Shown piece after piece: positions 1 to 64,000 of a DNA stretch of 64,000 bases. The DNA is from an uncultured Candidatus Bathyarchaeia archaeon. Lineage in GTDB: Archaea > Thermoproteota > Bathyarchaeia > TCS64. The stretch is taken from positions 1,736 to 65,735 of the forward strand of contig CAZPMB010000002.1 of assembly GCA_964587735.1 (NCBI GenBank). The letters are read 5' to 3'. Made by a program: the position numbers and the translations under genes. The stretch's first letter is position 1. The number at the start of each line of letters is the position of its first letter. The notes below the pieces were generated by a model. That model was not told the origin of the DNA. It saw only the letters and a list, made by a program, of their open reading frames with translations, and did not search any database.

Positions 1-1224
1 TTCAGCCGCTTCACGATCTCCTGGGCCTTATCGAATCTAATCTCCCCGGACTCCACGAGAGCCTCCACCGCCTTGTCGACGAGGCCCCCCTCTGCCCCGG
101 CCATCACCACCAGGTTGCGGGCGTGAAGGCGCATATGGCCTCGCTGGATCCCCTCCTGGGTGAGCGCCCTGAGGGCGCCGAGGTTCTGCGCAAGGCCCAC
201 TGCCACCATCACCTCGGCCAGCTCGGTCGCCCTTGAGACCCCCATCACCTTCAGCGCCAGACGGGCCATTGGATGGGTCTTTGTGGCGCCGCCTATTATC
301 CCAACGGCCATCGGCATCTCCAAGACCCCGACGAGGTCGCCGTTCTCGTTCTTTGACCATTTGCTAAGGGAGCTATATCGTCCCTTACGCGCCGCGTATG
401 CATGGGCCCCAGATTCGAGTGCCCTGTGGTCCTGGGCGACGGCCAGCGCCACGGCGACGACTCCGTTCATTATCCCCTTGTTGTGGGTGGTGGCCCTATA
501 GGGATCGGCGTCCGCGAAGGCCCACGCTGCGACGATGTTGTCTATCGCCTCCTCCCCGCCGATGTCCTCCTTTCGGATCACAGCTTCCGCGCGGGCGAGG
601 CGGTTGTCGGCGAGGTTGGAGATGATGCGGAGCAGGACACGGCCACCCGTAATTTCCTCCACGACGGGGGCGAGTGCCTCGCACATGGTGTTCACCGCGT
701 TGGCCCCCATTGCATCCCGGCAGTCAACGAGGAGGTGAAGGACCAGCATTTTACCGGCATCGGTCTCTATCACCCTCATCTGGACGTCCTTGGCTCCTCC
801 CCCAAACCGCACGAGCGTAGGATCCTGCTTATTCGCCAATTTCAGGAGCCCTTTCTTGGCGTCGGTCAGGGTTTTTTTAGCCCTGTTTAAGTCTGGTACG
901 TCGAGGACTTGGATCTGGCCTATCATGATCGGATCTGTGCAACTCGCCTTGATGCCGTCGCCGTCCCGCATCAGCCTCGCCATGTTGCTCGCAGCGGCCA
1001 CGACGGATGGCTCTTCGATAGCCATGGGGACGAGGCGGTCGCGGCCATTGATGCGAAAGTTGACTGCGATGCCAAGGGGGTAGGCTATGGCCCCGACGGT
1101 GTTCTCTATCATCTTGTCAGCCGCTTCTAGGCTTAGACCACCGCCGGAGTGGAGGAGGTCTACTTCCTCAGGTGTCAGCCCAACCTTCTCAGCGATGGCC
1201 TCGATCCTTTCCTCCATCGGCATC
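1..1224 (-). CDS. hmgA: 3-hydroxy-3-methylglutaryl-CoA reductase (class I), 3' end truncated by the window edge
   Basis: Reverse-strand translation from ATG at 1224 gives MPMEERIEAIAEKVGL... with DAMGANAVN, EMPMAVGIIGGATK and ENVIG-like motifs typical of HMG-CoA reductase. The ORF runs off position 1. The supplied ORF track only shows spurious overlapping frames here. Confidence 0.85.
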
Positions 1225-1424
1225 TTATAGAAGCCTGAGATACGGCTAGAGCCTTTGTCAGAAGCCAAGATCAGAATCCCCTGATTTGGTCTCTACGGGT
1301 GGGCCACTTTATATAACCGTTATGGTGGCTCAAAAGCCGGGTTCGATAGGAGGGAAAGCCTAAGCCTTGGAACGTGTTGGAGATGCTCTTCGGCCAGGCG
1401 TGAGTCATCATGTCAACGCGCAAA

Positions 1425-1432
1425 TTTAAATA
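1425..1432 (+). promoter_or_regulatory. Candidate archaeal TATA box (TTTAAATA) about 50 nt upstream of the PPAT start
   Basis: TTTAAATA preceded by a purine-rich BRE-like cgcaaa. Spacing to the ATG at 1482 fits a short 5' leader. Confidence 0.35.
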
Positions 1433-1481
1433 GGGCTATTGCTTCCTCCCGATGAAGCCGAGGGGACATGCTAAAAGCTAA

Positions 1482-2012
1482 ATGCTTGGTACGCATGGGT
1501 TAAGGAGAATCGGGGGGCTGGCCTGCCTGGAAAAGCTCATTCCGCTTGTCACGGTCGGCGGAACCTTCGATGTCCTCCATAAGGGCCACTGGTTCCTGCT
1601 CGAGGAGGCGTTCAACGTCTCCGAGAGGGTCATCATCGGCCTCACGACGGACGATTTCGCCCGGAGACTGAAGAAGCCCCACAAGATCGACCGCTACGAG
1701 AAGAGGCGGAGGGACCTCAAGAAGTTCCTGAAGGAGAAGGGCTTCTCTGAGAGGGCTGACATCTTGCCCATAGAAGACCTCTACGGGCCGACCATAGGCT
1801 CTCGCGAGTGTAGCGGCGAGATAGAGGGCGTAATAGTGAGCGAGGAGACCGAGCCCGGGGCCGAGGAGATCAACAGGATCAGGGTGAAGGAGGGAAAGAA
1901 GCCCCTGCTGATAATCGTGGTGAGCATGGTGCTTGCTGAGGACGGGAAGCCCATCTCCAGCACCCGCATCCGCAGGCAAGAAGTTGACCGCTACGGCAGG
2001 CTCGTGGGCTAG
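1482..2012 (+). CDS. Phosphopantetheine adenylyltransferase, archaeal type (cytidylyltransferase fold)
   Basis: GGTFDVLHKGH nucleotidyltransferase motif. The approximately 170-aa size and ...ISSTRIRR C-terminal region are typical of archaeal PPAT (COG1019). Confidence 0.7.
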   Translation: MLGTHGLRRIGGLACLEKLIPLVTVGGTFDVLHKGHWFLLEEAFNVSERVIIGLTTDDFARRLKKPHKIDRYEKRRRDLKKFLKEKGFSERADILPIEDLYGPTIGSRECSGEIEGVIVSEETEPGAEEINRIRVKEGKKPLLIIVVSMVLAEDGKPISSTRIRRQEVDRYGRLVG

Positions 2013-2027
2013 AACGAGCTGAATGAA

Positions 2028-3197
2028 ATGGTAACCATCGACCAGCATCTCGAGGTCATAGAAGATAACGCGCCAAGGATGATCGAGTTTCTAAGGAAGA
2101 TCGTAATGACCCCTAGCCTATCCGGCGAAGAAAGGGCAGTTGCCGAACTAGTTGCCGATGAGGCGAAGGGTCTCGGCTACGAGGTCGAAATGGATAAGAT
2201 GGGAAACGTCATCGCTAGACGCGGTGCCGGGCGCGGGAGGACCATACTTTTCGACGGCCACCTGGACCACATCCAACCCGGAGATCCTGAGAACTGGAGC
2301 CACGACCCTTACGCGGCAGGTGTTGTGGACGGCTTGATTTATGGCAGGGCAACCGTCGATATGAAGGGAGCCCTCGCGTCAATGGTCTACGGCTGCGCAG
2401 CTCCCGAACTACGAGGGGAGATAATCCTCTCGTGCGTCGTCCACGAGGAGACCAACGAGGGGGTGGCCACGAGGAACGTCATCAAAGAAAGGGGGTTAAA
2501 GCCAGCCGCCTGCGTTCTTGGAGAGCCGACAGACCTCCTGCTCAGCGTCGGCCAGCGGGGAAGGTGCGTTCTCAGGTTAATTGCGAGGGGCGCCACTAGC
2601 CACGCGAGCATGCCAGAGCTGGGGAAGAACGCCCTATACGAGATGGCCCCAATAATCGAGAGGATCCGAGAAGCGAACGAGCATCTACCAAGGCACCCAT
2701 TCCTCGGTTCAGGCACGATGGCAGTCACCTCCATCGCCTGTAGACCGGGAGCCGGCCCCATCATCCCCGACTACTGCGAGATCCAGGTCGACAGAAGGCT
2801 CGTTCCGCAGGAGACCCTCGAAGGCGTGCTGGCAGAGCTGAGAGCCCTCGCCCCCGGGGCGGAGGTTGAGTTGCTCGAGGACGAGTTCGTGTGCTACACG
2901 GGCTACAGGGAGAAGGCAAGACAATATTTCCAGGGATGGATCACCGACCGTAAACACTGGACAGTCCGGGAAAGCCTAAAGGCTTTAGAGGAGGGCATGG
3001 GGAGGAAGCCCGGGGTGACCGGGTGGAGGTTCAGCACCGACGGCGTGGCGACTGCTGGTGAGATGGACATACCGACAGTCGGCTTTGGGCCAGGAGACCC
3101 ATCCCTAGCCCACCAGCCAAACGAGCATATAGCTTTGTCCGACGTAGTTGCAGCGGCGAGGGGTTACTGCGCTCTTGCATACAGGCTGGCAGCCTAA
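2028..3197 (+). CDS. M20 family metallopeptidase (ArgE/DapE/CPG2-like deacylase)
   Basis: 389 aa with HxD...GRGxxDMKG metal-binding signature (DGHLDHI, GRATVDMKG) and a C-terminal dimerisation-type region. Confidence 0.7.
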   Translation: MVTIDQHLEVIEDNAPRMIEFLRKIVMTPSLSGEERAVAELVADEAKGLGYEVEMDKMGNVIARRGAGRGRTILFDGHLDHIQPGDPENWSHDPYAAGVVDGLIYGRATVDMKGALASMVYGCAAPELRGEIILSCVVHEETNEGVATRNVIKERGLKPAACVLGEPTDLLLSVGQRGRCVLRLIARGATSHASMPELGKNALYEMAPIIERIREANEHLPRHPFLGSGTMAVTSIACRPGAGPIIPDYCEIQVDRRLVPQETLEGVLAELRALAPGAEVELLEDEFVCYTGYREKARQYFQGWITDRKHWTVRESLKALEEGMGRKPGVTGWRFSTDGVATAGEMDIPTVGFGPGDPSLAHQPNEHIALSDVVAAARGYCALAYRLAA

Positions 3198-3255
3198 TGC
3201 TTACTGGCTTCGCTCGTGCACCGCCCTGTAGCGAGCTGTCTGCATTTCTAAGGCA

Positions 3256-3978
3256 TTATCGTTTTTCCTTTCCGTATTTACACGCCCTTTGGCATTCAAC
3301 GCACATCAGGTGAGAGTTTTTGGTGAACGAGGGCTCGTGTCTTCCCAGCACTTCCTCGTATCTGGAAACGTCTCCACCCGCGATGTGAACACCGACGAGA
3401 CATTTAGTGTCGTCGACTTTGTACGGCGTTAGAGCCCCAACCGGGCAAGCCCTGATGCATTCTTCGCAGTCTCCGCAGAGATCGCGCTCGAATGGCTGAT
3501 CAGCCCTCATCTCGGCGTTCGTCACGACCACGGCCAGACGAACCCATGGGCCGAAGTCCGGATTGACGATCAGGGCGTTCTTACCATAGTTCCCTAATCC
3601 AGCCAGCTGGGCCAAACGTTTATGCGATACTGAGTGGAAGGTAACCGCCTTGTAGCCCATGCCCTCCAAGCGATGGGTCACCGCCCGCCTCGGAGCGTCT
3701 AATGAGAAGTAGCCCGGGTAGACCCAGCGCTCCCCCTTCCTGATCGCGAGTTCGAGCATTTCGTCCCAGACGTGATTGCCTATGACGACGATGGACTTCG
3801 AGTCCGGCATGACGTCGGTGGTCCTTTTGTTGTAATCCTGAATCATCCACCCGACCCAGACTTTGGGAAGGGCATCGATTGTATTTGCGGAGACGATCCC
3901 GACAAGGTCGGCGCCCGAACTCAGCGCAACCTCCTTGATCTCCTTCGAGAGTTTCTCGGCCTTAGAATCAGTCTTCAA
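3256..3978 (-). CDS. 4Fe-4S dicluster domain protein, QueG (epoxyqueuosine reductase)-like family
   Basis: C-terminal CGDCEECIRACPVGAL plus a second Cys cluster (CVECQRAC). Overall layout resembles the COG1600 QueG/RdhA superfamily. Function not assignable. Confidence 0.45.
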   Translation of the reverse strand: MKTDSKAEKLSKEIKEVALSSGADLVGIVSANTIDALPKVWVGWMIQDYNKRTTDVMPDSKSIVVIGNHVWDEMLELAIRKGERWVYPGYFSLDAPRRAVTHRLEGMGYKAVTFHSVSHKRLAQLAGLGNYGKNALIVNPDFGPWVRLAVVVTNAEMRADQPFERDLCGDCEECIRACPVGALTPYKVDDTKCLVGVHIAGGDVSRYEEVLGRHEPSFTKNSHLMCVECQRACKYGKEKR

Positions 3979-4115
3979 TGTATGACACTCAAATCCGTTT
4001 ACAATACAGGATTAAAAATTTTTGTAAAGGAAGGCTAACCGTCATTCTTCCAGTAGTAACAAATTCTATCAACCCATAAAGATGTCTCGACTCCCAAAGA
4101 CAGCCTTGATGTTCA

Positions 4116-5207
4116 CTATTGGCTTTTACCCCGGGCTGAGATCTTCCAGACAGCTTCAAGAGAGCCATCCCTAACGCAATGGAAACTGTCGTAGAGGTTC
4201 GAGTTTGTGCAGCAGTGCGTAACTAGTAGCTCAATTTTATCTCCCGCCTTAATCTTAGAGTCCGGTTCGACCTTCAGCCTGCCATGCTCCTCTGAAGCGC
4301 GCTCGTAATCAACGCCCCTGATCTCCACTACGGGCGGCAGGCCAAACTCTGTTGTGACCGCCTTCAGACCGGCATCGCATATCGCCACACCAGGCCGGGG
4401 AAGGCTGATTACGGTTGTGAGGACCGTCATGGCCTTCCCAAAGCCTTCAAGACCCTCGACCTTGCTGTATGTGGCGTCCATGAACACGTAGGAGCCGGCC
4501 TCTACCTCCGTCACGCCTGGATATTTTCCCGTGATCATGTGGGTCCCCGTGCCGCCTGCGCTCACGATCTCAATTCCGAAGCCCGCATCCTCGAGAGTGT
4601 CCTTTGCCGAGATGAGCTTGGCCATCGCCCCATGGGCCTTCTCCCGTCGCTCTTCAAGGCTTCGGATGTTCTGGCAGAAGCCCTCGTATCCGAGGAGCCC
4701 CCCGAGGTTCAGGCTTGGGTGGCTTGCCACTTCCCTTGCGAGGTCGAGCGTGGGCTTCCCAGGCGCGGTCCCGCACCGGTTGTTACCAACATCCACCTCG
4801 ATTAGGACGTTCAGCCTAACACCCTTCTCCCTGGCTGAGTCTGCAAGGTGCCTGACGTTGCCGGCGTTGTCTACTGCGACGATGATGTCGCTGTGCTTGG
4901 CGAGGTTCACGAGGCGTGTGACCTTCGGCTCGCCAACGACCTGGTTGGCGACGAGGACATCCCTGATTCCGGCCTCGACCATCGCCTCTGCCTCTCCCAG
5001 CTTGGCACAGGTTATGCCGATGGCCCCGGCCTCGATCTGCTTGTGGGCTATGATGGGGCACTTGTGGGTCTTCTCGTGGGGTCTCAGCCCAGCTGTAACG
5101 GAACGGAAGAACCTCGCCATCTCTTCTATGTTCCCCTCCATCACGTCGAGATCTATGAGGAGGGCTGGCGTGTCTATCTCGCTCTTTTCGGCGCCTAGAT
5201 TAACCAT
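4116..5207 (-). CDS. PLP-dependent D-threonine aldolase / D-serine deaminase family enzyme (alanine-racemase-like N domain)
   Basis: HEKTHKCP PLP-lysine motif and C-terminal D-serine dehydratase-like domain. 363 aa, COG3616-like. Confidence 0.65.
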   Translation of the reverse strand: MVNLGAEKSEIDTPALLIDLDVMEGNIEEMARFFRSVTAGLRPHEKTHKCPIIAHKQIEAGAIGITCAKLGEAEAMVEAGIRDVLVANQVVGEPKVTRLVNLAKHSDIIVAVDNAGNVRHLADSAREKGVRLNVLIEVDVGNNRCGTAPGKPTLDLAREVASHPSLNLGGLLGYEGFCQNIRSLEERREKAHGAMAKLISAKDTLEDAGFGIEIVSAGGTGTHMITGKYPGVTEVEAGSYVFMDATYSKVEGLEGFGKAMTVLTTVISLPRPGVAICDAGLKAVTTEFGLPPVVEIRGVDYERASEEHGRLKVEPDSKIKAGDKIELLVTHCCTNSNLYDSFHCVRDGSLEAVWKISARGKSQ

Positions 5208-5323
5208 AAAGTATCCGATACCCTATCCGGGAAACGCCTTAAAGGCTTCGCCGTTTTAATGCAGTTTCACCCGTCTCCCCGCCTCAAAAAAGTTGGTAAA
5301 CGTTTTACATTCGGCTTCCTGCT

Positions 5324-6457
5324 TTGAATTCGAGGATAATCCGTGTGATAGGGACGGCTCTTCTTCCCCTTCACCACGGCCGCGCGCCCAGGTGGCTCTT
5401 CAGCAGGATGGTGAAGCTTGCGGAGTGCATCGTCGAGATCATCGTCCGCGAGCACGGGGTCAGAGGCCTCCTCGAGCGCCTCTCGGACCCATGGTTCTTC
5501 CAGTCCCTCAGCTGCGTCCTCGGCTACGACTGGCACTCCAGCGGAACCACCACGGTTACTTGCGGGGCCTTGAAGGAAGCAATCAATCCTGGGGAGATGG
5601 GCGTGGCTGTCGCCGGGGGTAAGGGCAGGGCCTCACGTAAAGCGCCGGCCGAGATAGAGGAGCAGGGCCTGGGCTTCGGACTAAGCACTGGCAGGATCCA
5701 GGAGCTCCAGTACGCGAGCAGGATGGCCGCGAAGGTGGACAACAACCTCGTCCAAGACGGCTACGACATCTACCACCACACATTCGTCTTCGACGAGGTG
5801 GGCCGGTGGATAGTCATACAGCAGGGTATCAACGAGGCAGAGGGAAACGCCAGGCGCTATCACTGGCCACCGGAGCACAGGGACTTCATCGAGGAGCCTC
5901 AAAACGCCATCCTCTGCGACAGCCGCATCCCGGCAGTACTAGACATGACCTCCGCCAAGAGCACCGACAGCCGCAGAGCCTGCGTGGACCTAGCCAGGGA
6001 GGACCCTCGGCTTCTGAGACGAATGCTGGTCGCCGCGAGGCCAATCCACCAGAGATCGCTGGGAGAGTGGATGACTGGGGGCAGCCACAACGAGGTTCTT
6101 ATAATGCCGAGGCGAATAAACTGGGAGGCGATGAAAGAGGTCTACGAGTTCCAGCCGCGGAGCTATGAGGAGCTGGTCTCCCTCCGGGGCGTGGGCTCCT
6201 CAACCATTCGCGGCCTTGCTCTGGTCGCTGAACTGGTATACGGGCAACCCCCCAGCTGGCGGGACCCGGTCCGCTTCAGCTTCGCTTTCGGGGGCAAGGA
6301 TGGCGTCCCCTTTTCCGTTGACAAAGGGGGGATGGACGGGGCAGTGGAACTTCTGAGGGCCGGCGTCGAGGAGACTAGATTGGGGCGCGAGGAAAAGCTC
6401 AGGGCCATACGGAGGCTGAGGGGCTGCGTGCCTCCAATCCCGGAGGACAGAGGCTGA
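5324..6457 (+). CDS. DUF763 family protein
   Basis: LPLHHGRAPRWLF ... DPWFFQS motifs characteristic of archaeal DUF763. TTG start. Confidence 0.5.
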   Translation: MNSRIIRVIGTALLPLHHGRAPRWLFSRMVKLAECIVEIIVREHGVRGLLERLSDPWFFQSLSCVLGYDWHSSGTTTVTCGALKEAINPGEMGVAVAGGKGRASRKAPAEIEEQGLGFGLSTGRIQELQYASRMAAKVDNNLVQDGYDIYHHTFVFDEVGRWIVIQQGINEAEGNARRYHWPPEHRDFIEEPQNAILCDSRIPAVLDMTSAKSTDSRRACVDLAREDPRLLRRMLVAARPIHQRSLGEWMTGGSHNEVLIMPRRINWEAMKEVYEFQPRSYEELVSLRGVGSSTIRGLALVAELVYGQPPSWRDPVRFSFAFGGKDGVPFSVDKGGMDGAVELLRAGVEETRLGREEKLRAIRRLRGCVPPIPEDRG

Positions 6458-7527
6458 TGTCCTCGGAGCTTAGCTTGAACGAGGCCATACAAAATGTTCC
6501 GATCACCCGAGATGCGGCTGAGGTCATACTATCGCTAAAAAAGATCCCATCCGGTCTTCTGGAATTGGCTGGGGCAGTACGGGACAGCCGCCTCGGCAGG
6601 GAACTCCGGTTCTACTACCCCCTCCCACGGTTCCCGAACGTCTCCGTGACGGGGGACAGGTGCTCGTTGAGGTGCAAGCACTGCGGCGGATACTATCTGC
6701 GGGGGATGACGAGCGTCGAGACTCCCTCCAAGTTGAAGAAGTTCTGCACCAAGCTGGAGGCGGATGGGGGAGTCGGCCTCCTAATCAGCGGAGGCTCCGA
6801 CAGGAAAGGGAGGGTCCCCCTCGACCGGTTCTACAACGCGTTTAGGTGGGTGAAGGAGAACACGGGCCTCATCGTCAACGTCCACACCGGGCTGCTGGAC
6901 CCTGGGCAGGCGGATGGGATCGCCTCGACTGGCATCGACATTGCGTCCGTTGACGTCGTGGGCAGCGACGAGACCATCAGGCGAGTCTACGGCCTGAAGG
7001 CTACGAAGGAGGACTACTCGGGAACCCTGGAATCGCTGAAGAATGCGGAAGTCCCCCACGTCATCCCTCACATATGTGTCGGCCTCGACTTCGGGGAGAT
7101 CGGGGGGGAGGTGGCTGCCTTGGAGATAGCCAAGAAGATAGACCCAGAGCTGGTCGTACTCCTAGAGCTTATGCCGACTCAGGGGACGGCGATGGAGGCT
7201 GTGAAGCCGCCCTCAGCCGAGGAAATGGCGATGGTCGTGGCTGCGGCGAGGCTGATGTGCCCTGGGGCCGGCATCGCCCTGGGCTGCATGCGCCCCAGAA
7301 CTGGCAAGGACAGGGTAGAAGAACTGGCGTTAGAGGCGGGGGTCGACAGGATCGTCCTTCCCTCAAGATCAACGGTCGAAAGGGCGGGGATTGCGGGTTT
7401 CAGCGTCAGGCATTTGGACGGATGCTGTGCGATTCCCAAGAGCCTCGAGGGCCGAGCGCTAAGGCTTGGTGGCTCCCAGGCTCATCTCCAGAACGTGAAT
7501 GAAGTCCCCGGGCGAGACGCCTATTAG
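6457..7527 (+). CDS. Radical SAM protein, candidate LipS1/LipS2-type lipoyl synthase component
   Basis: CSLRCKHCGG (Cx3Cx2C) radical SAM motif. Sits convergent to and overlapping the split lplA genes. Start overlaps the stop of the upstream DUF763 gene. Confidence 0.5.
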   Translation: MSSELSLNEAIQNVPITRDAAEVILSLKKIPSGLLELAGAVRDSRLGRELRFYYPLPRFPNVSVTGDRCSLRCKHCGGYYLRGMTSVETPSKLKKFCTKLEADGGVGLLISGGSDRKGRVPLDRFYNAFRWVKENTGLIVNVHTGLLDPGQADGIASTGIDIASVDVVGSDETIRRVYGLKATKEDYSGTLESLKNAEVPHVIPHICVGLDFGEIGGEVAALEIAKKIDPELVVLLELMPTQGTAMEAVKPPSAEEMAMVVAAARLMCPGAGIALGCMRPRTGKDRVEELALEAGVDRIVLPSRSTVERAGIAGFSVRHLDGCCAIPKSLEGRALRLGGSQAHLQNVNEVPGRDAY

Positions 7528-7746
7528 GTCTACTGAGCGGCTCCCGAAGAAGACCTTAACGGCTTTCTCCAGCGACCCCCTCTCGGCTGGGAGGCCTGCG
7601 AGGGCGCCCTCGAGCTCCTCTATCGACTCCTCAGGGTGCATGAAGAAGTCGCCTGTGATCTTGACCCTGGCCAGGCGGCCTCGCTCGACCCTCGTCTCCG
7701 CAACGATCAGCTTCCCACCGGGTACCTTGAACTCGAAACGCCCCAA
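7459..7746 (-). CDS. Lipoate-protein ligase C-terminal domain protein (LplB / Lpl-C)
   Basis: 95-aa protein immediately downstream of LplA-N, as in Thermoplasma-type split LplA. The KITGDFF motif is typical of the LplA C-terminal domain. Confidence 0.6.
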   Translation of the reverse strand: MGRFEFKVPGGKLIVAETRVERGRLARVKITGDFFMHPEESIEELEGALAGLPAERGSLEKAVKVFFGSRSVDLIGVSPGDFIHVLEMSLGATKP

Positions 7747-7750
7747 GGAC

Positions 7751-8524
7751 CTACCTCCTGAATATCCAATCGTGGGAGCGATACCTCTCCCTGAACTTCT
7801 CCATCAGCCCCTCCTCGTAGGGGGTGAGTTCCCCGGGCTCGAGGCGGACGTCGAGGGTCTCCTCGAAACCCGTTACGAGGGCCCTGCGCACCTCGTCGAA
7901 GGAGATGTCGCGCCCCAGCTCACGGCGGATGCTAGTCACCCTCTCCTCCGCTGCCTTGATCATCTTGTCGCTGATCTTCGTGTCTGAGACCTTTAGCACG
8001 GTGAAGATCTTCTTGACGTCACAGTCAACTAGGACCGTGCCGTGCTGCAGGACGGAGCCATAGCGGCGGGTCTGGGCGTTGCCCGAGATCTTCCTGCCCC
8101 CCGAGACTATATCGTTTATCGGCTTGAACTCGGCCTCCAGTCCAAGCGCCCTCAGCCCCCTGATCAAGCATCCGCATATCAGTCTGTAGGATGAGACGAT
8201 GTCCTTAGGAATCTTAGGGTCGTCGTCAGGGGCGATGAGGCTGTAGGTGATCTCCCCGTCGTAGTCGTGGAAGACGGCCCCCCCGCCAGTTATGCGGCGG
8301 ATCACGTCTACTCCGAGGCGGCGGCAGGACTCGAGGTCAACCTCGTCCCTCATGCTCTGGAAGTATCCCACAGACACCGCGGAGGGGTTCCACCTGTAAA
8401 ACCTGACGGTGTTGGGCGTCTCCCCCATCCTCCTAGCGTAGGCTATGGATTCGTCTATGCCCATCTGGGTATAGGCGTCCTCGACCCTCATATCGATCAA
8501 GCGCCATTTCTCACTCATTTTCAT
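7751..8524 (-). CDS. lplA: Lipoate-protein ligase A, catalytic N-terminal domain (Lpl-N)
   Basis: BPL/LPL catalytic domain: RRxTGGGAVFHD, YRWNP. 257 aa lacking the C-terminal domain, which is encoded separately downstream. Confidence 0.8.
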   Translation of the reverse strand: MKMSEKWRLIDMRVEDAYTQMGIDESIAYARRMGETPNTVRFYRWNPSAVSVGYFQSMRDEVDLESCRRLGVDVIRRITGGGAVFHDYDGEITYSLIAPDDDPKIPKDIVSSYRLICGCLIRGLRALGLEAEFKPINDIVSGGRKISGNAQTRRYGSVLQHGTVLVDCDVKKIFTVLKVSDTKISDKMIKAAEERVTSIRRELGRDISFDEVRRALVTGFEETLDVRLEPGELTPYEEGLMEKFRERYRSHDWIFRR

Positions 8525-9509
8525 TCAACCCTATCAGTGCGGCCTCCCTTTGCGCCTCCTCCAGGGTCAGGCCCCACGGGTAGTTGTAGAACGGACCCGA
8601 CGGTCGTTCGTTATAGTAGGGCCGATTGCAGCCCGGGCAGCCGCTGGTCCGGAAAGCCTCCCCCTCAATCAGGGCCATTCGAATGGTCTCTGCGTCCGCT
8701 CCTGGGTCCTTCAGCTTCCCACCCTCGTCGAACTCCATGTCCTCGAATCGGGTCAGCCCTTGCGTCACAAGGTACCTTGCGAGTTGGACGCGACGATAGG
8801 CCTCCAAGGGAGGCTGGGGGCGATCGACGAGGGTGGTGCCCGGCACGGGTGTGAAGGCGTATAAAGCAGTCCGGATCTTCATGTCCAACAACTGTTGAAT
8901 AAGCCTAACGGCCTCCTCCTCCGTCTCCCCTAGGCCGACGATGAGGTTGGAATAGACCTTTCCCTCGCCGAAAACCTCGACAGCGGTCCTTAACGCCTTC
9001 ATGTGCTCCTCCCAGCTGTAGGGCCCACCAGCGGACCTCCCCTTTACCTCGTCGAAGAGTTTCGGCGTCGCAGCATCCAGCGGTATGCTGATCCGATCAA
9101 GGCCGGCCTTCTTCAGCCTCTCCATGTTGCTCCTGCCCAATGGGGGAGTGTCGAGCGAGACCGGGAGCCCAGTTGCATCCCTGATCTCTCTCAGCAGCGC
9201 GAGTACGTCATCGATGAACCCGGGGTAGTTGATCGCTTGGATGCATACCCTTTCGATGATTTTCTCAGCGGGTCGCATAAGCCCGTGAATAAATTTCTCC
9301 GTGGGGAAGGCTGGCCAGATGACCCTCGACAAAAGGGACTTCTTCGAGATGCTCCCTCGGGCCTGGGGGCAGAACGCGCAGTTCGCCGTGCAACTGCCCT
9401 CCGTGTAGGTCATTGTGTAGGCGGTCGTGGGCTTCGCGTCGAGCCAGCACTCTGTAAGCCCCAGAACTGAGGCCGTGCCGATGCTGACCCTCAGCCATTT
9501 GGGAATCAA
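8511..9509 (-). CDS. Radical SAM protein, candidate LipS1/LipS2-type lipoyl synthase component
   Basis: CTANCAFCPQ (Cx3Cx2C). Overlaps the lplA-N start by 14 nt (same operon). Second radical SAM in the lipoylation cluster. Confidence 0.5.
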   Translation of the reverse strand: MIPKWLRVSIGTASVLGLTECWLDAKPTTAYTMTYTEGSCTANCAFCPQARGSISKKSLLSRVIWPAFPTEKFIHGLMRPAEKIIERVCIQAINYPGFIDDVLALLREIRDATGLPVSLDTPPLGRSNMERLKKAGLDRISIPLDAATPKLFDEVKGRSAGGPYSWEEHMKALRTAVEVFGEGKVYSNLIVGLGETEEEAVRLIQQLLDMKIRTALYAFTPVPGTTLVDRPQPPLEAYRRVQLARYLVTQGLTRFEDMEFDEGGKLKDPGADAETIRMALIEGEAFRTSGCPGCNRPYYNERPSGPFYNYPWGLTLEEAQREAALIGLNENE

Positions 9510-9669
9510 TTAAACCCCTCGGGAGGCGCCATTACTAGGCGATTATGGTCCCGAGCCTCTTATAGCTTTTTAACCTGATTACTAACCCAACTACACGGGA
9601 CACGATCGCGTCTGGAAAGCTCACATACTCATTCTAATATTCGGTGCGTCCCTTCCACACGGAGCGCAT

Positions 9670-9984
9670 TTAACTCTTTATCCAAGTGTGGTGGCACTTT
9701 GCACAGGTGAAGCGTTCCACGGCCCTATCCTGTTTGACGCCGGCGTGCTCTCCCATGGTCGTTATCACCTTACGGTAGGCCTCGTTGTGCCCGCAATTTG
9801 GACACCTCTGCATCACCCTCAGAGACCCTTCGCCTGTGTTCTCGACGACGTAGACCGGCTCTGCAGTGGGCCTTTCCGACCTCCTAACCTCGATCACATC
9901 CTGGTGAACCTCTCTTCCGCATCTAGGGCATAAGAGGCCCTTTACCGTCCTCCGCATGTACGAGCCGCATACATCGCAGAACAT
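9670..9984 (-). CDS. TFS / RpoM (Rpb9)-like double zinc-ribbon protein
   Basis: N-terminal C-x2-C...C-x2-C ribbon (MFCDVCG...CPRCG) and C-terminal TFIIS-type ribbon (CPNCG...CAKC...W), 104 aa. The inter-cysteine loop lacks the canonical RSADE acidic hairpin. Confidence 0.5.
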   Translation of the reverse strand: MFCDVCGSYMRRTVKGLLCPRCGREVHQDVIEVRRSERPTAEPVYVVENTGEGSLRVMQRCPNCGHNEAYRKVITTMGEHAGVKQDRAVERFTCAKCHHTWIKS

Positions 9985-10116
9985 CGTTCCATCGCACTCG
10001 GCTGTGAAGAACCCTCGTTTATCTTTCGCTACAGAATCTGATAAGCGTTTTTGAATCTAAGCCACATAATATATTCCTTTTATGGATCCGACATCTATTG
10101 GTGTTGATGCACGGTT

Positions 10117-10395
10117 ATGACCGTAACGCGCACTCACCTGTATATCTCGGGTCGGGTCCAGGGTGTCAATTTCCGCTACTTTGTCAGGCAAGAGGCCCTG
10201 AGGCTCGGCCTTGCAGGGTGGGTGAGGAACCTCCCAGACGGCAGGGTCGAGGTCGTCGCCGAGGGGGAGGAGGAACAGGTGGAGAGGCTCATAGGATGGT
10301 GCCGAAGGGGGCCGCCACTCGCCATGGTAAGGGGTCTTGATATTCGAAGGGAGCCGACTACAGGAGACTTGAAGACATTCACGATCAGGCTCTGA
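10117..10395 (+). CDS. acyP: Acylphosphatase
   Basis: VQGVNFRYF and [17 protein letters not shown] motifs. 92 aa. Confidence 0.85.
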
Positions 10396-10457
10396 CTTGC
10401 GGCGATTGGACACACGAACGATGACGGAAGTAAAAACGAGGGGGGATAGAGTCAGGG

Positions 10458-10688
10458 ATGGAATACAGGCGTCTCGAGGGAGACGAGGCGGTCGAGCTGA
10501 TCCTTCTGGTCCTTAGGGATGCGGGTAGGCCTATGACCACTAGGGAGATCCAAGCGGAGACGGAGAAGAGACTGGTCAGGTGCCCAGACTCGACCGTGGT
10601 CTTCCTGAACAGACTCAGGAACAAGGGAGTGATAAAGGGCGAGCGCTCCAAGGAGAAGCGAGGCTGGGTCTGGTGGGTGGAGGACTAA
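10458..10688 (+). CDS. Small winged-helix DNA-binding protein
   Basis: 76 aa with an HTH-like RPMTTREIQAETEKRL core. No family assignable. Confidence 0.35.
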   Translation: MEYRRLEGDEAVELILLVLRDAGRPMTTREIQAETEKRLVRCPDSTVVFLNRLRNKGVIKGERSKEKRGWVWWVED

Positions 10689-10981
10689 AACCAGGAAACG
10701 ATCTTATCGGCGGTCTCTATAAGACTGACCCATCTCTTGTAATCTATGGGCTCTACGCCTTCGGCCACCTTATCCCAAGAGCCCTCCGACCTGAAGTGAG
10801 GCTCTAGGTAGAATACTCCTTTGGCGTATCCGAGAGACCTGACAAGCCCGTGGTCTGTTGCGTGGCGGCAACCGTCGTATTCGAACACGAAAAGCAATCG
10901 GTCCTTCTTCGCAATCTCCTTGGCCACTTTGAAGGCGGTAGATCCTTCCTGCATCCGACCTATTAAGAAGAGGACGTTCAT
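10685..10981 (-). CDS. DsrH/TusB-like protein
   Basis: 98 aa. Third gene of a DsrE-DsrF-DsrH ordered triad. DsrE/F/H fold-sized, no active Cys motif. Confidence 0.4.
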   Translation of the reverse strand: MNVLFLIGRMQEGSTAFKVAKEIAKKDRLLFVFEYDGCRHATDHGLVRSLGYAKGVFYLEPHFRSEGSWDKVAEGVEPIDYKRWVSLIETADKIVSWF

Positions 10982-10992
10982 CTCATCATGCC

Positions 10993-11337
10993 TCAGAATG
11001 TGACTGTCGAACTACATTCTGCCATCATCTCGGCCAGCCCTCGAATGTCGATCGTTGTGATATTGAGGTCTGGGTCGAGATCCTCAATCCTCAGGCAATT
11101 TTCTTCAAGCGACTCCACGAGAACTTGTATCCCAGCTAGATCAGCCGAGGTGCGGAGGTAGTCCCTATTTGTGGAGTCCTGGAGGGCCCCAGGGAGCAGG
11201 CATTTGACTCCCTCGTCCAGGTGGACGATGCGTGGCGCTCTGTCCATCCCCAGCATTGCAGCGCAGAGCCGGAGGCCGTCGGCGACCCTCCGCACGTCCT
11301 CTGGTCCGCTCCTAATAATGACCATCACATCGACCAT
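10993..11337 (-). CDS. DsrF/TusC-like protein
   Basis: 114 aa, DsrE/DsrF family size and hydrophobic core pattern (MVDVMVIIRSGP...). Middle gene of the triad. Confidence 0.45.
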   Translation of the reverse strand: MVDVMVIIRSGPEDVRRVADGLRLCAAMLGMDRAPRIVHLDEGVKCLLPGALQDSTNRDYLRTSADLAGIQVLVESLEENCLRIEDLDPDLNITTIDIRGLAEMMAECSSTVTF

Positions 11338-11346
11338 CCACGTTCA

Positions 11347-11688
11347 CTACCCCAGAAAGATCGTCTTTTCGCTCCCCTCGATGAGCTCAACCAGTTCGGC
11401 GAGGCTGCTCAGCCCCGCACCTCTCACCAGATCCCTCAGGTACTCCAGCCCTCTCATAGCGGCGCTTGTCCTGCATACGAGAAGCCGCACCCCCCCTGGC
11501 GTGAGGCGCTCGATATCCTTGTTGGCCCTTCCCGACCTTACGAGCTGAACAGAATCCCCGTCAAGGAAAACAGTGACGTCGTGCCCCCTTTCCCTGGCGG
11601 CGCTGGAGAGGCCTATGATCGTCTCCTTTACCACCTTCAAATCCGAATGTGCGACGAGCAGCAGGTGCATTGGTGCTTTCTCCTTCAC
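11347..11688 (-). CDS. DsrE/TusD-like sulfurtransferase
   Basis: 113 aa, LLLVAHSD N-terminus and conserved Cys in VCRTSAAMRG, consistent with the DsrE/TusD active-site cysteine. First gene of the triad. Confidence 0.5.
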   Translation of the reverse strand: MKEKAPMHLLLVAHSDLKVVKETIIGLSSAARERGHDVTVFLDGDSVQLVRSGRANKDIERLTPGGVRLLVCRTSAAMRGLEYLRDLVRGAGLSSLAELVELIEGSEKTIFLG

Positions 11689-11815
11689 GGATTAATATTT
11701 CGTTGTTGTCTTAACCTTTTCAGCACGGTTTTCGGATGGTGTTCCATACTTTCGAACGGGTGTTCGAAAACCTAGGATTAAGTATCATTGAAAGTACCTA
11801 TATGGCGGTGATGAA

Positions 11816-13768
11816 TTGAGGCTACCTGCCTTCGCAATCTACCTGAACACTAGGAAGCTGGCCACATATACGATCCTCGCGTTCGTCCTGGGAGGCATGC
11901 TCGGGGGCGCGATGTGGAACTTCGGCGGCGTATACGTGCCAAAGCGCCCTACCGCGACCTCGTTTGAGTTTGGATCTCTAAACCGATTCACATCCTACGA
12001 TGAATTGAGGATTTTCCTGAGGACGCAGACCTCAAATGTTTGGGGTCGTGTTTATTTCGACTCAGTCACCTCGCCATTTTCTGCACTGACTGCAGCACAA
12101 TCGGCCAAAGCAGCTGCAGACGCCGCCAAAGGGGAAATATCAGGCATGAACGACTTTTCAGGAACGAACATTCAGGTCGAGGGCGTGGATGAGGCTGACG
12201 TGGTGAAGACGGACGGTGAGTACATATACCTCGCCGTGAACGACACGGTCGTGATTGTGAAGGCCTATCCTCCGGAGGACGCCGAGGTCGTCGCCAGGAT
12301 CAGGCTCTACCACTCGGTGCAGGACCTGTTTGTGTCGGCGGACAAACTTGTGGCGTTCATCCCATTGTACCAGGAGGTTTACAGCGAGCTGCTGGGCCCG
12401 GAGCCGTCCCCCGAGTTCGAGTTGAGAACGGACATACTCGTGTACGACATCTCCGACAGGGGGTCCCCGCAGAAGGAACGAGAGGTAACTGTTGATGGAT
12501 TCTACTTCGACTCCAGGATGATCGGCGATTATGTCTACGCCATAGTGATAGAGGCCGCCAGAATATACAAGGACGAGGTGCTGCTCCCGTGCCTCTCCTC
12601 CGAGAGCATCCGGAGAATGCCTCTCGGCCTCGTGACTGAGAGGCTGTGGCGGAAGGTCGAGCCCACCGATGTCTACTACATAAACCAAACGGACACCGGG
12701 TTCTGCTACACCAACCTCCTCGCGATCAACGCACAGGACCCCGAAGAGTCAGTTACGCTGGAGACATTCCTCCTCGGAGAAGCAGCCAACCTGTATGTCT
12801 CCATGGGCAACATCTACATCACGGCGAGGAGGTCGCATGGAGTAACAACGATCTATAAGATCGCCATCGACGGGGGTAGTGTCACCTACGCAGCCGATGG
12901 CTCAGTTCCAGGGTGGGTGCTGAACCAGTTCTCCATGGACGAGCACGAGGGCTACTTCAGGATAGCCACGACCAACGGGCATGTGCGGAGATTCGGAGGC
13001 CAACCGAGCAACAATATCTACGTCCTCAACGAGACCCTAGGAATCGTTGGCAGTCTTGAGGGCCTCGCGCCAGGAGAGGAGATCTACTCGGCCAGGTTCA
13101 TGGGCGATAGGGGCTACCTCGTCACGTTCAAGAAGGTCGACCCCCTGTTCGCCATCGACCTCTCCGATCCTGAAGAGCCGAGGGTGCTGGGCAAGCTGAA
13201 GATCCCGGGCTACTCCGACTATCTGCACCCATACGACGAGAACCACCTGATAGGGCTAGGCAAGGAGACGGTCGAGGCTGAGGGGGGCAACTTCGCCTGG
13301 TACCAGGGCATCAAGATCTCCCTCTTCGATGTCACGAACGTCTCGGCGCCTGTCGAGCAGGCTAAGATCGTTATAGGCGACAGGGGGTCCGACTCCCCGG
13401 CGCTCAGCGACCACAAGGCCTTCCTCTTCAGCCGGGCCAGGAACCTCCTCGTCGTGCCCATCCTTGTCGCCGAGATAGACGAGAGCCGCTATTCTGGCCC
13501 CATCCCGCCGGACATGTACGGCGAATACGTCTTCCAGGGTGCCTACGTCTTCGATATATCCCTGGAGTCCGGGATCACGATCAGGGGGAGGATCACACAC
13601 CTCGAGGGCTCGGAGGACCTGCTGAAGAGCGGCTACTGGTTCGATTCGGAATACACCGTCGAGAGGAGCCTATACATCGAGGAGGTGCTCTACACCCTCT
13701 CCGGCAGGATGATCAAGATGAACAGCCTTGCAGATCTTTCGGAGCTGGGCAAGGTCGAAATATCCTAA
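11816..13768 (+). CDS. Secreted or membrane-anchored beta-propeller domain protein (COG4880-like)
   Basis: N-terminal signal-anchor (TYTILAFVLGGMLGGAMW) followed by a 600-aa region with repeated blade-like segments. Resembles archaeal PF09826-type beta-propeller proteins. Confidence 0.5.
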   Translation: MRLPAFAIYLNTRKLATYTILAFVLGGMLGGAMWNFGGVYVPKRPTATSFEFGSLNRFTSYDELRIFLRTQTSNVWGRVYFDSVTSPFSALTAAQSAKAAADAAKGEISGMNDFSGTNIQVEGVDEADVVKTDGEYIYLAVNDTVVIVKAYPPEDAEVVARIRLYHSVQDLFVSADKLVAFIPLYQEVYSELLGPEPSPEFELRTDILVYDISDRGSPQKEREVTVDGFYFDSRMIGDYVYAIVIEAARIYKDEVLLPCLSSESIRRMPLGLVTERLWRKVEPTDVYYINQTDTGFCYTNLLAINAQDPEESVTLETFLLGEAANLYVSMGNIYITARRSHGVTTIYKIAIDGGSVTYAADGSVPGWVLNQFSMDEHEGYFRIATTNGHVRRFGGQPSNNIYVLNETLGIVGSLEGLAPGEEIYSARFMGDRGYLVTFKKVDPLFAIDLSDPEEPRVLGKLKIPGYSDYLHPYDENHLIGLGKETVEAEGGNFAWYQGIKISLFDVTNVSAPVEQAKIVIGDRGSDSPALSDHKAFLFSRARNLLVVPILVAEIDESRYSGPIPPDMYGEYVFQGAYVFDISLESGITIRGRITHLEGSEDLLKSGYWFDSEYTVERSLYIEEVLYTLSGRMIKMNSLADLSELGKVEIS

Positions 13769-13890
13769 AGGCTAGTCATATACTGGAGGGAAGAGGTTAA
13801 AGGGGGCTTGGGGCGACGGGCTCGAAGAGGATCTACGGGAAGACCTGGGACGTCTACCTCTGCATCCTCACATCGAACGGGCCCGTCGGC

Positions 13891-14253
13891 GTGAGGGAGA
13901 TCTGGAGGGCCCTGGACCTCTCCAGCCCGAGCCTCGCACAGTACCACGTGAACAAGCTCCTAGACCTGAAGCTTATAGAGCCCGTTGAGGGGAAGTACAA
14001 GGTCAACGAAGAGGAGAAGCTCGAGGCTCTCAGGAGTTTCCTCATGCTCAGGGGGATGCTTATCCCCAGGATGGTGATCTACGGTGCCCTCCTCTCCGGA
14101 ATCTTCCTATCATATACTATCCTGTGGCCCTGGAGGGGCGATTTCAGGGACCTCGTAACACTCGCAGTCTGCTTCTTCAGCACCCTAGCATTCTTCTACG
14201 AGGCATATAGACAGTACCATGGGCTCTCGATATTCAAAATCGATGAGAACTAA
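13891..14253 (+). CDS. Membrane-associated winged-helix regulator (HTH plus 2 TM helices). True start probably upstream (open frame from 13801)
   Basis: Frame is open from 13801 and encodes KRIYGKTWDVYLCILTSNGPVGVREIW... (HTH), but the first canonical start codon is GTG at 13891. Two C-terminal hydrophobic helices. Confidence 0.45.
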   Translation: MREIWRALDLSSPSLAQYHVNKLLDLKLIEPVEGKYKVNEEEKLEALRSFLMLRGMLIPRMVIYGALLSGIFLSYTILWPWRGDFRDLVTLAVCFFSTLAFFYEAYRQYHGLSIFKIDEN

Positions 14254-14360
14254 AAGGTGCTAATCTCCGGAATAACTGTCATCATTATTTACATCTATTT
14301 TGAGCAAACCTCGATAATTATTTCGCATCTTATTTACACTGAATTTTGCCTGGGGTATCC

Positions 14361-14368
14361 TTTAAAAA
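14361..14368 (+). promoter_or_regulatory. Candidate TATA box (TTTAAAAA) for the hypCD operon. Spacing predicts a leaderless or near-leaderless hypC mRNA
   Basis: TTTAAAAA centred about 26 nt upstream of the hypC ATG at 14391. Confidence 0.35.
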
Positions 14369-14390
14369 TTGCCATGTGAATTCAAAGGGG

Positions 14391-14618
14391 ATGTGCCTCG
14401 CGATACCAGGAAAGGTCCTGAAGATAGACGGCAGGACTGCGAGGGTCGACTTCGGATACGGTGCTACTCGTGAGGTGGACATCACTCTCGTCGATGTGAG
14501 AGTCGGCCAGTACGTGCTGGTCCACACGGGCTACGCAATCCAAGTGCTGGACGAGGAGGACGCCCTGGAGACCCTCCGGCTCTGGAAGGAGATGCTGGAG
14601 TACACGGAGCCGGCGTAG
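14391..14618 (+). CDS. hypC: [NiFe]-hydrogenase maturation factor HypC
   Basis: Begins MCLAIPGKV (invariant Cys2). 75 aa. The track ORF starts at an upstream in-frame TTG, but the HypC family starts at MC. Confidence 0.85.
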   Translation: MCLAIPGKVLKIDGRTARVDFGYGATREVDITLVDVRVGQYVLVHTGYAIQVLDEEDALETLRLWKEMLEYTEPA

Positions 14619-14641
14619 AACTTATTTTGGGGTGAGGACGC

Positions 14642-15718
14642 ATGAAAGAGTTCTCGGGTTTCAAGGACCGGAACGTAGCCGAGCTGCTGCGAGTGAGGAT
14701 CGGTGAGCTCGCCTCCCCTGAGAAGGTGAAGATCTGCCACGTCTGCGGAACCCACGAGTGGACGATTACCCACTCGGGGCTGAGGGACCTCCTTCCGGAT
14801 AATGTCTCCCTAATAGCAGGGCCAGGGTGCCCGGTGTGCATCGTCCCAGCCCGCGAGATCGACGAGGCCGTCTGGCTGGCTCAAAACGGGTTAACAGTTG
14901 CGACCTTCGGCGACATGTTCCGCGCACCCGGGTCCGATCTTTCCCTCAGCAACGCCTGCGGGCGGGGTGCAAAGGTGAGGGTGGTCTACAGCGTAAGAGA
15001 TGCCGTAGCGATGGCAAGGAGAGAGCCGGGAAGGGAGTTTGTCTTCTTCGCGATAGGCTTCGAGACCACCACCCCGATGAACGCCGTCGAGATCCCAGGT
15101 TGCCCAGAGAACTTGAGCTTCCTGACGAGCCACAGGCTGATACCGCCGGCGATGGAGTTCCTCGCCGAGATGCCCGGCCTGAACATAGACGGCTTTATCG
15201 CCCCGGGGCACGTCTCCACGATCATCGGCGAGAGGCCCTACAGGATGTTCCCGGAAAAATACGGGATGCCCACGGTCATCGCCGGATTCGAGCCGCTGGA
15301 CGTGCTCATGGCCGTCTACATGCTCCTCAAACAGATACGGGAAGGCAGACCAAGGCTTGAGAACGAGTACTCCAGGGTCGTGACGTACGGGGGGAACATC
15401 AAGGCGCAGAAGGCGATGTCAGACGTGTTCGACATTTCCGACGGCGCATGGAGGGGAATTGGTGCGATCCCCTCCTCGAGCCTGAAGCTGAAAGAGGAGT
15501 TCTCTCGAAAGGACGCGAGGAAGAGATACGAGATAGATGTTGGCCCGGGCAGGGACATAATTCCGGGCTGCAGCTGCCACCTCGTCATCGTCGGGAAGAT
15601 CGAGCCGGACAAGTGCCCCCTGTTCATGAAAGCTTGCACTCCCGAGAGGCCGAAGGGGGCCTGCATGGTCAGCAGCGAGGGGACCTGCAGGATCTGGGCG
15701 TACGAAGAAGGGTCATAG
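14642..15718 (+). CDS. hypD: [NiFe]-hydrogenase maturation factor HypD
   Basis: CHVCGTHEW, GPGCPVC, FAIGFETTTP and C-terminal CxH/Cys cluster motifs. Confidence 0.9.
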   Translation: MKEFSGFKDRNVAELLRVRIGELASPEKVKICHVCGTHEWTITHSGLRDLLPDNVSLIAGPGCPVCIVPAREIDEAVWLAQNGLTVATFGDMFRAPGSDLSLSNACGRGAKVRVVYSVRDAVAMARREPGREFVFFAIGFETTTPMNAVEIPGCPENLSFLTSHRLIPPAMEFLAEMPGLNIDGFIAPGHVSTIIGERPYRMFPEKYGMPTVIAGFEPLDVLMAVYMLLKQIREGRPRLENEYSRVVTYGGNIKAQKAMSDVFDISDGAWRGIGAIPSSSLKLKEEFSRKDARKRYEIDVGPGRDIIPGCSCHLVIVGKIEPDKCPLFMKACTPERPKGACMVSSEGTCRIWAYEEGS

Positions 15719-18049
15719 ATCCTTCAGGGACGCCACAACGGCCTGACCGAGGGAGGTCCCGCCATCCCCCGGAGGGACCTGCCTGTGACGGATGAACCTT
15801 AGGCCCATACCCTCCACCCTCTTCCTGATCACACTGTTCAGCATCTCGTTGTAGGCAACGCCACCAGAGAAGCCGACCGTCCCCAGACCGTACTTCTCTG
15901 CGGCTGAAATCGCCATTTTAGACAAGCCCTCGGCGACTGCCAAATGCAGGGCGCTAGCTAGTACTCCTTCATCATGCCTTTCCCTGAGCTCAAACAGCCT
16001 CCTGAACATCTGGGATGTCTTCAGAACCAACACGCCCTTCTCATCAATCACCTCGACGGGGAGATCGACTCCATTTGATGATGCAGCCGCTACTGCCTCG
16101 AGCTTCATTGCGCCCTCCCCCTCGTAAGTCCTCCCATAAGAGACGCCAAGGAGGCAGGCTGCGGCATCTAGGATCCTGCCCACGCTAGTGGTCATTGGGG
16201 TGTTGAGCCCCTTGTCGAGCTGGGCGAAGACGGCGTCGATCTCCCTCTCGCCATGCTTGTAGCCCTCTAGGCAGCTCTGCGAGAGGAACTCCCTCAGCTC
16301 ATCCCTTGGCAGCTCGCTATACAGGATACCCTGAAGCATCCTACCGTACCTGATGGCACTGAGGTCCCCGCCCGGCATGGGCTGAGGTTCTAGATGCCCA
16401 GCTCGCCTAAAGCCCCTGTAACCACCGACCAGAATCTCGCCGCCCCATGCGGAGCCGTCGCTCCCATAACCGTACCCGTCGCACATCGCGCCAACGATCT
16501 CCTTCCCCGGCTCGAGGCCGTTCTCCGCCATGACCGCGGCGAGGTGGGCGTGGTGGTGCTGGACCTCGACAAGGGGGACACCGTGCTCCTCCGCGATCTC
16601 GGCGGCCACCGTCCTTGAAAGGAAGTTTGGGTGGAGATCGCAGGCCACGGCGTCCGGCTTCTCAAGCCTCAGGAGCTTCGTCATGTGGTCGATGGCCTCC
16701 CTCAGGAAGGCAAGGGCCCCAGGGCTCTCGACGTCGCCCAGGTGCTGGGTCGGGTAGCACTTGTCCTCCTTGAGGACGCATGCAGTGGATGCGAGCTCGG
16801 GGCCCACAGCCACGACATTCCTTATCGAGGTAAATGGGAGGTGCACGGGAAGGGGGACGTAGCCCCTGGACCTTCTGAGGAATAATGGGTTCCCGTCGAC
16901 CACCCTGATGACGGAGTCGTCGCACCTCGCGCATATCTCGCGGTCGTGGAGGAGGAGGTAGTCGGCAATGTCTCCCAGCCTCTCGAACGCCTCGCGGTTC
17001 GAGACCGCCATGGGCTCTCCAGGGAAATTCGCGGAGGTCATGACCAGCGCCGGCTCCTCGCTGTAGCGGAATAAAACGTGGTGCATCCCCGAGTAGGGCA
17101 GCATAGCCCCGACCGTGTTGAGATCGGGGGAGATGTAAGGAGAGAGCGGGAAGGGCTCCAGCTTTCTGAGAGCCACTATCGGCCTCGCTAGGGAGGTGAG
17201 GAGCCCTCTCTCACGCCCGGAGATCAGGGCGTATTCCTCGATCTCCTTCAGGCTCGGGCTCATGATGGCGAAGGGCTTACCGGGCTTCCTCCTCCTTTCC
17301 CTGAGCAAAATAAGGGCATCGTCCTCCGTTGTCTTCGTCGCTAGGTGTATGCCGCCTATGCCCTTGATGGCCAGCACGCTGCCCTCGTACAGCAGGCCCG
17401 CGGCCACTCTTAGGGGAGCATCGTCATCGACTACCGACCCGTCAGGGGCGTAAAGAGTCATCCTCGGCCCGCACTGGGGACAGCAGATCGTCTGGGCATT
17501 GAACCGCCTGTCCGGGGGGCCGTGGAATTCTTCGCTGCAGTCCCCGCAGAGGGGGAACTCGGCCATCGTCGTCCTCTCCCTGTCGTAGGGGATGTCTGTT
17601 ATCGTCGTGAACCTTGGGCCACAGATGGCGCAGCACGTGAAGGGGTAGAGGTAGTGCCTGTCACCGGGGTCGAGGAGCTCCCTGAGGCAGTCGTCGCAGA
17701 TGGCCGCGTCCGACGGGATGAGGGAGTGCTTCACCTCAATCCTCCCCATGTCGCTGTCGTCGATGGAGAAGACGGGGTACTCGCCGCTGTAATCCAGCCA
17801 TTCGACGTCGATCCTGGTATAGACGGCGACCGGGATCCTCTCATCCTCCAAGCCCCTCAGGAAATCCCTGATGGCGTCTTCCTCGCCGTTAACATCGATC
17901 CTAACCCCAGCGTCCCCCATGTTCTTAACGTAGCCCCTCAGTCCCCTTTTCACAGCCAGCCTGTAGACAAAGGGTCTGAAGCCTATGCCCTGTACGAGGC
18001 CCTGGACGGTGACGATGGCTCTCCTCTTCAAGATCTCAGCCCGTTCCAC
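15713..18049 (-). CDS. hypF: Carbamoyltransferase HypF
   Basis: 778 aa with N-terminal acylphosphatase domain (VQGIGFRPF), two CxxC zinc-finger pairs, YrdC-like and Kae1-like domains. Confidence 0.9.
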   Translation of the reverse strand: MERAEILKRRAIVTVQGLVQGIGFRPFVYRLAVKRGLRGYVKNMGDAGVRIDVNGEEDAIRDFLRGLEDERIPVAVYTRIDVEWLDYSGEYPVFSIDDSDMGRIEVKHSLIPSDAAICDDCLRELLDPGDRHYLYPFTCCAICGPRFTTITDIPYDRERTTMAEFPLCGDCSEEFHGPPDRRFNAQTICCPQCGPRMTLYAPDGSVVDDDAPLRVAAGLLYEGSVLAIKGIGGIHLATKTTEDDALILLRERRRKPGKPFAIMSPSLKEIEEYALISGRERGLLTSLARPIVALRKLEPFPLSPYISPDLNTVGAMLPYSGMHHVLFRYSEEPALVMTSANFPGEPMAVSNREAFERLGDIADYLLLHDREICARCDDSVIRVVDGNPLFLRRSRGYVPLPVHLPFTSIRNVVAVGPELASTACVLKEDKCYPTQHLGDVESPGALAFLREAIDHMTKLLRLEKPDAVACDLHPNFLSRTVAAEIAEEHGVPLVEVQHHHAHLAAVMAENGLEPGKEIVGAMCDGYGYGSDGSAWGGEILVGGYRGFRRAGHLEPQPMPGGDLSAIRYGRMLQGILYSELPRDELREFLSQSCLEGYKHGEREIDAVFAQLDKGLNTPMTTSVGRILDAAACLLGVSYGRTYEGEGAMKLEAVAAASSNGVDLPVEVIDEKGVLVLKTSQMFRRLFELRERHDEGVLASALHLAVAEGLSKMAISAAEKYGLGTVGFSGGVAYNEMLNSVIRKRVEGMGLRFIRHRQVPPGDGGTSLGQAVVASLKDL

Positions 18050-18106
18050 ATTCGGTCGTTAGACGTTCTTTTTTACCCGTTGAAGGGTGTCTTTAAAACG
18101 ATTCCC

Positions 18107-19120
18107 TCAGCAGATTCGGGGCATGGGGGATCCGACGGGTTCCCTTACTATCCTCCTCCCGCCTATGAAGGTCTCAAGTATGACCCTGCCCCTGCCCTCA
18201 TGGACCTCGCCAACTATTTTGGCGTATTTCCCATAGCGGTTTCTCCGCACGACCCTCAGGACATCCTCGGCCTTCTCGTCTTCAACGCCTATGATCGCTA
18301 TTCCCTCATTGGCGAGCTCCAGTGGGTCGAGGCCCAGGAGGTCGCAGGCACTCCTCACGACGCCCTTCACGGGAATCTCCCGCTCAAGGAGGTGGACTTC
18401 GACGCCTGACTTCCTCGCCATGTCGTTGAGGGCCCCGGAGACTCCACCTCGAGTGGGGTCCTTCATGGCTGTGATTCCGCCGACCCTCATCCCCTCGCAG
18501 AGCATCCCCGACAGGGGCGCCGCGTCGGACTCGATGGGCGCGTCGAGCTCCAGGCCCTCACGGGATACGAGGAGGGAGAGCTGGTGGTTCCCGATGGTCC
18601 CGGTTAGGATAATCTTGTTCCCTGGTTTAAGGCCGGAATCGGTCACTACCATGTCAGCGAGGCCAACGCCTGAGGCATTGATCATGAGCTCGGTGACACC
18701 GCCGTGCTCGACGACCTTTGTGTCGCCTGCGATGAGGGGGACTCCGATCTCCTCAAGGGATCCCCCCATGGACTTTACCACCCTCCTCAGCAGATCTATG
18801 TGGAGCCCCTCCTCGACGATGATCGAAGACATCATGGCGACGGGGGTTGCCCCCATGACGGCCAGGTCGTTCGCGGTCCCGCAGACCGCGAGCCTCCCTA
18901 TGTCGCCTCCCGGGAAGAAGAGTGGCCTCACCGTGTACGCGTCCGTGGTGACGACGATGTGGCGCCCGCACAGCGGGATCGTGGCGCCGTCATCCATCTC
19001 GGGTAGGCCGATCCCGCCCTCGACCCTGTTCAGCCGGTAGGCGGGGAGGATAACCTCCTCGATGAGCTGCCTCATGAGCCTCCCACCGCCGCCGTGCTCC
19101 ATCCTCACGACCTCGGTCAT
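18107..19120 (-). CDS. hypE: Hydrogenase maturation factor HypE
   Basis: PurM-like fold and C-terminal PRIC motif (carbamoyl/cyano-accepting Cys). Confidence 0.9.
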   Translation of the reverse strand: MTEVVRMEHGGGGRLMRQLIEEVILPAYRLNRVEGGIGLPEMDDGATIPLCGRHIVVTTDAYTVRPLFFPGGDIGRLAVCGTANDLAVMGATPVAMMSSIIVEEGLHIDLLRRVVKSMGGSLEEIGVPLIAGDTKVVEHGGVTELMINASGVGLADMVVTDSGLKPGNKIILTGTIGNHQLSLLVSREGLELDAPIESDAAPLSGMLCEGMRVGGITAMKDPTRGGVSGALNDMARKSGVEVHLLEREIPVKGVVRSACDLLGLDPLELANEGIAIIGVEDEKAEDVLRVVRRNRYGKYAKIVGEVHEGRGRVILETFIGGRRIVREPVGSPMPRIC

Positions 19121-19272
19121 TCCTCAGACTCCACCTTCAAGCGCGATTGAAAAATTTCCTCTGATCCTTCCCCTGCAATCTAATAAACCTTTCAACCGGA
19201 CGATCGAACACGTCGATTCAGGAACCGCTGGACAGGAACATAAATTAAGCCTCGTCTGCCTAATGCTCCGAT

Positions 19273-19680
19273 ATGCACGAGTGGGCCTTGGCCGAGGGCG
19301 TAGTCTCCACCGCCACCAAGATCGCAGAGGAACAGGGGCTGGAAGAGGTCACGGAGGTGACAGTCAGGATAGGCGAGCTCCAGCAGATAGAGCACGAAGT
19401 CTTCAGTTTCGCTCTCGAGCAGCTCAGGACGCCTGTGATGAAGAACGCAAAGTTCGTCCTCGAGACGATCCCCGGAAAGTTGAGATGCCGGGCATGCGGC
19501 AAGGAGTGGCTCTTCAGCCCGGAGGCGCTGGGCGATGAGGTCTCGGAGGCCATCCACTTCGTTCCGGAGGTAGCCCACGTCTACGTCAAGTGCCCGAGCT
19601 GTGGGAGCCCGGACTTTGAGATCATCGAGGGGCGGGGAGTCATCCTGGCCTCTATTAAGGGGGTGAAGGGAAGTGATTGA
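19273..19680 (+). CDS. hypA: Hydrogenase nickel incorporation protein HypA
   Basis: MHEWALAEGVV N-terminus (MHE Ni site) and CRACG...CPSCG zinc ribbon. Confidence 0.85.
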   Translation: MHEWALAEGVVSTATKIAEEQGLEEVTEVTVRIGELQQIEHEVFSFALEQLRTPVMKNAKFVLETIPGKLRCRACGKEWLFSPEALGDEVSEAIHFVPEVAHVYVKCPSCGSPDFEIIEGRGVILASIKGVKGSD

Positions 19681-20410
19681 CCCCAGGCTTGAGATCATAG
19701 GCAAAAGGCTCGGGAAGATAGGGAAGATCGTGGCCGTCTCGAGCGGGAAGGGAGGCGTCGGCAAGAGCATGGTCGCTGCCATCCTGGCGCTCACCCTGAG
19801 GAGAGAGGGTTTCAGCGTTGGGCTGCTGGACTTAGACTTCACCAGCCCCTCGAGCCACGTCATCCTGGGTGTGGAGGGGCTCTACCCCGAGGAGGATAAA
19901 GGTATAGTGCCTCCTCTGGCCCATGGCATAATGTACATGTCCATAACCTACTACTCACTCGACAAGCCGGCCCCGCTGAGGGGTTCAGATGTCACAGACG
20001 CCATAATTGAGCTCCTGGCCATCACCAGATGGGGGGAGCTCGACTATCTGGTGATAGACATGCCGCCCGGCATAGGCGACGCCACCCTCGACCTGCTACG
20101 CCTCGTCAAGGGGATAAGCTTCCTCGTCGTGACTACTCCCTCGATGGTGGCCTTCGAGACCGTCAGAAAGCTCCTTGTCCTCTTACATGAGCTTGGTATT
20201 TCCATAATCGGCGTCGTCGAGAACATGGTGATGCAACCTTCGAGACAGATAAGGAGTCAGGTCGAACGAATCGGACAACGCTACCTTGGGGAAATACCCT
20301 TCGACAAGGAGCTGGAGGGGGCCCTCGGTGACGTCGAAAGGCTCATGGGCACCGGTTTCGCCTCATCGCTGAAGAAGATAGCCGGGGATGTTCAACAAAG
20401 GCTCAATTGA
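19673..20410 (+). CDS. Mrp/MinD-family P-loop ATPase, candidate ATPase-type HypB (Ni insertion partner of HypA)
   Basis: GKGGVGKS Walker A, ParA/MinD/Mrp fold. Overlaps the hypA stop by 8 nt. No GTPase-type hypB in the window. Confidence 0.6.
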   Translation: MIDPRLEIIGKRLGKIGKIVAVSSGKGGVGKSMVAAILALTLRREGFSVGLLDLDFTSPSSHVILGVEGLYPEEDKGIVPPLAHGIMYMSITYYSLDKPAPLRGSDVTDAIIELLAITRWGELDYLVIDMPPGIGDATLDLLRLVKGISFLVVTTPSMVAFETVRKLLVLLHELGISIIGVVENMVMQPSRQIRSQVERIGQRYLGEIPFDKELEGALGDVERLMGTGFASSLKKIAGDVQQRLN

Positions 20411-20629
20411 GAAGGATCTTAGAGGGACAAGGATATTGACTGCTCAGAGTCTCAGAGCTCCATTTACGATATGTAATGAGGATCTACTTCTCTGCGCGTG
20501 ATAACTGCACAAAATTCCGCTATTAAACTGGCGTATATGCTAGCATTAAAAGCCCTTTACTGGACTCCTTGCCCTCCGTCACCCGTAGGATTTATCCATC
20601 GCCATATATCATGGAAGGGGAGGATACCC

Positions 20630-21118
20630 ATGGTACCCATAGATGCCGTTGTCGATATCAGCAAGTCGGATGCCCGCTTCCTCCGCAGGCTCGCCGCGGA
20701 GATGGGCGCTTCCGACCTGAGCAAGTGCTTCCAGTGCGGCGTCTGCGTCGCCAGCTGTCCCGTCAGGGAGATCGAGGCGGAGTTCAACCCCAGGCGGATC
20801 ATGAAGCTGGCGAAGCTCGGCCTGAAGGACATCGTCCTCGGGAGCGATTTCATCTGGCTGTGCTCCATGTGCTTCATGTGCCACGAGCGCTGCCCCCAGG
20901 ACGTAAGGCCGCCCGAGGTTATGACGGTCCTGAGGAACATCGCCGCGAAGGAGGGCATTGCGCCGCCTAACCTGATGAAGCTCGTCGAAGTGCTCTCCGA
21001 GAACGGGAGGGTCTACCCACTCGACGACTTTACGATGGACGAAAGGCAGGACAGGGATCTACCCGAGGTAGAGTCCAAACCAGGGTTCGTGATGAAGATA
21101 GCAGGGGCGGGGAAATGA
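20630..21118 (+). CDS. hdrC: Heterodisulfide reductase subunit C
   Basis: Two CxxCxxC...CP ferredoxin-like motifs (CFQCGVCVASCP, CSMCFMCHERCP). ATG at 20630 preceded by GGAAGGGGAGG. The track ORF starts upstream at 20498. Confidence 0.8.
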   Translation: MVPIDAVVDISKSDARFLRRLAAEMGASDLSKCFQCGVCVASCPVREIEAEFNPRRIMKLAKLGLKDIVLGSDFIWLCSMCFMCHERCPQDVRPPEVMTVLRNIAAKEGIAPPNLMKLVEVLSENGRVYPLDDFTMDERQDRDLPEVESKPGFVMKIAGAGK

Positions 21119-21990
21119 GGTACGCCCTGTTCCTCGGCTGCACCATACCGGCCAGGCAGATGAACTACGAGCAGTCGGCCCGGACTGTAGCGAAGGCGCT
21201 GGGAATCGATCTGGTCGACGTCGACTTCGGTTGCTGCGGCTTTCCGATAGAGCCGGTAGACGAGGTAAAGGCCCTTTCCATGGCCGCTGTGAACCTCAAG
21301 AAGGGGAAGGAGAAAGGGCTCGATATCGTCACCCTGTGCTCTGCCTGCGGCGAGATGCTTACGAAGGCTGAGGAGGTCCTGGAGAAGGACGAAGCCATGG
21401 GAAAGAGCGTCAACGGCGTCCTCGGCAAACAGGTGGGCACAGAGTACAAAGGGGAGAAGCCCCGCGTCGTCCACTTCGCCAGGATGCTCTACGAGGACAT
21501 CGGTAGAGAGAAGATAAGAGCTCTAGTCAAGCGCCCGCTCCAGGGGCTGAAGATAGCGACCCACCCCGGCTGCCACTACGTGAGGCCCTCCAGCCTCAGC
21601 GGCGGATTCGACGACCCCGAGTTCCCCCACAGCCTCGACGAGCTCGTCGAGGCCACGGGCGCAGAGGCTGTAGACTATATGGGCAAGGAGGACTGCTGCG
21701 GGGGGAGCATCTTGGCCGTGAGGGAGGATGTCTCGAAGGCGATGACACGGAAGAAGCTAGAGGCGCTGAGCGGGAAGGTGGACGCGATGGTGTTAATCTG
21801 CCCGTTCTGTGGGATCATGTACGACAGGTACCAGAAGCTGATGGCCGACGAGCTGGAGAAGGAGTACAATGTCCCAGTGCTCTACTACCCTCAACTCCTG
21901 GGTCTGGCCCTTGGAATTGACCCTGAAAAGCTAGGTTTCGACGTCAACTCCGTGAGGGTTGACGGGGTTTTAGAGAAGGTGGGTGTCTGA
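21115..21990 (+). CDS. hdrB: Heterodisulfide reductase subunit B (two CCG domains)
   Basis: FGCCGFP and EDCCGGS CCG-domain motifs. MRYALFLGCT start. Confidence 0.85.
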   Translation: MRYALFLGCTIPARQMNYEQSARTVAKALGIDLVDVDFGCCGFPIEPVDEVKALSMAAVNLKKGKEKGLDIVTLCSACGEMLTKAEEVLEKDEAMGKSVNGVLGKQVGTEYKGEKPRVVHFARMLYEDIGREKIRALVKRPLQGLKIATHPGCHYVRPSSLSGGFDDPEFPHSLDELVEATGAEAVDYMGKEDCCGGSILAVREDVSKAMTRKKLEALSGKVDAMVLICPFCGIMYDRYQKLMADELEKEYNVPVLYYPQLLGLALGIDPEKLGFDVNSVRVDGVLEKVGV

Positions 21991-24313
21991 GTTGGCGTTG
22001 GGTGTTTTCATCTGCAAGTGCGGAGGCAACATCTCCGGGACCGTGAACTGCGAGGAGGTCAGGGACGCCGTCAAGGACATGGATGGGGTGACGACCGCCC
22101 AGGTAACCGAGTTCCTCTGCTCGAAGCCTGGGCTCCAGCTGATCAGGAACGCTATCCAGAGGAGGAAGCTGGACAGGGTCGTCGTGGCGTGCTGCAGCCC
22201 CCATATGCACGAGAAGATGTTCCAGAACGTTGTCGAGGAGGAGGGGGTGAACAGGTACCGCTTGGTCCACGTCAACCTGAGGGAGCACTGCAGCTGGGTC
22301 CACGAGAAGGGCGCCACCGAGAAGGCCGTCAACCTCGTGAAGGGAGGGGTGAGGAGGGCGCTCACCCTCGAGCCCCTCGAGGGAAAGGAGGTTGAGCTCT
22401 GCAGGGATGTCCTAGTCATCGGGGGCGGGGTCGCGGGCATAACAGCGGCTCTGCAGCTCTCCGAGGGCGGCTTCAAGGTCAACATGGTGGAGAGGAGGCC
22501 TAGCATCGGGGGCCGGATGGCCCAGCTGAGCAAGACCTTCCCCACCCTCGACTGCTCCCCGTGCATACTGAGCCCCAGGATGGCGGAGGTAGAGAACGAC
22601 AAGAACATCACCCTCTACACGGGGGCAGAGGTAATTGGCGTGACAGGAGGCCCCGGCAACTACAAAGTCGCTGTCAAGCAGAAGGCGAGGGGGGTCGACC
22701 TCGACAAGTGCCTCAAGTGCGGGCGCTGCTCATCGGTCTGCCCGACCGAGGTCCCGAACGAGTTCGAGGAGGGGCTGTACAGCCGGAAGGCGATCTACCT
22801 CCCCTTCCCGCAGGCCGTTCCATCCTCCTACGTCATAGACCTCGAGAACTGCAAGAGGTGCGGCAGCTGTGTTGAGGCGTGTCCTGCCAAGGCTGTCAAC
22901 CTCGACGACGAGGACAAGACGATCGAGCTCGACGTGGGGGCGATCGTCGTCGCCACCGGATTCGACCTCATCGACGATGCGAGGCTCAAGAGCTATCACC
23001 CGGAGCACTCCGGCGTCGTGAACGCCCTCCAGGTGGAGAGACTGATTGAGAACGAGCTCACCGAGGGCAAGGTGCTGATGACGAAGGGCGGCGAAAGGGT
23101 GAAGGGCATAGCCTACGTGCTTTGCGCCGGGAGCCGTGACCCCCACAGGGGGGTCTCCTACTGCAGCGCTGTCTGCTGCCCCTACTCGATAAAGCAGGCG
23201 ATCCTGCTGAAGAAGTTCCTCCCCTACCTGAAGATCTACATCTACTACACGGACATGAGGATGATCGGAAGGGGCTTCGAGGACTTCTACAGGGACGCCA
23301 GGGAGAAGGGCATAATCTTCATCCACGGAAGGCCAGGCGAGGTGACCCCTCTACCCTATGGAAATCTCGAGATCCTGGTGGAGGACATCGACACAGGCAT
23401 AATGTTCAGGAATGAGGTGGAGCTGGTCGTTCTCTCCTCGGCGATGATCCCCTCGGCAGGGACGGCGGAGCTAGCCTCCAAGCTCAGCATCGCCCTCGGG
23501 GAGGACCTCTTCGTCGCCAGCAAGCACGTGAAGCTTGACCCGATCTCGACGCTCAGGGCAGGGATCTTCGCCGCAGGCGTCGCGACCAACTGTAAGGACA
23601 TCCACGACTCCGTCATTGAGGCGAGGGCCGCGGCATCCCACGTCGCAAACTTCCTAGGAGAGGGGAGAATGAAGCTCGACCCCTTCAAACCCACGGTCGT
23701 GGGAGAGTGTGACGGGTGTGGCCTCTGCGTCGAGGTCTGCCCGAGGGGAGCTGTTAGCGTGAAGGGGTTCTCCCCAGTGATCGATCTAGTATCCTGTAAC
23801 GGCTGTGGTGCCTGCGTCTCGGCATGCTCGACGGGGGTGCTCAGGCTCCCGAACTACACAAGGGAAGCCATACTCGAAGAGGTCAGAGGACTCGTCGAAG
23901 GAGCCAAAGACGAGGTCGTCGTAATCGGCTTTTACGACGACAACATCAGTTATACAGCCGCTGACAACGCCGGGACAGCGCGGATCCACTCCCCCACGAA
24001 CATGAGGATCATTAGGACCCCCTCCACGGCTATACTCGACAGGGACACGATACTCAAATCCCTCGGTTATGGGGCGGACGGGATAATGATCTGCGAGGTC
24101 GAGGGGAGCCACGAGGAAAAGCTCGCAGAGAAGCTCGTTGACGAAGTGAGAGGGGAACTGGAGAGGCTCGGCTTGGAGCCCGAGAGAGTGTACCTGAAGC
24201 CGATGGTGCTCCCCATCTTCAAGGTGCTGCCCCAGTTCATCGACGATTTCACCAACACTATCGGGAAACTGGGAAAAATACCGGAGGACAAGCGGGAGAA
24301 AATTCTTGGGTAG
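21983..24313 (+). CDS. hdrA: Heterodisulfide reductase subunit A with a C-terminal Cys-less MvhD-like domain
   Basis: N-terminal Cys domain (FICKCGGN), FAD GGGVAGITAA, inserted and C-terminal 2x[4Fe-4S] ferredoxins. Residues from about 640 align to MvhD with the Cys ligands replaced. Confidence 0.85.
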   Translation: MSELALGVFICKCGGNISGTVNCEEVRDAVKDMDGVTTAQVTEFLCSKPGLQLIRNAIQRRKLDRVVVACCSPHMHEKMFQNVVEEEGVNRYRLVHVNLREHCSWVHEKGATEKAVNLVKGGVRRALTLEPLEGKEVELCRDVLVIGGGVAGITAALQLSEGGFKVNMVERRPSIGGRMAQLSKTFPTLDCSPCILSPRMAEVENDKNITLYTGAEVIGVTGGPGNYKVAVKQKARGVDLDKCLKCGRCSSVCPTEVPNEFEEGLYSRKAIYLPFPQAVPSSYVIDLENCKRCGSCVEACPAKAVNLDDEDKTIELDVGAIVVATGFDLIDDARLKSYHPEHSGVVNALQVERLIENELTEGKVLMTKGGERVKGIAYVLCAGSRDPHRGVSYCSAVCCPYSIKQAILLKKFLPYLKIYIYYTDMRMIGRGFEDFYRDAREKGIIFIHGRPGEVTPLPYGNLEILVEDIDTGIMFRNEVELVVLSSAMIPSAGTAELASKLSIALGEDLFVASKHVKLDPISTLRAGIFAAGVATNCKDIHDSVIEARAAASHVANFLGEGRMKLDPFKPTVVGECDGCGLCVEVCPRGAVSVKGFSPVIDLVSCNGCGACVSACSTGVLRLPNYTREAILEEVRGLVEGAKDEVVVIGFYDDNISYTAADNAGTARIHSPTNMRIIRTPSTAILDRDTILKSLGYGADGIMICEVEGSHEEKLAEKLVDEVRGELERLGLEPERVYLKPMVLPIFKVLPQFIDDFTNTIGKLGKIPEDKREKILG

Positions 24314-24384
24314 GAGGTGAGCCCCATCGCCTCTATGGCCCCTTACGCATAACATCCGCGCCGTCTAAAGGTGGTCAATATCGT

Positions 24385-24412
24385 CATGGTTTATTAACTA
24401 ATTAAAATTCTT
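24385..24412. terminator. Candidate bidirectional T-rich terminator region between convergent hdrA and protease genes
   Basis: ttaactaattaaaattcttttcaaaat: near-palindrome plus T-runs in a 118-bp convergent spacer. Confidence 0.3.
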
Positions 24413-24431
24413 TTCAAAATCTGAAGGGACG

Positions 24432-24876
24432 CTACTCCAGTTCTCGTTTGATCATCTTTATGAGCTTCGGCATAGCCACCTGAACCTTCTCAGTTAGATC
24501 GCTGCTGAACGACTCCACATCCTGGGCCTCAACGGCCAAGATCACGATCTTCCCCGGCATCTCATAGGGGTAAAGCTGCTTCCCCAGCTTCAATATGCCG
24601 GGGAGATTCAAGCCATGGGACTGGCCGAAATCGGACTCTACCAGCTCCTCGGGTTCCAGCCTGTGGATAGTCCCGGGTTCGGCGCCCGTCGTTGTTGCAT
24701 CGATGATGATGACCCTGTTTCGGTTCCTGATGTGGTCCAGTAGGTCGATATTCGCAGTGGAAAGGTCGACGGCATCGACCTCAGGCATCTCCTCCTTCAG
24801 GATCTTTACGACATGTATCCCAACGCCGTCGTCAGCCCGGAGGAGGTTGCCTATGCCAATGACCGCGTTCCTCAAC
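24432..24876 (-). CDS. Hydrogenase maturation endopeptidase (HycI/FrhD/HybD family)
   Basis: GIGNLLRADDGVG motif. Likely TTG start at 24876 overlapping the mvhA TGA stop (TTGA). The track ORF extends further upstream in frame. Confidence 0.75.
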
Positions 24877-26335
24877 TCAGGTTCCTTTCGAGCCTCTTGT
24901 ACAGACTGCCCCTGCTGTCGTAGATCTCCACAGCCAAGGGCATCTGGCCGGGAAGGCTGTGTGTTGAGCAGGCGAAGCATGGGTCGTATGCCCTGAAGGC
25001 CATCTCCACCTTGTTGAGGAGGCCCTCGCTCACCTTGCCTCCCTTGATGAGACCACTCGCGGCATCTCTAATAGACACGCAGATGGGCGCGTAGTTATTC
25101 GTGGTTGCTACTATCAGATTCGCCTTCTCCACGAGGCCCTCGCTGTCCAACTTGTAGTGGTGGTAAAGGGTACCCCTCGCTGCCTCGACTACGCCAACCC
25201 CTTCCCCGGGCTTCCCCACTGGGTTCCTCAGGCCCGTCCCCGTTATCTCCGGGTCGGTCGCTAGCTCTAGTGTCCGCTCCGTAGCGTAAAGCAACTCCAC
25301 AAGCCTCGCCCAGTGGAAGGCGAGGGTCGAGTTTACAGGCTTCCCGCCGAGGGTCTTGTACATTCGCTTGTACTCCTCGTCGGCGAGGGGCGTCGCCATG
25401 CCTTCGGCGGCGTTTAGCCTGCCGAGGGGACCGACGCGGTAGATTCCGCTGTCCTTGCCATCCTTCAGCCCCTTCCAGCCGACGTCCTTCAGGTAGGTGA
25501 ACTTCGAGTAAGTCCAGGGCTCCACGTGCTCGGAGATGTAATCGAGGTAGTCCTTCGCCTGGAACCTGTCGTGCTCCCTCCCCTTCTGGTCGGTCACGCG
25601 GATGTCCCCGTCGTAGAAGTTGACCCTGTTGTTCTCGTCGACGAGGCCCATGTTGTAGGTCTTTAGCTGATAGGGGTCGCTGAGGATCAGGTCAACGTAG
25701 CCCTTGTTCCCGAGGACAACGTCGTTGAACACTCTGAGGGTGAACCTTGCGAACTCGATGGAGGAGCGGGCCATCTCCTCTATCTCCTTCCTCTCCTCCT
25801 CGTTCAGCCCCTTCGAGACGCCTCCGGGGAGACCACTCGTCGGGTGGGTCGCCTTCCCGCCGAGGATCTCGATGACCCTCTGTCCATATGCCCTGTGCTT
25901 AATCACCTCCTTTCCGACATCGAGGCCTACCTTCTTCAGGACGCCGAATATGTTCCTCTCTGTTGGCGGGGCATCCGGCCCAACGACGAAGTCTGGGGCC
26001 CCCAGAAAGTAGAAGTGGAGAGTGTGATCGTAGACGTAATAGCCCGAGTACATCAACTCCCTGAGCTTCTTTGCCGTCGGCGTGGGCGCGACATCGTATG
26101 CTGCATCTAGGGCTTTTGTGGAGGCCATGTGGTGTGCCACCGGGCATACGCCGCAGATCCGTGGCGTTATGATGGGCATGTCCTCGGCCCTCCTACCCTC
26201 GCAGAAGCGTTCGAAGCCTCTCAGCTCGGGGACTTGTAGGTACGCGTTCTCGACGTTCCCCTCGTCATTGAGGAATATGGCGATCTTGCCGTGGCCCTCG
26301 AGCCTAGTTATCGGGTCTATGGTGACGGTCTTCAT
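24872..26335 (-). CDS. mvhA: [NiFe] hydrogenase large subunit, MvhA-like (F420-non-reducing type)
   Basis: N-terminal RICGVCPVAH (RxCGxC) and C-terminal DPCFACSTH (DPCxxCxxH) Ni-Fe ligand motifs. 487 aa. Confidence 0.85.
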   Translation of the reverse strand: MKTVTIDPITRLEGHGKIAIFLNDEGNVENAYLQVPELRGFERFCEGRRAEDMPIITPRICGVCPVAHHMASTKALDAAYDVAPTPTAKKLRELMYSGYYVYDHTLHFYFLGAPDFVVGPDAPPTERNIFGVLKKVGLDVGKEVIKHRAYGQRVIEILGGKATHPTSGLPGGVSKGLNEEERKEIEEMARSSIEFARFTLRVFNDVVLGNKGYVDLILSDPYQLKTYNMGLVDENNRVNFYDGDIRVTDQKGREHDRFQAKDYLDYISEHVEPWTYSKFTYLKDVGWKGLKDGKDSGIYRVGPLGRLNAAEGMATPLADEEYKRMYKTLGGKPVNSTLAFHWARLVELLYATERTLELATDPEITGTGLRNPVGKPGEGVGVVEAARGTLYHHYKLDSEGLVEKANLIVATTNNYAPICVSIRDAASGLIKGGKVSEGLLNKVEMAFRAYDPCFACSTHSLPGQMPLAVEIYDSRGSLYKRLERNLS

Positions 26336-27300
26336 CTTTTGATCCTCCTGTTCATGATGGCAACCGGGAGCCCGTATTTATAAAAGGTCCCGACAGGGTC
26401 CTTCAGCTGCGACATGAGCGCCTCGGGGTCGAAGCCCTCCTCCTTCTCCTCGGCGAGGCCCAGGACGGTCGAGAGGGCCGAGATCATCGCAGTCCCCTGC
26501 TCGATGGCCTCGGGGCAAGGGCCCCCACAGCCTGTACAGGGCATGTTGGCGTTCAGGCATCGGGACTCGCAGCCCCCCCTAGTGGCTGGACCCATGCAGA
26601 CGATGCCCTGCTCGAGGAGGCACTTCTCGGGCTCGGGTTCGAAGTCGATGATCCTCCTGATCCCGGCAACTTTCTTCTCCTCCCTGGTCCTAGGGCACTC
26701 GTCGCAGACCGACTTCTCAGGGGCTAGAACCGCACCCTTCGGCGGGAGGTTCCCACTCGCTATGGCCTGGACAGCCTCGACTATGAGCCCCGGCGCCGGA
26801 GGGCACCCCGGCAGATAGTAGTCCACGTCCACGACTTGGTCCAGCGCCATGACAGTGTCGTAGAACTCAGGGAGCGTGAGGGTTCCCTCCTTGGCTTCGA
26901 ACTTGGTCAGTGGGACAAGGTTCTTCTCATTCTCCGTAGAAGGCGACCGCAGGTAGGCCCTCTCGAATACCTCCTCCCGGTCGGCGACGTTGGCGAGCCC
27001 TGGAATGCCGCCCATGTGGGCGCATGAGCCGAAGGCGACGAGGGCCTTCGCCTTCCTCCTGAGCAGCTTGGCGAGGTGATCCTGCTCCTCTGTGCGCACC
27101 GCTCCGTTGAAGAAGCAGACATCCATGAAGCCATCCGGCATCGCCTCCACATCCTTGTATTTGACGTCCATCGCCACAGGCCAGAAGACTACTTCTGCTA
27201 TCTCCAAAACGTCGAGTATCTTCTCGTCGATGTCAAGGACGGCGATCTCACAGCCCCCGCAACTAGCAGCCCAGTAGAACCCGAACTTCAGCTTACCCAA
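26332..27300 (-). CDS. mvhG: [NiFe] hydrogenase small subunit, MvhG-like
   Basis: AASCGGCE proximal-cluster motif and multiple downstream Cys clusters. 322 aa. 4-nt overlap with mvhA. Confidence 0.8.
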   Translation of the reverse strand: MGKLKFGFYWAASCGGCEIAVLDIDEKILDVLEIAEVVFWPVAMDVKYKDVEAMPDGFMDVCFFNGAVRTEEQDHLAKLLRRKAKALVAFGSCAHMGGIPGLANVADREEVFERAYLRSPSTENEKNLVPLTKFEAKEGTLTLPEFYDTVMALDQVVDVDYYLPGCPPAPGLIVEAVQAIASGNLPPKGAVLAPEKSVCDECPRTREEKKVAGIRRIIDFEPEPEKCLLEQGIVCMGPATRGGCESRCLNANMPCTGCGGPCPEAIEQGTAMISALSTVLGLAEEKEEGFDPEALMSQLKDPVGTFYKYGLPVAIMNRRIKR

Positions 27301-27306
27301 ATAATA

Positions 27307-28164
27307 TCACTCCGTGAACTTCTGCAGCATTGAGGCATCGATCTTGTTGCTGTTGAACCCCAGATCGTCGTAGTCGATCCCGAGCGCCAGACCAAGCAGC
27401 TGCGGGTAGTGAACGATAGGCACGTTTGGGGGATTCTCCTGAATCAACTGGCACCTCTCGTATGTCAGGTAGCAGAACGGGCAGGCCGTGATCAGTATAT
27501 CCGCATACTTCTTTACAGTCTCCACCTTCTCAAGGCCGACGCTCCAGGTGACGGCCTCCCGGACTCCCATGATCGGCCCGGCGCAGCACTCCAGCTTGTT
27601 CGGGTAGGCGACGCTCTCCGCGCCAGTGACTTCTACGAGCTCGTCCAATGTTTTTGGTGCCTCTGGGTCGTCCTTGACCATGATGTCCGAGGGCTTCAGC
27701 ATGTGGCACCCATAGTGGGTTCCGACCCTCAGACCCTTCAGCGGCTGTGAAACCTGCGACCCGATCTTTTCTAGGCCTATGTCGTCCTTCAGCATCCTGG
27801 CGAAGTGCTTTACCTCCACCGTCCCCTTGAACTCCCTGCCGACGTCGGCGAGGACCTCATTGACCTCGGCCCTGAGCTTCGGGTCTTCCTTGAGCTCCTT
27901 GTTCGCCCTCATCAGGACCTCCGTGCAGCCGTTGCAGACCGTGACTATGTCTAGCTCCATCTCCTCCGCGATGCAGATGTTCCTTGCGGCGACGGCCAGC
28001 CCCGTATTGTGGTCCAAGGTCTCGAGGTATGTGGTGCCGCAGCAGCTCGAGCCTGGCATGTCCACCAGCTCGATACCCAGCCGCTCAGCGACCCTCCTCG
28101 TTGCCTTCTCGTATCCCCAGAGGCGGGCAAGGGTCGTGCAACCGGCGAAGAACGCGTACTTCAT
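27307..28164 (-). CDS. hdrB: Heterodisulfide reductase subunit B
   Basis: SSCCGTT and LECCAGP CCG motifs. MKYAFFAGCT start. Confidence 0.85.
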   Translation of the reverse strand: MKYAFFAGCTTLARLWGYEKATRRVAERLGIELVDMPGSSCCGTTYLETLDHNTGLAVAARNICIAEEMELDIVTVCNGCTEVLMRANKELKEDPKLRAEVNEVLADVGREFKGTVEVKHFARMLKDDIGLEKIGSQVSQPLKGLRVGTHYGCHMLKPSDIMVKDDPEAPKTLDELVEVTGAESVAYPNKLECCAGPIMGVREAVTWSVGLEKVETVKKYADILITACPFCYLTYERCQLIQENPPNVPIVHYPQLLGLALGIDYDDLGFNSNKIDASMLQKFTE

Positions 28165-28165
28165 C

Positions 28166-28678
28166 TCAGCCCTCCTCCACGAGGCCGAGGAAACCCGTCT
28201 TCCTCATTATCTTCTCGACCTCTTTGGCGTCTGGCTCGGGTGCGGGGGGCAGGTCCTCGTCCTCCCTCATCTCGTTCTGGAAGTCGTCTATCTCGTAGAT
28301 GTACCCAATCTCCGCCAGGGTGTTCATCAGCGCCCTGTGGGTCGGGTGGATTATCCCCCCCTTCACCGCCAGCTTCCGGAGCGCCGAGACTATCTCCGAG
28401 ATCCTAACCTGCTCCGGGCAGCGCTCGTAGCAGGTGTAGCACCCTGCGCAAAGCCACACGGTGTCGCCGACGAGCAGCCTTTCCTTCTGGCCGTAGATCG
28501 CTAGCCGCGCGATCTGCCTGGGCCTGAACGCCTCGACCCTCATGGCGATGGGGCAGTCGGCGGTACAGGTCCCACATTGGTAACAGAGCATCAGCTTCTC
28601 GGCGCCTGGTATCTGCATTAGGCGCTCCCTGAAGCCCTTGTCTGCCTGGGACATCCGGATCTCCTTACGCTCGGTCAA
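28166..28678 (-). CDS. hdrC: Heterodisulfide reductase subunit C
   Basis: CYQCGTCTADCP and CAGCYTCYERCP motifs. Confidence 0.8.
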   Translation of the reverse strand: MTERKEIRMSQADKGFRERLMQIPGAEKLMLCYQCGTCTADCPIAMRVEAFRPRQIARLAIYGQKERLLVGDTVWLCAGCYTCYERCPEQVRISEIVSALRKLAVKGGIIHPTHRALMNTLAEIGYIYEIDDFQNEMREDEDLPPAPEPDAKEVEKIMRKTGFLGLVEEG

Positions 28679-29121
28679 CTTACTCGCCCTCCGGCAGTGA
28701 TGACCTCCAACGGCCTTAGGGGGCTAGGTCCCAGCCTCTTCATGTCTGCGACCATCTCCTTCATCACTCGGGCAAATTTGTCCCCCTCCGCGGCAGAGAT
28801 CCATTCCAGCCTTAGACGTTCCGGCTCAAGCCCGAGCTGAGACATCAGCCTCTTCAGCATTGCGATCCGCCTCTTGGCCTTCAGATTACCGGTAATGTAG
28901 TGGCAGTCGTTGGGAGGGTGGCAGCCGGCGACTAACACTCCGTCTGCCCCGTCCCTGAACGCCTCCAAGATGAAGGCGGGGTGGACCCTCCCGCTACACA
29001 TCACCCTTATTACCCTTAGGTTTGGAGGGTACTGGAACCTGCTGACCCCGGCGAGGTCGGCCCCGGCGTAGCTGCACCAGTTGCAGAGGAACCCAACTAT
29101 CCTCGGCTCGAACTCGGTCAT
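28675..29121 (-). CDS. mvhD: MvhD (methyl-viologen-reducing hydrogenase delta subunit, [2Fe-2S])
   Basis: MTEFEPRIVGFLCNWCSYAGADLAG ... MCSGRV ... GCHPPNDCHY canonical MvhD cysteines. ATG at 29121 overlaps the stop of the upstream hdrA fusion (ATGA). Confidence 0.8.
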   Translation of the reverse strand: MTEFEPRIVGFLCNWCSYAGADLAGVSRFQYPPNLRVIRVMCSGRVHPAFILEAFRDGADGVLVAGCHPPNDCHYITGNLKAKRRIAMLKRLMSQLGLEPERLRLEWISAAEGDKFARVMKEMVADMKRLGPSPLRPLEVITAGGRVS

Positions 29122-32120
29122 GCCTTCACCTCCATGAGGGCGGCCCTCACCTGAGAGAGTATCTCGTCGTCCGTGAAGTGGCCGACCGTTATGGCCCCAG
29201 ACGGGCAAGTTGAGGCGCAGACACCGCAGCCCTTGCACAGCTCCTCTACGACGTGGGAGTGAACCTTACCCTCCTCCTCGACCATCTCGATGGCGTTGAA
29301 CTCGCAGACGCCTTCGCACATCCTGCAGCCTGAGCAGAAGTCCTCGTTAACGCTCGCAATGGCACCCTCCATCTCCAGCGTCTCTTTCGAAAGTATCGTC
29401 ATCGCTCTAGCGGCTGCACCGCAAGCCTGGCTTATGCTCTCGTCAATCGACTTCGGCCCGTGGGCCATCCCACAGAGGAAGACGCCGTCGGTGGCGAAGT
29501 CGAGGGGCCTCAGCTTCATGTGGGCCTCCAAGAAGAACCCATCCTTGCTGAGGGGTACCTTCAGAAGCCCTGCGATCCACCGGTTGTCGGGAGAGGGCAG
29601 GACCCCGGCGCTTAATACCACGGCCTCCGGCTCCATGATCACATTCTCTTTAAGTACCGGGTCCAAGACCTCGACTCTGAGACCGCTCTCTCTTGTGACC
29701 CGAGGCTTGTGCTCGTCATCGTACCGGATGAAGATGACGCCCTTCTTCGCGGCGTCCCTGTAGAAGTCCTCCTTGAATCCATAGGTACGCATGTCCTTGT
29801 AGAGGACGTAGATATCCGCGGCCGGGTTTACCTCCTTTACCTTGAGGGCGTTCTTCACGGCGTCGGTACAGCAGATCCTGGAGCAGTAAGGGCGCTCATC
29901 GCACCTGGAACCGACACACTGGATCATGACCACAGAGCTCGGTTTGAACCCATTCGCTAGTTTCTCCTCTAGCTCAAGCTGGGTCATCACATCCTCATCG
30001 GAGCCATAGAGGTACTCCTTGGGCTCGTACTCGACACCACCGGTGGCGATGACGACGACCCCGTGCTTGACCACCTCCTCGCCCTTCTTGCTGAGCAGCG
30101 TGGTCTCGAAGTTACCAATGTAGCCGCCCACGTCCTCCACCTTCGCGCCTAGGTGGACGTGGATCTTCTTGTTGCCCCTCACCCTGTTCACGAGCTCCCC
30201 CAGCTTCTTCTGAGGGTCAATTCCGCCAAGCGCGAATCTTAACCTCCTCAGGTTGCCACCTAGCTCGCTCTCCTTCTCCACGAGGTGGGTCTTAATGCCC
30301 TGCTCGGCGAGTTCGAGGGCCGCGGTCATGCCCGAGAGGCCCCCCCCAATTACTAGGGCTGCTGGGGTAACCTTGACCTGGGGCTTCTTCAGGGGCTGGA
30401 GGAGCCTGGCCTTGGCGACGGCCATCCTGACCAAGTCCTTCGCCTTCTGGGTGGCCTCCTCTGGCTCCCGCATATGGACCCAGCTGCACTGGTCCCTGAT
30501 GTTCGCCATCTCGAAAAGGTAGGGGTTCAGCCCCGCGTCTTGGAGGGTCGCCCTGAAGAGGGGCTCGTGGGTCCTCGGCGTGCATGAGGCCACTATTACC
30601 CGATTAAGCTTGTGCTCCAGTATCTTCTCCTTGATCTTCTCCTGAGTGTCCTGGGAGCAGGTGTAAAGGTTCCTCTCGGAGTACGCGACGCCGGGCAGGG
30701 TGCCTGCGTACTCTATGACCTCCGGAACGTTAACGACGCCTCCGATGTTGATGCCGCAGTGGCAGACGAAGACTCCAACTCTGGGCTCCTCGCCAGAGAT
30801 GTCCCTCTCGACGGGGTACTCCTCGCTCACAACGAGGGTGCCTCTCACAGAGGCGATCGCCCTCTCCGCCTTAGCTGCGGCCCCACTCGCCTGCGCAACG
30901 CTGTCGGGGATGTCCTTCGGAGAGGCGAATGCCCCGCACACGTAAACGCCTGGACAGGTCGTCTCCAACGGTGTGAAGAGCCCGGTCTTAGCAAATCCGT
31001 GCTCGTTGAGCTCGAAGCCAAGGACCTCGGAAAGCTTCCCAGCGTCTGCCGGTGGGTTCATTCCAACAGAGAGGACCACCATATTGAACCTCTCCCGCTT
31101 CACCTCGCCGTTCTCAACGTAAGTGACGAATAGGTCCTTGGTATCTGGGTCCTGGTCGGTGTGGGAGGCCCTGCTCCTGATGAACCTGACTCCGTGTTCC
31201 TCTTCTGCCCTGGCGTAGTAGTCGTCGAACTCCTTGCCAAAGGCGCGGACGTCCATGAAGAAGATTGAGGGCTTCAGCCCAGGGTTGTGCTCTTCGGCGA
31301 TGACAGCCTCCTTAATGGTGTACATGCAGCAGACGCCGCTGCAGTATGGGTTACCGACCCTCTCGTCCCTGCTGCCAACGCACTGTATAAAAGCAACCTT
31401 CTCAGGTAGCTCGCCATCGGATGGTCTTAGTACAACGCCCCGGTAGGGGCCAGTAGCGCTCAGGATGCGCTCGAACTCGATACTCGTCACGACGTTGGGG
31501 TACCGCCCATAGCCGTACTCTGTGACGATCCTCGGGTCGAACTCCTCAAAGCCGGGGGCGAGGATTATGGACCCGACCTCTAGCTCGACCTCTGAGTCCT
31601 CTTCATCGTAGCGGATAGCATTCGCCTTGCAGACCTCCTTACAGATGCCGCAGCCGAGGCACTTCTCCTTGTCGATAGTGAAGATGAGCGGCACCGCCTG
31701 GGAGTATCGGATGAAGACTCCCCTACGCTTGCTGAGGCCCTCGTTGTACTCGTCTATTGCCGAAGCGGGGCATTTCTGTGCGCAGATTGCGCACCCCGTG
31801 CATTTCTCGGGGTCTACCCTCATCGCCTTCTTTTTGAGAGTCGCCCTGAAGTCGCCCTCCTCCCCCTCCACACTCTTCAGCTCCGAGTAGGGCACGATCT
31901 GGATGTTCGGGTGCCTCCCGGCTCCTACGAGCTTCGGGGCGAGGATGCACATGGCGCAATCATTCGTTGGGAAGGTCTTGTCCAGCTGGGTCATTACCCC
32001 GCCGATGCTCGGCTCCTTCTCCACCAGATATACCTTGAATCCCGAGTCAGCCAGGTCCAGGCTCGCCTGTATGCCGGCTATGCCCCCACCGACGACCATC
32101 ACCGCACCGACTTTCCTCAT
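29118..32120 (-). CDS. hdrA: Tandem HdrA fusion: FAD-domain-only HdrA' fused in frame to a full-length HdrA (1000 aa)
   Basis: Two Rossmann FAD motifs (VVGGGIAGIQAS near the N-terminus; IGGGLSGMTAA near residue 580). The central VFVCHCGINIGG...CSWVH HdrA N-domain lies between them. The two halves are paralogous to the adjacent split pair at 34596..35918 and 32893..34593. Confidence 0.8.
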   Translation of the reverse strand: MRKVGAVMVVGGGIAGIQASLDLADSGFKVYLVEKEPSIGGVMTQLDKTFPTNDCAMCILAPKLVGAGRHPNIQIVPYSELKSVEGEEGDFRATLKKKAMRVDPEKCTGCAICAQKCPASAIDEYNEGLSKRRGVFIRYSQAVPLIFTIDKEKCLGCGICKEVCKANAIRYDEEDSEVELEVGSIILAPGFEEFDPRIVTEYGYGRYPNVVTSIEFERILSATGPYRGVVLRPSDGELPEKVAFIQCVGSRDERVGNPYCSGVCCMYTIKEAVIAEEHNPGLKPSIFFMDVRAFGKEFDDYYARAEEEHGVRFIRSRASHTDQDPDTKDLFVTYVENGEVKRERFNMVVLSVGMNPPADAGKLSEVLGFELNEHGFAKTGLFTPLETTCPGVYVCGAFASPKDIPDSVAQASGAAAKAERAIASVRGTLVVSEEYPVERDISGEEPRVGVFVCHCGINIGGVVNVPEVIEYAGTLPGVAYSERNLYTCSQDTQEKIKEKILEHKLNRVIVASCTPRTHEPLFRATLQDAGLNPYLFEMANIRDQCSWVHMREPEEATQKAKDLVRMAVAKARLLQPLKKPQVKVTPAALVIGGGLSGMTAALELAEQGIKTHLVEKESELGGNLRRLRFALGGIDPQKKLGELVNRVRGNKKIHVHLGAKVEDVGGYIGNFETTLLSKKGEEVVKHGVVVIATGGVEYEPKEYLYGSDEDVMTQLELEEKLANGFKPSSVVMIQCVGSRCDERPYCSRICCTDAVKNALKVKEVNPAADIYVLYKDMRTYGFKEDFYRDAAKKGVIFIRYDDEHKPRVTRESGLRVEVLDPVLKENVIMEPEAVVLSAGVLPSPDNRWIAGLLKVPLSKDGFFLEAHMKLRPLDFATDGVFLCGMAHGPKSIDESISQACGAAARAMTILSKETLEMEGAIASVNEDFCSGCRMCEGVCEFNAIEMVEEEGKVHSHVVEELCKGCGVCASTCPSGAITVGHFTDDEILSQVRAALMEVKA

Positions 32121-32896
32121 TCCGACACCTCCATCGCCGCGTAGATGGGAGAACTCCCTCGTATCTCTTGGACATCAACCCAGCCCAGCTGACGCATCGC
32201 CACTATATGTTCTAGGACCTTTTTGGAGTCAATGCCCAGCTTCTTCGAGAGCTCCTTGACCGAGGAGGGCTCTTGGAGAAGGGAGAGGCGGATCTTCTGG
32301 TGAACATACTCGCTTTCTAAGGCCTCGTCCATCACCTCGTCGAACTCGCCCTTCGCGACAGGCTCCCCATAGATGTTCCCTTCCTTGACGAGCTTCTCCT
32401 CCTTCCCCACAAGGGCCCTGAGCCTGTAGTTCTCAGCAGCAGCCTTCGCCGCCCTGAGGTTGAGAAGCAGCCCGGGGTCCGGTGAGTCGCCGGAGACAGA
32501 TGACGGGCCCAGCCCTCTGACCTTTTCTATGAAAGCTCCTACTTGGTCCGCGAACTTTTGACCCTCTGAGGCGAATATATACTCCAGAGCAAGCCTCTCG
32601 GGCTCGAAGCCTGCCTTCTCCAGTAGCCTCCTCGTAAAGTGGTACTTAGTTTCGACCTGCTCGTGGTTCCTGATGTAGTTGCAGCCGCCGAGTGTGCAAG
32701 TTGTGATCATGACGCCGTCGATCCCCTCCGAGAAGACCCTTAGCAGCATAGAGGGGTCAATCCTCCTACAACACATGACCCGGAGGAAGCGGATATTGGG
32801 GGGGTACTGGATCCTGCTGATCCCAGCCAGGTCGGCTACTGCATATCCGCAACAGTTGCACAGGAAACCTATCAGGCGCGGCTCGTACTCGGTCAT
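32117..32896 (-). CDS. MvhD domain fused to a C-terminal winged-helix-like domain
   Basis: N-terminal 135 aa is canonical MvhD (GFLCNCCGYAVADLAG, MCCRR, TCTLGGCNY). The C-terminal 120 aa carries SSVKELSKKLGIDSKKVLEHIVAMRQLGWV, which is HTH/wH-like. Confidence 0.7.
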   Translation of the reverse strand: MTEYEPRLIGFLCNCCGYAVADLAGISRIQYPPNIRFLRVMCCRRIDPSMLLRVFSEGIDGVMITTCTLGGCNYIRNHEQVETKYHFTRRLLEKAGFEPERLALEYIFASEGQKFADQVGAFIEKVRGLGPSSVSGDSPDPGLLLNLRAAKAAAENYRLRALVGKEEKLVKEGNIYGEPVAKGEFDEVMDEALESEYVHQKIRLSLLQEPSSVKELSKKLGIDSKKVLEHIVAMRQLGWVDVQEIRGSSPIYAAMEVSE

Positions 32897-34593
32897 TTTC
32901 CGGACCTCCCATCCACGGCGGCGAGGATCTGCGCCTCAAGCTGATCGTCAGTGAAGTGATGTATCGTTATGGCCCTCTCGGGGCAGCTTGCTGCACACAC
33001 GCCACAGCCACCGCAAAGGGAGCTATCGGCCCTCGAGATCCCGAGCTCGTCCTTGCGGATTGCGTTGTAGGGGCAGAGCTCTATGCAGATCCCACATCCG
33101 CTGCACTTCTTCTCGTCGATATCGGCGAAAGCCGCCCCCCTGCCTCGTCTGCGACTGAACCTGTTCTCCGCCGCCTTCGAACCGACGCCGAGCCCTTCGG
33201 ATATGCTCTCAACGGCGTCCTTAGGCGCCCGGGCGGTACCGCAAACGTAGACACCCTCTGTCGCGAAGTCTAGGGGACTCAGCTGGTGGGCCTCTTTAAA
33301 GAATCCGAAGGCGTCTAGGGGGAGCCTAAGCATCTCGGACATCTCCTGCGCCCCCTCTGCCGGCACAAGGGGTGTGGAAAGGACTACGAGGTCCGCGTTG
33401 AATTCCATCTCCTCGTTTATCGTTGGACTTAACACCCTGACCGCAACGCCTTCCTCACCTGGCGTCACAATGGGGGGCGTGTCGTCCTTGTACTTGATCA
33501 GCTTCACCCCTTTTCTCTTGGTGTTCAGCTCTAGAGCCGAGGACTCGATGCCGTAGGTCTGGAGGTCTTTGTATACGATGTAGATGTCCGTGTCCCTGCT
33601 CAGATCCCTGAGGATCTGGGCGTTTTTGAGGGCCGTGTTGCAGCAGATCCTCGAACAGTATGGACGCTCCTCACAGCGGGAGCCTGCGCACTGGATCATC
33701 ACAACCGTACGGACCCCGTCCAAGCTCCCGTTCTTCAGCATCTCCTCGAGTTCAAGCTGAGTTATTATCCTCTCGTCCCTACCATAACCATAAAGGCCCT
33801 TGGGTCTGAGTATGTCCGATCCTGTAGCCACGATAATCCTGCCCACGTTGAAGGCCCTCTTTTCAGCCCCCTTTGACTCGACCTCGATGTCGAAGCTGCC
33901 GATGGCTCCTGTTACGGATTTAACCCTCGATGATTTGTGGACCTCGATGTTCGGATTGTTCTCCACCGACCTGAGTAAGTGCTCAAGGACCTCGGAGCTG
34001 TCCCTCATCGTGGGGGAGAGCTTGTGAAGGCTCTTGAGCATACCGCCGAGCTCCGCTTGCTTCTCGACGAGGTGAACGTGGAACCCGAGGTCCGCCAGTG
34101 AGAGCGATGACGACATTCCCGATATCCCACCGCCCATCACGAGGACGTTCGGGTTCTGCTTTACCTCCGGGTCCTCCCAAGGGCTCAGAAGGCGGGCCTT
34201 TGCCACGGCCATCCTCACGAGGCCCTTCGCCTTATCCGTTGCCTTCCCTGGCTCCTCCCTGTGTACCCAGCTGCACTGCTCACGGATATTCGCCATCTCA
34301 ACGAGGTACTTGTTCAAGCCAGCCCTATTGAGGGCCGACTGGAATACAGCCTCGTGGGTCCTCGGCGTACATGCTGCTACGACGACCTTCTCAAGGTTAT
34401 TCTTCCTGATGGCGTCTTCGATCCTCTCTAGCCCGGTTGTCGAGCAAGCAAAGGCGTTCTCTTCGATATGGGCCACCCCAGGAATGCCCTTAGCATACTC
34501 GACCAGTTCGGGCACATCAACTACTCCGCCAATGTCTTTACCACACCGGCAGACGAATACGCCGACCCGTGGACTTGCGACGTTCTCTGACAT
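32893..34593 (-). CDS. hdrA: Heterodisulfide reductase subunit A (full length: N-domain, FAD domain, ferredoxins)
   Basis: VGVFVCRCGKDIGG...CSWVH N-domain, MGGGISGMSS FAD motif, C-terminal CSGCGICIELCP/CGGCGVCAASCP. Confidence 0.85.
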   Translation of the reverse strand: MSENVASPRVGVFVCRCGKDIGGVVDVPELVEYAKGIPGVAHIEENAFACSTTGLERIEDAIRKNNLEKVVVAACTPRTHEAVFQSALNRAGLNKYLVEMANIREQCSWVHREEPGKATDKAKGLVRMAVAKARLLSPWEDPEVKQNPNVLVMGGGISGMSSSLSLADLGFHVHLVEKQAELGGMLKSLHKLSPTMRDSSEVLEHLLRSVENNPNIEVHKSSRVKSVTGAIGSFDIEVESKGAEKRAFNVGRIIVATGSDILRPKGLYGYGRDERIITQLELEEMLKNGSLDGVRTVVMIQCAGSRCEERPYCSRICCNTALKNAQILRDLSRDTDIYIVYKDLQTYGIESSALELNTKRKGVKLIKYKDDTPPIVTPGEEGVAVRVLSPTINEEMEFNADLVVLSTPLVPAEGAQEMSEMLRLPLDAFGFFKEAHQLSPLDFATEGVYVCGTARAPKDAVESISEGLGVGSKAAENRFSRRRGRGAAFADIDEKKCSGCGICIELCPYNAIRKDELGISRADSSLCGGCGVCAASCPERAITIHHFTDDQLEAQILAAVDGRSGK

Positions 34594-34595
34594 AA

Positions 34596-35918
34596 TCAGC
34601 CCCCCCGACCTCCTGTTGCGATTCGGATGTCACTGACTGCCTTCAGCGCCACGGCACTCGCCTCGGTCACCGAGTCGGAGATGTCCCTGGGCCCATGGCT
34701 GCAGCCGCAGACGTAAATCCCCTCCCTAGTGGTCTCCAGGGGACCGAGAAATGGGTCCTCGACCCTAAAAAAGCCAAACTCATCCAAATCAACGCCTAAG
34801 GCTCCAGCGAGCCTGACGTTCTCGAACCTTGGGAGAACAGCAGCCGAGAGGATGGCCATGTCTACCTCCTTCCTCCCTATCTCACCGGTGTCGGTGTTCT
34901 CGTACCAGACGTACAGGTCCTTCGTGATGGGGTTCTCCCTGATCTCTCCGGGCTTGCCCCTGATGTAATCTACGCCGAGCTCATCCCGGGCCCTGTTGAC
35001 GAGACCCTGATAGTCCCTGCCAAAGGCTTTGACGTCTATGTAGAAGACATAAATCTCAGAGCTTGGGTACTTCTCCTTCACCGTGACCGCCTCCTTGGCC
35101 GTGTACATGCAGCATATGCCCGAGCAATAGGGGACGCCCACTCCTTCCCTGTGGCTCCTAGAGCCTACGCATTGGACAAAGGCCACCCTCTTGGCGAGCT
35201 TTCCATCCGACGGGCGCTCCAGCTCGCCGCCTGTGGGACCATACGGAGAGATGAGTCTCTCGAACTCTAGGGATGTGATCACGTTCTCGTACCGGTTATA
35301 CCCGTATTCCCCCATCTCCGTAGGGTCGTACTGCTGAAAACCTGTGGCGATGATGATAGAGGAGGCGTTAAGTGTACTCACCCTCACGCCCTCCTCCAAC
35401 CTGATGGCGTCGACCGGGCAGGCCTTCTCACAGGCCCTGCAGCCGCCGCCCTTGAAGTGATTGCAGGCCCCCTCATCTATTGAGGGCGCGTAGGGAACCG
35501 CCTGGGGAAACGGGATGTAGACGGCCTTCCGGGACTCGAACCCCGTCTGGAAATCGTCAGGGACGGTGGCAGGGCAGATCTCGACGCAGGTACCGCACCT
35601 TGTGCACCTAGATGGGTCTACGTGTCTCGGCCTCTGGACAACCCTCACTGCGAAGCGCCCTTTCGAGCCGTCGACGTCGACGACCTCTGATAGGGTGTGA
35701 ACCTCTATGTTGGGATGCCTATAGCACTCGATCATCTTGGGCTCTAGGATGCAGATGCAGCAGTTCATGGTGGGGAAGGTCTTGTCCAGCTGCGCCATGA
35801 CGCCCCCGACGTAGGGGGCCTTCTCTACGATGTGGACATGGATCCCCTGGTTCGCCAGGCTGAGGGATGCCTGCAGGCCGGCCACGCCCCCGCCTATCAC
35901 TAAGACGCTCCCTTCCAA
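34596..35918 (-). CDS. HdrA-like FAD/ferredoxin protein lacking the HdrA N-terminal Cys domain (HdrA')
   Basis: Starts directly at VLVIGGGVAGLQAS (FAD). Has an inserted 2x[4Fe-4S] ferredoxin (CTRCGTCVEICP; CRACEKACP). 440 aa. Paralogous to the first half of the 1000-aa fusion. Confidence 0.8.
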   Translation of the reverse strand: MEGSVLVIGGGVAGLQASLSLANQGIHVHIVEKAPYVGGVMAQLDKTFPTMNCCICILEPKMIECYRHPNIEVHTLSEVVDVDGSKGRFAVRVVQRPRHVDPSRCTRCGTCVEICPATVPDDFQTGFESRKAVYIPFPQAVPYAPSIDEGACNHFKGGGCRACEKACPVDAIRLEEGVRVSTLNASSIIIATGFQQYDPTEMGEYGYNRYENVITSLEFERLISPYGPTGGELERPSDGKLAKRVAFVQCVGSRSHREGVGVPYCSGICCMYTAKEAVTVKEKYPSSEIYVFYIDVKAFGRDYQGLVNRARDELGVDYIRGKPGEIRENPITKDLYVWYENTDTGEIGRKEVDMAILSAAVLPRFENVRLAGALGVDLDEFGFFRVEDPFLGPLETTREGIYVCGCSHGPRDISDSVTEASAVALKAVSDIRIATGGRGG

Positions 35919-35920
35919 CG

Positions 35921-36802
35921 CTACCCCTCCAGTACCTTCTCTAGCACGAAGTCTATCGGGCTTAGGTTCAGGTCGAGCCCAAGCTTCTCTGGCCCAAGCC
36001 CCATTGCGAGGCCAAGCAGCTGTGTATAATAGAATACCGGTACCTCTAGGGACCTGTCCCCCATTGCTGCTTGAATTGCCCTCTGCCTGTTGTCGAAGAC
36101 CTTAAAGCAGAATGGGCAGACGGTGACAAGGCCATCGAACCCGAACTTCCTTACGGACTGGAGCTTCTCCCCTGCGATGAGAAGTGTGGTCTTTCCTGAG
36201 GCAATCGCCAAAGATGAGCCGCAGCAGTCGGTTTTCTCTGGGTAATCCATCACATCGGAGCCGAGGGCTCTCATCAGGTCATCGAGCTTCTGGGGGTTCT
36301 CCGGGTCGTCCGTATGCTTCAGCTCCCCGCCCCTTATTGCGTGGCAGCCAGGATGGGTCGCGAACTTCAGGCCCTTTATTGGCCTGATCACGCTGGCTCC
36401 TATCGTGTCGACTCCTACGATGTCGTGAAGGATCTCAAGTATGTGTACTATTCTCACGCTCCCCGTGTATGTCAGCCCTTCCTTTTTCAGATCCTTATTG
36501 ATGGAATCCCTAGTCCTCGGGTTGACCTCAAGGTGGTGTTTGGTCTCCGCGAAGGACATGTGGCAACCATTGCAGAGGGGGAAGAGATCCAGTCTTAGGC
36601 CTTCCGCGATCGCCATGTTTCGCGCTGAGAGATAGTACCAAGCCGACGGGTAAACGCTGCTGAATGCCGGGAACCCGCAGCAGCTGGTCCCCTCCATGTC
36701 GACAAGCTCGACGCCGATCCTGGGCAGCACCTCCCTGACCGAGGCCTCGTATCCGAACTGCTCAGTCTGAACTGTGCAACCCGGATAAAACGCGTACTTC
36801 AA
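35921..36802 (-). CDS. hdrB: Heterodisulfide reductase subunit B
   Basis: TSCCGFP and TDCCGSS CCG motifs. Confidence 0.85.
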   Translation of the reverse strand: MKYAFYPGCTVQTEQFGYEASVREVLPRIGVELVDMEGTSCCGFPAFSSVYPSAWYYLSARNMAIAEGLRLDLFPLCNGCHMSFAETKHHLEVNPRTRDSINKDLKKEGLTYTGSVRIVHILEILHDIVGVDTIGASVIRPIKGLKFATHPGCHAIRGGELKHTDDPENPQKLDDLMRALGSDVMDYPEKTDCCGSSLAIASGKTTLLIAGEKLQSVRKFGFDGLVTVCPFCFKVFDNRQRAIQAAMGDRSLEVPVFYYTQLLGLAMGLGPEKLGLDLNLSPIDFVLEKVLEG

Positions 36803-36814
36803 TACCAGACCCTC

Positions 36815-37327
36815 CTATGAAAGCTTCTTCAGGTTCTCGTGGAACGCTTCCATGTCCTTAGGCTTCTCCACTGGGGGCAGCCCAAGAGACTTCCTGTCGT
36901 GCCTGCCGCCCTTCCTGGCCCGGACCTGCTGGGGCTCGCCGGAAATCCCTTTCTCCACGACGGTCCTGATGAAGTCATCGTAGCCTGAGGGGTGCTCGTA
37001 GCCCGCCCGGTACGCCAGAGTTCTGAGCACCAGTATAACGTCGTAGGGGGAGATCTGCTCGGGGCACCTCTCCTTGCACTTTAGGCAGGAGGTACAGGTC
37101 CATAGCAACTCCGACTTGAGGAGCTCCCCCAACTTCCCGAGGGAGACCTTCGAGATGAGCTGACGGGGGTTGAACCCTTCGATGTACTTCGACACGGGGC
37201 ACGCTGAGGAGCACTTGCCGCACTGGTCACACACCTCGGCAGTCTCGCTCACGGCCCTCTGGAGCAGTGTGGTGATGAACTCTTCCTGCTGATCCCTGAT
37301 CTCGCCCAAACTAGGTCCCTGTTTCAC
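36815..37327 (-). CDS. hdrC: Heterodisulfide reductase subunit C
   Basis: CDQCGKCSSACP and CTSCLKCKERCP motifs. First gene of the 12-gene minus-strand operon. Confidence 0.8.
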   Translation of the reverse strand: MKQGPSLGEIRDQQEEFITTLLQRAVSETAEVCDQCGKCSSACPVSKYIEGFNPRQLISKVSLGKLGELLKSELLWTCTSCLKCKERCPEQISPYDVILVLRTLAYRAGYEHPSGYDDFIRTVVEKGISGEPQQVRARKGGRHDRKSLGLPPVEKPKDMEAFHENLKKLS

Positions 37328-37597
37328 TCTTTTTAAAAGGAATTTTCATTAAATATGCAAAAATGAATGTTTTTAACAATCATCAGGCACTTCCCGCGAC
37401 TCTTCTTACCTCCTTGCCGGGTGAATTTAAATCTTACCTGATAGCAGAAAGAATTAAATTCGACTTTTATAGTGATTATTTCATAACAAAATAAAAAAAG
37501 ATAATGTATGTAACATGATGATCAATCTTGAAGGGAATGTTTTTTTTATAGTATCTAGAGTAAATAACCAGTAAATTCTCGGGGTGGATGAAGCGGC
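37328..37597. promoter_or_regulatory. 270-bp AT-rich divergent promoter region between the two hdr operons, with candidate TATA boxes on both strands and GAATT(T)AAAT(T)C-like repeated motifs
   Basis: GC far below the genome average. TTTTTATA at 37543..37550 about 48 nt upstream of the plus hdrC. ctttttaaaagg/attaaatatg near the minus hdrC start. gaatttaaatc (37423..37433) and near-palindromic gaattaaattc (37451..37461). Confidence 0.5.
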
Positions 37598-38080
37598 ATG
37601 GTTACGTCGAGGGAGCTCTTAAGCAGGTTAGTCGACGAGAAAAAGCTCACCTACTGCGAAAATTGCGGTATGTGCACTGCCAGCTGCCCCCTCGCTAGGG
37701 CGATCCCAGAGATCTACAACCCAAGAGTTCTTCTGCAGAGGGTGATCTTCGATCTGGACGAACTCATCAAGAGCGAGGAGTTCTGGCTGTGCGCATGGTG
37801 CTACAGATGCACGGAGAGATGCCCCCAGGGCATACAGCCGACAGAGATATTCCTCCTCACCAGGAACTTTGCGGTGGAGAAAGGACACGTGCCGAACAAC
37901 CCCAAGGCGATCATGAGGGAGATCATAAGATCAGGTAGATCGATACCCGTCTTCGAGGACTTCGACGACTGGCGGGAGGACTATGGCTTGCCCCCGATCG
38001 GACCCACCATCTCGAAGGAAGCCCTGGAGGAGCAGAGGAAGATAATGGGAGAAGAGTTCTTGAGGAGGCTACAGGGTTGA
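37598..38080 (+). CDS. hdrC: Heterodisulfide reductase subunit C
   Basis: CENCGMCTASCP and CAWCYRCTERCP motifs. GGGGTGGA Shine-Dalgarno-like sequence upstream. Confidence 0.8.
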   Translation: MVTSRELLSRLVDEKKLTYCENCGMCTASCPLARAIPEIYNPRVLLQRVIFDLDELIKSEEFWLCAWCYRCTERCPQGIQPTEIFLLTRNFAVEKGHVPNNPKAIMREIIRSGRSIPVFEDFDDWREDYGLPPIGPTISKEALEEQRKIMGEEFLRRLQG

Positions 38081-38967
38081 GCCTGGATTACCTACTTTAT
38101 CCAGGGTGCGTCGCCTCAGTGAGGGAACTCGGCTACGAGATCTCCATGAGGAGGGTCTTTGAAGCCCTAGATATAGGGTTGAAAAAATCCAACGATTTCA
38201 ACTGCTGCATGCCGGCCTGCCTCGTCCACAGCTTCGATTACAAGAGGGGGCTCGCCCTCACGTCGAGGAACCTATGCATCGCGGGCGAGTTCGATATGCC
38301 ACTGCTGACCCTCTGCTCGAGCTGCTTCGGCAACCTCTCGAGGGCCAAATACCTACTCGACACAAACGATGACCTAAGGAGGGACGTTAACGACATTCTC
38401 GGCGAGGTTGGAAGAGAGTATAAGAGCGGCGTGAGGGTGGAACAGGTCATAACGGCGCTCTATAAAGATTATACAGTTAAGAAGCTCAAGAGAATGATCG
38501 GGTCTCCCCTTAAAAAGGTGAAGGCTGCACCCTTCTACGGCTGCCATATATTCCTCCCGGGCCGTTACACCAAGTTCGATGACTCCGAGTTTCCAAAGAA
38601 CCTCGATAGTCTGATAAGAGTCACAGGTGCGGAAAGCGTGGACTACCATGAGAAGACCAGCTGCTGCATAGGTTGTGGCTCTTTCTTTGGGGAGTTATCC
38701 GAGAAGGCATCAGTCATACTCGCCGAGACAATACTCGAAAGCGCAAGCAAAGTGAGTGCTGACTGCATCATAACCACGTGCCCCTTCTGCATCATGCAGC
38801 TGGAGATGGGCCAGATCCGCCTAAAGACTGAGAAGGGGGTAGATTACAGGATGCCGGTGATGCATTACGTAGATCTCCTCGGCCTCTCTATGGGGTTGAG
38901 TGCAAAGGAACTCGGTTTGGACATTCGAAGATCGGACATGAACCCCTTTCTGTCTAAAATTAACTGA
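38077..38967 (+). CDS. HdrB-like protein with degenerate CCG motifs (HdrB2-like variant)
   Basis: HdrB fold and length, but the two CCG signatures read FNCCMPAC and TSCCIGCG instead of CCG. YPGC...CSSC and FYGC...CPFC framework retained. Confidence 0.75.
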   Translation: MSLDYLLYPGCVASVRELGYEISMRRVFEALDIGLKKSNDFNCCMPACLVHSFDYKRGLALTSRNLCIAGEFDMPLLTLCSSCFGNLSRAKYLLDTNDDLRRDVNDILGEVGREYKSGVRVEQVITALYKDYTVKKLKRMIGSPLKKVKAAPFYGCHIFLPGRYTKFDDSEFPKNLDSLIRVTGAESVDYHEKTSCCIGCGSFFGELSEKASVILAETILESASKVSADCIITTCPFCIMQLEMGQIRLKTEKGVDYRMPVMHYVDLLGLSMGLSAKELGLDIRRSDMNPFLSKIN

Positions 38968-39114
38968 ACGTAACCCATTTTTCACCTTTAATAATGTAGT
39001 TTGTACTTGTCAACTGAAAATCGTCTAGGTTGATTGAGGGCTTGGTAACTTCAGACTCGGTTTGAAGTAAAAATGATTGGCTTGATTGTCACCATTCAGG
39101 TCCTGCGACCGATG

Positions 39115-40326
39115 TCAGTTTTCGCTGTGGTTTTTAAAGTAGGACTTCGCCAGCTTTAACTTCTCTGGATCGGCAAGCAGTTCAACCAAGGTCATGGCGA
39201 GGGCCTTGGTGCCGGTGATCATGGCCTCTAGCCCCTCGGTGGTCACGGATGCGTCTGCCATCTGCCTGCTATGCCCTGGGGTCTCTGGATCAGCGATCTT
39301 GATGTATGAGCTGGCCGCTGGAATCCTCTGAGAGACGTCCCCGAAGTCGGTGGAGGCCATCGGCATGCCGTTGATGCTCTCCCTCCATGGCTTCATCTCG
39401 ACTCCTTGTGCCGCATAGTTGTTCCACAGAACTTCCACCAGCGGCTCGTTGATCTTCTTCCCGCTGTATAACTTCCTCTTTGTCACCTTCACCTTCGCCC
39501 CCATCGCCAGTGCGGCGCCCTTGGCGCATCGAGCAACCTTCTCCACCATCTCCTTGAGGTACTCATCGTCACTGCTCCTTACGCCGAAGTCGCAGACGGC
39601 CCTGTCCGGGATGACGTTGGAAGCGAGGCCTCCCTCCGAGATGATCCCGTGGATAACCAGGTTCGCGTCCCTTCGCGCCTCCTGCCTGAGCATGTGGGTC
39701 GCCATGTATGCGAGGGTCGCCGCATTCAGGGCGTTGATCCCCGCCTGCGGCGAGGCGGCGGCGTGGGATGTCTGGCCCTTGAACTCCATCTTCACCGTCC
39801 AGATGCCGAGGGACCTCTCGCCGACGCCGTAGATGGTCGACGGGTGGAGCATGATGGCTGCGTCGATGTCGTCCCAGAACCCCTTTTCTGCCATGACCAC
39901 TTTGCTCCCGCTGCTCGGTCCGTGCCCCTCCTCGGCGGGAGTCCCAACTACGAGAACCTCACCATCGAGCTCGCCCATCACCTTGCTCGCGGCTATCCCT
40001 GCGCCAATAGCTGATGCGGCTATGAGGTTGTGGCCACAGCCGTGACCTACACCAGGGAGGGCGTCGTACTCGGCTATGACGACGACCCTATGGCCGTCGC
40101 CTTTCCCTTGGAACGTTGCACAGAACGCCGTGGGCATCCCCAAGATTCCCCGCTCGACTTCGAACCCATGCTCCTCAAGCTCGCCTGTAAGAAGCTCGGC
40201 TGCCCTGAACTCCTCGCTGCCAAGCTCGGGGTTCTCGTAAAGCCAGCGGCTTATCTCAAACAGACGCTTCTTCTGCCCCTCTACAGCCTTGACTGTTTTT
40301 GACTTCAGATCTACTATTCGGGTCAA
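39115..40326 (-). CDS. M20D family amidohydrolase (AbgB / hippurate hydrolase-like)
   Basis: VGHGCGHNL motif and 403-aa M20D architecture. Confidence 0.75.
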   Translation of the reverse strand: MTRIVDLKSKTVKAVEGQKKRLFEISRWLYENPELGSEEFRAAELLTGELEEHGFEVERGILGMPTAFCATFQGKGDGHRVVVIAEYDALPGVGHGCGHNLIAASAIGAGIAASKVMGELDGEVLVVGTPAEEGHGPSSGSKVVMAEKGFWDDIDAAIMLHPSTIYGVGERSLGIWTVKMEFKGQTSHAAASPQAGINALNAATLAYMATHMLRQEARRDANLVIHGIISEGGLASNVIPDRAVCDFGVRSSDDEYLKEMVEKVARCAKGAALAMGAKVKVTKRKLYSGKKINEPLVEVLWNNYAAQGVEMKPWRESINGMPMASTDFGDVSQRIPAASSYIKIADPETPGHSRQMADASVTTEGLEAMITGTKALAMTLVELLADPEKLKLAKSYFKNHSEN

Positions 40327-40486
40327 TCCCGATCCTCAGAACATCTGATCAAATCTGTTGATATTGTTTACTAATAAGCCCACATCCTAAAACACATTTG
40401 GCTTGAAACATGGGGCGACATGCTCCACATGAAGACATTGATTTTATGTAAGTACCTTCATACATGGTGCAAGGAGAAGATCTAAG

Positions 40487-41743
40487 TTGACGTATTATTT
40501 GGAGAAGCGGCCGGAAGATTCGGCCACCAAGGTTTTGATAGCCTCCATGGTCATCGATGGAACCGGTACGGATCCCATTAGAGACGGAGTCGTCGTGGTG
40601 GAGGGTGACAGGATCACCGAAGTTGGACCCCGGAAAAGGGTATCAATCCCTTCAGGGGCCTCGAGGATAGAGCTCGGCGCAAGGACGCTGATGCCCGGGA
40701 TGATCGACGCCCACACCCACATCACCGGAACTCGGAGCTACAGCGCATCAGAGGATCTTATCACGCCCCACGACCTCCAGGTCCTGAGGGCGGCGGAGGA
40801 CTGCTTCAAGCTGCTCCGGGCCGGGTTCACAACGGTCAGGGACTGCGGCAGCGAGATAGCCCTCTCCCTCAAGCGGGGCATAAACGCTGAGGTCATACCG
40901 GGTCCCAGGATATACGCCGCCGGAAGACCCCTTTCCCAGACGGCCGGCCACGGTGACACACACTTCATGCCGAGGGAGGAGGTCATCAAGAGGGGGACCC
41001 TTCTGTGCGATGGCCCCGACGACTGCAGGAGGGCGGCAAGGGAAGCCCTCAGGGATGGATCGGATCTGATAAAGGTCTCGACCACCGGCGGAGTGGGGTC
41101 GGAGAAGGACAACCCCTGGGAGCCCCAGTTCACCGTGGATGAGATAGAGGCCATAACATACGAGGCCCACAACGTCGGCAAGCTGGTAGCATCCCACGCT
41201 CAGGGTGCCCAGGGGGTGAAGAACGCCATCGTCGGCGGGGTCGACACGATAGAGCACGGCTTTTTCCTAGACGACGAGTGCGTCGAAATGATGCTCAAAC
41301 ACGGCACATACTATGTGCCAACATTTGCGCTGGTCGAGGTCTACAAGAAGGCCTTAGAGAATCCATACGACATGCCAGATTACAGGCTGAGGAAGCAGAG
41401 GATGTGCATAGAGGCGATGCCGAAGAGCCTGATGAAGGCATACGAGGCCGGTGTGAAGATCGCAACAGGGCCTGATTACTTTGGGGCGCCGCTGAGGGCT
41501 CACGGCGACAACGCCGATGAGCTGATAGCGTTGGTGAAGTACGGAATGAAGCAAAATGATGTCATCGTCGCCGCCACGAAGAACGGCGCGGAGTGCATAG
41601 GCATCGAGGGCGAGCTTGGGACACTCGAAGAGGGTAAATTGGCGGACATGATTGCTCTTGACGGTAATCCATTGGAGGACATCGAAGCCGTGAAAAGGGT
41701 ATCCTACGTGATGAAGACTGGTAAAACCTTCCTCCACAAATAG
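40487..41743 (+). CDS. Metal-dependent amidohydrolase (COG1228-like, imidazolonepropionase/prolidase-related)
   Basis: GMIDAHTHI metal-binding motif and TIEHG downstream. TTG start with upstream AAGGAGAAG. Confidence 0.7.
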   Translation: MTYYLEKRPEDSATKVLIASMVIDGTGTDPIRDGVVVVEGDRITEVGPRKRVSIPSGASRIELGARTLMPGMIDAHTHITGTRSYSASEDLITPHDLQVLRAAEDCFKLLRAGFTTVRDCGSEIALSLKRGINAEVIPGPRIYAAGRPLSQTAGHGDTHFMPREEVIKRGTLLCDGPDDCRRAAREALRDGSDLIKVSTTGGVGSEKDNPWEPQFTVDEIEAITYEAHNVGKLVASHAQGAQGVKNAIVGGVDTIEHGFFLDDECVEMMLKHGTYYVPTFALVEVYKKALENPYDMPDYRLRKQRMCIEAMPKSLMKAYEAGVKIATGPDYFGAPLRAHGDNADELIALVKYGMKQNDVIVAATKNGAECIGIEGELGTLEEGKLADMIALDGNPLEDIEAVKRVSYVMKTGKTFLHK

Positions 41744-41983
41744 ATTTTTTAAACCTTTACATCTTGCACAACCTATTCAAGAGATTAATGAGTAACCACT
41801 TCGCAATTGGTTCGTTCGCTTAATTTTATCAATTGCAAAAAAGTCCAACCAATAAATTAATGGGCTTGGCGTGATGAAAAATTCATGCTAACAACTTAAG
41901 GTAAAGGCTTTTTCCATTTTTTATTAACAAAAACTTATATGAGCAACCCCTCGGGGTTAAATCTGATACAAAGGAGAGCCAAG

Positions 41984-44635
41984 ATGGTTAAACGGGTTTA
42001 CGACTTCGAGGAGGGGAACAAGGACATGACGGCCCTCCTTGGAGGAAAGGGGGCGAACCTGGCCGAGATGACCAACCTGGGCCTGAGGGTGCCCCCTGGA
42101 TTCATTATAACGACGAAGACTTGCAACGACTTCTTCGAGGCGAGCGGGGAGTTCCCCATGGGCCTCTGGGAGGAGGTACTCGAACATGTCAGGGGCCTTG
42201 AGAAGAAGACTAAGAAGGTATTCGGCAAACCTTCAAACCCACTACTCATCTCCGTTAGGAGTGGAGCACCCGTCTCCATGCCCGGCATGATGGACACCGT
42301 CCTGAACCTGGGGATAAACGACGAAGTGGCCAAGGGCCTAATCGAGCTGACGGCGGATGAGCGGTTCGTCTACGACGCCTATAGAAGGTTCATCACGATG
42401 TTCAGCGATGTGGTTATGTACGTGGATCGGCTCAAGTTCGACGCGATCTTTGAGGACGAAAAGAGGAAGGAGGACGTCAAATCAGACACTGAGCTTAGCG
42501 CTAAGGGCCTAAAGAAAGTTGTTGAGGGGCAGAAAAGGCTCTTCAAGAAGATCATCGGCAGAGATTTCCCAGCCGATCCATACGAGCAACTCAGGCTTGC
42601 CATAGCCGCGGTCTTCAACTCGTGGAACACGGAGAGAGCCAAGACCTACAGGCGCATCGAGCGTATCCCAGACGACATGGGCACGGCCTGTAACATCCAG
42701 ACGATGGTCTACGGCAACATGGGGTGGGATTCGGGCAGCGGCGTCCTTTTCACCAGAAACCCATCGAACGGCGAGAAGGGCATCTACGGCGAGCTCCTCT
42801 TCAACGCTCAGGGAGAGGACGTCGTGGCTGGCCTGCGCACACCGATCTCGGTCGAGGACCTTAAGACTGAGAGACCGACCCTGTACAATGAGCTTGTCGA
42901 CGTTGTAGAGAAGCTTGAGCGCCACTACGGGGAGATGCAGGACATAGAGTTCACCATAGAGAAGGGCACACTGTATATCCTCCAGACCAGGAGCGGCAAG
43001 AGGACGGCGAGGGCGGCGATAAAGATAGCCGTAGACATGGTGAAGGAGGGCCTAATCGACGAGAAGGAGGCCATCCTGAGAGTAGAGCCACAGCAGATCG
43101 AGCTGCTACTCCACAAGACCATCGACCCAAACGCCAAGAAGAAGGTGCTGGCAACGGGCTTACCGGCCTCCCCCGGAGCGGCGACGGGCCAGGTTGTCTT
43201 CGTGCCCAAGGAGGCCGAGAAGTGGAAGGAAGCGGGCAAGAAGGTCGTCCTCGTCAGGCCCGAGACGACGCCGGAGGACATAGGCGGGATGGTGGCCGCC
43301 CAGGGCGTGCTGACTAGCCGCGGCGGGATGACAAGCCACGCTGCCATCGTCGCAAGGGGCATCGGCAAACCCGCGGTCGTCGGCTGCGAGGCGCTCCACA
43401 TCGATCTCGAAAAGGAGGAATTCTCCGTCGGCGAGGTCCTTGTGAAGAAGGGAGATGTTATCACCATCGATGGCCTGACCGGACACGTGATTTTGGGCGA
43501 GGTCCCCCTCGTCGAGCCCAAGATGGTGGGCGAGGTCGAGGAGCTGCTGGCTTGGGCCGATAAGCACAGGAGGCTCGGCGTCTGGGCCAACGCGAATGAC
43601 GAGGCCGACTCGAGGAAGGCCTGGGAAAACGGAGCCGAGGGGATTGGCCTTGCGAGGACGGAGAGGATGTTCCTCGGCGTTGAGAGGGTTGCCCTAGTCA
43701 GGGAGATGATAATGGCGGAGAATCAGGAGCAGAGGAGAGCGGCCCTCGAGAAGCTGCTCCCGATGCAGAAGGGGGACTTCGAGGGGGTCCTCAGGGAGAT
43801 GAACGGGAAGCCCGTCCAGATTAGGCTGTTGGACCCACCGCTCCACGAGTTCATGCCGAAGGAAACCGAGGTCCTGACACGCATATACGAGATGGAGAAG
43901 TCCGGGGCTTCCGAGAGAGAGCTCGAGGAGCATCGCATAATCCTCTCCAAGGTGCGCAGGATCCAGGAGGCGAACCCGATGATCGGCCTCAGGGCCTGTC
44001 GCGTCGGCGTGCTGTACCCGGAGATATACGAGATACAAGCGAGGGCGATATTCGAGGCCGCATCTGAACTCAGGATGAAGGGCTATGACCCGCGTCCTGA
44101 GATAATGATCCCAGGGAGCATCACATACCGGGAGCTGACCTACATCAAGCCCCTCGTCGAGAAGGCGAACAAGGACGCGGAGGCGAAGTACGGCTTCAAG
44201 ACCCACTACAAGTACGGGACAATGATCGAGATGCCGAGGGCGGCTCTTACCGGAGACGAGATCGCTAGGGTTTGCGACTTCTTCAGCTTCGGCACCAATG
44301 ACCTCACCCAGACGGGGCTGGGGCTGAGCCGCGACGACGCCCAGGGGACTTTCCTGCCGGTGTACATAGACAAGAAGATCCTGGACGAGGACCCGTTCCA
44401 GATCCTGGACGTGAAGGGCGTAGGCCAGCTGGTGGAGATCTGCGTCGAGAAGGGGAGGAAGGCCAACCCGAAGCTGAAGATAGGGATCTGCGGCGAGCAC
44501 GGCGGCGAGCCCAACAGCATCTACTTCTTCCACAAGGCAGGCCTAGACTACGTCAGCTGCAGCCCCTTCAGGATACCCATCGCCAGGCTGGCGGCCGCCC
44601 GCATAGCGATCCTGGACGAGAGGGGAGAGGCTTGA
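41984..44635 (+). CDS. ppdK: Pyruvate, phosphate dikinase
   Basis: MVKRVYDFEEGNKDM...LGGKGANLAEM N-terminus, GGMTSHAAIVARG phosphohistidine region, PEP-utilising C-terminal domain (CGEHGGEP). AAAGGAGAG Shine-Dalgarno-like sequence before the ATG at 41984. The track ORF starts upstream at 41939. Confidence 0.9.
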   Translation: MVKRVYDFEEGNKDMTALLGGKGANLAEMTNLGLRVPPGFIITTKTCNDFFEASGEFPMGLWEEVLEHVRGLEKKTKKVFGKPSNPLLISVRSGAPVSMPGMMDTVLNLGINDEVAKGLIELTADERFVYDAYRRFITMFSDVVMYVDRLKFDAIFEDEKRKEDVKSDTELSAKGLKKVVEGQKRLFKKIIGRDFPADPYEQLRLAIAAVFNSWNTERAKTYRRIERIPDDMGTACNIQTMVYGNMGWDSGSGVLFTRNPSNGEKGIYGELLFNAQGEDVVAGLRTPISVEDLKTERPTLYNELVDVVEKLERHYGEMQDIEFTIEKGTLYILQTRSGKRTARAAIKIAVDMVKEGLIDEKEAILRVEPQQIELLLHKTIDPNAKKKVLATGLPASPGAATGQVVFVPKEAEKWKEAGKKVVLVRPETTPEDIGGMVAAQGVLTSRGGMTSHAAIVARGIGKPAVVGCEALHIDLEKEEFSVGEVLVKKGDVITIDGLTGHVILGEVPLVEPKMVGEVEELLAWADKHRRLGVWANANDEADSRKAWENGAEGIGLARTERMFLGVERVALVREMIMAENQEQRRAALEKLLPMQKGDFEGVLREMNGKPVQIRLLDPPLHEFMPKETEVLTRIYEMEKSGASERELEEHRIILSKVRRIQEANPMIGLRACRVGVLYPEIYEIQARAIFEAASELRMKGYDPRPEIMIPGSITYRELTYIKPLVEKANKDAEAKYGFKTHYKYGTMIEMPRAALTGDEIARVCDFFSFGTNDLTQTGLGLSRDDAQGTFLPVYIDKKILDEDPFQILDVKGVGQLVEICVEKGRKANPKLKIGICGEHGGEPNSIYFFHKAGLDYVSCSPFRIPIARLAAARIAILDERGEA

Positions 44636-45003
44636 CCCCATCGCTGGACCACATAGGCATATACGTCAGGGACCTTGAGAGATCCCTCTCCTTCTACCGC
44701 ACCGTTTTAGGCTTCTCCCAGCGTCGGAGGTTCAGCATGGGAGCTTCGAAGATAGCGGTCCTCGATGTCGGCGGGGGGCTTCTGGAGATCATACAGCGCC
44801 CCGAAGCACCAGCCGAGGCCCCGAAAGGCAGGTGGAGCCACACCGCATTTCACATCGACGACTACGGCGATCTGGAGTCCAAGCTGGAGAGTATGGATAT
44901 CGAACTGCGGAAGGTGACTCTGGACAACGGCCTTCGCATAGCCTTCTTTAAAGATCCCGATGGCCATGAAATCGAGATGATGGAAGGGGGTTTGGGTCAG
45001 TAG
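44632..45003 (+). CDS. VOC (glyoxalase I/bleomycin-resistance) family protein
   Basis: LDHIGIYVRDLERSLSFYRTVLGF and HTAFHIDD metal-site motifs. 123 aa. Confidence 0.65.
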   Translation: MTPSLDHIGIYVRDLERSLSFYRTVLGFSQRRRFSMGASKIAVLDVGGGLLEIIQRPEAPAEAPKGRWSHTAFHIDDYGDLESKLESMDIELRKVTLDNGLRIAFFKDPDGHEIEMMEGGLGQ

Positions 45004-45812
45004 ACGATTTCGAGGGGTATCCCCCGTCGGCCGCACTCATCAATCAACTTCTTCTTCAGCGTCCTGTAATACCCTGAGCCATCTATTAGGGCGGACTCGA
45101 AGACCGGCTGTAAATCTTGGTAGTACGTAGAGAGGATACGTCGGATGGGTTCCATGTTCCCGCATTTTATGTTGAGCTTGTCGACGATTATCCGGTTCAC
45201 ACATCCTGCTAGCTCGTCTAGGAGTACCTCCAGCCCCTCATCCGATAGATAGGGGAGCATCGGGCCTAGGAACACGTAGGTAGCGATGCCTGAGTCGCTC
45301 AGCTTCCTCAAAGCGGCCAGCCTTGCCTCGACTGGAGAGGCGCCAGGCTCGAAGAACCGGCGGACAGAGTCATCCTTAGACGTGATGGTCAATCCGACTT
45401 CGCACGAGTCAAACCTCTGAAGTAGATCAATGTCGCGGAGAACGAGGTCCGACTTGGTGAGGATCGATATGGGGAACTTGTGCTCAAGGAGTATCCTGAG
45501 GGAACCCCTCGTAAGCTCGAACCTCCTCTCAAGGGGCTGGTATGGGTCGGTGACGCTCGAAAGTAGGACGATCCCCTTCCTCCTCCGGGGGGCCTCCAGC
45601 CTCAGCCTCTCAAGGGCGTTCACCTTGACGTCGACGAAGGAGCCCCAACGCTCGCCGACGTGCCCCATCCTCGACATGAACCTAGCGTAGCAGTAGACGC
45701 ACCCATGCTCGCACCCCAGGTAGGGATTAATTGCGTAGTCGACGCTGCTGATGCCGCTCCGGCCCATAATCGTCTTGCAGCTCCTCTCCCCTACCCTGAG
45801 CAATCCTCTCAC
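44997..45812 (-). CDS. Radical SAM protein of the SplB / DNA-repair-photolyase-like family (COG1533)
   Basis: GCEHGCVYCYARF (Cx3CxYC variant of the radical SAM motif). 271 aa. Confidence 0.6.
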   Translation of the reverse strand: MRGLLRVGERSCKTIMGRSGISSVDYAINPYLGCEHGCVYCYARFMSRMGHVGERWGSFVDVKVNALERLRLEAPRRRKGIVLLSSVTDPYQPLERRFELTRGSLRILLEHKFPISILTKSDLVLRDIDLLQRFDSCEVGLTITSKDDSVRRFFEPGASPVEARLAALRKLSDSGIATYVFLGPMLPYLSDEGLEVLLDELAGCVNRIIVDKLNIKCGNMEPIRRILSTYYQDLQPVFESALIDGSGYYRTLKKKLIDECGRRGIPLEIVY

Positions 45813-46024
45813 CGCATGAGACTAACCAAAGGCTGTCAGGTTCAACAGCGAAGGCTGTATTTTACATTTATCGGCGACCAAGTTTTCCCCCAGTCATCCT
45901 TTAATCGACTCCCAAAAAATGCTTTCTTTTTTGACCTTGGCAACGTATAAATAACACGCTATAGAGAAATTGAACCATCGCTTGAGGGCAATGGTTCCCT
46001 GGCATGAGGAAGGGTTGAAGAAAA

Positions 46025-46501
46025 ATGAAGATAGTGGTCGTATACGACAGCCTGAGCGGCAACACTGAGAAGATGGCGAGGGCGATAGCCGAGGGAGCCG
46101 GCTCCGTCGCCGGGACCTCTGTGGATGTCAAGAAGATAGGTGAGCCTTTTCCCCTGTCCATACTGGTGAAGGCTGATGGTGTCGCCTTTGGATCGCCGTG
46201 CGTCTACGCCAACGTGACGGATGGCATGAGGAGCTTCGTAGAGAACATTAAGAATTACATCAAATCCGGGAGGATGGAAGTGAAGGGCAAGCGCGCGGTA
46301 GTCTTCGGCAGCTACGGCTGGGACGGGGCCTGGGTCATGGAGGAGAAGCTGAAGTCGATGGTCAAGGACCTGGGGTACAAGGTCAAGGACGAGGTCTGCG
46401 TCGAGACCGACGCGAGCATAAAGTACCAGGCAGGGAAGTACGTAGAGAAGTGCAAGGCATTCGGCAGAGAGTTTGTAGAGTCCCTTAAAAAGCCGACCTA
46501 A
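46025..46501 (+). CDS. Flavodoxin-like protein
   Basis: MKIVVVYDSLSGNTEKMA flavodoxin FMN-phosphate loop and GSYGW second loop. Confidence 0.7.
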   Translation: MKIVVVYDSLSGNTEKMARAIAEGAGSVAGTSVDVKKIGEPFPLSILVKADGVAFGSPCVYANVTDGMRSFVENIKNYIKSGRMEVKGKRAVVFGSYGWDGAWVMEEKLKSMVKDLGYKVKDEVCVETDASIKYQAGKYVEKCKAFGREFVESLKKPT

Positions 46502-46595
46502 ATTCTAAATTTTATTAAACCCCATTTTTTCATAGGTTCTATAATGTAAAAAATAAATGCCGTTTGGACCTATTGGTTCAGAGAGTATAACAACA

Positions 46596-47309
46596 TTATC
46601 TTCTCTTACCCATGGTCGCGATGTAGACGACGAACTGCTCCTCTCCGTCAATGCCGAGGAGCCCGTTGATCTCCTTGTCGTCATAGGCGCCTATGGCGCA
46701 GACGCCGCTTCCTATGGCCTCCGCAGCTAGGTATAGGTTCTGGCAGACGTGGCCGGCGTCGAGGTGAATGTACCTGTAGCCCCTCTCCCCGTACCGCCAG
46801 CACATCCTGTAGATTACTGCAACCCAGATGAACGTGACGGCGCACGTCTTCACCATGTTCTGCCTCAGACAAGCATCTGCGGCCCTGTCAGCCAAGTCCT
46901 TCTCCAGGCTGACCTCCAAGAGCTTATGCCTTGTGGCAAGGAACCTGTAGAGGCCGGGCTTGACCCCCTCGACCCGGTTCAAGAGCAGGTAGGTCTCGAA
47001 GGCATGACGGGCTCCAGCGGACGGCACTGTCCTCAGGGTTGAGGACCTCCCCGAGATCTCCTTCACCCCCTGGGTACACCATAGCAGCCAAGACAGCTCA
47101 TCCAGGGTTAATGGCTTGGCAGCGTAGTCCCTCACGCTCCTGCGGCTCTCGATCGCCTTTCTCAGGTCATACGTTACAGCTTTAATCGCCGATGGCGCCG
47201 GGAGGTCGATGACTGCCTTCTCCTTATCGTAATCGAGCTCCAGCGGTGGTTGGGGCATGCCCTTGTTCTGGTCTGACTTCTCCATATGCTCGTACCGCGT
47301 CTTCTCCAT
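46596..47309 (-). CDS. SagB-type dehydrogenase / nitroreductase-superfamily protein
   Basis: RRSVRDY...PSAGARH...YRYIHLDAGHVCQNLYLAAEA, typical of the SagB/ThcOx subfamily. Start chosen at MEKTRYEH (47309); an alternative is 47366. The track ORF extends to 47516 and overlaps nrdD. Confidence 0.55.
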   Translation of the reverse strand: MEKTRYEHMEKSDQNKGMPQPPLELDYDKEKAVIDLPAPSAIKAVTYDLRKAIESRRSVRDYAAKPLTLDELSWLLWCTQGVKEISGRSSTLRTVPSAGARHAFETYLLLNRVEGVKPGLYRFLATRHKLLEVSLEKDLADRAADACLRQNMVKTCAVTFIWVAVIYRMCWRYGERGYRYIHLDAGHVCQNLYLAAEAIGSGVCAIGAYDDKEINGLLGIDGEEQFVVYIATMGKRR

Positions 47310-47424
47310 GAACTCCTTTCCAATTCCTCGCGTCAAGTTTTGATCCCCCCTTATAGAGTGAGTCATGCGATATAACCTCAACATGTTTAAAGCACAGATC
47401 CTAACCTCATAACGGAGCGAAGAG

Positions 47425-49212
47425 ATGACAAAGAACTCGGAAGACATGCTTGACGCAGTAGAGCTGGTAGACGGCTTCATCAAACAGTCTGACTGGAGGA
47501 GCAGGGAGAACAGCAACCTAGGCTACGGCTTCAGCTCAGTCTTCCTCAGGGCGGCCGGCGAGGTGATGGAGAGATACACTCTGAGCAGGGTCTACAGCCA
47601 GGAGGTGGCCGAAGCCCACAGGAAGGGCGACTTCCACATACACAACCTCTCCATGGGTATTGTCGGCTACTGCGCGGGGTGGAGCATAGAGGATCTGCTG
47701 ACCCAGGGCTTCAACGGCATCCCCGCTAGAACAGAGTCGGCCCCGCCAAGGCACCTCTCCACGGCCCTACTCCAGCTTGCGAACTTCCTCGGAACGATAC
47801 AGAACGAGTGGGCGGGGGCCCAGGCCCTCAACAGCCTCGACACCTACCTCGCCCCATACGTCAGGAAGGACGGCCTCGGCTTCAAGCAGGTGAAGCAGGA
47901 GATACAGCAGTTCATCTACAACCTGAACATCGCCAGCCGCTGGGGGGGTCAGACCCCGTTCACTAATGTCACCCTAGATCTTAGGCCGCCATCCGATCTG
48001 AAGGATGTCCAGGCCATCCACGCCGGGGAGCGTCTGGGGGATGCCTACGCCGAGTTCCAGCCCGAGATGGACACGATCAACAAGGCCTTCTGCGACGTCA
48101 TGTCCGAAGGCGACATGCGGGGGCGGGTGTTCACATTCCCCATCCCGACGTACAACGTCACGAAGGACTTCGACTGGGACGGGGATATCTCAGAGGGCAT
48201 CTTCCGCATGACGGCGAAATATGGCACCCCATACTTCCAGAACTTCATTAAAAGCGACCTCGACCCCACCGAGGTGAGGGCCATGTGCTGCCGGCTCAGG
48301 CTCGACCTCCGGGAGCTCTTCAGGAGGGTCGGGGGGACCTTCGGCTACGCGGACAAGACGGGGAGCGTCGGCGTCGTCACGATCAACATGCCCAGGATAG
48401 GATATACTTCGGGAGACGAGGACGCTTTCTTCGAGCGCCTCGGCCACCTCATGGACCTGGCTAAGGAGAGCCTGGAGGCAAAGAGGAGGGTCGTCGCCGA
48501 CAACATGGAGCGCGGCCTCCTCCCCTTCTCCAAGCGTTACCTGGGGACCCTGGAATGGCACTTCTCCACCATCGGCCTGCTCGGCATGAACGAGGCCTGC
48601 CTGAACCTGCTCGGCGAGGGCATCGGCGCTGAGGAGGGCGAGAAACTCGCCGTCAAGACCCTCGAGTTCATGCTCGGTAGGGCGTCGGAATTCCAAGAAG
48701 AAACGGGAAACCTCTACAACATCGAGGCGACGCCGGCGGAGGGGGCAAGCTACCGCCTCGCGAGGCTCGACAAAGAATTGTACCCGGATATCAAGACGGC
48801 CGGGGAGGACGAACCTTACTACACGAACTCGACTCAGCTTCCGGTGGACTACACCGACGACCTCTTCGACGCTCTCAAGCACCAGGAGAAGCTCCAGGGC
48901 ATGTATACAGGCGGCACCGTGTTCCACGTCTTCCTGGGCGAGAGGATTCAAGACCCTGAGGGCTGCAAGCTCCTGGTGCGCAGGATAGCCGAGCGCTTTG
49001 CGATCCCCTACTTCACCATCACCCCGACATTCAGCATATGCATCGACCACGGATACCAGTCCGGTGAGCACTTCAGCTGCCCGGTCTGCGGAAAGCCCTC
49101 TGAGGTCTACAGCCGCGTCGTCGGCTACTACAGGCCCGTGCAGAACTGGCACAAGGGAAAGCGGGAGGAGTACAGACAACGTCGGACCTACTCCCTAGAC
49201 GGGCCCGCCTGA
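47425..49212 (+). CDS. nrdD: Anaerobic ribonucleoside-triphosphate reductase (class III)
   Basis: 595 aa, C-terminal CPVCG zinc ribbon and RVVGYYRP glycyl-radical motif. Confidence 0.9.
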   Translation: MTKNSEDMLDAVELVDGFIKQSDWRSRENSNLGYGFSSVFLRAAGEVMERYTLSRVYSQEVAEAHRKGDFHIHNLSMGIVGYCAGWSIEDLLTQGFNGIPARTESAPPRHLSTALLQLANFLGTIQNEWAGAQALNSLDTYLAPYVRKDGLGFKQVKQEIQQFIYNLNIASRWGGQTPFTNVTLDLRPPSDLKDVQAIHAGERLGDAYAEFQPEMDTINKAFCDVMSEGDMRGRVFTFPIPTYNVTKDFDWDGDISEGIFRMTAKYGTPYFQNFIKSDLDPTEVRAMCCRLRLDLRELFRRVGGTFGYADKTGSVGVVTINMPRIGYTSGDEDAFFERLGHLMDLAKESLEAKRRVVADNMERGLLPFSKRYLGTLEWHFSTIGLLGMNEACLNLLGEGIGAEEGEKLAVKTLEFMLGRASEFQEETGNLYNIEATPAEGASYRLARLDKELYPDIKTAGEDEPYYTNSTQLPVDYTDDLFDALKHQEKLQGMYTGGTVFHVFLGERIQDPEGCKLLVRRIAERFAIPYFTITPTFSICIDHGYQSGEHFSCPVCGKPSEVYSRVVGYYRPVQNWHKGKREEYRQRRTYSLDGPA

Positions 49213-49229
49213 GTCGGCAGCTGCCGATC

Positions 49230-49913
49230 GTGGGGCTGCAGAGGCTCAGCCTCATCGACTACCCGGGGAAGCTGTGCGCCACGGCGTTCACCGCGGGATG
49301 CAACTTCCGATGCCCGTACTGCTACAACGTGGACATCGTCCTCAACCACCAGGTAATGGCAACTATGCCCGAGGCAGAGGTGTTGAACTTCCTGTACCAA
49401 AGGAAGGGGTTTCTGGATGGCCTCTGCGTCGGCGGTGGAGAGCCGACGCTCCACAACGAGCTGTACACCTTCCTCTACAAAGTCAAGTCCGTCGGCTACC
49501 TCGTTAAGCTCGATACGAACGGCTCTAAGCCGAAGAGGCTGAACAAGCTGATGGAGGAGCGGGTCGTCGACTACGTCGCCATGGATGTGAAGGCCCCCCT
49601 GAGTCGATACCCGGAGGTGGTTAGGTACAAGGCGGACATAGAAGCCGTGGCGAAGAGCGTCAAGCTCCTGCGGCGGAGTGGCGTGGACCACGAGTTCCGC
49701 ACAACAGCTGTGCCCGGGCTGCTTGACGGAGACGACATTGAGGAGATCGCTCAGACATTGGCAGGTTCAAAAAGGTACGTCATCCAGCAGTTCAGGCCCG
49801 GCAGGACGCTGTGCCCTGAGTTCAAGGAAGGAAAACCATACAGCGAGAACGAGCTCAGACAGTTCAGGGACAGGGTCGCCCCATACTTTGCCGAGTGCAA
49901 GCTGAGGCTCTGA
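49230..49913 (+). CDS. nrdG: Anaerobic ribonucleotide reductase activating protein (radical SAM)
   Basis: CNFRCPYCYN Cx3Cx2C motif. Directly downstream of nrdD. Confidence 0.85.
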   Translation: MGLQRLSLIDYPGKLCATAFTAGCNFRCPYCYNVDIVLNHQVMATMPEAEVLNFLYQRKGFLDGLCVGGGEPTLHNELYTFLYKVKSVGYLVKLDTNGSKPKRLNKLMEERVVDYVAMDVKAPLSRYPEVVRYKADIEAVAKSVKLLRRSGVDHEFRTTAVPGLLDGDDIEEIAQTLAGSKRYVIQQFRPGRTLCPEFKEGKPYSENELRQFRDRVAPYFAECKLRL

Positions 49914-49924
49914 TGGATCAGCGT

Positions 49925-50416
49925 TCAGAGCTTCTGTAGAATTCGTGGGACAACGACGTTTCTACGCCTGCAATAGGCTTGGATTGTCTCGCTTACCCAA
50001 GGCTTTCGTTGTGACTCTTCCTTGAGTGCCAGCTCAAGCGCCGAGATGTCTTCCGATGTGCCCAGGACCTGATCTTCCATAAGCACGGCCAACGAGTCAG
50101 CAAAGATCAGCGACTCGTCCAGCAGGCCTCTGGGCTTCACTTCCGTTCTTAGATCGTGCGCCCTTATCGCGTGTAGGGCATCATCGGCAAGCTTCCCCTC
50201 AAGCATTTCGGCAGCCAAGGTCCCGTGTCGGCTCATATCGCCGAGGACCGAGTCGTAATCCAGGTCGTGCAGGAGCCCGACGATCCCCCAATCATCCTTA
50301 TCTTCGAGGAATTCCTCAGCCAAGGCGATCATTATACTACTGACCAAAATGGAATGGGCGTATCTGCTTGACCCCTCGATCAGTTTAAGGGCCTCTTCCC
50401 GTGTCATCGGAGACAT
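49925..50416 (-). CDS. HD-domain phosphohydrolase
   Basis: H...HD (LLHDLDY) motif. Start placed at an internal Met (MSPMTREE) to avoid a 59-nt same-strand overlap with the upstream HAD gene. Confidence 0.55.
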   Translation of the reverse strand: MSPMTREEALKLIEGSSRYAHSILVSSIMIALAEEFLEDKDDWGIVGLLHDLDYDSVLGDMSRHGTLAAEMLEGKLADDALHAIRAHDLRTEVKPRGLLDESLIFADSLAVLMEDQVLGTSEDISALELALKEESQRKPWVSETIQAYCRRRNVVVPRILQKL

Positions 50417-50465
50417 CGAGCGAAGACAAATAGCTACCGGTTCGATAACAACTTTTGGATAGGAT

Positions 50466-51128
50466 TTATGCTTGCCTGAATATGATCGAGGGGACCTCTT
50501 CAAGGGATCTGATGAAGAAGTCATGGTCGAAATCGGGTTGCCTCCCGTCCCGCCTCAAGATTATGGAAATCAATCCGGCGTTGCTCGCCGCCTCCGAGTC
50601 GAAGGACGCATCTCCCACAAGCCATCCGACCTCAACCCCGAGCCTCGATTCTGCCAGGTATATTATGGCTGGATCCGGTTTCAGGCGTGGGACGTCGCTG
50701 CGCGTAGCGACCGCGCCGAAGTAACTTCTCAACCCAAGATTGGTAAGGATGTACTCCGCGGCTGCGGCCGATGTGTTCGTTACGACCCCCATCGCGACGC
50801 CCTCATCCAGCAGACTATTCAATGCGCTAAGGGTGTCTGGGTAGAGCACTGTTCGCCTGGCTGAACCCATGTCGTAGGGAATCATGAAGGCCTCCATCTC
50901 AGCGCGTAAACATGCTGCCTGCTCCACGCTCAGGTTATCTTCGGCCCACTGGTAGGCCGTATTTCTGAGTGCATAGGACCTTACCAGCCCAGCGAGGAGC
51001 TCCTCGGGCACCCCCAAGCTGACGAGCTTCTGCCTAGTCTCCCTCCTGAGCTCCTCTATTGTCTCTGGGGACTGCTGGTAGGAGGATTCTACGAGGGTGC
51101 CTTCGAGATCGAAGAGCAATGCCTTCAA
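50466..51128 (-). CDS. HAD-superfamily hydrolase (phosphatase)
   Basis: MKALLFDLEGTLV (DxxGT motif I), GVVTNTS motif II and a GD motif IV. Confidence 0.7.
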   Translation of the reverse strand: MKALLFDLEGTLVESSYQQSPETIEELRRETRQKLVSLGVPEELLAGLVRSYALRNTAYQWAEDNLSVEQAACLRAEMEAFMIPYDMGSARRTVLYPDTLSALNSLLDEGVAMGVVTNTSAAAAEYILTNLGLRSYFGAVATRSDVPRLKPDPAIIYLAESRLGVEVGWLVGDASFDSEAASNAGLISIILRRDGRQPDFDHDFFIRSLEEVPSIIFRQA

Positions 51129-51202
51129 CCCATCGAACCTGCCGACTGAGCCGTCGTCTTTAATCGGTGCATTTGATTTTCATCAACGATACTTGTGAGA
51201 GG

Positions 51203-51661
51203 TCAGGGTCTATTTAACAGTCTTTTAGTCTTGTCCGCGGCCCACTCGACGTACTCGTCGCAGCGGAAACCCCCCATCCCCTTAAGTTCATCGTAGCGCT
51301 TTCTGCCCTCATCCGTTCGCCGGTCAACCCCCAAGAGGTCCATGCAGTTCACAGAGCCGAACTCGTCCTCAAACTCTGCCATGAAATATTGGGCTACACT
51401 CCTCAACAGACTCCTCTTGTCATGGAAATTGTTGGATGTCTCGGCGCCATCGGTCCCATAGATGAGACCTAATGCCATGACGGCGCCGCTCACGGCGCCG
51501 CATACGCTGCCCCATCCGCTGACGCCACCTCCGAAGGCCGAGGCTATCCTCATCATGTCTGTATCGAAGCCGGGCAAGGGTTTGCTCTCGTCGATCCTTA
51601 TGAGGACGCTCTCGCAGCAGTTAAACTTAAGATCGCCCCTGGAGATCATACCGACTCCCAT
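51203..51661 (-). CDS. C_GCAxxG_C_C family redox protein
   Basis: FNCCESVL ... CGAVSGAVMALG ... FRCDEYV cysteine pattern. Confidence 0.7.
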   Translation of the reverse strand: MGVGMISRGDLKFNCCESVLIRIDESKPLPGFDTDMMRIASAFGGGVSGWGSVCGAVSGAVMALGLIYGTDGAETSNNFHDKRSLLRSVAQYFMAEFEDEFGSVNCMDLLGVDRRTDEGRKRYDELKGMGGFRCDEYVEWAADKTKRLLNRP

Positions 51662-51696
51662 AACCCCTCCACCTTGAAATAGCTACCGGACGGGCG

Positions 51697-52323
51697 TCAT
51701 GCGAACCCTAAAAATACGACAATGAGCGGCGTCAAAGTGACCTCGACGACGGCAGCAATAAAGAGAAGTGGGATGATCCTCGTAGCGAACAGCCTGAGAG
51801 CCATTCTGAACTCGGCTCCTAGGCCACCTCGACCTCTGAAGCGGTTTATCAGCTGGTACCCTATCCCCATACCGGCGGCTGAGCTGAGGAGGATGGTGGG
51901 AACCTCTATGATGCCGTGGGGCAAGAGGGCGGCCACCGTGAATGTAAGGCTCCTCTCTAAGGCGACGGCGTATGATACGTTGCCGAGGATGAAGCCGTTC
52001 ATGATGCTGAAGTACAGGGAGGGAAAGCTCCCGATTATCCCGAGCACCATGAAGAGGAAGCTCTTGGCCACGTTGTTGAAGACGATGAAGAGGAATATCA
52101 TCGTGATGTCGAAGCCCTCGAAGTCGGGGAAGGCCCCCATGAGCTCGTCCATGACGGAGGTCGAAATGCTGCCCCCCATCTCGTACCCAACCACCAGGGA
52201 GAAGAAGAACCCCATTAGGCATAAGATGTACAGGGGGACAAGCCTCCTGACATAATTCGCCTGCCTACCGAATATGAGCCCAAGCAGCCCGTCACGTTGA
52301 ACTCGGCTCTCATCAGCTATCAT
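51697..52323 (-). CDS. DUF95 / SpoIIM-like integral membrane protein
   Basis: Multiple TM helices. Family-typical FIVFNNVAKSF and GIIEVPTILLS segments. Confidence 0.5.
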   Translation of the reverse strand: MIADESRVQRDGLLGLIFGRQANYVRRLVPLYILCLMGFFFSLVVGYEMGGSISTSVMDELMGAFPDFEGFDITMIFLFIVFNNVAKSFLFMVLGIIGSFPSLYFSIMNGFILGNVSYAVALERSLTFTVAALLPHGIIEVPTILLSSAAGMGIGYQLINRFRGRGGLGAEFRMALRLFATRIIPLLFIAAVVEVTLTPLIVVFLGFA

Positions 52324-52550
52324 TGGTGGCCCGTACCACCCTCCACCAGCTGAGTGGCTGCCCTGACATCCCGGCCAAGCACCGTCTTCCTGCCATCGCC
52401 CATCGCCTGGGCGATGGCTGCCTTAGCGACCCTTGATCCATAACTGCCTAATGTGCGCCTCAGCTCCTCTGCAGCGCCGTCGCTGATCCTCATGTCGCCA
52501 TGCTTCATGATCAGCCTTCTCATGGGCGCCAGAGTGAACTCCTCCGCCAT
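52320..52550 (-). CDS. Archaeal histone (HMf-like histone fold)
   Basis: LAPMRRLIMKHGDMRISDGAAEEL...AGRKTVLGRDVRAA histone-fold signature. Stop overlaps the next gene start (ATGA). The track ORF starts 12 nt upstream at 52562. Confidence 0.75.
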   Translation of the reverse strand: MAEEFTLAPMRRLIMKHGDMRISDGAAEELRRTLGSYGSRVAKAAIAQAMGDGRKTVLGRDVRAATQLVEGGTGHQ

Positions 52551-52604
52551 GAGCACCACCATCCAGACTTAAGAATCTCACCGCTTATTTTATGTTCCGA
52601 AGGA

Positions 52605-53297
52605 ATGCTCCATATAATCCTGGTCGAGGCCGCCCTTGAGACTGTCCCGCCAGAGATCCTCCGCCACCCCTCGGTCAGGAGGAACGCAAAGAGGCGGGGG
52701 AAGAGGCCCGAGGAGACCCTACTGAACAGAAGCCTCCACAACTCGGCGATGAGCGGGCTGAAAGATGGCCACAGGAGGGGCAGGCCGGACATCGTTAACA
52801 TCTGCCTCCTCGAGGCCCTCGGCTCGCCGCTGAACATGACGGGAGGGCTGAGGGTTTGGGTCCACACCTACGGGGGCTACGCAATCGAGGTATCACCCGG
52901 AGCGAGGCTGCCCAGGGACTGCAACAGGTTCAACAGCCTGATGGAGCAGCTCTTCTCCGAGGGCAGAGTCCCCCCTGGGGAAGGGGAGCCCCTCATGAGC
53001 CTCGAGAGGACGGGGCTAAACCAGCTCTTGGATAAAATAGGACCGACGCATATAGTAGCCTTCACCAGCCACGGGGAGCCCTCTGACTTGGAGGATGCGT
53101 GTATCGCCCTCTCAAAGGAGGGGCGGCCAGCAACTTTCGTGGGCGCCTACCCTCACGGCCCCATGCGGGAGGAGACGCTCTCCCTCGCAAACGAGGCGAT
53201 AAGCATCTACACTGAGGCGCTGGAAGCCTGGGTCGTGACCTCGCGACTGATATACGAATACGAGAGAGCCGTAGCAAAAGATGGAAGACCAGCGTAG
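52605..53297 (+). CDS. nep1: Ribosomal RNA small subunit methyltransferase Nep1 (Emg1, SPOUT)
   Basis: LHIILVEAALETVP start and RPDIVNICLLEALGSPLN motif (RPDI(T/V)HQCLL in Emg1). ATG at 52605 inside the longer track ORF. Confidence 0.7.
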   Translation: MLHIILVEAALETVPPEILRHPSVRRNAKRRGKRPEETLLNRSLHNSAMSGLKDGHRRGRPDIVNICLLEALGSPLNMTGGLRVWVHTYGGYAIEVSPGARLPRDCNRFNSLMEQLFSEGRVPPGEGEPLMSLERTGLNQLLDKIGPTHIVAFTSHGEPSDLEDACIALSKEGRPATFVGAYPHGPMREETLSLANEAISIYTEALEAWVVTSRLIYEYERAVAKDGRPA

Positions 53298-53523
53298 CCA
53301 CAGACACCGACATCGAATGAGTGCCGGGGTGCCGATACGAGAGATGGGCTACTTTTCCTTGAAGACCTATGACACCTTCAAAAGCCGACTCGGATAGAGC
53401 CCCACCGGTTCATCGGGCTTCTTGTCCTTCTGGAGTACCCCAAAAAGTGGCCCGCTGAAGATCCATTCGCTTTGAACACCCTGTGGAAAACAATTTATAT
53501 CGCCATTTTACGATCGCACTGAA

Positions 53524-54483
53524 TTGAATTTAAGCATCGTAATCCCTGCACTCAACGAGGAGGCCATGATAGAGCAGTGCCTGTCAAGCATACGACGCCA
53601 AGACCAGCCCGTTGAGATCATTCTTGTAGATAACGGCAGTGTAGACCGAACCCCCGAGATCGCTAAGAAATACTGCGACATGATCCTCATCGAGCCTGGC
53701 TACAGCCTCGCGGAGATGAGGGACCAGGGTGCCAGAGAAGCCAAGGGCGATATCGTTGTCACAACAGACGCTGACTGTGTGGCCCCGCCCCATTGGATAA
53801 GTGAGCTAACCAAACCCTTCTACGACCCCGGGGTGGTAGCCGTAGGCGGAGCCTTAAGGCCCTTAAAGAGGAGTCTGCTCGGTGGGTTCTACTGCTGGAT
53901 CTCCGCCGTGGTCCAGGGATTGTTTGGCCTCTACCAGGGAGCAAACATGGCGTATAGGCGCGATGTCTACCTCAGGTCCCCAGGCTATGCGGGGGCGAAG
54001 CGGGCGGAAGACTGGAACCTTAGCTGGAACCTCCGCAGGTATGGGAAGACTAAGTTCATCAGAAAGGCATACACGTACACGGAGATCCCGTTCAACAGGC
54101 AGATAGAGTACGTTGGGGTCATCGCCAGCGGCATACTCATCATCCTAGGAGGCGTCTTGGGCTGGGTTAACCTGTTGGGCTTTGGCCTTGGGTACATTCT
54201 GAGCGAGGCGGCCACATTTATCTACAAGCACAGGAGCATCCTCAGGCGCAGCCAAGTGACCCTCATCGCTCTGGCCCTAGTCTTCATCTTCCAGAGGACC
54301 CTCACGGTTGTCAACTACACATTCATCGCAGGATTACTTGGAGGCATCTTCGCTTATCACTTCATCTCGGAGGATATCAGGCTGGTTATTGAGGACTTGA
54401 AGCTCTACAATCTCAGGAAGAGGCCTGACCATAGCTTCCTAAGCGTTATTAAGCAACACATCAGCCGTGTCATTAGGCTGTAG
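53524..54483 (+). CDS. Family-2 glycosyltransferase with C-terminal transmembrane segments
   Basis: SIVIPALNEE, VDNGSVDRT and TTDADC (DxD) GT2-A motifs. Hydrophobic C-terminal third. Confidence 0.75.
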   Translation: MNLSIVIPALNEEAMIEQCLSSIRRQDQPVEIILVDNGSVDRTPEIAKKYCDMILIEPGYSLAEMRDQGAREAKGDIVVTTDADCVAPPHWISELTKPFYDPGVVAVGGALRPLKRSLLGGFYCWISAVVQGLFGLYQGANMAYRRDVYLRSPGYAGAKRAEDWNLSWNLRRYGKTKFIRKAYTYTEIPFNRQIEYVGVIASGILIILGGVLGWVNLLGFGLGYILSEAATFIYKHRSILRRSQVTLIALALVFIFQRTLTVVNYTFIAGLLGGIFAYHFISEDIRLVIEDLKLYNLRKRPDHSFLSVIKQHISRVIRL

Positions 54484-54817
54484 TCAGGTTGAATGTGCTT
54501 CATAGATTAGGAAGTATCGTTTAAGGCTCACGGAAACCCTTAAATCGGATCAAGCCACTCCGCCACATTAACGATCACAGAGGAAGCCATTATACCTAGA
54601 AAAGCGGCCGCATAATGGCTGTCCGTTTTCAAGTTACATTACCTGCTCTTGTGTACACAATTTAACACATTATCACACGCCGCAGCGACAGCCGGTGTAC
54701 AATATCCATACAAAGTTGAGGGGTGCAACCCACTTTCTGAATTGGGATTTGAGAAATAGCCTTTCTTATCCTACGAAACCAATGCCGAGTTGTTCAGGTT
54801 GTTAAGGAGATTCATGC

Positions 54818-55585
54818 TTATCCTTTTAACCCCTTAATTTTCAGCATCGAAACCCCCTTTTCACATGAGGCATAGCACGATAGACACCTTATGCAATCCG
54901 GTGAGTTGAAGTCCAATGATTCCATCGAACAGCTAGCAGTACAGGAATTACATTCTCCGCATGCTTCATGTGGTCGCTCAAGGGAGAAAAGGCTAAACCT
55001 ATTCGAAGCGGAAAAAATTGTGCTCATTGGGCAGATGTACCGACACCATGGCCTATGGAAGAAGACTGATGAGACGAGAGTAATCGCCGTTGTTAAGATC
55101 GAAAGTAAGACTAATTTTTCTCTATAGGTCATCAAAAGCGACCAGAGGCCCTTGACCGGCATGAGCCCGAACAGAACCAGCACCGCCTCAGAGATCAGGT
55201 AAAGAAACAAGATTAACGTGCCGTACTTCAACAAGATTAGTCTTCTGAAAACACTCTTCGGCTTAATTTTCCTTATAGGAACCCTATGTAGAAAGTCACT
55301 GAGAACCCCCGCAGGGCATAGCAATCCGCAGAAAATCCTGCCGAATAGGAGGCTTGAGACTAGGATTATGCCGAACAACCAGGGTCGGATGATGCTGAAG
55401 GTACACGGAGCCGGACAGATATGGCAGAGGATGAAGGGTACATTGAAGGGGCATCCGAAAAGGCCACCAGTTACGCTTGAGCCGATGTGCCCGAGAGCAC
55501 CCATGGGCCCCAAGTACAGAAGCGAGGCGCTTTTAACTAGGAGCAGAATACCTTTAAACCTCACCCTAATATAAGAGAGCCCCAC
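54818..55585 (-). CDS. NapH/MauN-like membrane-bound 4Fe-4S polyferredoxin
   Basis: TM helices plus CxxCxxC...CP motifs (CGECNSCTASC, CIRCLSCYASC) and RIFCGLLCP, typical of the COG0348 family. Confidence 0.6.
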   Translation of the reverse strand: MGLSYIRVRFKGILLLVKSASLLYLGPMGALGHIGSSVTGGLFGCPFNVPFILCHICPAPCTFSIIRPWLFGIILVSSLLFGRIFCGLLCPAGVLSDFLHRVPIRKIKPKSVFRRLILLKYGTLILFLYLISEAVLVLFGLMPVKGLWSLLMTYREKLVLLSILTTAITLVSSVFFHRPWCRYICPMSTIFSASNRFSLFSLERPHEACGECNSCTASCSMESLDFNSPDCIRCLSCYASCEKGVSMLKIKGLKG

Positions 55586-55591
55586 CGTGCC

Positions 55592-56263
55592 TCACCAGCC
55601 CTGCACAGAAATTGCGATTTGAGACGCTATCTGCCTAACGCCTAAGAAGATGAGCATGACGCCGCAGGACCTCCTGAAGAACTTGTAAATCCTCGGTGTC
55701 TTGAAGATCAGAGAGGGTGCCCCCCCTGCGACCACTCCGAGCAAGATTACTGGCGACACGATCGATGCCCCTAGGCCGAAACAAAGGGTGTGGAAGGCCC
55801 CGGCTAGGGGCGTTCTGACGTTTAAGGCTATATAGGTGAGGACCCCGATGAGGGGGGCGCAAGGGGTCACACCCACAACGAACCCTAGGAATACAAGGCT
55901 CAACAAACCGCCATCGATGTTTAGTTTTAGCGCCCTGTGAAATGCTACCCTCGGCTCAAAGCCAAACAGGATGAGAAACCCGAGAAAAGAGATAAAGAGC
56001 CCGCCGACGACCCATGCATATAGACAGAAGCTCGTATGGTCTAAGAAATCTATCATAATCATTCCTGAACAGCCAGCAACCAGACCAAGCATGGTGTATG
56101 CCAACAGCCTCGATAGTGAGAACGCCATGGTTGCCTTGAGGCCTTCCATCCAACCATTGGAGGTCCCCGCGATATAGGGAATGATTATCGGTACACAGAA
56201 GAGAAGGCACGGGCCGAAACCCAATGTCAAACCTGTCAAGAACAGCTCTATGGGGACTTCCAT
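55592..56263 (-). CDS. ccdA: CcdA/DsbD-family thiol-disulfide transporter (cytochrome c biogenesis-type)
   Basis: GLTLGFGPCLL first-Cys motif and GVTPCAPLIG second-Cys motif in a 6-TM scaffold. Confidence 0.75.
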   Translation of the reverse strand: MEVPIELFLTGLTLGFGPCLLFCVPIIIPYIAGTSNGWMEGLKATMAFSLSRLLAYTMLGLVAGCSGMIMIDFLDHTSFCLYAWVVGGLFISFLGFLILFGFEPRVAFHRALKLNIDGGLLSLVFLGFVVGVTPCAPLIGVLTYIALNVRTPLAGAFHTLCFGLGASIVSPVILLGVVAGGAPSLIFKTPRIYKFFRRSCGVMLIFLGVRQIASQIAISVQGW

Positions 56264-56419
56264 CTCCGTTGAGTTCTGGAGCCATTCCGGTTAAAAGGAG
56301 TTCCCTCAAAGCCATCGAAGTGGTTCATCAACCAAGTGAATTTTTGCCGAAGCTAAAAATACTGGTGCCCCTCTTTCAATTAATCGAATAGATTTCTAGC
56401 CGACTGAGGCGGGTTTACT

Positions 56420-57598
56420 GTGGAAGAGGTTGAGGGGCGAAGGTCTAGGCTCAGGACAGGATTGGAAGTAACCGCCCTAATCCTTTTCGTGGTCATAGGC
56501 GTGGTAATAATTTTCCCGGAGATTTTTTCAGCCATCTTGAAACCATCCACAGAAGGCCTCAGGGAGGCAATGTATTACACAAAAATCGAGGGGAATGCGG
56601 TCCAGTGCCAGCTCTGTTTTAGGAGATGCGTTATAGGGGAAGGGCAGAGAGGCTTCTGCACCAACAGGAGGAACGTAGGAGGCAGGCTATACACGGTGAT
56701 ATATGGTAAGCCGTGTGCATTACAGATCGACCCTGTAGAGAAGGAGCCTCTCTTCCACGTCTACCCCAGAAGCAGTATATTCTGCATAGGAACAGCTGGA
56801 TGCAACTTCAGATGTAGCTTCTGTCAGAACTGGCACATGGCCCATAAGAGCCTGGAGGAGGTGGAGTACGCACAGTACTCGCCCGAGGAACTCGTCGATT
56901 TGGCCTTCGAATATAACTGTACTGGCTTCCACTTCACCTACAACGAGCCCACCGTCTTCTACGAGTACATGTTCGATATCGCTGAGATCGCCAAGAAGAA
57001 GGGCCTTGTGGTGGCTTTTCACAGCAATGGCGCCATTAACGAGGAGCCCCTGAGGGAGCTCCTGAGGTTCATGGACGCGGTCACCATCGATCTGAAGTCC
57101 TTCAAACCCGAGTATTACGAATACGTGACAGAGCAATCCACCTCCGGTCCCTTCCAGCCCTCCTCTCCACCTCTCGATACAGTCCTATCCACAATGAAGA
57201 CGATCAAGGAGGTGGGAGTTTGGTTGGAGATAGTTAACCTCATGATACCTACCCTGAACGACGACATGGAAGACGTAAAAGAGATGTGCACCTGGATAAG
57301 AGAGAACCTCGGCGACGACGTGCCTCTCCACTTCCTCAGGTTTATGCCGGCGTGCAAGCTGACGAAGCTCCCATACACCCCTGTCCAGACCCTCGAGGCT
57401 GCGAGGAGGACGGCCATGGCTGCAGGGATGAAATACGTATACATAGGTAATGTCCCAGGCCATGAAGGCAACAGCATGTTCTGCCCTAGCTGCGGGGAGT
57501 GTCTCATCGCCAGATACCATTTCTTGGTTCTCAGCTACAACTTAGATGGAGACAAGTGCAAGTTCTGTGGCTACGAGATACCGGGCCTCTGGAGATAA
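56420..57598 (+). CDS. AmmeMemoRadiSam-system-type radical SAM enzyme (PFL-activase-like). N-terminal 50 aa (GTG start, TM-like) may not be translated
   Basis: CQLCFRRCVIGEGQRGFCTNR plus CNFRCSFCQNW motifs. Alternative ATG at 56570 (MYYTKIEG) gives the typical 342-aa length. Confidence 0.7.
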   Translation: MEEVEGRRSRLRTGLEVTALILFVVIGVVIIFPEIFSAILKPSTEGLREAMYYTKIEGNAVQCQLCFRRCVIGEGQRGFCTNRRNVGGRLYTVIYGKPCALQIDPVEKEPLFHVYPRSSIFCIGTAGCNFRCSFCQNWHMAHKSLEEVEYAQYSPEELVDLAFEYNCTGFHFTYNEPTVFYEYMFDIAEIAKKKGLVVAFHSNGAINEEPLRELLRFMDAVTIDLKSFKPEYYEYVTEQSTSGPFQPSSPPLDTVLSTMKTIKEVGVWLEIVNLMIPTLNDDMEDVKEMCTWIRENLGDDVPLHFLRFMPACKLTKLPYTPVQTLEAARRTAMAAGMKYVYIGNVPGHEGNSMFCPSCGECLIARYHFLVLSYNLDGDKCKFCGYEIPGLWR

Positions 57599-57619
57599 CG
57601 GAAGCCTGAATCGAAGCCA

Positions 57620-59905
57620 TCACGGTATGGATGAGAGATATAGGGCTATCAGGCTAGCTACATTAAGGATGGCAGCAACCAAGCATACGCCTATGACTCC
57701 GTGGAGGGGTACAAGCCAGATGCTTGCTATCAGACTCCCGATGCAGGCTCCCATAAGGTCCGTGGCATAGAGGGCGCCAGCGACACTGCCTACCCGTCCT
57801 CCTACCCTCATAGAGATCTGGCTGGCGAGAGGGAACTCCATTCCCACGATAAAACCGGCAATACCGTTCATGAGGGGAAAAAGGCACCGAGCAATAGAGA
57901 TAATGTTTGTCTTTTCTCCACTCTCGGAGAGGCCCATGATGGCGATTGGCATCAAGATCGAGTAAGCGATAACCATTATCTCAGTCTTACACAACGTCTT
58001 GATGTCCCTTTCTTGCTCTGAGATCATGTAGGCCATGAACCATCCACCTAGGGCAGCCCCAAACATGAAAGACGCCGTCAGGACCCCGAGCTCTATATAT
58101 AGATATCCGCACAGAGCCTGGAAGGCGTAGAGGATAACGATGCTAGAGGTCATCCCCGCGATTCCTGTGGTGAGGACAGCGACGTAGACCGATAACCGCG
58201 AGGACCTCCACCGCCTCTGGATCATCAGCATGGCAGTAAACAATAGCATCAGAGGAGGGGCTAGCCACCACAATTTTACTTCTGAAAGCAGTGAGAACAA
58301 TGCTCCCGAGCCAGGGTGTAACATGACGTTCCAGAGGGCTAGGTCGTGGAAGACCGCGATGGGCCTCATGTCCATATTGACATCCATCCCTTCACCATGT
58401 AGATACGCCAGGCCGATTGCCATCCTCTCTGGGGAGAGTTTGTAACGGATGTAGTCGTCCGTGAAGACGCTGGTCGCAAGACCTCTATTCCGCAACCTTC
58501 CAGTGAGGACTTCGACATCCCAGGTGGCCCCTTCATCACCACAGCTTGAAGAGGCCAAGAACAGGTTGAAGTCGCCAGGAACGATGAGGCAGCACGGGAA
58601 AACCTCTATGAGTGTTTCGTAGACGCACCTATTGCGAGCCGCCATCTCCTTGCTCATGTGGGCCAGGGAGGAAGACAGGCCAAATGACAATATGCCATCC
58701 TCATCGAGTACGCTACGAATTTCTTTAAAGAACTCAATTGTGTAAAACCTGTTTAACTGGAGTGTGGATGGCGGAGGCAGATTGATGATCACGACATCGA
58801 AAACGGCATTTGCCTTCTTAACGAAGAGCCTCCCATCGAGATTTATCGCCTCCACCCTCGGATCTTTGAGTACCTCAGCGGATTCAGGAGAAAATATCTT
58901 AGTCAGCTTGATCAACGCGGGGTCCAACTCAATGTACGTCACTTTACTCACAGGGTGCTTCAAGAGCTCCTCCAAGACTCCCCCTAGCCCCCCACCAATC
59001 AGTAACACCCTTTCTGGCATCGGGTGTTGAAGCATGGGGAAATGTACGACCTCTTCAACGAATATTACATCCGGGTTCGGCGACGTAAAAATCGGCAGCC
59101 CATTGACCCATAAATTCACCTGATCCCCGCTCTGGGTGACGGCAATGTTACCGTAGACAGAGTTTTCGGAGTGGATTAGCCCCAGGCCTCTCCATTGCCA
59201 ATGATAAGAAGAAGCGTCGAGATTGCCGATCCAACCTGAGAAAAAGGCGAATCCGCCGACCATGACCATAAAGGCGATCACGGCCTTTAGGAATTCATTT
59301 GAAGATGATACAACGTTCTTGTTCAACAGTAGGATCATCGCTAGAAACAAGTTCAGCAGGCTAAGTCCAATACTGATCTCGAGTGCCCTCAGGTTGCTGG
59401 CCAGAATGTATGTGAATACGAGCCCACCAATCACAGAACCCAAAGCCTCGAGGACATATACCCTGCCAATCTGAATAGAAGAATATTCAGCGACACCGCC
59501 TCTCGCGTACAGCTTGCAGCCAAGGGAAAACTGGAAACCGTACAGTGAGCAGAACGGTAGTAAGACTATGAATGTTGAGTAGAATGTGGATATCAGCCCC
59601 GCCATCTCACCCCTCTCTGCCACGATCCGGCTCACTATCGATCTTAGGAACACTATCTGAGCAGGCAAGATGACCGAGATGCCTATCAGTATGAAAACAA
59701 GCCAGACGAAACTCACCATCTGCCTATCAGCTAACTTTCCAAGACCCCAGCTTCCCAGCGCAATACAAAGGAGCCAGTTGACGAAGAGTACGCCGAGAAC
59801 GAGCTCGTTTCCGCTGAAGATGGTCATAAACTCCCGAGCTAGGAGTACCTGGATGATGGAGCAATTGAAGCCCATCACCACGAAGGTCAGCTCGAGTCTC
59901 TTCAA
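57620..59905 (-). CDS. Spermidine-synthase-like aminopropyltransferase domain fused between polytopic membrane domains
   Basis: 761 aa. Central VLLIGGGLGG...IELDPAL...DVVIINLPPP (SpeE SAM-fold) flanked by N-terminal (about 8 TM) and C-terminal (about 6 TM) hydrophobic blocks. Confidence 0.6.
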   Translation of the reverse strand: MKRLELTFVVMGFNCSIIQVLLAREFMTIFSGNELVLGVLFVNWLLCIALGSWGLGKLADRQMVSFVWLVFILIGISVILPAQIVFLRSIVSRIVAERGEMAGLISTFYSTFIVLLPFCSLYGFQFSLGCKLYARGGVAEYSSIQIGRVYVLEALGSVIGGLVFTYILASNLRALEISIGLSLLNLFLAMILLLNKNVVSSSNEFLKAVIAFMVMVGGFAFFSGWIGNLDASSYHWQWRGLGLIHSENSVYGNIAVTQSGDQVNLWVNGLPIFTSPNPDVIFVEEVVHFPMLQHPMPERVLLIGGGLGGVLEELLKHPVSKVTYIELDPALIKLTKIFSPESAEVLKDPRVEAINLDGRLFVKKANAVFDVVIINLPPPSTLQLNRFYTIEFFKEIRSVLDEDGILSFGLSSSLAHMSKEMAARNRCVYETLIEVFPCCLIVPGDFNLFLASSSCGDEGATWDVEVLTGRLRNRGLATSVFTDDYIRYKLSPERMAIGLAYLHGEGMDVNMDMRPIAVFHDLALWNVMLHPGSGALFSLLSEVKLWWLAPPLMLLFTAMLMIQRRWRSSRLSVYVAVLTTGIAGMTSSIVILYAFQALCGYLYIELGVLTASFMFGAALGGWFMAYMISEQERDIKTLCKTEIMVIAYSILMPIAIMGLSESGEKTNIISIARCLFPLMNGIAGFIVGMEFPLASQISMRVGGRVGSVAGALYATDLMGACIGSLIASIWLVPLHGVIGVCLVAAILNVASLIALYLSSIP

Positions 59906-60279
59906 TTGTCGGCCCTACCATACAGCGTTATCATTTCTTCAATCCTTGCGAGTCGAACTTTGCGTCTCTGTAACTGAAGAGCATCAAGAACTGTGTTCAT
60001 TCCCACTTGCGATCTATATTACAAGTGTTGCGTATGTATATTTCGCGACTTCATTGGTTGTTACCTTATGGGTTAAATATCATGATTCGTCTAACGGGGT
60101 AAAGAACGGGGGCTAAGGTGCGAGCTCTGACCTCTCCGCTCCCTGTGGGATCACTTATTGCTCGATTCTTTGCCCTCGTGTGGGCGATTGCGTAAACGTC
60201 GTGATCTAAATGGACGAACTCTCTTTGGAGCTGCATGCTATGATCCTAACGGTGCACTACCCGTTATGAGTTATAGCTC

Positions 60280-60471
60280 TCACCTAAATCCGCTAGGTAA
60301 CTCCCCTTTCTTGTCCTCTTCCTTTTCAGCCAAGACTATCTCATCGCTGATATTAAAGAAAAGAGCAAGCTCAACCCATCCATTTCTTTTAACGTAGAGT
60401 TTCCTCTTGATGTCCGCAACATCCATTTTAAGAACGAGGAATTTTTCCTTAAGGTTGTTGAAGGCCTTCAT
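60280..60471 (-). CDS. Hypothetical small protein in the low-GC island
   Basis: 63-aa ORF in an AT-rich region. No family recognisable. Coding status uncertain. Confidence 0.2.
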   Translation of the reverse strand: MKAFNNLKEKFLVLKMDVADIKRKLYVKRNGWVELALFFNISDEIVLAEKEEDKKGELPSGFR

Positions 60472-60768
60472 TCTCCGCTATCTCCTCGTCGGTTACGATA
60501 GGGAAGGCTATATCAGAGGTAGGTACGGGAATAATCTATCTCTTCCTCAAGTTTAACCCTCTAATAACTTATACTCGTGTTCAAGGATGTCCCCCTTCGT
60601 TCGCAAGCATGAACTCGTGTAAATCGCCATTACATAACATTCTCGTTTGTAATTCGAAGAGAACCCCACGCGCTGCACTATGTTCGGCTGGATTGAACAT
60701 CTCCTTGATAATGAGGATGAAGTAAGGTATATCTGCCTCCGTGTAGATTTTATTTTTGGTGAAAGATT

Positions 60769-61125
60769 ATGCCTGAGGCATACCACTACGTCAGGTTCAG
60801 ATGGTGGAACAGGCTGGAACTCGATAAGGTGTCGAATGAACTTACCCCAAATTATGAAGTTAAAATGCTGGCGAGGCCGGGAGAGGAGCACGAGATAGCC
60901 TTACTGAAGGACGAGAGGAGCGAGCTTGTGGTCAAGTCCGACACGATAATGGCGCATCTATCGCCCATCAGGGCCGTCATGTCGCAGAAGAAGCCCATGC
61001 CACTCACGCCAAAGGACTTGGAGCTGAGGAAGAAGGTACTCGAGCTTTACCCAAGGGACAGGCCGACACCTTTCCCATGGGAGTTCAGCACCGAGCCCAA
61101 ATTCGAAGTCGCAAAGAAAAAGTGA
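60769..61125 (+). CDS. Hypothetical protein
   Basis: 118-aa ORF with protein-like composition. No recognisable motifs. Confidence 0.35.
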   Translation: MPEAYHYVRFRWWNRLELDKVSNELTPNYEVKMLARPGEEHEIALLKDERSELVVKSDTIMAHLSPIRAVMSQKKPMPLTPKDLELRKKVLELYPRDRPTPFPWEFSTEPKFEVAKKK

Positions 61126-61344
61126 TGAAGAACCCTTTTTCTGCTTTCTAATATTTTAATTTTATTACTATTGGTATCAAGTTAGCCATTATCATCTTTC
61201 ACTTGTATGAAACGATTCTTGGAATACCCATCTCAAAAAGAATTCAATTGGATTCAGCGCATTTTTTACACTTTCTAAAAGCTTCGGTTCCGATACCCAC
61301 GGATCTATTTTCGCAGACGAATGAGAAATTGAGAGGTAACTGTT

Positions 61345-61875
61345 CTAATGGGATTCATTCTCCTTCTCTTCATAGAGTTCGTGGATCCTCGGGTCGACGT
61401 GTGACCAGTCCCTGTTATCGCCGAAGAAGTCCTTCCTATCCTTCTCGGAAGTGGGCAGCGTCTCGAATTCGCATTGTTCGTCTCCAACTGTCAGGCATCT
61501 CGTGTGGACGAGCTTCTCGTCCGGGTTGGTGAACATGGTCTTGGCGGGGTCGATGAGGCAGTAGAGGCTTCCGATGTCCATCTCGTCGTATTCGAGGACG
61601 ATCTTGCCGAGCTCGCATATTGGGGGCTTTCCCTCCCGCCTCTCCCAGAAGCCGTACTTCGGGAGGCTCTGGTGCCCTTGCTTCGTCCTCTCGGCGACCC
61701 GCCTTCCGTATTCCTTGATGGCGTTGAGGATCAGCTGCTTCCCCCTCTCCCACCCGAACTCGTCCACCAACGTCCTTGCATACGCCAGGTGGAGTAGGGC
61801 GAGCCTCTGGGTCACCACCTTCACCTCGTTCTCAGCCTCGCTGATGGGTACCATCTCTTCTTTTTGTTTCGACAT
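61345..61875 (-). CDS. Hypothetical protein (possible ATC-hydrolase-like small Cys-containing protein)
   Basis: 176 aa. Cys pairs (PPICELG, CLID, CLTVGDEQCEF). Family assignment tentative. Confidence 0.35.
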   Translation of the reverse strand: MSKQKEEMVPISEAENEVKVVTQRLALLHLAYARTLVDEFGWERGKQLILNAIKEYGRRVAERTKQGHQSLPKYGFWERREGKPPICELGKIVLEYDEMDIGSLYCLIDPAKTMFTNPDEKLVHTRCLTVGDEQCEFETLPTSEKDRKDFFGDNRDWSHVDPRIHELYEEKENESH

Positions 61876-61923
61876 GCCACTCAGCCACCATTTTATGGGA
61901 ATCTATTGATTTAATAGAAGACT

Positions 61924-62757
61924 TCAATTCTTCTTTTCGATGATGGCATCGTCGAGGTTCATCCTTTCCGACTTTATCGGCGCCTCAGCGGGCCAGCCTA
62001 CTACAATGTGGCAGCGGCTGACAAACGTTTCGGGCAGCCTGAAGTACTCCCTGATTTTCTTCTGCGTCTCCTCGCCGTGGGTGAGCCAGCACGCCCCCAG
62101 GCCGAGGGCATGGGCCATGAGGCAGATGTGGTCGGCTGCCGCAGCGGCGTCGAAGTAGATGTTCTGCGGAACAGCCCTGTCGAACTTCAGGGTTTTGTAT
62201 ACGCGCATATCTTGGCAGACGAGGATCATGACGCAGTTCTCGACGAGTATATCGCTCCTAACCAGTTTCCACTCATCCGGATGGCGAAGCACGATGAACC
62301 TCCTGGAGTCCACGTTGCAACCCTGGGGCGACATGAGGCCCGCGTATAGGATTTCCTTGATCATCTCTTCCGGGATAGGCCTATCCGCAAACTGCCTTAT
62401 GGACCGCCTCCCGTAGAGGAGCTTCTTGACGACGGCCATCTCAACACCAGTGAAGGGCTCCGGCAACTTCGTTCCGAGGACGACCTTTTCTCCTCTGTTG
62501 AGCTTCTTCGCGATCTCAACATATCTCATGCACCACCGGATGTCGGGAGAATCGGTTGGTAGACCCCTCTCCTCCCAAACATCAAGAACCATATTTGCTT
62601 CGGATCCAAATTTGGGCGGCTTCCTCAGCTTCCCGTTCAGGATCCTATACAACATCACCTCGATGGTGTGATGGGTTCGCTCGTGGAGGATCGCCCTCAA
62701 CGAGTCGACGTCCATTTTCATGAGGTCGTCTCTAGAATATCCATGGATTTTCTCCAT
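61924..62757 (-). CDS. Nitroreductase-family protein with a 110-aa N-terminal extension
   Basis: RRSIRQFADRPIPEEMIKEIL ... SPQGCNVDSRRFIVL nitroreductase core in the C-terminal 165 aa. N-terminal domain unassigned. Confidence 0.65.
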   Translation of the reverse strand: MEKIHGYSRDDLMKMDVDSLRAILHERTHHTIEVMLYRILNGKLRKPPKFGSEANMVLDVWEERGLPTDSPDIRWCMRYVEIAKKLNRGEKVVLGTKLPEPFTGVEMAVVKKLLYGRRSIRQFADRPIPEEMIKEILYAGLMSPQGCNVDSRRFIVLRHPDEWKLVRSDILVENCVMILVCQDMRVYKTLKFDRAVPQNIYFDAAAAADHICLMAHALGLGACWLTHGEETQKKIREYFRLPETFVSRCHIVVGWPAEAPIKSERMNLDDAIIEKKN

Positions 62758-62971
62758 CTTCTACCCTCTTCGTACATTTGTCTAGATGAGTGAAAAAGGA
62801 TTGCCTACACACCCTCCTTAAGAACCGAAAGAAATTTTCAGAGATTCTCGTAATTTTCAAGCTTTTTGGCCATGTTTCGCAAGGCTGTAGTTTCATATGA
62901 ATGTCGAAAACCGCGGCAAACGTCACTAAACTTAACGCTAGATATTCATAAAAGAGATTGTGTGTGCTTGG

Positions 62972-64000
62972 TCATGGCGTGGTGCTTGAATTCTTGCCAT
63001 TGCTTTCTTGGAGTTTCTTGTGTATCTGCTCTATTATCTTCTCCCTGATCTTGTTGGCTATCGGGGGATTGATTTCCCCTCGAAGCTCTTCGAACTTCCT
63101 TGATACCTCGTCCAGCAGTTCGCGAGCAGCATCGTTCTCCCCCTCTTCGAACCGCTCCCTCATTCTCTCCAGCAATCCTGCGGCGTTCTCTAGCTCCTCG
63201 TCCACGTCTGTGGTGTTCTCACCCTTCCTCCTCAGCCTATCTGCGGTGTTCCTCAGAACCCTTATCCTAGCCTCGACAACGTTCATTGCCCTGAGGTTCG
63301 TTGATGTGGCATTGCTGTTCAGCTCGTCCAGGCTGTCGTCGATCTCCTCCACGGCGTCCTTCAGCTCCCCGAGCAGCTCATCTACCTCTTCGGTCGAGAG
63401 GCGTTCCCTCAGCCGCTCTATCTTCCTAGAGATGATCCCTAGATTATGTCCGACCATTACCGTCCTCTCAGCCTCGAGGCGTTCTCGGAGCTTAAGGATC
63501 GTCTCGTTCAGAATCCTTACCCTGTTTTGGACATGCTCCATGAAACTTTCGGCCATATCCTGCTTGTGCTCCATCATCGCAGTTCTGTGGAGAAGCCCAT
63601 TCGTCTCGCCGAGATGATTGCGGATCCTCGCAAGTTCCTGTGCTATGTCGGCGATACTGGCGTCGGATTCCAGAGAATCCAATTTGTCCCTCAGCGCCAT
63701 CAGGGCGTTCTCAGCCTCTTCAAGTCTGCCTCGGATGAGCTCGTAATCGAACTCGTACCCTTCCTCAATCAACCTGTCAACGGTCGCGTTCACCCTGTCG
63801 ATGAACCTCAGCGCCCTGTCGATGGCGACGTAGAGGCCGATACCCCTCTCGACGTCGTCCTCGGGCTCTTCTAGCACTTCAGTCTCCTCAGGCTCCTCGG
63901 TTTCAGGGGGCTCCTCTTCCTCGGGCTCGAGGGCCTCTGCGCTCTCGAAGACTCCGCCAAGGATTTCAAGGGCGTCGCGTGCCTTCTCGGCAGCCGCCCC
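62972..64000 (-). CDS. Acidic coiled-coil protein, N-terminus beyond the window edge
   Basis: The reading frame continues past 64000. Heptad-rich and E/R/L-rich sequence (LEEAENALMALRDKLDSLE...). No enzymatic motifs. Confidence 0.4.
   Translation of the reverse strand, partial: GAAAEKARDALEILGGVFESAEALEPEEEEPPETEEPEETEVLEEPEDDVERGIGLYVAIDRALRFIDRVNATVDRLIEEGYEFDYELIRGRLEEAENALMALRDKLDSLESDASIADIAQELARIRNHLGETNGLLHRTAMMEHKQDMAESFMEHVQNRVRILNETILKLRERLEAERTVMVGHNLGIISRKIERLRERLSTEEVDELLGELKDAVEEIDDSLDELNSNATSTNLRAMNVVEARIRVLRNTADRLRRKGENTTDVDEELENAAGLLERMRERFEEGENDAARELLDEVSRKFEELRGEINPPIANKIREKIIEQIHKKLQESNGKNSSTTP

Follow-up and report, generated by a model that had tools for sequence, protein, structure and literature searches.

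The question raised by this locus is whether two radical SAM genes bracketing a split lipoate-protein ligase in an uncultured Bathyarchaeia archaeon encode a two-component lipoyl synthase, and how two of the convergent genes come to share 69 nt of coding sequence. The stretch of DNA analysed, hereafter the window, is 64 kb long. We hold with high confidence that the cluster is the standard archaeal LplAB-LipS1/LipS2 lipoate assembly set and that the overlap arose from stop loss. The cluster would then be an ordinary copy of an already described archaeal system, and the long overlap a harmless by-product. The initial annotation, made from the sequence alone, had described two radical SAM ORFs enclosing lplA and a 95-aa lplB, and all four are present where it placed them:

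5324..6457 (start at 5345 according to gene callers), plus strand: DUF763 gene (Pfam DUF763, 412 bits)
6457..7527, plus strand: lipS1, 356 aa, with CSLRCKHCGG; putative C6-step radical SAM sulfur-insertion enzyme (NF053742)
7459..7527, convergent: lipS1/lplB 3′ overlap, 69 nt, antisense register with codon boundaries in common
7459..7746, minus strand: lplB, 95 aa; accessory (small) subunit of a bipartite lipoate-protein ligase (NF053749)
7751..8524, minus strand: lplA, 257 aa; large subunit of the same ligase, carrying its catalytic domain (LplA-B_cat)
8511..9509, minus strand: lipS2, 332 aa, with CTANCAFCPQ; putative C8-step radical SAM sulfur-insertion enzyme (NF053743)

Assignment of the cluster genes

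Each radical SAM protein passes its own NCBIfam equivalog cut-off, which bears out the LipS1/LipS2-type assignment proposed earlier. LipS1 scores 265.6 bits against a cut-off of 230 for NF053742, with model positions 1–268 of 268 aligned to residues 53–324, and LipS2 scores 338.1 bits against a cut-off of 270 for NF053743, with positions 1–292 of 292 covered; the cross-scores of the two models are only ~16 bits. Pfam matches in the cluster are LplA-B_cat, Lip_prot_lig_C and Radical_SAM. The E-values for LipS1 (5e-79), LipS2 (5e-101), LplA-B_cat (9e-56) and DUF763 (2e-123) are far beyond chance.

The radical SAM motif CX3CX2C is formed by C69/C73/C76 in LipS1, and these residues as well as the candidate auxiliary-cluster ligands H205, C277, C323 and C324 are invariant in all 60 family members compared. 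In Thermococcus kodakarensis LipS1 the ligands identified by mutagenesis are C27/31/34 plus C230, C276, C277 and H159 (PMC9585515). Window residues C277, C323, C324 and H205 lie at a near-constant offset of +46/47 from C230, C276, C277 and H159, and on the basis of this numbering offset and of conservation the auxiliary [4Fe-4S] ligands appear to correspond to the T. kodakarensis set. In LipS2 the motif is C40/C44/C47, and it is invariant in 39/39 family members, as are the auxiliary cysteines C89 and C291-x2-C294. The T. kodakarensis LipS2 ligands are C39/43/46 plus C85, C276 and C279, likewise by mutagenesis (PMC9585515); the six window cysteines match these in the same order at a near-constant offset, so that C89 and C291-x2-C294 are the likely counterparts of C85 and C276-x2-C279. 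No invariant histidine that could be the counterpart of T. kodakarensis H178, the proposed fourth auxiliary ligand, was found among the 39 LipS2 members. The only histidines of the window protein are H75 and H169, and the H169 column holds His in 18 of the 39.

The absence of a classical LipA, also claimed initially, was confirmed within the 64-kb window by HMM and motif searches; neither a LipA-like protein nor the N-terminal CX4CX5C motif of LipA was found, and CX4CX5C matches occur only in HdrA-like ORFs. Besides lipS1 and lipS2, the window has three radical SAM ORFs: a PA0069-like one, NrdG and AmmeMemoRadiSam. LipA identity was also rejected for LipS1 and LipS2 themselves, as both lack CX4CX5C and the LipA model TIGR00510 gives 24.3 bits for LipS2 (cut-off 310) and no match for LipS1.

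LplA matches Pfam LplA-B_cat at 189 bits. Its best NCBIfam model is LplA_large (NF053750, 230 bits), for which the ‘exception’ cut-off of 480 is missed; because ‘exception’ models are narrow, this limits the automatic name only and leaves the domain assignment unaffected. The best PDB match is Thermoplasma acidophilum LplA (2ARS/3R07_A, 4e-39), in which GEKKIMGAA, the catalytic Lys motif, aligns with GGRKISGNA of the window protein. The separate small accessory subunit is encoded adjacent to lplA: LplB scores 77.7 bits with NF053749 (cut-off 65), matches Pfam Lip_prot_lig_C (E=1.7e-7) and has as its best PDB match 3R07_C, T. acidophilum LplA subunit 2 (2.8e-7). The lplA start is either ATG 8524 or ATG 8518 (the choice of gene callers), giving an overlap of 14 or 8 nt with the end of lipS2, and lplB starts with TTG 4 nt past the lplA stop, with AGGAGG in the final lplA codons just upstream. 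This spacing suggests a tightly coupled minus-strand operon, with lipS2 as its first gene followed by lplA and lplB, that would be co-transcribed. The plus-strand lipS1 converges on lplB.

Across archaea and bacteria, lipS1 and lipS2 are physically linked to lplA/lplB. The order lipS2-lplA-lplB-lipS1 has been called “typical for Archaea”, and Bathyarchaeia LipS1/LipS2 have already been tabulated (both PMC10332631). The convergent layout of the window recurs in ~15 Bathyarchaeia loci.

Placement of the split ligase genes between lipS2 and lipS1 implies a route in which octanoate is used first and sulfur is inserted afterwards. By analogy with characterised homologues, LplA and LplB would use ATP to activate either free octanoate or lipoate obtained by scavenging, and would load the activated acid onto the lipoyl-lysine of an apo-protein. 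The radical SAM [4Fe-4S] cluster of LipS2 would then drive hydrogen abstraction at C8 of the octanoyl-lysyl substrate, with insertion of a sulfur from the enzyme’s own auxiliary [4Fe-4S] cluster to give 8-mercaptooctanoyl-lysine. LipS1 would perform the equivalent insertion at C6 of the 8-mercaptooctanoyl-lysyl group, completing the lipoyl group. Octanoyl and 8-mercaptooctanoyl are the substrates given for LipS2 and LipS1, respectively, in PMC9585515.

Origin of the 69 nt overlap

The convergent coding overlap at 7459..7527 is real and can be read directly from the DNA: it runs from the lplB stop (CTA on the plus strand, 7459–7461) to the lipS1 stop (TAG, 7525–7527). The conserved core of LipS1 spans 6457..7464, through RALR at residue 336, and the C-terminus HLDGCCAIPxxLExRALR is complete and in frame up to ALR. 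Codons 337–356 (7465..7524) form a lineage-specific read-through tail. In relatives LipS1 ends 1–3 residues past ALR, with in-frame stops in one locus (L005) where the window reads on, and the lipS1/lplB overlap is 6–18 nt in 11 of 12. One relative, L085, which is 86 % identical and comes from another sample, shares the 69-nt overlap and has a LipS1 of the same length with the same tail; no relative below ~86 % identity carries the tail. The overlap is thus due to loss of the ancestral lipS1 stop in this sublineage.

The initial annotation regarded the overlap as unusually long, which does not hold once the ancestral stop is lost. Codon boundaries of lipS1 and lplB coincide [(7459–6457) mod 3 = 0], and in this shared antisense register only TTA, CTA or TCA codons of lplB can end lipS1, hence the 20 codons of read-through. 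These three codons together make up 1.55 % of codons in the window genes, and the probability of reading through at least 22 codons, computed from window-gene codon usage, is 0.71. An overlap of this length is therefore unremarkable, as the codon usage of this genome makes such read-through expected (P ~0.7). In the AF2 model of LipS1 the mean pLDDT is 91.5 and residues 339–356 fall below 50; the 20 residues gained through loss of the stop are predicted to be disordered and are probably functionless.

The lipS1 ORF is 16–20 residues longer than in most relatives, and its 3′ end had been flagged for a possible sequencing or assembly frameshift, with the true protein ending elsewhere. No frameshift was found, and such an error is extremely unlikely: the C-terminal motif stays in frame to ALR, an identical 356-aa protein is present on independent metagenome contigs, the 86 %-identical relative from a different sample carries the same length and tail, and no indel is required since the stop position of relatives is a sense codon in the window. 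On sequence comparison, the 20-residue extension is the product of stop loss, not of a frameshift. There is only a slim chance that the overlap or tail serves a function, such as antisense coupling of lipS1/lplB expression or a LipS1–LplB or LipS1–LipS2 contact. Such a role could be read from the retention of short convergent overlaps (6–18 nt) in most relatives, and from overlap DNA that is 96 % identical between lineages in which the LipS1 proteins are 86 % identical. However, two of the three differences are synonymous in lplB and only one in lipS1, in what is a tiny sample, and the conservation of the overlap DNA is attributable to lplB coding, which constrains the same bases. Restriction of the tail to close relatives, its predicted disorder and its chance-level length likewise argue against function.

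Alternative functions and genomic neighbours

An alternative reading of the radical SAM pair as biotin-synthase-like or other enzymes of the BioB/PylB/HydE megacluster, acting on a non-lipoyl substrate with the ligase genes as chance neighbours, is very improbable. It draws on the nearest solved structures, which are BioB (8e-5) and PylB (1e-4), on a weak Pfam BATS domain in LipS1, and on the historical annotation of LipS1/LipS2 as biotin synthases (PMC9585515). BioB identity was nevertheless rejected for both proteins, which score 41.6 bits (LipS1) and 56 bits (LipS2) with TIGR00433, far under its cut-off of 225, and pass their LipS1 and LipS2 equivalogs. The family-specific auxiliary cysteines (the CC pair of LipS1 and the CxxC of LipS2) and the conservation of lplA/lplB linkage in both archaea and bacteria also stand against it. 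With the pair taken as LipS1/LipS2, there remains the proposal that the cluster is dedicated to maturation of LbpA for a sulfur-oxidizing sHdr system, as in Hyphomicrobium and Metallosphaera, with the Hdr and DsrE-like genes of the window belonging to it. LipS1/S2 were first discovered beside shdr-lbpA clusters, and four HdrB/HdrC pairs occur in the window together with several HdrA-like genes. The HdrA proteins, however, are large and of the HdrA2 type, with ferredoxin and MvhD domains, and their genes adjoin those for MvhD, MvhG and the MvhA [NiFe] hydrogenase, an electron-bifurcating, methanogen-type architecture located >11 kb from the lip cluster with unrelated genes between. No LbpA/GcvH-like ORF was detected in the 64 kb, and sHdr occurs in only 8 % of archaea with LipS1/S2. 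The sHdr-associated flavour of the initial annotation is therefore not retained; on gene architecture, the cluster belongs to the general archaeal LplAB-LipS1/S2 pathway, and a dedicated sHdr role has very little probability. Three weak DsrE/F/H-like ORFs, a further feature in favour of the sHdr proposal, lie ~1.2 kb from lipS2.

The search for lipoyl acceptors (GcvH, LbpA, E2) was negative both across the 64-kb window and up to 10 kb from the cluster at every Bathyarchaeia locus, while the same query detects GcvH in ~30 other loci. A glycine cleavage system has been reported for some Bathyarchaeia orders (PMC10321748), and the acceptor is most likely a GcvH of that system encoded elsewhere.

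The DUF763 gene and lipS1 share the plus strand. DUF763 immediately precedes lipS1, and its stop overlaps the lipS1 start by 1 nt (TGATG), as first reported for this locus and as read again in the sequence. Given the shared strand and this junction, DUF763 and lipS1 are probably co-transcribed and translationally coupled. The same TGATG junction is kept in two relatives (L086 and L087), and DUF763 (67–92 % identical to that of the window) adjoins lplB/lplA in Bathyarchaeia relatives even where lipS1/S2 are missing. These features raise the possibility that DUF763 is an unrecognized part of the lipoate pathway in Bathyarchaeia, for example in octanoate supply or in repair of the sacrificed auxiliary clusters, which we consider unlikely. 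DUF763 was not found within 10 kb of lipS1 in ~60 non-Bathyarchaeia loci, and in some Bathyarchaeia it is 7–9 kb off on the opposite strand, or absent. At loci without lipS1 it points towards lplB from the opposite strand, which precludes co-transcription with the ligase genes. A BhcC-like gene upstream of DUF763 is also syntenic, which points to inherited gene order, and a search of sequence, structure and literature yielded no functional clue for DUF763. The adjacency of DUF763 is thus synteny specific to the lineage.

Relation to described systems

The two-component lipoyl synthase LipS1/LipS2 of T. kodakarensis (TK2109/TK2248) was reportedly described by Jin et al. in 2020. The pair was studied further by Neti et al. 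2022 (PMC9585515). Both window proteins belong to the same families by equivalog HMM, both carry CX3CX2C, and the auxiliary patterns agree (Cys…CysCys plus His in LipS1, Cys…CysXXCys in LipS2). In contrast, the window pair flanks lplA/lplB, whereas the T. kodakarensis genes are presumably unlinked, since their locus numbers are widely separated. Bathyarchaeia LipS1 also has ~45 extra N-terminal residues, to which the window lineage adds its C-terminal tail, and no invariant counterpart of H178 was found for the window LipS2.

The sLpl(AB)-LipS1/S2 pathway of sulfur oxidizers such as Hyphomicrobium denitrificans and Thioalkalivibrio (Tanabe et al. 2023, PMC10332631) likewise combines a ligase with LipS1 and LipS2 and follows the same logic, in which octanoate is ligated and two sulfurs are then inserted. 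The bacterial ligase is fused as Lpl(AB), whereas that of the window is split into LplA and LplB. The sulfur-oxidizer clusters often include lipT, lipX and lipY and lie beside shdr-lbpA; no lipT/lipX/lipY-like gene was seen adjacent to the window cluster, to which LbpA/sHdr is not linked. T. acidophilum LplA/LplB (PDB 2ARS, 3R07), the best solved structures for both subunits, show the same split into catalytic and accessory domains and the same catalytic Lys motif; the window ligase genes differ in sitting between lipS2 and lipS1.

Compared with classical LipA, the predicted outcome is the same: protein-bound octanoate receives sulfurs at both C6 and C8, through radical SAM chemistry in which an auxiliary [4Fe-4S] cluster is sacrificed. 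Apart from the low LipA score and the missing N-terminal motif, the difference would lie in the division of labour: LipA is one protein that performs both insertions, C6 first, whereas LipS1/LipS2 are two proteins with one insertion each, C8 first (PMC9585515).

Identity and organization of the cluster

Direct reading of the sequence bore out the four ORFs of the initial annotation at the following coordinates:

6457..7527, plus strand, lipS1 (356 aa, containing CSLRCKHCGG)
7459..7746, minus strand, lplB (95 aa)
7751..8524, minus strand, lplA (257 aa)
8511..9509, minus strand, lipS2 (332 aa, containing CTANCAFCPQ)

The earlier reading of the two radical SAM proteins as a LipS1/LipS2-type lipoyl synthase is supported, as both pass the cut-off of their NCBIfam equivalog models. 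The plus-strand protein scores 265.6 bits against the LipS1 equivalog (NF053742, cut-off 230) and the minus-strand protein 338.1 bits against the LipS2 equivalog (NF053743, cut-off 270), with each model fully covered. Scores of LipS1 on the LipS2 model and vice versa are ~16 bits each; the BioB model gives 42 and 56 bits for the two proteins (cut-off 225) and the LipA model 24 bits (cut-off 310). The 95-aa ORF lies above the LplB equivalog cut-off in NCBIfam (77.7 vs 65 bits). In the 257-aa ORF, Pfam recognizes the LplA/B catalytic domain at 189 bits, and the top NCBIfam match of this ORF is LplA_large, at 230 bits under the 480 cut-off of this narrow ‘exception’ model. The bipartite enzyme of Thermoplasma acidophilum is the nearest solved structure both for LplA (2ARS/3R07_A, 4e-39), whose catalytic lysine motif aligns with that of the T. 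acidophilum ligase, and for LplB (3R07_C, 2.8e-7). No solved LipS1 or LipS2 structure was found, PDB matches being to BioB and PylB only, at ~1e-4.

Mutagenesis of Thermococcus kodakarensis LipS1 assigned C27/C31/C34 to the radical SAM cluster and C230, C276, C277 and probably H159 to the auxiliary cluster; in LipS2 the corresponding residues are C39/C43/C46 together with C85, C276, C279 and probably H178 (Neti et al., PMC9585515). Judged by offsets and family invariance, the counterparts in the window are C69/C73/C76, H205, C277, C323 and C324 in LipS1 (offset +42 to +47), and C40/C44/C47, C89 and C291-x2-C294 in LipS2. These positions are invariant throughout 60 LipS1 and 39 LipS2 proteins from the fetched loci, which span Bathyarchaeia, Thermoplasmatota, Asgard archaea, Hadarchaeota, Chloroflexota and Bacillota. 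The exception is the LipS2 histidine, for which there is no invariant column; H169, the sole candidate for T. kodakarensis H178, is histidine in 18 of the 39.

The gene junctions, read directly, are tight. The DUF763 gene (5324..6457, plus strand) abuts lipS1 by a 1-nt start/stop overlap, as described previously, with the junction reading TGATG and GGAGG just before it. The start region of lplA contains the lipS2 stop (ATGAAAATGAGTGA), the overlap being 14 or 8 nt according to the ATG chosen. The end of lplA reads ...AGGAGGTAG, with the TTG start of lplB 4 nt further on. The convergent overlap of lplB and lipS1 is 69 nt, limited by the lplB stop at 7459–7461 and the lipS1 stop at 7525–7527.

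The nearest named relatives are Bathyarchaeota/Bathyarchaeia MAGs, LipS1 being 68–76 % identical to the best GTDB species representatives; the exact window proteins were found on short metagenome contigs only, and sequencing runs ERR12264622, ERR12264623, SRR8539650 and SRR9661762 contain them. The convergent layout, with lipS1 facing lplB, lplA and lipS2, recurs in ~15 Bathyarchaeia loci, and the same survey yielded one co-directional locus (L009). A combination of Lpl with LipS1/S2 is present in 17 % of archaeal genomes, LipA alongside LipS1/S2 is rare in archaea encoding the latter, and Bathyarchaeia calls for both LipS1 and LipS2 are already in the supplementary tables of the same study (Tanabe et al., PMC10332631). 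Given these published calls and the shared layout, the cluster is an ordinary example of a described system, one already catalogued in this lineage. It is therefore of low interest, with small importance past correct annotation. The initial interpretation stands, minus its sHdr flavour, its frameshift concern and its description of the overlap as unusually long.

The convergent lipS1/lplB overlap

A possible frameshift had been raised for the 3′ end of lipS1, and the overlap had been regarded as exceptional in length. In an alignment with 22 relatives the conserved LipS1 C-terminus, HLDGCCAIPxxLExRALR, keeps its reading frame and is complete. Across the 12 convergent Bathyarchaeia loci that were measured, LipS1 ends 1–5 residues past this motif, whereas the window LipS1 and an 86 %-identical relative run on with LGGSQAHLQNVNEVPGRDAY; the other relatives simply stop earlier. 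With the conserved GCC motif as starting point and the first true stop as end, the overlap with lplB is 6–18 nt in 11 of 12 convergent Bathyarchaeia relatives, with a 110-nt gap in the remaining one. In one related locus (L005) the stretch read through in the window contains stops (RR*DL*AHL*). As the 86 %-identical relative comes from a different sample and has the same 69-nt overlap, an assembly error is not the cause, and the intact in-frame motif together with this shared overlap rules out a frameshift.

Codon boundaries of lipS1 and lplB are shared in antisense, so that lipS1 can stop only opposite TTA, CTA or TCA codons of lplB. Among 12,093 codons of window genes with family support these account for 1.55 %, from which a read-through of at least 22 codons has P=0.71; at the 3′ ends of 28 genes the stretch open in antisense has a median length of 30 codons. 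An overlap of this size is thus not unusually long. In the AF2 model of LipS1 (mean pLDDT 91.5) residues 339–356 fall below 50. The overlap is a passive result of stop-codon loss and is unremarkable; no frameshift is involved. In GC-rich genomes a single lost stop codon can passively yield long convergent overlaps, which are not to be taken as frameshifts or regulatory features.

Lipoyl acceptor and heterodisulfide reductase context

No LipA was found in the 64-kb window, in agreement with the initial annotation; the remaining radical SAM ORFs are PA0069-like, NrdG and AmmeMemoRadiSam. With LipA absence assessed over the window, the predicted gene complement confirms that this Bathyarchaeia lineage would make lipoate via LplAB–LipS1/S2, not LipA. 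A search with an Escherichia coli GcvH sequence detected no GcvH/LbpA-like acceptor, either in the window or in the Bathyarchaeia loci searched. As a positive control, the same query matches ~30 bacterial loci and a Hadarchaeota locus with GcvH directly downstream of lplA–lipS1–lipS2. Since a glycine cleavage system is reported for some Bathyarchaeia orders (PMC10321748), GcvH is the most plausible acceptor. From the LplAB–LipS1/S2 route it follows that another part of the genome should encode at least one lipoylated enzyme. The glycine cleavage system is the probable one, and this bears on the reductive glycine pathway proposed in some Bathyarchaeia.

An sHdr-associated arrangement had also been proposed. 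sHdr occurs in only 8 % of LipS1/S2-containing archaea (Tanabe et al., PMC10332631). The window Hdr genes, at 20.5–39 kb, are of the HdrA2/HdrABC type and accompany MvhD, MvhG and MvhA hydrogenase genes; this architecture and the lack of an acceptor in the window rule out an sHdr/LbpA linkage. The region (20498..38967) is very dense in heterodisulfide reductase genes. Its HdrA-like products are a 776-aa HdrA2-like protein fused to an MvhD domain, a 1000-aa protein carrying two HdrA-like modules, and two others of 566 and 440 aa; there are also four HdrC/HdrB pairs, a free-standing MvhD (FlpD) and MvhG/MvhA-like subunits of a [NiFe]-hydrogenase. The region has a methanogen-type electron-bifurcation architecture, not sHdr.

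DUF763 and other window genes

The TGATG junction of DUF763 with lipS1 recurs in two related loci (L086, L087). In two others, L088 (5001..6372) and L089 (5001..7683), the order of a divergent BhcC-like gene, DUF763 and a converging lplB is kept without lipS1 or lipS2 at the site; an orphan lplB remains in L088 and lplB–lplA in L089, and tblastn detected no lipS1 remnants in either. Translational coupling to lipS1 and adjacency to ligase genes across Bathyarchaeia could mean that this uncharacterised family is a lineage-specific accessory factor of LplAB–LipS1/S2, for example in octanoate supply or regeneration of the sacrificed auxiliary Fe–S clusters. Such a role is considered very improbable. 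Outside Bathyarchaeia DUF763 was found within 10 kb of lipS1 in 0 of ~60 loci, and inherited gene order within one class fits the pattern better than a functional link. Bathyarchaeia DUF763 is highly conserved (60–92 % identity among the 120 homologues listed). It has no sequence match in the PDB, its AF2 model has a mean pLDDT of only 58 with E>1 for all Foldseek matches to the PDB, and a literature search gave one incidental mention.

Upstream of DUF763 (2028..5207) are a YgeY-like M20 hydrolase (377 bits, cut-off 321), a QueG/reductive-dehalogenase-like Fe–S protein and a BhcC-like/D-serine-dehydratase-like PLP enzyme; in L087–L089 the synteny with DUF763 extends to the hydrolase and BhcC-like genes. 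On the other side of the cluster, the minus-strand ORF 9670..9984, flanked by lipS2 and by an acylphosphatase-like ORF (10117..10395, plus strand), encodes a 104-aa double zinc-ribbon protein resembling transcription factor S (36 bits vs the TFS cut-off of 64.75), and may be a TFS paralogue. Three successive small minus-strand ORFs at 10685..11688, ~1.2 kb upstream of lipS2, have weak DsrH/TusB-, DsrF- and DsrE-like matches and resemble a sulfur-relay trio of the TusBCD/DsrEFH type. Two same-species contigs (L001, L002) share this layout, and no such trio was detected near lipS genes of other Bathyarchaeia loci.

From N-terminal sequences and lengths only, 14346..19120 holds probable hydrogenase maturation genes:

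14346..14618, HypC-like
14642..15718, HypD-like
15713..18049, minus strand, HypF-like
18107..19120, minus strand, HypE-like

Scans of the 64-kb window for tRNA and Rfam families gave no matches. Pyruvate phosphate dikinase (1296 bits) and the anaerobic ribonucleotide reductase NrdD with its NrdG activase, at 41939..49913, fit an anaerobic lifestyle. The segment 54001..62000 has a G+C of 0.48–0.51, against ~0.58 elsewhere in the window, which may reflect a foreign origin or different constraints on this DNA.

What the first reader, a model, noticed from the sequence alone, without database searches (positions are those of the whole stretch)
10685..11688. DsrE-DsrF-DsrH (TusD-C-B)-like sulfur-relay triad located between the lipoylation and hydrogenase/Hdr clusters
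Three consecutive small genes (113, 114 and 98 aa) occur in dsrE/dsrF/dsrH order. The first carries a conserved Cys in a DsrE-like context (VCRTSAAMRG). In sulfur-oxidising bacteria and Sulfolobales, DsrE-type proteins, lipoate assembly genes and Hdr-like complexes co-occur as one functional system (sHdr). Here the Hdr is of the hydrogenase-linked type. The trio recurring in this context hints at a sulfur-carrier/lipoate link to heterodisulfide metabolism in this archaeon.
Basis: inference. Interest (0 to 1): 0.55.

Follow-up and report, generated by a model that had tools for sequence, protein, structure and literature searches.

The report
Bathyarchaeal DsrEFH-like sulfur carrier with partner
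The three small genes are a real but very divergent DsrEFH/TusBCD-type sulfur-carrier set found throughout Bathyarchaeia; their constant companion is an undescribed 76-residue cysteine-bearing winged-helix gene, not the neighbouring lipoate or heterodisulfide-reductase genes.

Summary
On the minus strand lie three tightly packed genes: E-like 11347-11670, F-like 10993-11337 and H-like 10685-10981. Family profiles hit solved DsrE/TusD, DsrF/TusC and DsrH/TusB one-to-one. The E-like Cys66 (LLVCRTSA) aligns with the active Cys78 of DsrE/TusD and is kept in at least 90% of relatives.

The interpretation does not hold. The lipoate genes (LipS1, LplB, LplA, LipS2) and the Mvh-type Hdr genes are real. 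However, they adjoin the trio only in near-identical strains. A relative with the same backbone lacks the lipoate block. No LbpA, TusA or DsrC/TusE was found. Published sHdr systems use homotrimeric DsrE3-type proteins, not E-F-H trios.

What is conserved is a four-gene module. A 76-residue winged-helix gene (orf76, 10458-10688, plus strand) lies tail-to-tail with the H-like gene. It has invariant Cys42-Pro-Asp and three invariant Trp. Among loci found through orf76 alone, 78 of 78 show the H-like gene and 50 of 50 show the whole trio. All named relatives are Bathyarchaeia.

Best reading: a lineage-specific persulfide carrier whose acceptor or sensor is orf76. I rate it a new variant of a known kind, of moderate interest.

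The parts
11347..11670 (-). E-like subunit gene (DsrE/TusD-like, 107 aa). The maximal ORF extends to GTG 11688. The active-site candidate Cys66 is codon 11473-11475, in the motif LLVCRTSAAMRG.
   Evidence: Pfam PF02635 at 37 bits. Family profile hits 2hy5_A at 1.2e-10 and 2d1p_A at 1.9e-8, with the Cys aligned to Cys78. AF2 pLDDT 95; best fold match is DsrE. Cys conserved in at least 90% of relatives. Start supported by homologues and a ribosome-binding site.
10993..11337 (-). F-like subunit gene (DsrF/TusC-like, 114 aa). No conserved cysteine.
   Evidence: PF02635 matches end to end at 18.9 bits, below cutoff. Family profile hits 2hy5_B DsrF at 4e-5 and 2d1p_B TusC at 8e-3. Alignment A4. BLAST links it to second-subgroup proteins for which Pfam records DsrE.
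10685..10981 (-). H-like subunit gene (DsrH/TusB-like, 98 aa). It ends in the conserved IVSW motif. The DsrH Cys20 equivalent is not conserved.
   Evidence: PF04077 at 18.5 bits and TIGR03011 at 27 bits, both below cutoff. Family profile hits 2hy5_C DsrH at 1.1e-7 and 2d1p_C TusB at 4e-6. Alignment A5.
10458..10688 (+). orf76: a 76-aa stand-alone winged-helix protein, convergent with the H-like gene and overlapping its 3' end by 4 bp. It has invariant Cys42-Pro43-Asp44 (Cys codon 10581-10583) at the N-cap of helix 3, and invariant Trp70, Trp72 and Trp73 in the wing.
   Evidence: Alignments A3/A6. AF2 pLDDT 83, with helix-helix-helix and a two-strand wing. Foldseek gives only generic winged-helix hits. 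No Pfam or NCBIfam family passes cutoff. Linkage to the trio is 78/78 and 50/50, with further cases.
11708..11721 (-). BRE/TATA-like promoter element of the E-F-H operon (GAAAAGGTTAAGAC), about 40 nt upstream of the ATG.
   Evidence: GGGGAAA..TTAAG is the only strongly over-represented motif upstream of E-like genes. It occurs in 22 of 45 dereplicated loci, against a maximum of 10 in shuffles.

Best explanation
The three genes encode a heteromeric DsrEFH/TusBCD-type sulfur-carrier complex, probably stacked E-F-H rings as in the solved complexes. Cys66 of the E-like subunit is the only conserved cysteine. By analogy with DsrE and TusD, it would carry sulfane sulfur as a persulfide and hand it to a partner.

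The complex belongs to a divergent clade confined, as far as sampled, to Bathyarchaeia. It forms an invariant four-gene module with orf76. This minimal winged-helix protein has an invariant Cys42 at the N-terminus of its third helix.

I propose that orf76 is the direct partner of the complex. It would either accept the persulfide, filling the TusE/DsrC or TusA role that is otherwise missing, or sense it, with persulfidation of Cys42 switching DNA binding.

The module is present across Bathyarchaeia whatever the flanking genes are, and no dissimilatory sulfur genes were found near it. I therefore infer a housekeeping role in sulfur trafficking or sulfane-sulfur homeostasis rather than energy metabolism.

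Shown:
- Homology of each subunit.
- Conservation and position of the cysteine.
- The gene linkage.

Inferred:
- Complex assembly.
- Persulfide chemistry.
- The role of orf76.
- The final sulfur destination.
For: - Subunit-specific profile hits to DsrE/TusD, DsrF/TusC and DsrH/TusB.
- DsrE fold at pLDDT 95, with Cys66 at the strand-helix junction as in DsrE.
- Cys66 is at least 90% conserved or invariant. No cysteine is conserved in the F-like or H-like proteins. This matches published results that only DsrE/TusD Cys78 binds sulfur (PMC3397948).
- Operon-like spacing of 9 and 11 nt.
- The orf76 linkage holds in 78 of 78 loci (H-like gene) and 50 of 50 loci (whole trio), all recovered through orf76 motifs alone.
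- The linkage also holds in a second, more canonical Bathyarchaeal subgroup with entirely different flanks: TrmO, cation efflux and AspRS, or AsnC and LigD_N.
- orf76 is 59-93% identical across loci where the trio is only 24-87% identical.
- Cys42-Pro-Asp is invariant and caps helix 3.
- No TusA, TusE/DsrC, DsrAB or LbpA was found in the window or in 700 kb of related loci.
- All named relatives are Bathyarchaeia or Bathyarchaeota.
Against: - No biochemical data exist.
- Complex formation could not be modelled, because no multimer tool was available.
- orf76 is convergent with the trio, not co-transcribed, and has its own promoter.
- Its fold matches DNA-binding domains of MarR, PadR, BlaI and Fur regulators rather than any known sulfur carrier. 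It may be an ordinary local regulator.
- No operator shared by all loci was found upstream of the E-like gene.
- The trio fails NCBIfam TusBCD/DsrEFH equivalog cutoffs.
- Conserved adjacency within one class could partly reflect shared ancestry.
Confidence: 0.55

Rival explanations
1. One reading: the trio is the sulfur-transferase arm of an sHdr-like system that connects lipoate assembly (LipS1/LipS2/LplAB) with the neighbouring Hdr complexes.
For: The genes are close together in this window and in L001, L002 and L026. LipS1, LipS2 and LplB pass NCBIfam cutoffs. There are four HdrB/HdrC pairs and several HdrA-like genes within 27 kb. Published sHdr systems do combine DsrE-type proteins, lipoate genes and Hdr-like proteins (PMC11094781).
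Against: - Adjacency is confined to near-identical strains. Only 1 of the 80 orf76-anchored loci shows it, and 36 of those loci have enough flank to see it. None of the distant GTDB or annotated loci shows it.
- L053 lacks the lipoate block in the same backbone.
- No LbpA or TusA was found (and the Pfam scans).
- The Hdr genes here are fused to or adjacent to MvhD and a [NiFe] hydrogenase.
- sHdr partners are homotrimeric DsrE3/E2/E4 proteins, not E-F-H trios.
- LipS1/LipS2 is described in the sHdr literature cited as a lipoate-assembly route. I also recall it as a general archaeal lipoyl-synthase route (my own knowledge).
Confidence: 0.05
2. A TusBCD-type biosynthetic relay for thiolation of tRNA or another cofactor. 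The trio would pass sulfur to a thiouridylase-type enzyme. orf76 would be either irrelevant or the nucleic-acid-binding adaptor.
For: The gene order is the same as tusD-tusC-tusB, with significant profile hits to TusD, TusC and TusB. In the second subgroup the H-like protein passes the TusB equivalog-domain cutoff at 60.6 bits against 49.2. In L021 and L022 the module sits beside TrmO and aspartyl-tRNA synthetase genes. An archaeal tusBDCA operon has been reported in Methanoperedens elements (PMC13444090). The class-wide distribution suggests a housekeeping role.
Against: No TusA, TusE or MnmA-type gene lies in any neighbourhood examined. In my recollection (own knowledge), archaea make s2U34 with NcsA and ubiquitin-like sulfur carriers rather than with TusBCD. 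The tRNA-related neighbours occur only in two related contigs.
Confidence: 0.2
3. A dissimilatory DsrEFH, either type I or the recently described type II. It would feed sulfane sulfur to DsrC and DsrAB for sulfur oxidation or disproportionation.
For: The best solved-structure matches are A. vinosum DsrE, DsrF and DsrH. The short E subunit has its active Cys at position 66, similar to Cys67 of DsrE type II (PMC13293266).
Against: - No dsrAB, dsrC, dsrMK, qmoAB, tusA or yeeE is in the 64-kb window or in any locus.
- DsrH Cys20, essential in vivo in type I, is not conserved (PMC3397948).
- A survey of Bathyarchaeia MAGs reports dsrE only, without dsrC (PMC11631310).
- Archaeal type II sets are described next to dsrMK or qmoAB, and Bathyarchaeia are not mentioned.
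Confidence: 0.07
4. orf76 is simply a local transcription factor, and the trio is a sulfane-sulfur buffer or detoxifier under its control. No sulfur would be transferred to orf76.
For: The fold is winged-helix, closest to MarR, PadR, BlaI and Zur DNA-binding domains. There is a sub-threshold Penicillinase_R hit. Sources annotate it automatically as a transcriptional regulator. It has its own promoter. One-cysteine redox-sensing winged-helix regulators are known (own knowledge).
Against: No operator motif is common to all E-like promoters. There is no dimerisation domain in 76 residues. It is conserved far more strongly than its presumed target. The arrangement is convergent and overlapping rather than divergent.
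Confidence: 0.25

Closest known systems
DsrEFH type I (Allochromatium vinosum, PDB 2HY5) and TusBCD (E. coli, PDB 2D1P)
   Same: There are three paralogous small subunits in the same gene order. Each subunit's family profile hits its cognate solved subunit. The E subunit has the DsrE fold. A single conserved cysteine aligns with the sulfur-binding Cys78.
   Different: - Identity is only about 15-20%, and the trio falls below NCBIfam equivalog cutoffs.
- The E subunit is about 20-30 residues shorter.
- DsrH Cys20 is not conserved.
- No DsrC/TusE, TusA, DsrAB or MnmA lies nearby.
- The trio is instead linked invariably to a winged-helix protein.
- The host lineage is Bathyarchaeia.
DsrEFH type II (cable bacteria and sulfate reducers; PMC13293266, 2026)
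   Same: This is also a divergent E-F-H trio that standard annotation misses. Its E subunit is short, with the active Cys at about position 67.
   Different: Type II sets lie next to tusA and yeeE in bacteria, or next to dsrMK or qmoAB in archaea, and co-occur with reductive dsrAB. None of these is near the Bathyarchaeal module. Sequence membership could not be tested because no type II sequences or HMMs were available.
sHdr-associated sulfur transferases (DsrE3A/B/C, DsrE2, DsrE4 with TusA and LbpA; PMC11094781)
   Same: They belong to the DsrE superfamily and have one conserved sulfur-binding cysteine. DsrE3A (3MC3) is the third-best PDB hit of the E-like profile at 7.7e-8.
   Different: Those proteins are homotrimers encoded by single genes inside shdr clusters, together with tusA and lbpA. 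Here there is a heteromeric E-F-H set. There is no tusA or lbpA, and no conserved linkage to hdr or lipoate genes.
Second Bathyarchaeal E-F-H subgroup (loci L021-L023; 117-120-aa E subunit)
   Same: It has the same four-gene module, including an orf76 homologue at 59-66% identity. It also has the same active Cys context, (A/I)C(R/M)ESA.
   Different: It is closer to the canonical proteins. Pfam recognises all three subunits, and TusB passes its cutoff. The E subunit has an insertion of about 10 residues. The flanking genes are different.
Small winged-helix regulators (MarR, PadR, BlaI/MecI, Fur/Zur DNA-binding domains)
   Same: orf76 has the three-helix plus two-strand-wing fold.
   Different: It is only 76 residues long, with no dimerisation or sensor domain. 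No family HMM passes its cutoff. It carries an invariant Cys-Pro-Asp helix cap and a Trp-x-Trp-Trp wing.

Membership tests
DsrE/DsrF/DsrH superfamily (Pfam PF02635, PF04077) | Significant match of each protein to the family models | tested here: met
   The E-like protein passes the PF02635 cutoff at 37 bits against 22.7. The F-like and H-like proteins fall below the single-sequence cutoffs at 18.9 and 18.5 bits. Their family profiles, however, hit DsrF at 4e-5 and DsrH at 1.1e-7 in the PDB.
DsrEFH type I / TusBCD heterohexamer | Three adjacent genes in E(D)-F(C)-H(B) order, each matching its cognate subunit | tested here: met
   Gene order and spacing are shown. The best PDB hit of each family profile is the cognate subunit.
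DsrEFH type I / TusBCD heterohexamer | Conserved sulfur-binding cysteine equivalent to DsrE/TusD Cys78 | tested here: met
   Cys66 aligns with Cys78 of 2hy5_A and 2d1p_A. It is at least 90% conserved or invariant.
DsrEFH type I / TusBCD heterohexamer | Scores above the NCBIfam equivalog cutoffs (TIGR03012, TIGR03010, TIGR03011) | tested here: not met
   The E-like protein has no hit. The F-like protein scores 12.3 bits against 94.15, and the H-like protein 27 bits against 49.2.
DsrEFH type I / TusBCD heterohexamer | Conserved DsrH Cys20 (essential in vivo in A. vinosum) | tested here: not met
   No cysteine is conserved at this or any other position of the H-like family. The requirement is from PMC3397948.
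DsrEFH type I / TusBCD heterohexamer | Alpha2-beta2-gamma2 assembly | not testable with these tools
DsrEFH type I / TusBCD heterohexamer | Partner DsrC/TusE and TusA, and downstream DsrAB or MnmA, present | tested here: inconclusive
   None is in the window or in 700 kb of related loci (Pfam scans; tblastn).
DsrEFH type II (PMC13293266) | Match to the type II HMMs or sequences | not testable with these tools
   No type II sequences or HMMs are held. The supplements contain none.
DsrEFH type II (PMC13293266) | Synteny with tusA/yeeE (bacteria) or dsrMK/qmoAB (archaea), and co-occurrence with reductive dsrAB | tested here: not met
   None of these genes is in the window or in the annotated loci. 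The feature is defined.
sHdr-LbpA sulfur-oxidation system | LbpA (GcvH-like lipoate-binding protein) and TusA encoded with the cluster | tested here: not met
   No such ORF was found by the Pfam scans of window ORFs or by tblastn. The feature is defined.
sHdr-LbpA sulfur-oxidation system | DsrE3/E2/E4-type homotrimeric transferase linked to shdrC1B1AHC2B2 | tested here: not met
   The gene set here is a heteromeric E-F-H trio. The Hdr genes are MvhD-fused or hydrogenase-linked. The sHdrA/sHdrH subtype itself was not tested phylogenetically.
sHdr-LbpA sulfur-oxidation system | Conserved co-localisation of the transferase genes with lipoate-assembly and hdr genes | tested here: not met
   Lipoate genes are adjacent only in L001, L002 and L026, which are the same or near-identical strains. 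Only 1 of the 80 orf76-anchored loci shows them, and 36 of those loci have at least 2 kb on the relevant side. Hdr-like genes are near only in L015.
Winged-helix transcription regulators (MarR/PadR/BlaI), tested for orf76 | Winged-helix fold | tested here: met
   The AF2 model has pLDDT 83, with helices at 8-22, 28-37 and 46-56 and wing strands at 60-64 and 69-73. Foldseek hits have probability about 1.0 but E no better than 3e-3.
Winged-helix transcription regulators (MarR/PadR/BlaI), tested for orf76 | Family HMM above cutoff, and a dimerisation or sensor domain | tested here: not met
   The best Pfam hit is Penicillinase_R at 19.7 bits against 22.6. NCBIfam gives nothing. The 76 residues contain only the winged-helix core.

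The most novel reading that the evidence does not exclude
The E-F-H trio and orf76 may form a self-contained, Bathyarchaeia-wide sulfur-trafficking system of a new design. In it, a minimal winged-helix protein takes persulfide sulfur from Cys66 of the E subunit onto its invariant Cys42. It would then act either as a new kind of carrier, delivering sulfur to a nucleic-acid or protein target in place of TusE/DsrC/TusA, or as a one-cysteine sulfane-sulfur switch.
Probability: 0.3. Interest if true: 0.65.

Novelty: new variant of a known kind. Interest (0 to 1): 0.5.

Why it matters
[quoted passage not shown] Metagenomic surveys record only 'dsrE' in them and build speculative polysulfide or Hdr scenarios on it (PMC11631310).

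Three results give a concrete, testable system:
- The gene is one of a complete E-F-H trio.
- The trio is a class-wide module.
- It is tied to a previously unnoticed cysteine-bearing winged-helix protein rather than to Dsr, sHdr, lipoate or Tus partners.

The result also guards against over-reading local gene proximity as an sHdr-like pathway. If orf76 proves to be the sulfur acceptor, it would add a new fold to the known persulfide carriers.

Tried and rejected
- Single-sequence searches of the three proteins against PDB sequences gave nothing significant. Family profiles were needed.
- The word-indexed homologue search with the single E-like protein found only two close hits. An exact-sequence lookup of the 113-aa ORF found nothing, consistent with the true start at 11670.
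- The search for related loci with the 34-sequence alignment failed for lack of a conserved stretch. It was repeated with 12 sequences.
- L017, from a betaproteobacterium, is a spurious partial hit.
- A weak tblastn match of TusA to 20860-21051 lies inside an HdrC-like protein and was judged to be chance.
- The supplements of the DsrEFH type II paper hold no sequences, so direct comparison was impossible.
- A search for an operator shared by all E-like promoters found only the BRE/TATA core.
- The GAACA/TGTTC palindromes track the beta-propeller neighbour, not the trio. I therefore rejected them as the universal orf76 target.
- Recurrent proximity of hypD and acylphosphatase genes was considered as a link to hydrogenase maturation. 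I set it aside because it is absent from the second subgroup and from many loci, and I know of no sulfur-relay step in [NiFe] cofactor assembly (own knowledge).
Full report
**1. What is there**

The interval 10685-11688 holds three consecutive minus-strand ORFs of 113, 114 and 98 aa. They are separated by 9 and 11 nt.

Homologues of the first protein are 107 aa long and begin MH/MR-LLLV. A GGAG-type ribosome-binding site precedes ATG 11670. The real gene is therefore 11347-11670.

Pfam places the first protein in PF02635 DsrE above cutoff (37 bits). The second matches PF02635 end to end but below cutoff. The third matches PF04077 DsrH below cutoff. NCBIfam TusBCD/DsrEFH equivalog models are not reached. 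Single-sequence searches of the PDB found nothing significant.

**2. Homology established with family profiles**

An exhaustive HMMER search of 1.84 billion representatives with the E-like protein found only 37 proteins at E ≤ 1e-3. This is a small, divergent clade.

I collected relatives of all three proteins from related loci and built family alignments (A1, A4, A5). Searched against PDB sequences, the profiles gave these hits:

| Family | Best hit | Second hit |
|---|---|---|
| E-like | DsrE 2hy5_A, 1.2e-10 | TusD 2d1p_A, 1.9e-8 |
| F-like | DsrF 2hy5_B, 4e-5 | TusC 2d1p_B, 8e-3 |
| H-like | DsrH 2hy5_C, 1.1e-7 | TusB 2d1p_C, 4e-6 |

The correspondence is one-to-one and in the dsrEFH / tusDCB gene order.

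In the E-like alignment the Cys of LLVCRTSAAMRG aligns with Cys78 of DsrE and TusD. This is Cys66 in the 107-aa numbering. It is at least 90% conserved in 34 sequences and invariant in 42.

An AlphaFold2 model of the E-like protein (pLDDT 95) places Cys66 at the end of strand 61-66 and the start of helix 67-72. The model matches DsrE 2hy5_A best (E 7e-8, TM 0.82).

The F-like and H-like families have no conserved cysteine. The equivalent of DsrH Cys20 is among those not conserved, although it is essential in vivo in A. vinosum (PMC3397948).

**3. Surroundings**

| Coordinates | Strand | Gene or family |
|---|---|---|
| 5324-6457 | + | DUF763 |
| 6457-7527 | + | LipS1 (265.6 bits, cutoff 230) |
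| 7459-7746 | - | LplB (77.7 bits, cutoff 65) |
| 7751-8524 | - | LplA-type catalytic subunit |
| 8511-9509 | - | LipS2 (338 bits, cutoff 270) |
| 9670-9984 | - | TFS-like zinc ribbon |
| 10117-10395 | + | acylphosphatase |
| 10458-10688 | + | orf76 |
| 10685-11670 | - | the E-F-H trio |
| 11816-13768 | + | PF09826 beta-propeller protein |
| 13891-14253 | + | orf120 (sub-threshold HTH hits; apparent hydrophobic C-terminal half) |
| 14346-19120 | mixed | HypC, HypD, HypF, HypE |
| 19673-20410 | + | ParA/NUBPL ATPase |
| 20498-24313 | + | HdrC, HdrB, HdrA-MvhD fusion |
| 24432-27300 | - | HycI, [NiFe] hydrogenase large and small subunits |
| 27307-38967 | mixed | three further HdrB/HdrC pairs, MvhD-like proteins, HdrA-like proteins up to 1000 aa |

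**4. Test of the proposed lipoate/Hdr link**

Ten loci from GTDB species representatives carry relatives at 40-49% E-like identity. All are Candidatus Bathyarchaeia or Bathyarchaeota.

BLAST of their ORFs against the window's proteins shows a conserved core:
- orf120 and the beta-propeller gene lie divergent from the trio.
- The E, F and H genes follow.
- orf76 lies convergent with the H-like gene.
- An acylphosphatase is often next, sometimes with HypD.

Lipoate and Hdr/Mvh genes are neighbours only in L001 and L002 (84% identical E-like protein). Pfam-annotated contigs tell the same story. These contigs also uncovered a second subgroup with a 117-120-aa E subunit, in which Pfam recognises DsrE, DsrE and DsrH. 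Its flanks are entirely different: TrmO, cation efflux, AspRS and P-type ATPases, or AsnC, LigD_N and ribosomal genes.

In 80 metagenomic loci retrieved through orf76, LplA and LipS2 appear only in L026, which is 99-100% identical to the window. Thirty-six of the 80 loci have at least 2 kb on the relevant side.

L053 keeps the AlaRac-DUF763 ... Zn-ribbon ... orf76 backbone but has about 1 kb where the window has the 3-kb lipoate block. The block therefore looks like a recent insertion beside the module.

No LbpA/GcvH-like, TusA or DsrC/TusE gene was found. The window ORFs were scanned with Pfam. tblastn searched the window and 700 kb of related loci.

According to PMC11094781, sHdr systems come with LbpA, TusA and homotrimeric DsrE3/E2/E4 proteins, whereas DsrEFH heterohexamers serve rDsr. 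The sHdr analogy therefore fails on both synteny and component type. The LipS1/LipS2/LplAB genes need no sHdr context to be explained.

**5. The conserved partner**

orf76 is a 76-aa ORF on the plus strand. Its stop overlaps the H-like stop by 4 bp. Homologues (59-93% identical in the aligned set) lie convergent behind the H-like gene in every distant locus of both subgroups.

The linkage is reciprocal:
- Contigs looked up through two orf76 homologues carry the trio.
- Among 80 metagenomic loci found through orf76 motifs alone, 78 of 78 with at least 120 bp downstream have the H-like gene. The median distance between the aligned ends is 6 bp, with one 646-bp exception.
- 50 of 50 loci with at least 1200 bp downstream have H, F and E in order.

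orf76 is much better conserved than the trio, which is 24-87% identical across loci.

Its invariant residues include Cys42-Pro43-Asp44, Phe49-Leu50-Asn51 and Trp70, Trp72 and Trp73.

The AlphaFold2 model (pLDDT 83) is a minimal winged helix. It has helices at 8-22, 28-37 and 46-56 and wing strands at 60-64 and 69-73, with Cys42 just before helix 3.

Foldseek finds only generic winged-helix domains: Hop2, MarR/ST1710, PadR, BlaI/MecI and Zur/Fur DNA-binding domains, with best E 3e-3. No Pfam or NCBIfam model passes cutoff.

All 156 homologues found are at least about 70% identical, and those with names are from Bathyarchaeota or MCG.

**6. Promoters**

The E-like gene has a conserved BRE/TATA-like element (GGGGAAA..TTAAG; window 11708-11721). 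It is the only strongly enriched upstream motif, present in 22 of 45 dereplicated loci against a maximum of 10 in shuffles. orf76 has its own ATAAAAGG-type element.

A perfect palindrome, TTCGAAC-GGGT-GTTCGAA, sits at 11751-11768. It is the only such site in the window, against 0.16 expected by chance. Similar GAACA/TGTTC half-sites recur in relatives, but only where the beta-propeller gene is the divergent neighbour. They are therefore not a universal operator for the trio.

**7. Mechanism**

*Shown:*
- Homology of each subunit to DsrEFH/TusBCD.
- A single conserved cysteine at the sulfur-binding position.
- Operon-like organisation of the trio.
- Invariant linkage to orf76.
- Restriction of the sampled relatives to Bathyarchaeia.

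*From established knowledge (PMC3397948):*
- DsrE/TusD Cys78 carries a persulfide and passes it to DsrC/TusE.

*Inferred:*
- The Bathyarchaeal proteins form a similar heteromer carrying sulfane sulfur on Cys66.
- orf76 is its acceptor or its sensor.
- The role is housekeeping sulfur trafficking or sulfane-sulfur homeostasis.

The housekeeping inference rests on two points. The module is class-wide and independent of flanking genes, and it has no dissimilatory sulfur genes near it.

I put about 0.75 on the sulfur-carrier function. I put about 0.4 on a direct functional coupling with orf76 beyond ordinary local regulation.

**8. Comparison and novelty**

The trio works like DsrEFH/TusBCD. It is not a member of the curated TusBCD/DsrEFH equivalog families and lacks DsrH Cys20.

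It resembles the recently described DsrEFH type II in its divergence and in the position of the active Cys (PMC13293266). It has none of that type's genomic associations, and sequence membership could not be tested.

The papers found in the library mention only 'dsrE' in Bathyarchaeia (PMC11631310). None mentions the F and H partners or orf76.

I classify it as a new variant of a known kind. Interest is moderate. The trio itself is expected biology, but the class-wide module with a new cysteine-bearing partner is a concrete lead. The sHdr-style reading should be dropped.

Noticed in passing
window 11751-11768 (intergenic region between the E-like gene and the beta-propeller gene): A perfect palindrome, TTCGAAC-GGGT-GTTCGAA, is the only such site in the window (0.16 expected by chance). 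Related GAACA/TGTTC half-sites, often three in a row, recur at the same place in relatives. They appear only where the PF09826 beta-propeller gene is the divergent neighbour, next to its TAATCCTAGG element. This is a candidate operator for that gene, possibly bound by the co-conserved orf120.
   Followed up: partly
window 6457-9509; compare L053:901-3318: The LipS1/LplB/LplA/LipS2 block (NCBIfam-verified) occupies about 3 kb between DUF763 and the Zn-ribbon gene. The relative L053 has the same backbone but only about 1 kb there and no lipoate genes. The block therefore looks like a lineage-specific insertion.
   Followed up: partly
window 11816-14253: A PF09826 beta-propeller protein (650 aa; its N-terminal stretch looks hydrophobic by eye) and orf120 (sub-threshold HTH hits at the N-terminus; apparent hydrophobic C-terminal half by eye) form a pair conserved across many Bathyarchaeal loci, divergent from the trio. 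The beta-propeller gene appears in 24 and orf120 in 16 of the 80 orf76-anchored loci.
   Followed up: no
window 10117-10395; L009-L011, L019, L025: A stand-alone acylphosphatase lies upstream of orf76 in 29 of 80 loci. In several loci it directly follows hypD. In the window, hypC and hypD instead lie on the other side of the module (14346-15718). The meaning of a free acylphosphatase beside hypD is unexplained, given that HypF has its own acylphosphatase domain.
   Followed up: no
window 20498-38967: This stretch is an unusually dense set of heterodisulfide-reductase-type genes. It holds four HdrB/HdrC pairs, an HdrA-MvhD fusion (776 aa), a 1000-aa HdrA-like protein with two flavin domains, two further HdrA-like proteins (566 and 440 aa) and two separate MvhD-like proteins (187 and 259 aa). 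One [NiFe] hydrogenase with its HycI protease is also present.
   Followed up: no
window 9670-9984 (minus strand): A 104-aa double zinc-ribbon protein resembles transcription factor S but falls well below the TFS equivalog cutoff (36 bits against 64.75). It is conserved next to the acylphosphatase in a few relatives (L026, L045, L052, L053).
   Followed up: no
L024:4865-5935: In one 759-kb Bathyarchaeal contig, an Aminotran_5 protein of 356 aa lies divergent from orf76. This Pfam family includes cysteine desulfurases (own knowledge). It might be a sulfur donor for the module, but it was seen in only this one locus.
   Followed up: no
L008 and L009 (same MAG, CAYGAH01): One MAG carries two different copies of the pairing of beta-propeller and E-like genes, with E-like proteins roughly two-thirds identical by eye. 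This is more likely a strain mixture in a co-assembly than true paralogy.
   Followed up: no
window 51203-51661 and 54818-56263: A C_GCAxxG_C_C putative redox-active protein, a Fer4_5 polyferredoxin-like membrane protein and a DsbD/CcdA-type thiol-disulfide transporter lie in the distal part of the window. They are thiol-redox genes unrelated to the trio by position.
   Followed up: no

What the first reader, a model, noticed from the sequence alone, without database searches (positions are those of the whole stretch)
23913..24313. HdrA carries a C-terminal MvhD-like domain that has lost its [2Fe-2S] cysteine ligands
The last 130 aa of the plus-strand HdrA align colinearly with MvhD from the neighbouring operon (VVVIGFYDDNISYTAADNAG versus IVGFLCNWCSYAGADLAG; LGLEPERVYL versus LGLEPERLRL). 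Every cluster-binding Cys is replaced by Asp, Thr or Glu. This hdrCBA set has no separate mvhD and no adjacent hydrogenase. The degenerate domain may be a structural relic of an HdrA::MvhD fusion repurposed as a docking module for a different electron donor.
Basis: seen in the sequence. Interest (0 to 1): 0.65.

Follow-up and report, generated by a model that had tools for sequence, protein, structure and literature searches.

The report
HdrA with cluster-less MvhD domain
A heterodisulfide-reductase flavoprotein (HdrA) of a Bathyarchaeia archaeon ends in a well-folded copy of the hydrogenase adaptor MvhD that can no longer bind its iron-sulfur cluster; the same cluster-less domain was found in every long HdrA checked from many archaea, cultured methanogens included, so these enzymes probably cannot take electrons through the usual MvhD route.

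Summary
The core observation is real. Residues 647-764 of the plus-strand HdrA (window 23921-24274) are a full-length MvhD/FlpD homologue (Pfam E 1.8e-21; family profile against solved MvhD chains E 2e-20; predicted fold TM 0.86 to 5ODC_D). All five conserved MvhD cysteines are lost, and the CHxGDC loop is shortened. One non-conserved Cys (C704) remains.

The domain is not a decaying relic. All 116 full-length closest homologues are cluster-less (named ones: Bathyarchaeota, Asgard lineages, Thermoplasmata, Geothermarchaeales). So are 117 Methanobacteriaceae-type long HdrAs and those of Methanocella and Methanoperedenaceae. The domain is as conserved as the neighbouring ferredoxin domain.

The HdrA core is fully canonical. 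The conserved gene unit is hdrC-hdrB-hdrA, with no conserved donor gene.

A [NiFe]-hydrogenase/Hdr operon with two cysteine-bearing mvhD genes starts 119 bp downstream on the other strand.

Best reading (inferred): a redox-inert structural MvhD module on a stand-alone HdrABC that uses diffusible carriers. I found no paper stating the cluster-less state.

Verdict: a new variant of a known kind (HdrA::MvhD fusions), of moderate interest.

The parts
20498..21118 (+). hdrC of the hdrCBA operon (two [4Fe-4S] ferredoxin-like subunit)
   Evidence: Pfam Fer4_8/Fer4_17 dicluster hits. It overlaps the hdrB start by 4 nt.
21115..21990 (+). hdrB (two CCG domains, the disulfide-reducing subunit)
   Evidence: Pfam CCG PF02754, two stretches, E 8e-26. 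It overlaps the hdrA start by 8 nt.
21983..24313 (+). hdrA fused to a cluster-less MvhD-like domain (776 aa from the GTG start; the database twin P0001 is 773 aa and 100% identical)
   Evidence: AlphaFold2 model mean pLDDT 88.8.
21983..23890 (+). Canonical type-I HdrA core (aa 1-636): N-terminal cluster domain, FAD/thioredoxin-reductase domain, inserted and C-terminal 2x[4Fe-4S] ferredoxin domains
   Evidence: End-to-end phmmer alignment to 8RVU and 5ODC HdrA, E 1e-168. Foldseek TM 0.92 to 8rvu_A. Residues equivalent to 5ODC C11/C13/C46/C71, C194/C197, E356 and K409 are present and invariant in 91 family members.
22553..22564 (+). C191-S-P-C194, the conserved HdrA cysteine pair (5ODC C194/C197) that lies between the MvhD cluster and FAD in solved complexes
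   Evidence: Both Cys are invariant in the family. Their proposed role is described in PMC13580544.
23921..24274 (+). MvhD/FlpD-fold domain without [2Fe-2S] ligands (aa 647-764)
   Evidence: Pfam PF02662 E 1.8e-21. Family profile against solved MvhD chains E 2e-20. Domain model pLDDT 88.3, TM 0.85-0.87 to 5odc_D, 7bkb_F and 8rvu_F.
23936..23947 (+). D652-D-N-I655, replacing the C13-N-W-C16 motif of MvhD
   Evidence: Among 116 homologues the C13 column is D 70, G 23, E 13, and the C16 column is I 86, V 12, T 9.
24023..24025 (+). S681, replacing ligand C42 (motif P-S-T-A instead of M-C-S-G)
   Evidence: The column is S in 109 and T in 7 of 116 homologues.
24092..24109 (+). C704-E-V-E-G-S, the shortened loop replacing G-G-C67-H-x-G-D-C72-H. 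It holds the lone, non-conserved Cys.
   Evidence: The C72 column is a gap in 116 of 116 homologues. Position 704 is Cys in 41 of 91.
24200..24232 (+). P-M-V-L-P-I-F-K-V-L-P, a family-specific motif replacing the canonical E-W-I-S-A-S-E-G-x-K-F of MvhD
   Evidence: Alignment. P744 is invariant; P740, L743 and P750 are at least 90% conserved.
24432..27300 (-). Context, a different transcription unit: hycI-type protease, [NiFe]-hydrogenase large (24872-26335) and small (26332-27300) subunit genes, convergent with hdrA
   Evidence: Pfam HycI, NiFeSe_Hases and Oxidored_q6.
27307..32896 (-). Context: hdrB, hdrC, canonical mvhD (28675-29238, all five Cys), a 1000-aa HdrA with two thioredoxin-reductase domains (29118-32120), and a second mvhD fused to a winged-helix-like tail (32117-32896)

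Best explanation
The last ~130 residues of this HdrA are a true MvhD-fold domain fused to a complete, canonical bifurcation-type HdrA. The cluster pocket has been rebuilt. All four [2Fe-2S] ligands, the fifth conserved Cys and the His/Asp loop are gone. They are replaced by conserved Asp/Ser/Pro and hydrophobic motifs.

Shown:
- The homology and the fold.
- The absence of ligands.
- Purifying selection on the domain.
- Very wide distribution: among named proteins, Bathyarchaeota, several Asgard lineages, Thermoplasmata, Geothermarchaeales, Methanocella, Methanobacteriaceae and Methanoperedenaceae.
- Intact HdrA cofactor and flavin-site residues.
- A recurring hdrC-hdrB-hdrA unit with no shared donor gene.

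Inferred:
- The domain is a redox-inert structural module. It keeps the MvhD position on HdrA's mobile arm (N-terminal plus C-terminal ferredoxin domains).
- Electrons therefore cannot enter the flavin through the MvhD route used by the Mvh, Fdh and Elp donor modules.
- HdrA*BC thus works as a stand-alone complex. It exchanges electrons with diffusible carriers: ferredoxin at the inserted ferredoxin domain, and possibly a hydride carrier at or near FAD.
- It then passes electrons to a disulfide at HdrB. This resembles what is proposed for Methanosarcina HdrA1B1C1 (ferredoxin-dependent) and HdrA2B2C2 (ferredoxin- and F420H2-dependent).
- The neighbouring hydrogenase operon has its own HdrA, HdrBC and two cysteine-bearing MvhDs, and need not serve this enzyme.
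For: Homology and fold:
- Pfam FlpD, full-length match, E 1.8e-21.
- Family profile against solved MvhD/ElpC chains, E 2e-20.
- Domain model TM 0.85-0.87 to solved MvhD chains, next unrelated fold 0.40.

Loss of ligands:
-.
- 116 of 116 full-length homologues are cluster-less.
- 117 of 117 Methanobacteriaceae-type long HdrAs are cluster-less.
- 49 of 52 proteins with the domain in the Methanoperedenaceae query's hit list, Methanocella among them, are cluster-less. The three exceptions are proteins of more than 1100 aa.

Selection:
- Domain 52% mean pairwise identity, C-terminal ferredoxin domain 50%, core 61-66%. No member has more than 20 gap columns in the domain.

Canonical core:
-. Invariant C191/C194, E352 and K404.

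Gene context:
- No shared donor gene in ten neighbourhoods. hdrA stands alone in two Thermoplasmata-type loci.

Literature:
- MvhD with HdrA's N- and C-terminal domains forms the mobile arm, and its cluster feeds the flavin (PMC13580544).
- HdrA2 alone uses F420H2 and ferredoxin (PMC5296606; PMC12054007).
- Physiology of M. acetivorans HdrA1B1C1 fits direct ferredoxin-dependent heterodisulfide reduction (PMC4561719).
Against: - No structure of a complex was modelled, so where the domain docks is unproven.
- The conserved acidic and hydroxyl residues in the former cluster pocket (D652, D653, S681, E705, E707) could bind something else.
- In this window and in one Lokiarchaeia locus, the gene sits next to HdrA/MvhD/HdrBC sets with a double-thioredoxin-reductase HdrA. 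A functional link to a neighbouring donor is therefore possible.
- The disulfide substrate in Bathyarchaeia is unknown.
- I could not obtain the Methanosarcina HdrA1 sequence to confirm that the genetically studied enzyme carries the same domain.
Confidence: 0.6

Rival explanations
1. Docking adaptor. The cluster-less domain keeps MvhD's protein-binding surface and recruits an electron-donor module to HdrA. The donor could be the neighbouring MvhAG hydrogenase or an unlinked Fdh-, Frh- or Elp-type protein.
For: - The MvhD fold and several MvhD-wide conserved residues (Y657, D661, G664, R678, G697-A-D-G700, R735) are kept.
- A [NiFe]-hydrogenase operon lies 119 bp downstream in this window.
- One Bathyarchaeia locus has the operon directly after a group-4-like hydrogenase cluster.
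- One Lokiarchaeia locus has neighbouring HdrA/MvhD sets.
Against: - No partner gene recurs across the ten neighbourhoods, and hdrA stands alone in two of them.
- The neighbouring hydrogenase operon carries its own HdrA, HdrBC and two intact MvhDs.
- Without the [2Fe-2S] cluster, Cys16 and the His/Asp loop, the last relay to the flavin is missing. Even with the cluster, the gap to FAD is about 22 A (PMC13580544).
- The canonical E-W-I-S-A-S-E-G motif is also replaced.
Confidence: 0.2
2. New ligand site. The rebuilt pocket (Asp652, Asp653, Ser681, Thr682, Glu705, Glu707) binds a different cofactor, metal or substrate. This could be a hydride carrier such as F420H2 or NAD(P)H, which would make the domain the entry point for mid-potential electrons.
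For: - D653 and S681 are at least 90% conserved in the 91-sequence family alignment.
- The F420H2 site of fused HdrA2 is still unknown, and the fused MvhD has been suggested as a candidate (PMC12054007).
- An unidentified ligand sits between MvhD Asp71 and the HdrA Cys pair in solved complexes (PMC13580544).
Against: - No Pfam, NCBIfam or fold match to any nucleotide- or flavin-binding family beyond MvhD.
- The loop carrying His68 and Asp71 is deleted.
- The position equivalent to C13 varies (D, G or E).
- Much of the replacement motif is hydrophobic (L-P-I-F), which fits a filled-in pocket better than a polar binding site.
Confidence: 0.12
3. Decaying remnant or artefact. The domain is a recently inactivated, functionless leftover, or the product of a frameshift or assembly error.
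For: - The loss of all functional residues is what a pseudo-domain looks like.
- One close homologue (P0085, 638 aa) ends just before the domain.
Against: - The reading frame is intact to the stop codon.
- An identical protein is in NCBI (P0001).
- The cluster-less state is conserved in several hundred proteins across phyla, with family-specific invariant residues.
- The fold is predicted with confidence.
- The tail of P0085 diverges abruptly into unrelated sequence, as after a frameshift.
Confidence: 0.03

Closest known systems
HdrA2 of Methanosarcina/Methanothrix (type Ia HdrA, HdrA::MvhD fusion; NCBIfam NF040770; F420H2- and ferredoxin-dependent HdrA2B2C2)
   Same: - Same architecture: a full HdrA followed by an MvhD-fold domain, about 775-790 aa.
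- Best NCBIfam match for the whole window protein (777 bits).
- It works without a bound hydrogenase (PMC5296606).
   Different: - HdrA2 keeps all five MvhD cysteines (Methanothrix HdrA2 P0172 is 'CCCCC'). Its sequence motifs predict a [2Fe-2S] cluster (PMC5296606).
- The window protein has none of these cysteines.
- The window protein scores below the family cut-off (777 against 1100 bits).
- Canonical MvhD scores 188-191 bits on the HdrA2 model's tail; the window domain scores only 54.5.
Long HdrA of Methanobacteriaceae (NCBIfam NF041891, named 'ferredoxin:CoB-CoM heterodisulfide reductase subunit HdrA') and of Methanocella
   Same: - HdrA plus a cluster-less MvhD-like domain with the same shortened loop and a P-S motif at the C42 position.
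- Same hdrC-hdrB-hdrA gene order with no donor gene.
- Best NCBIfam match for the window's C-terminal domain alone (63.4 bits).
   Different: - Only 37-40% identity in the core and 31-35% in the domain.
- The window protein scores 633 bits against a cut-off of 1300.
- The hosts are methanogens with CoM-S-S-CoB. Bathyarchaeia are not known to make these coenzymes (own knowledge).
- The family name is by analogy; I found no biochemical study of these proteins.
MvhD / VhuD / ElpC, the free [2Fe-2S] adaptor subunits in solved Hdr complexes (5ODC, 7BKB, 8RVU, 9SW2)
   Same: - Same fold (TM 0.85-0.87).
- Colinear sequence homology.
- Shared conserved Y, A-D, A-G, R, G-A-D-G and E-R positions.
   Different: - Those are free subunits with four Cys ligands plus Cys16 and His68/Asp71. 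They relay electrons from a hydrogenase, Fdh or Elp module to HdrA (PMC13580544).
- Here the domain is fused, has no cluster, and is not encoded with a donor module.
QmoB of sulfate reducers (HdrA-like flavoprotein with a C-terminal MvhD-like domain)
   Same: An HdrA-type protein with a fused MvhD-like domain whose role is described as enigmatic (PMC3333476).
   Different: - QmoB works with QmoA and QmoC, not with HdrBC.
- Its cysteine status was not examined here.

Membership tests
MvhD/FlpD (Pfam PF02662) | Significant full-length match to the family profile | tested here: met
   E 1.8e-21, 76.8 bits (cut-off 22.3), profile positions 1-123 of 123. Family profile against solved MvhD chains E 2e-20.
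MvhD/FlpD (Pfam PF02662) | MvhD alpha/beta fold | tested here: met
   AlphaFold2 domain model pLDDT 88.3. Foldseek TM 0.86 and rmsd 2.4 A to 5odc_D; TM 0.87 to 7bkb_F.
MvhD/FlpD (Pfam PF02662) | Four cysteine ligands of the [2Fe-2S] cluster (5ODC_D C13, C42, C67, C72) | tested here: not met
   D652, S681 and a shortened loop take their place. Only the non-conserved C704 lies near the C67 position.
MvhD/FlpD (Pfam PF02662) | Extra conserved Cys16 and His68/Asp71 facing the HdrA Cys pair | tested here: not met
   I655 replaces Cys16, and the loop with His68/Asp71 is deleted. The roles of these residues are described in PMC13580544.
MvhD/FlpD (Pfam PF02662) | Encoded with, and bound to, an electron-donor module (MvhAG, Fdh or Elp) | tested here: not met
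   The hdrCBA operon has no donor gene. The hydrogenase is on the opposite strand in another operon. No donor gene recurs in nine other loci. Physical binding cannot be tested here.
HdrA, canonical bifurcating type I core | N-terminal 4-Cys cluster domain, FAD domain, inserted and C-terminal 2x[4Fe-4S] ferredoxin domains | tested here: met
   Alignment over residues 1-637 to 5ODC_A and 8RVU HdrA, E 1e-168. TM 0.92. Four Fer4 stretches. All cluster Cys are invariant in the family.
HdrA, canonical bifurcating type I core | Flavin-site Glu356/Lys409 and the Cys194/Cys197 pair (5ODC numbering) | tested here: met
   E352, K404 and C191/C194 are present and invariant in 91 sequences.
HdrA, canonical bifurcating type I core | Partner genes hdrB (two CCG domains) and hdrC | tested here: met
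   hdrC 20498-21118 and hdrB 21115-21990 have overlapping stops and starts.
HdrA2 (type Ia, NCBIfam NF040770) | Score above the curated cut-off | tested here: not met
   777 bits against a cut-off of 1100.
HdrA2 (type Ia, NCBIfam NF040770) | Fused MvhD domain with a [2Fe-2S] motif | tested here: not met
   The fusion is present but the motif is absent. HdrA2 of Methanothrix keeps it.
HdrA2 (type Ia, NCBIfam NF040770) | F420H2- and ferredoxin-dependent heterodisulfide reduction | not testable with these tools
   This needs an enzyme assay.
Methanobacteriaceae long HdrA (NCBIfam NF041891) | Score above the curated cut-off | tested here: not met
   633 bits against a cut-off of 1300.
Methanobacteriaceae long HdrA (NCBIfam NF041891) | Cluster-less MvhD-like tail and hdrC-hdrB-hdrA gene order | tested here: met
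   117 of 117 proteins are cluster-less with the same loop deletion. Gene order is shown. The window has the same order.

The most novel reading that the evidence does not exclude
The cluster-less MvhD fold is not just scaffolding. Its rebuilt, conserved pocket would be a new binding site through which a two-electron carrier or a partner protein feeds the bifurcating flavin. That would define a self-contained class of electron-bifurcating HdrABC that is the main Hdr of non-methanogenic archaea, Asgard lineages included. It would mean these organisms do not couple this Hdr to hydrogenase as metabolic reconstructions commonly assume.
Probability: 0.12. Interest if true: 0.7.

Novelty: new variant of a known kind. 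Interest (0 to 1): 0.45.

Why it matters
**Annotation and metabolic reconstruction**
- HdrA::MvhD fusions are known, but the role of the fused MvhD is openly called unknown (PMC6019823).
- Recent classifications describe the fused domain as the [2Fe-2S] electron-transfer protein (PMC12054007).
- Here a large and phylogenetically wide set of these fusions cannot bind the cluster.
- A Pfam FlpD hit on a long HdrA is therefore not evidence for an MvhD electron relay or a hydrogenase-coupled Hdr.
- NCBI even names close homologues of this protein 'hydrogenase iron-sulfur subunit', which is misleading.
- This touches reconstructions of Bathyarchaeia and Asgard metabolism.

**Mechanism**
- A naturally cluster-less MvhD on an otherwise canonical HdrA separates MvhD's structural role in the mobile arm from its electron-relay role.
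- Orthologues exist in cultured Methanocella, Methanobacterium and Methanobrevibacter, so the question is testable.

Tried and rejected
- **Genome scan.** It returned only one Bathyarchaeota locus. The taxonomic spread therefore rests on source names of protein hits.
- **Methanosarcina HdrA1.** I tried to fetch it to see whether the genetically studied enzyme has this domain. Searches seeded with the Methanobacterium and Methanoperedenaceae proteins did not list it. The only evidence is indirect: NCBIfam NF041778 (771 positions, same product name) has a tail that matches cluster-less domains (34.6-44 bits) better than canonical MvhD (18-20 bits). A review states that HdrA1 has no MvhD extension (PMC6019823). 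This stays unresolved.
- **Unavailable sources.** The AFDB fold library was not available. The Appel et al. 2021 review of HdrA modules is not held, so prior mention of the cluster-less state cannot be excluded.
- **Literature.** Seven full-text searches found no paper stating it.
- **Alternative ligands.** The domain plus tail has one Cys. His710 varies among family members in the alignment.
- **P0085.** This 638-aa homologue without the domain looks like a frameshift, not a natural loss.
- **Trees.** Neighbour-joining trees could not settle whether the cysteines were lost once or more than once. The domain tree groups all cluster-less forms. The core tree places the Bathyarchaeota/Asgard clade nearer to HdrA2 (no support values).
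- **Other scans.** No tRNA or Rfam feature is in the window. No Fdh- or FrhB-type partner gene is in the window.
Full report
**1. The observation**

The plus-strand ORF 21983-24313 encodes a 776-aa HdrA. Pfam places a full-length FlpD/MvhD domain at residues 647-764, E 1.8e-21, 76.8 bits, covering all 123 profile positions. For comparison, the free MvhD of the neighbouring operon scores 187 bits.

The isolated C-terminus hits solved MvhD chains (9SW2_D, 8RVU_F, 5ODC_D, 7BKB_F) at E 5e-9 to 9e-7. A profile built from 25 family members hits them at E 2e-20 to 7e-15, colinear over nearly the whole chain. The similarity is far beyond chance.

Canonical MvhDs, including both in this window, share five cysteines (5ODC_D C13, C16, C42, C67, C72). 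[quoted passage not shown] That leaves C13, C42, C67 and C72 as the ligands. The same paper reports His68 and Asp71 facing an unidentified ligand held by the HdrA cysteine pair.

In the window protein these positions are as follows:
- C13 is D652.
- C16 is I655.
- C42 is S681.
- The G-G-C-H-x-G-D-C-H loop is about five residues shorter.
- A single Cys (C704) lies at or beside the C67 position. HMMER aligns it to C67; MAFFT does not.

The stated replacements are slightly off, and one non-conserved Cys remains.

**2. Surroundings**

The gene is the last of a tightly packed hdrC (20498-21118), hdrB (21115-21990), hdrA operon. An Mrp/NUBPL-type P-loop gene (19673-20410) lies just upstream. hypD, hypF and a hypE-like gene lie further upstream.

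A large minus-strand operon starts 119 bp downstream and converges on hdrA. In order of increasing coordinate it holds these genes:
- hycI
- [NiFe]-hydrogenase large and small subunits
- hdrB and hdrC
- mvhD
- a 1000-aa HdrA with two thioredoxin-reductase domains
- a second mvhD with a winged-helix-like tail
- a 566-aa and a 440-aa HdrA-like gene
- hdrB and hdrC

A fourth hdrCB pair lies at 37598-38967. The statement 'no adjacent hydrogenase' is therefore wrong. The hydrogenase does belong to a separate unit with its own HdrA, HdrBC and intact MvhDs. The closest named database relatives are Bathyarchaeota.

**3. Not a relic**

- All 116 full-length proteins among the best 120 homologues have the same cluster-less pattern. 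The named ones are Bathyarchaeota, Promethearchaeota, Jord-, Frey-, Loki- and Njordarchaeal lineages, Thermoplasmata and Geothermarchaeales.
- Counting the window's own domain, 50 of 117 domains contain no Cys at all.
- Position 704 is Cys in only 41 of 91 sequences.
- The domain's mean pairwise identity is 52%. That equals the C-terminal ferredoxin domain (50%) and is not far below the core (61-66%). No aligned member lacks the domain.
- Family-specific motifs replace every loop that surrounds the cluster in MvhD. These are G-F-F-D-D-x-I-S-Y, R-x-P-S-T-A, and P-M-V-L-P-I-F-K-x-L-P in place of E-W-I-S-A-S-E-G. P744 is invariant, and D653, S681, P740, L743 and P750 are at least 90% conserved.

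A scan of 1.84 billion representative proteins gave a two-mode picture. Proteins either have all five Cys, or have none of the ligands. Only a few intermediates keep C16 and C67.

Source names tie the groups to organisms as follows:
- Cys-bearing fusions: Methanothrix HdrA2.
- Cluster-less fusions: Baldrarchaeia, Methanoperedenaceae and Methanobacterium.
- 117 of 117 long HdrAs related to the Methanobacterium protein are cluster-less with the same loop deletion. The named ones are Methanobacterium, Methanobrevibacter or Methanobacteriaceae.
- The long HdrAs of Methanocella conradii and M. arvoryzae are also cluster-less.

NCBI already has a curated model for the Methanobacteriaceae proteins, NF041891, named 'ferredoxin:CoB-CoM heterodisulfide reductase subunit HdrA'. 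The window protein scores below the cut-offs of that model and of the HdrA2 model.

**4. Structure**

- An AlphaFold2 model of the whole protein (91-sequence alignment) has mean pLDDT 88.8. The C-terminal domain blocks range from 79 to 96.
- Residues 1-640 superpose on solved HdrA chains, TM 0.92 to 8rvu_A and 0.91 to 7bkb_A.
- A domain-only model (pLDDT 88.3) matches solved MvhD chains with TM 0.85-0.87 and rmsd 1.8-2.6 A. The next unrelated fold reaches only 0.40. The MvhD fold is kept.

**5. The HdrA core is fully canonical**

It aligns end to end with the HdrA of structurally solved bifurcating complexes, E 1e-168. The following residues are present and invariant in the family:
- The N-terminal cluster cysteines.
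- The C194/C197 pair (window C191/C194).
- Glu356 and Lys409 (window E352 and K404). PMC12054007 describes these as stabilising the flavin for bifurcation.

**6. Gene context elsewhere**

The ten neighbourhoods are this window, four further Bathyarchaeia or Asgard loci, two Thermoplasmata-type loci, and three from methanogens or other lineages. Only hdrC-hdrB-hdrA recurs: both partner genes in seven, hdrB alone in one, hdrA alone in two. Individual loci show these neighbours:
- A Lokiarchaeia locus has a similar island, with a double-domain HdrA, MvhD and three hdrCB pairs.
- One Bathyarchaeia locus follows a group-4-like hydrogenase cluster.
- Another follows an HdrD-like membrane protein gene.
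- Two Asgard loci are flanked by 3-hydroxyacyl-CoA dehydrogenase genes.
- In Methanobrevibacter the operon sits among CoM- and homocysteine-related genes.

No donor module is shared.

**7. Most likely mechanism**

In solved complexes MvhD travels with HdrA's N-terminal and C-terminal ferredoxin domains as a mobile arm. It delivers electrons from the donor module towards the flavin of the partner protomer (PMC13580544).

A fused MvhD fold without a cluster can keep the first role but not the second. I therefore read the domain as a redox-inert structural module, and HdrA*BC as a stand-alone enzyme that uses diffusible carriers. Three literature points fit this reading:
- HdrA2B2C2 works without a bound donor module (PMC5296606).
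- Physiology indicates that M. acetivorans HdrA1B1C1 reduces the heterodisulfide directly with ferredoxin (PMC4561719).
- NCBI gives the Methanobacteriaceae relatives a ferredoxin-dependent reductase name.

This step is inference. The docking position, the donor and the disulfide substrate are not shown.

**8. Rivals**

- A docking-adaptor role is possible. It lacks a conserved partner and a relay cofactor.
- A new ligand site in the rebuilt pocket cannot be excluded, because D653 and S681 are conserved. There is no similarity to any cofactor-binding family, and much of the new motif is hydrophobic.
- A decaying remnant or an artefact is contradicted by the conservation.

**9. Novelty**

HdrA::MvhD fusions are a known kind (type Ia, HdrA2). 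The papers I could search treat the fused domain as the [2Fe-2S] protein, or call its function unknown. None mentions a cluster-less form. One key review was not available.

This particular protein is an ordinary member of a large family that is already sequenced and partly curated. What seems under-described is the family-wide loss of the cluster. Hence 'new variant of a known kind', of moderate interest.

**10. Limits**

- Taxonomic spread rests on source names.
- The number of independent losses is unresolved.
- No complex model or coordinates were available.
- The Methanosarcina HdrA1 sequence was not obtained.

Noticed in passing
window 32117-32896 (-): A second MvhD with all five cysteines carries a C-terminal extension of about 120 aa with weak winged-helix hits (PF0610-like_N E 1.8e-5, TrmB E 5.8e-4). 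The extension is homologous to the tails of other long MvhDs (blastp E 1e-12 to 1e-17 to P0250, P0167, P0253, P0210). Another long MvhD (P0244) carries a response-regulator receiver domain instead. It could be a redox-sensing regulator or an adaptor.
   Followed up: partly
window 20498-38967: A dense Hdr island holds four hdrCB pairs (20498-21990 +, 27307-28678 -, 35921-37327 -, and an orphan pair at 37598-38967 +). It also holds three HdrA-type sets. One is a 1000-aa HdrA with two thioredoxin-reductase domains (29118-32120). Adjacent 566-aa and 440-aa HdrA-like genes (32893-34593, 34596-35918) total a similar length and may be the same architecture split in two. A Lokiarchaeia locus (L003) has a comparable island next to its cluster-less hdrA.
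   Followed up: partly
window 24314-24431: A 118-bp AT-rich spacer separates the convergent stop codons of hdrA and hycI. It probably holds the terminators of both operons. It was not analysed.
   Followed up: no
L012 3407-13396 (Methanobrevibacter sp., CP166990.1) and L011 (Methanobacterium sp. MZ-A1, CP017767.1): In Methanobrevibacter the cluster-less hdrCBA operon lies directly after comA and a homocysteine-biosynthesis (HcyBio) gene, and near split TPP-enzyme genes that look like comDE. In Methanobacterium it lies near nifS/nifU-like genes and a class-I tRNA-synthetase gene. This hints at a link to thiol and sulfur metabolism. It recalls the sulfide/CoM rescue of the M. acetivorans delta-hdrABC mutant (title of PMC9963511).
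   Followed up: no
proteins P0151, P0154, P0174, P0247: A few MvhD-like domains are intermediates. They keep only C16 and C67 and replace C13, C42 and C72 with Asp, Asn, Ser or Thr (patterns DCSCS, DCDCD, NCSCT). P0174 is a 701-aa HdrA fusion. They could mark a stepwise loss or a different metal site.
   Followed up: no
L008 93-7999 (Bathyarchaeia contig, ERZ25039512): The cluster-less hdrCBA operon directly follows a group-4-like membrane [NiFe]-hydrogenase gene set. In that set the 30-kDa subunit is fused to a GltD-like Fer4_20/pyridine-nucleotide oxidoreductase domain.
   Followed up: no
database names of P0003, P0009, P0275, P0339 and others: NCBI names several of these long HdrA proteins 'hydrogenase iron-sulfur subunit', evidently from the FlpD domain hit, although the domain has no iron-sulfur ligands. 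This is a naming pitfall for metabolic reconstructions.
   Followed up: yes
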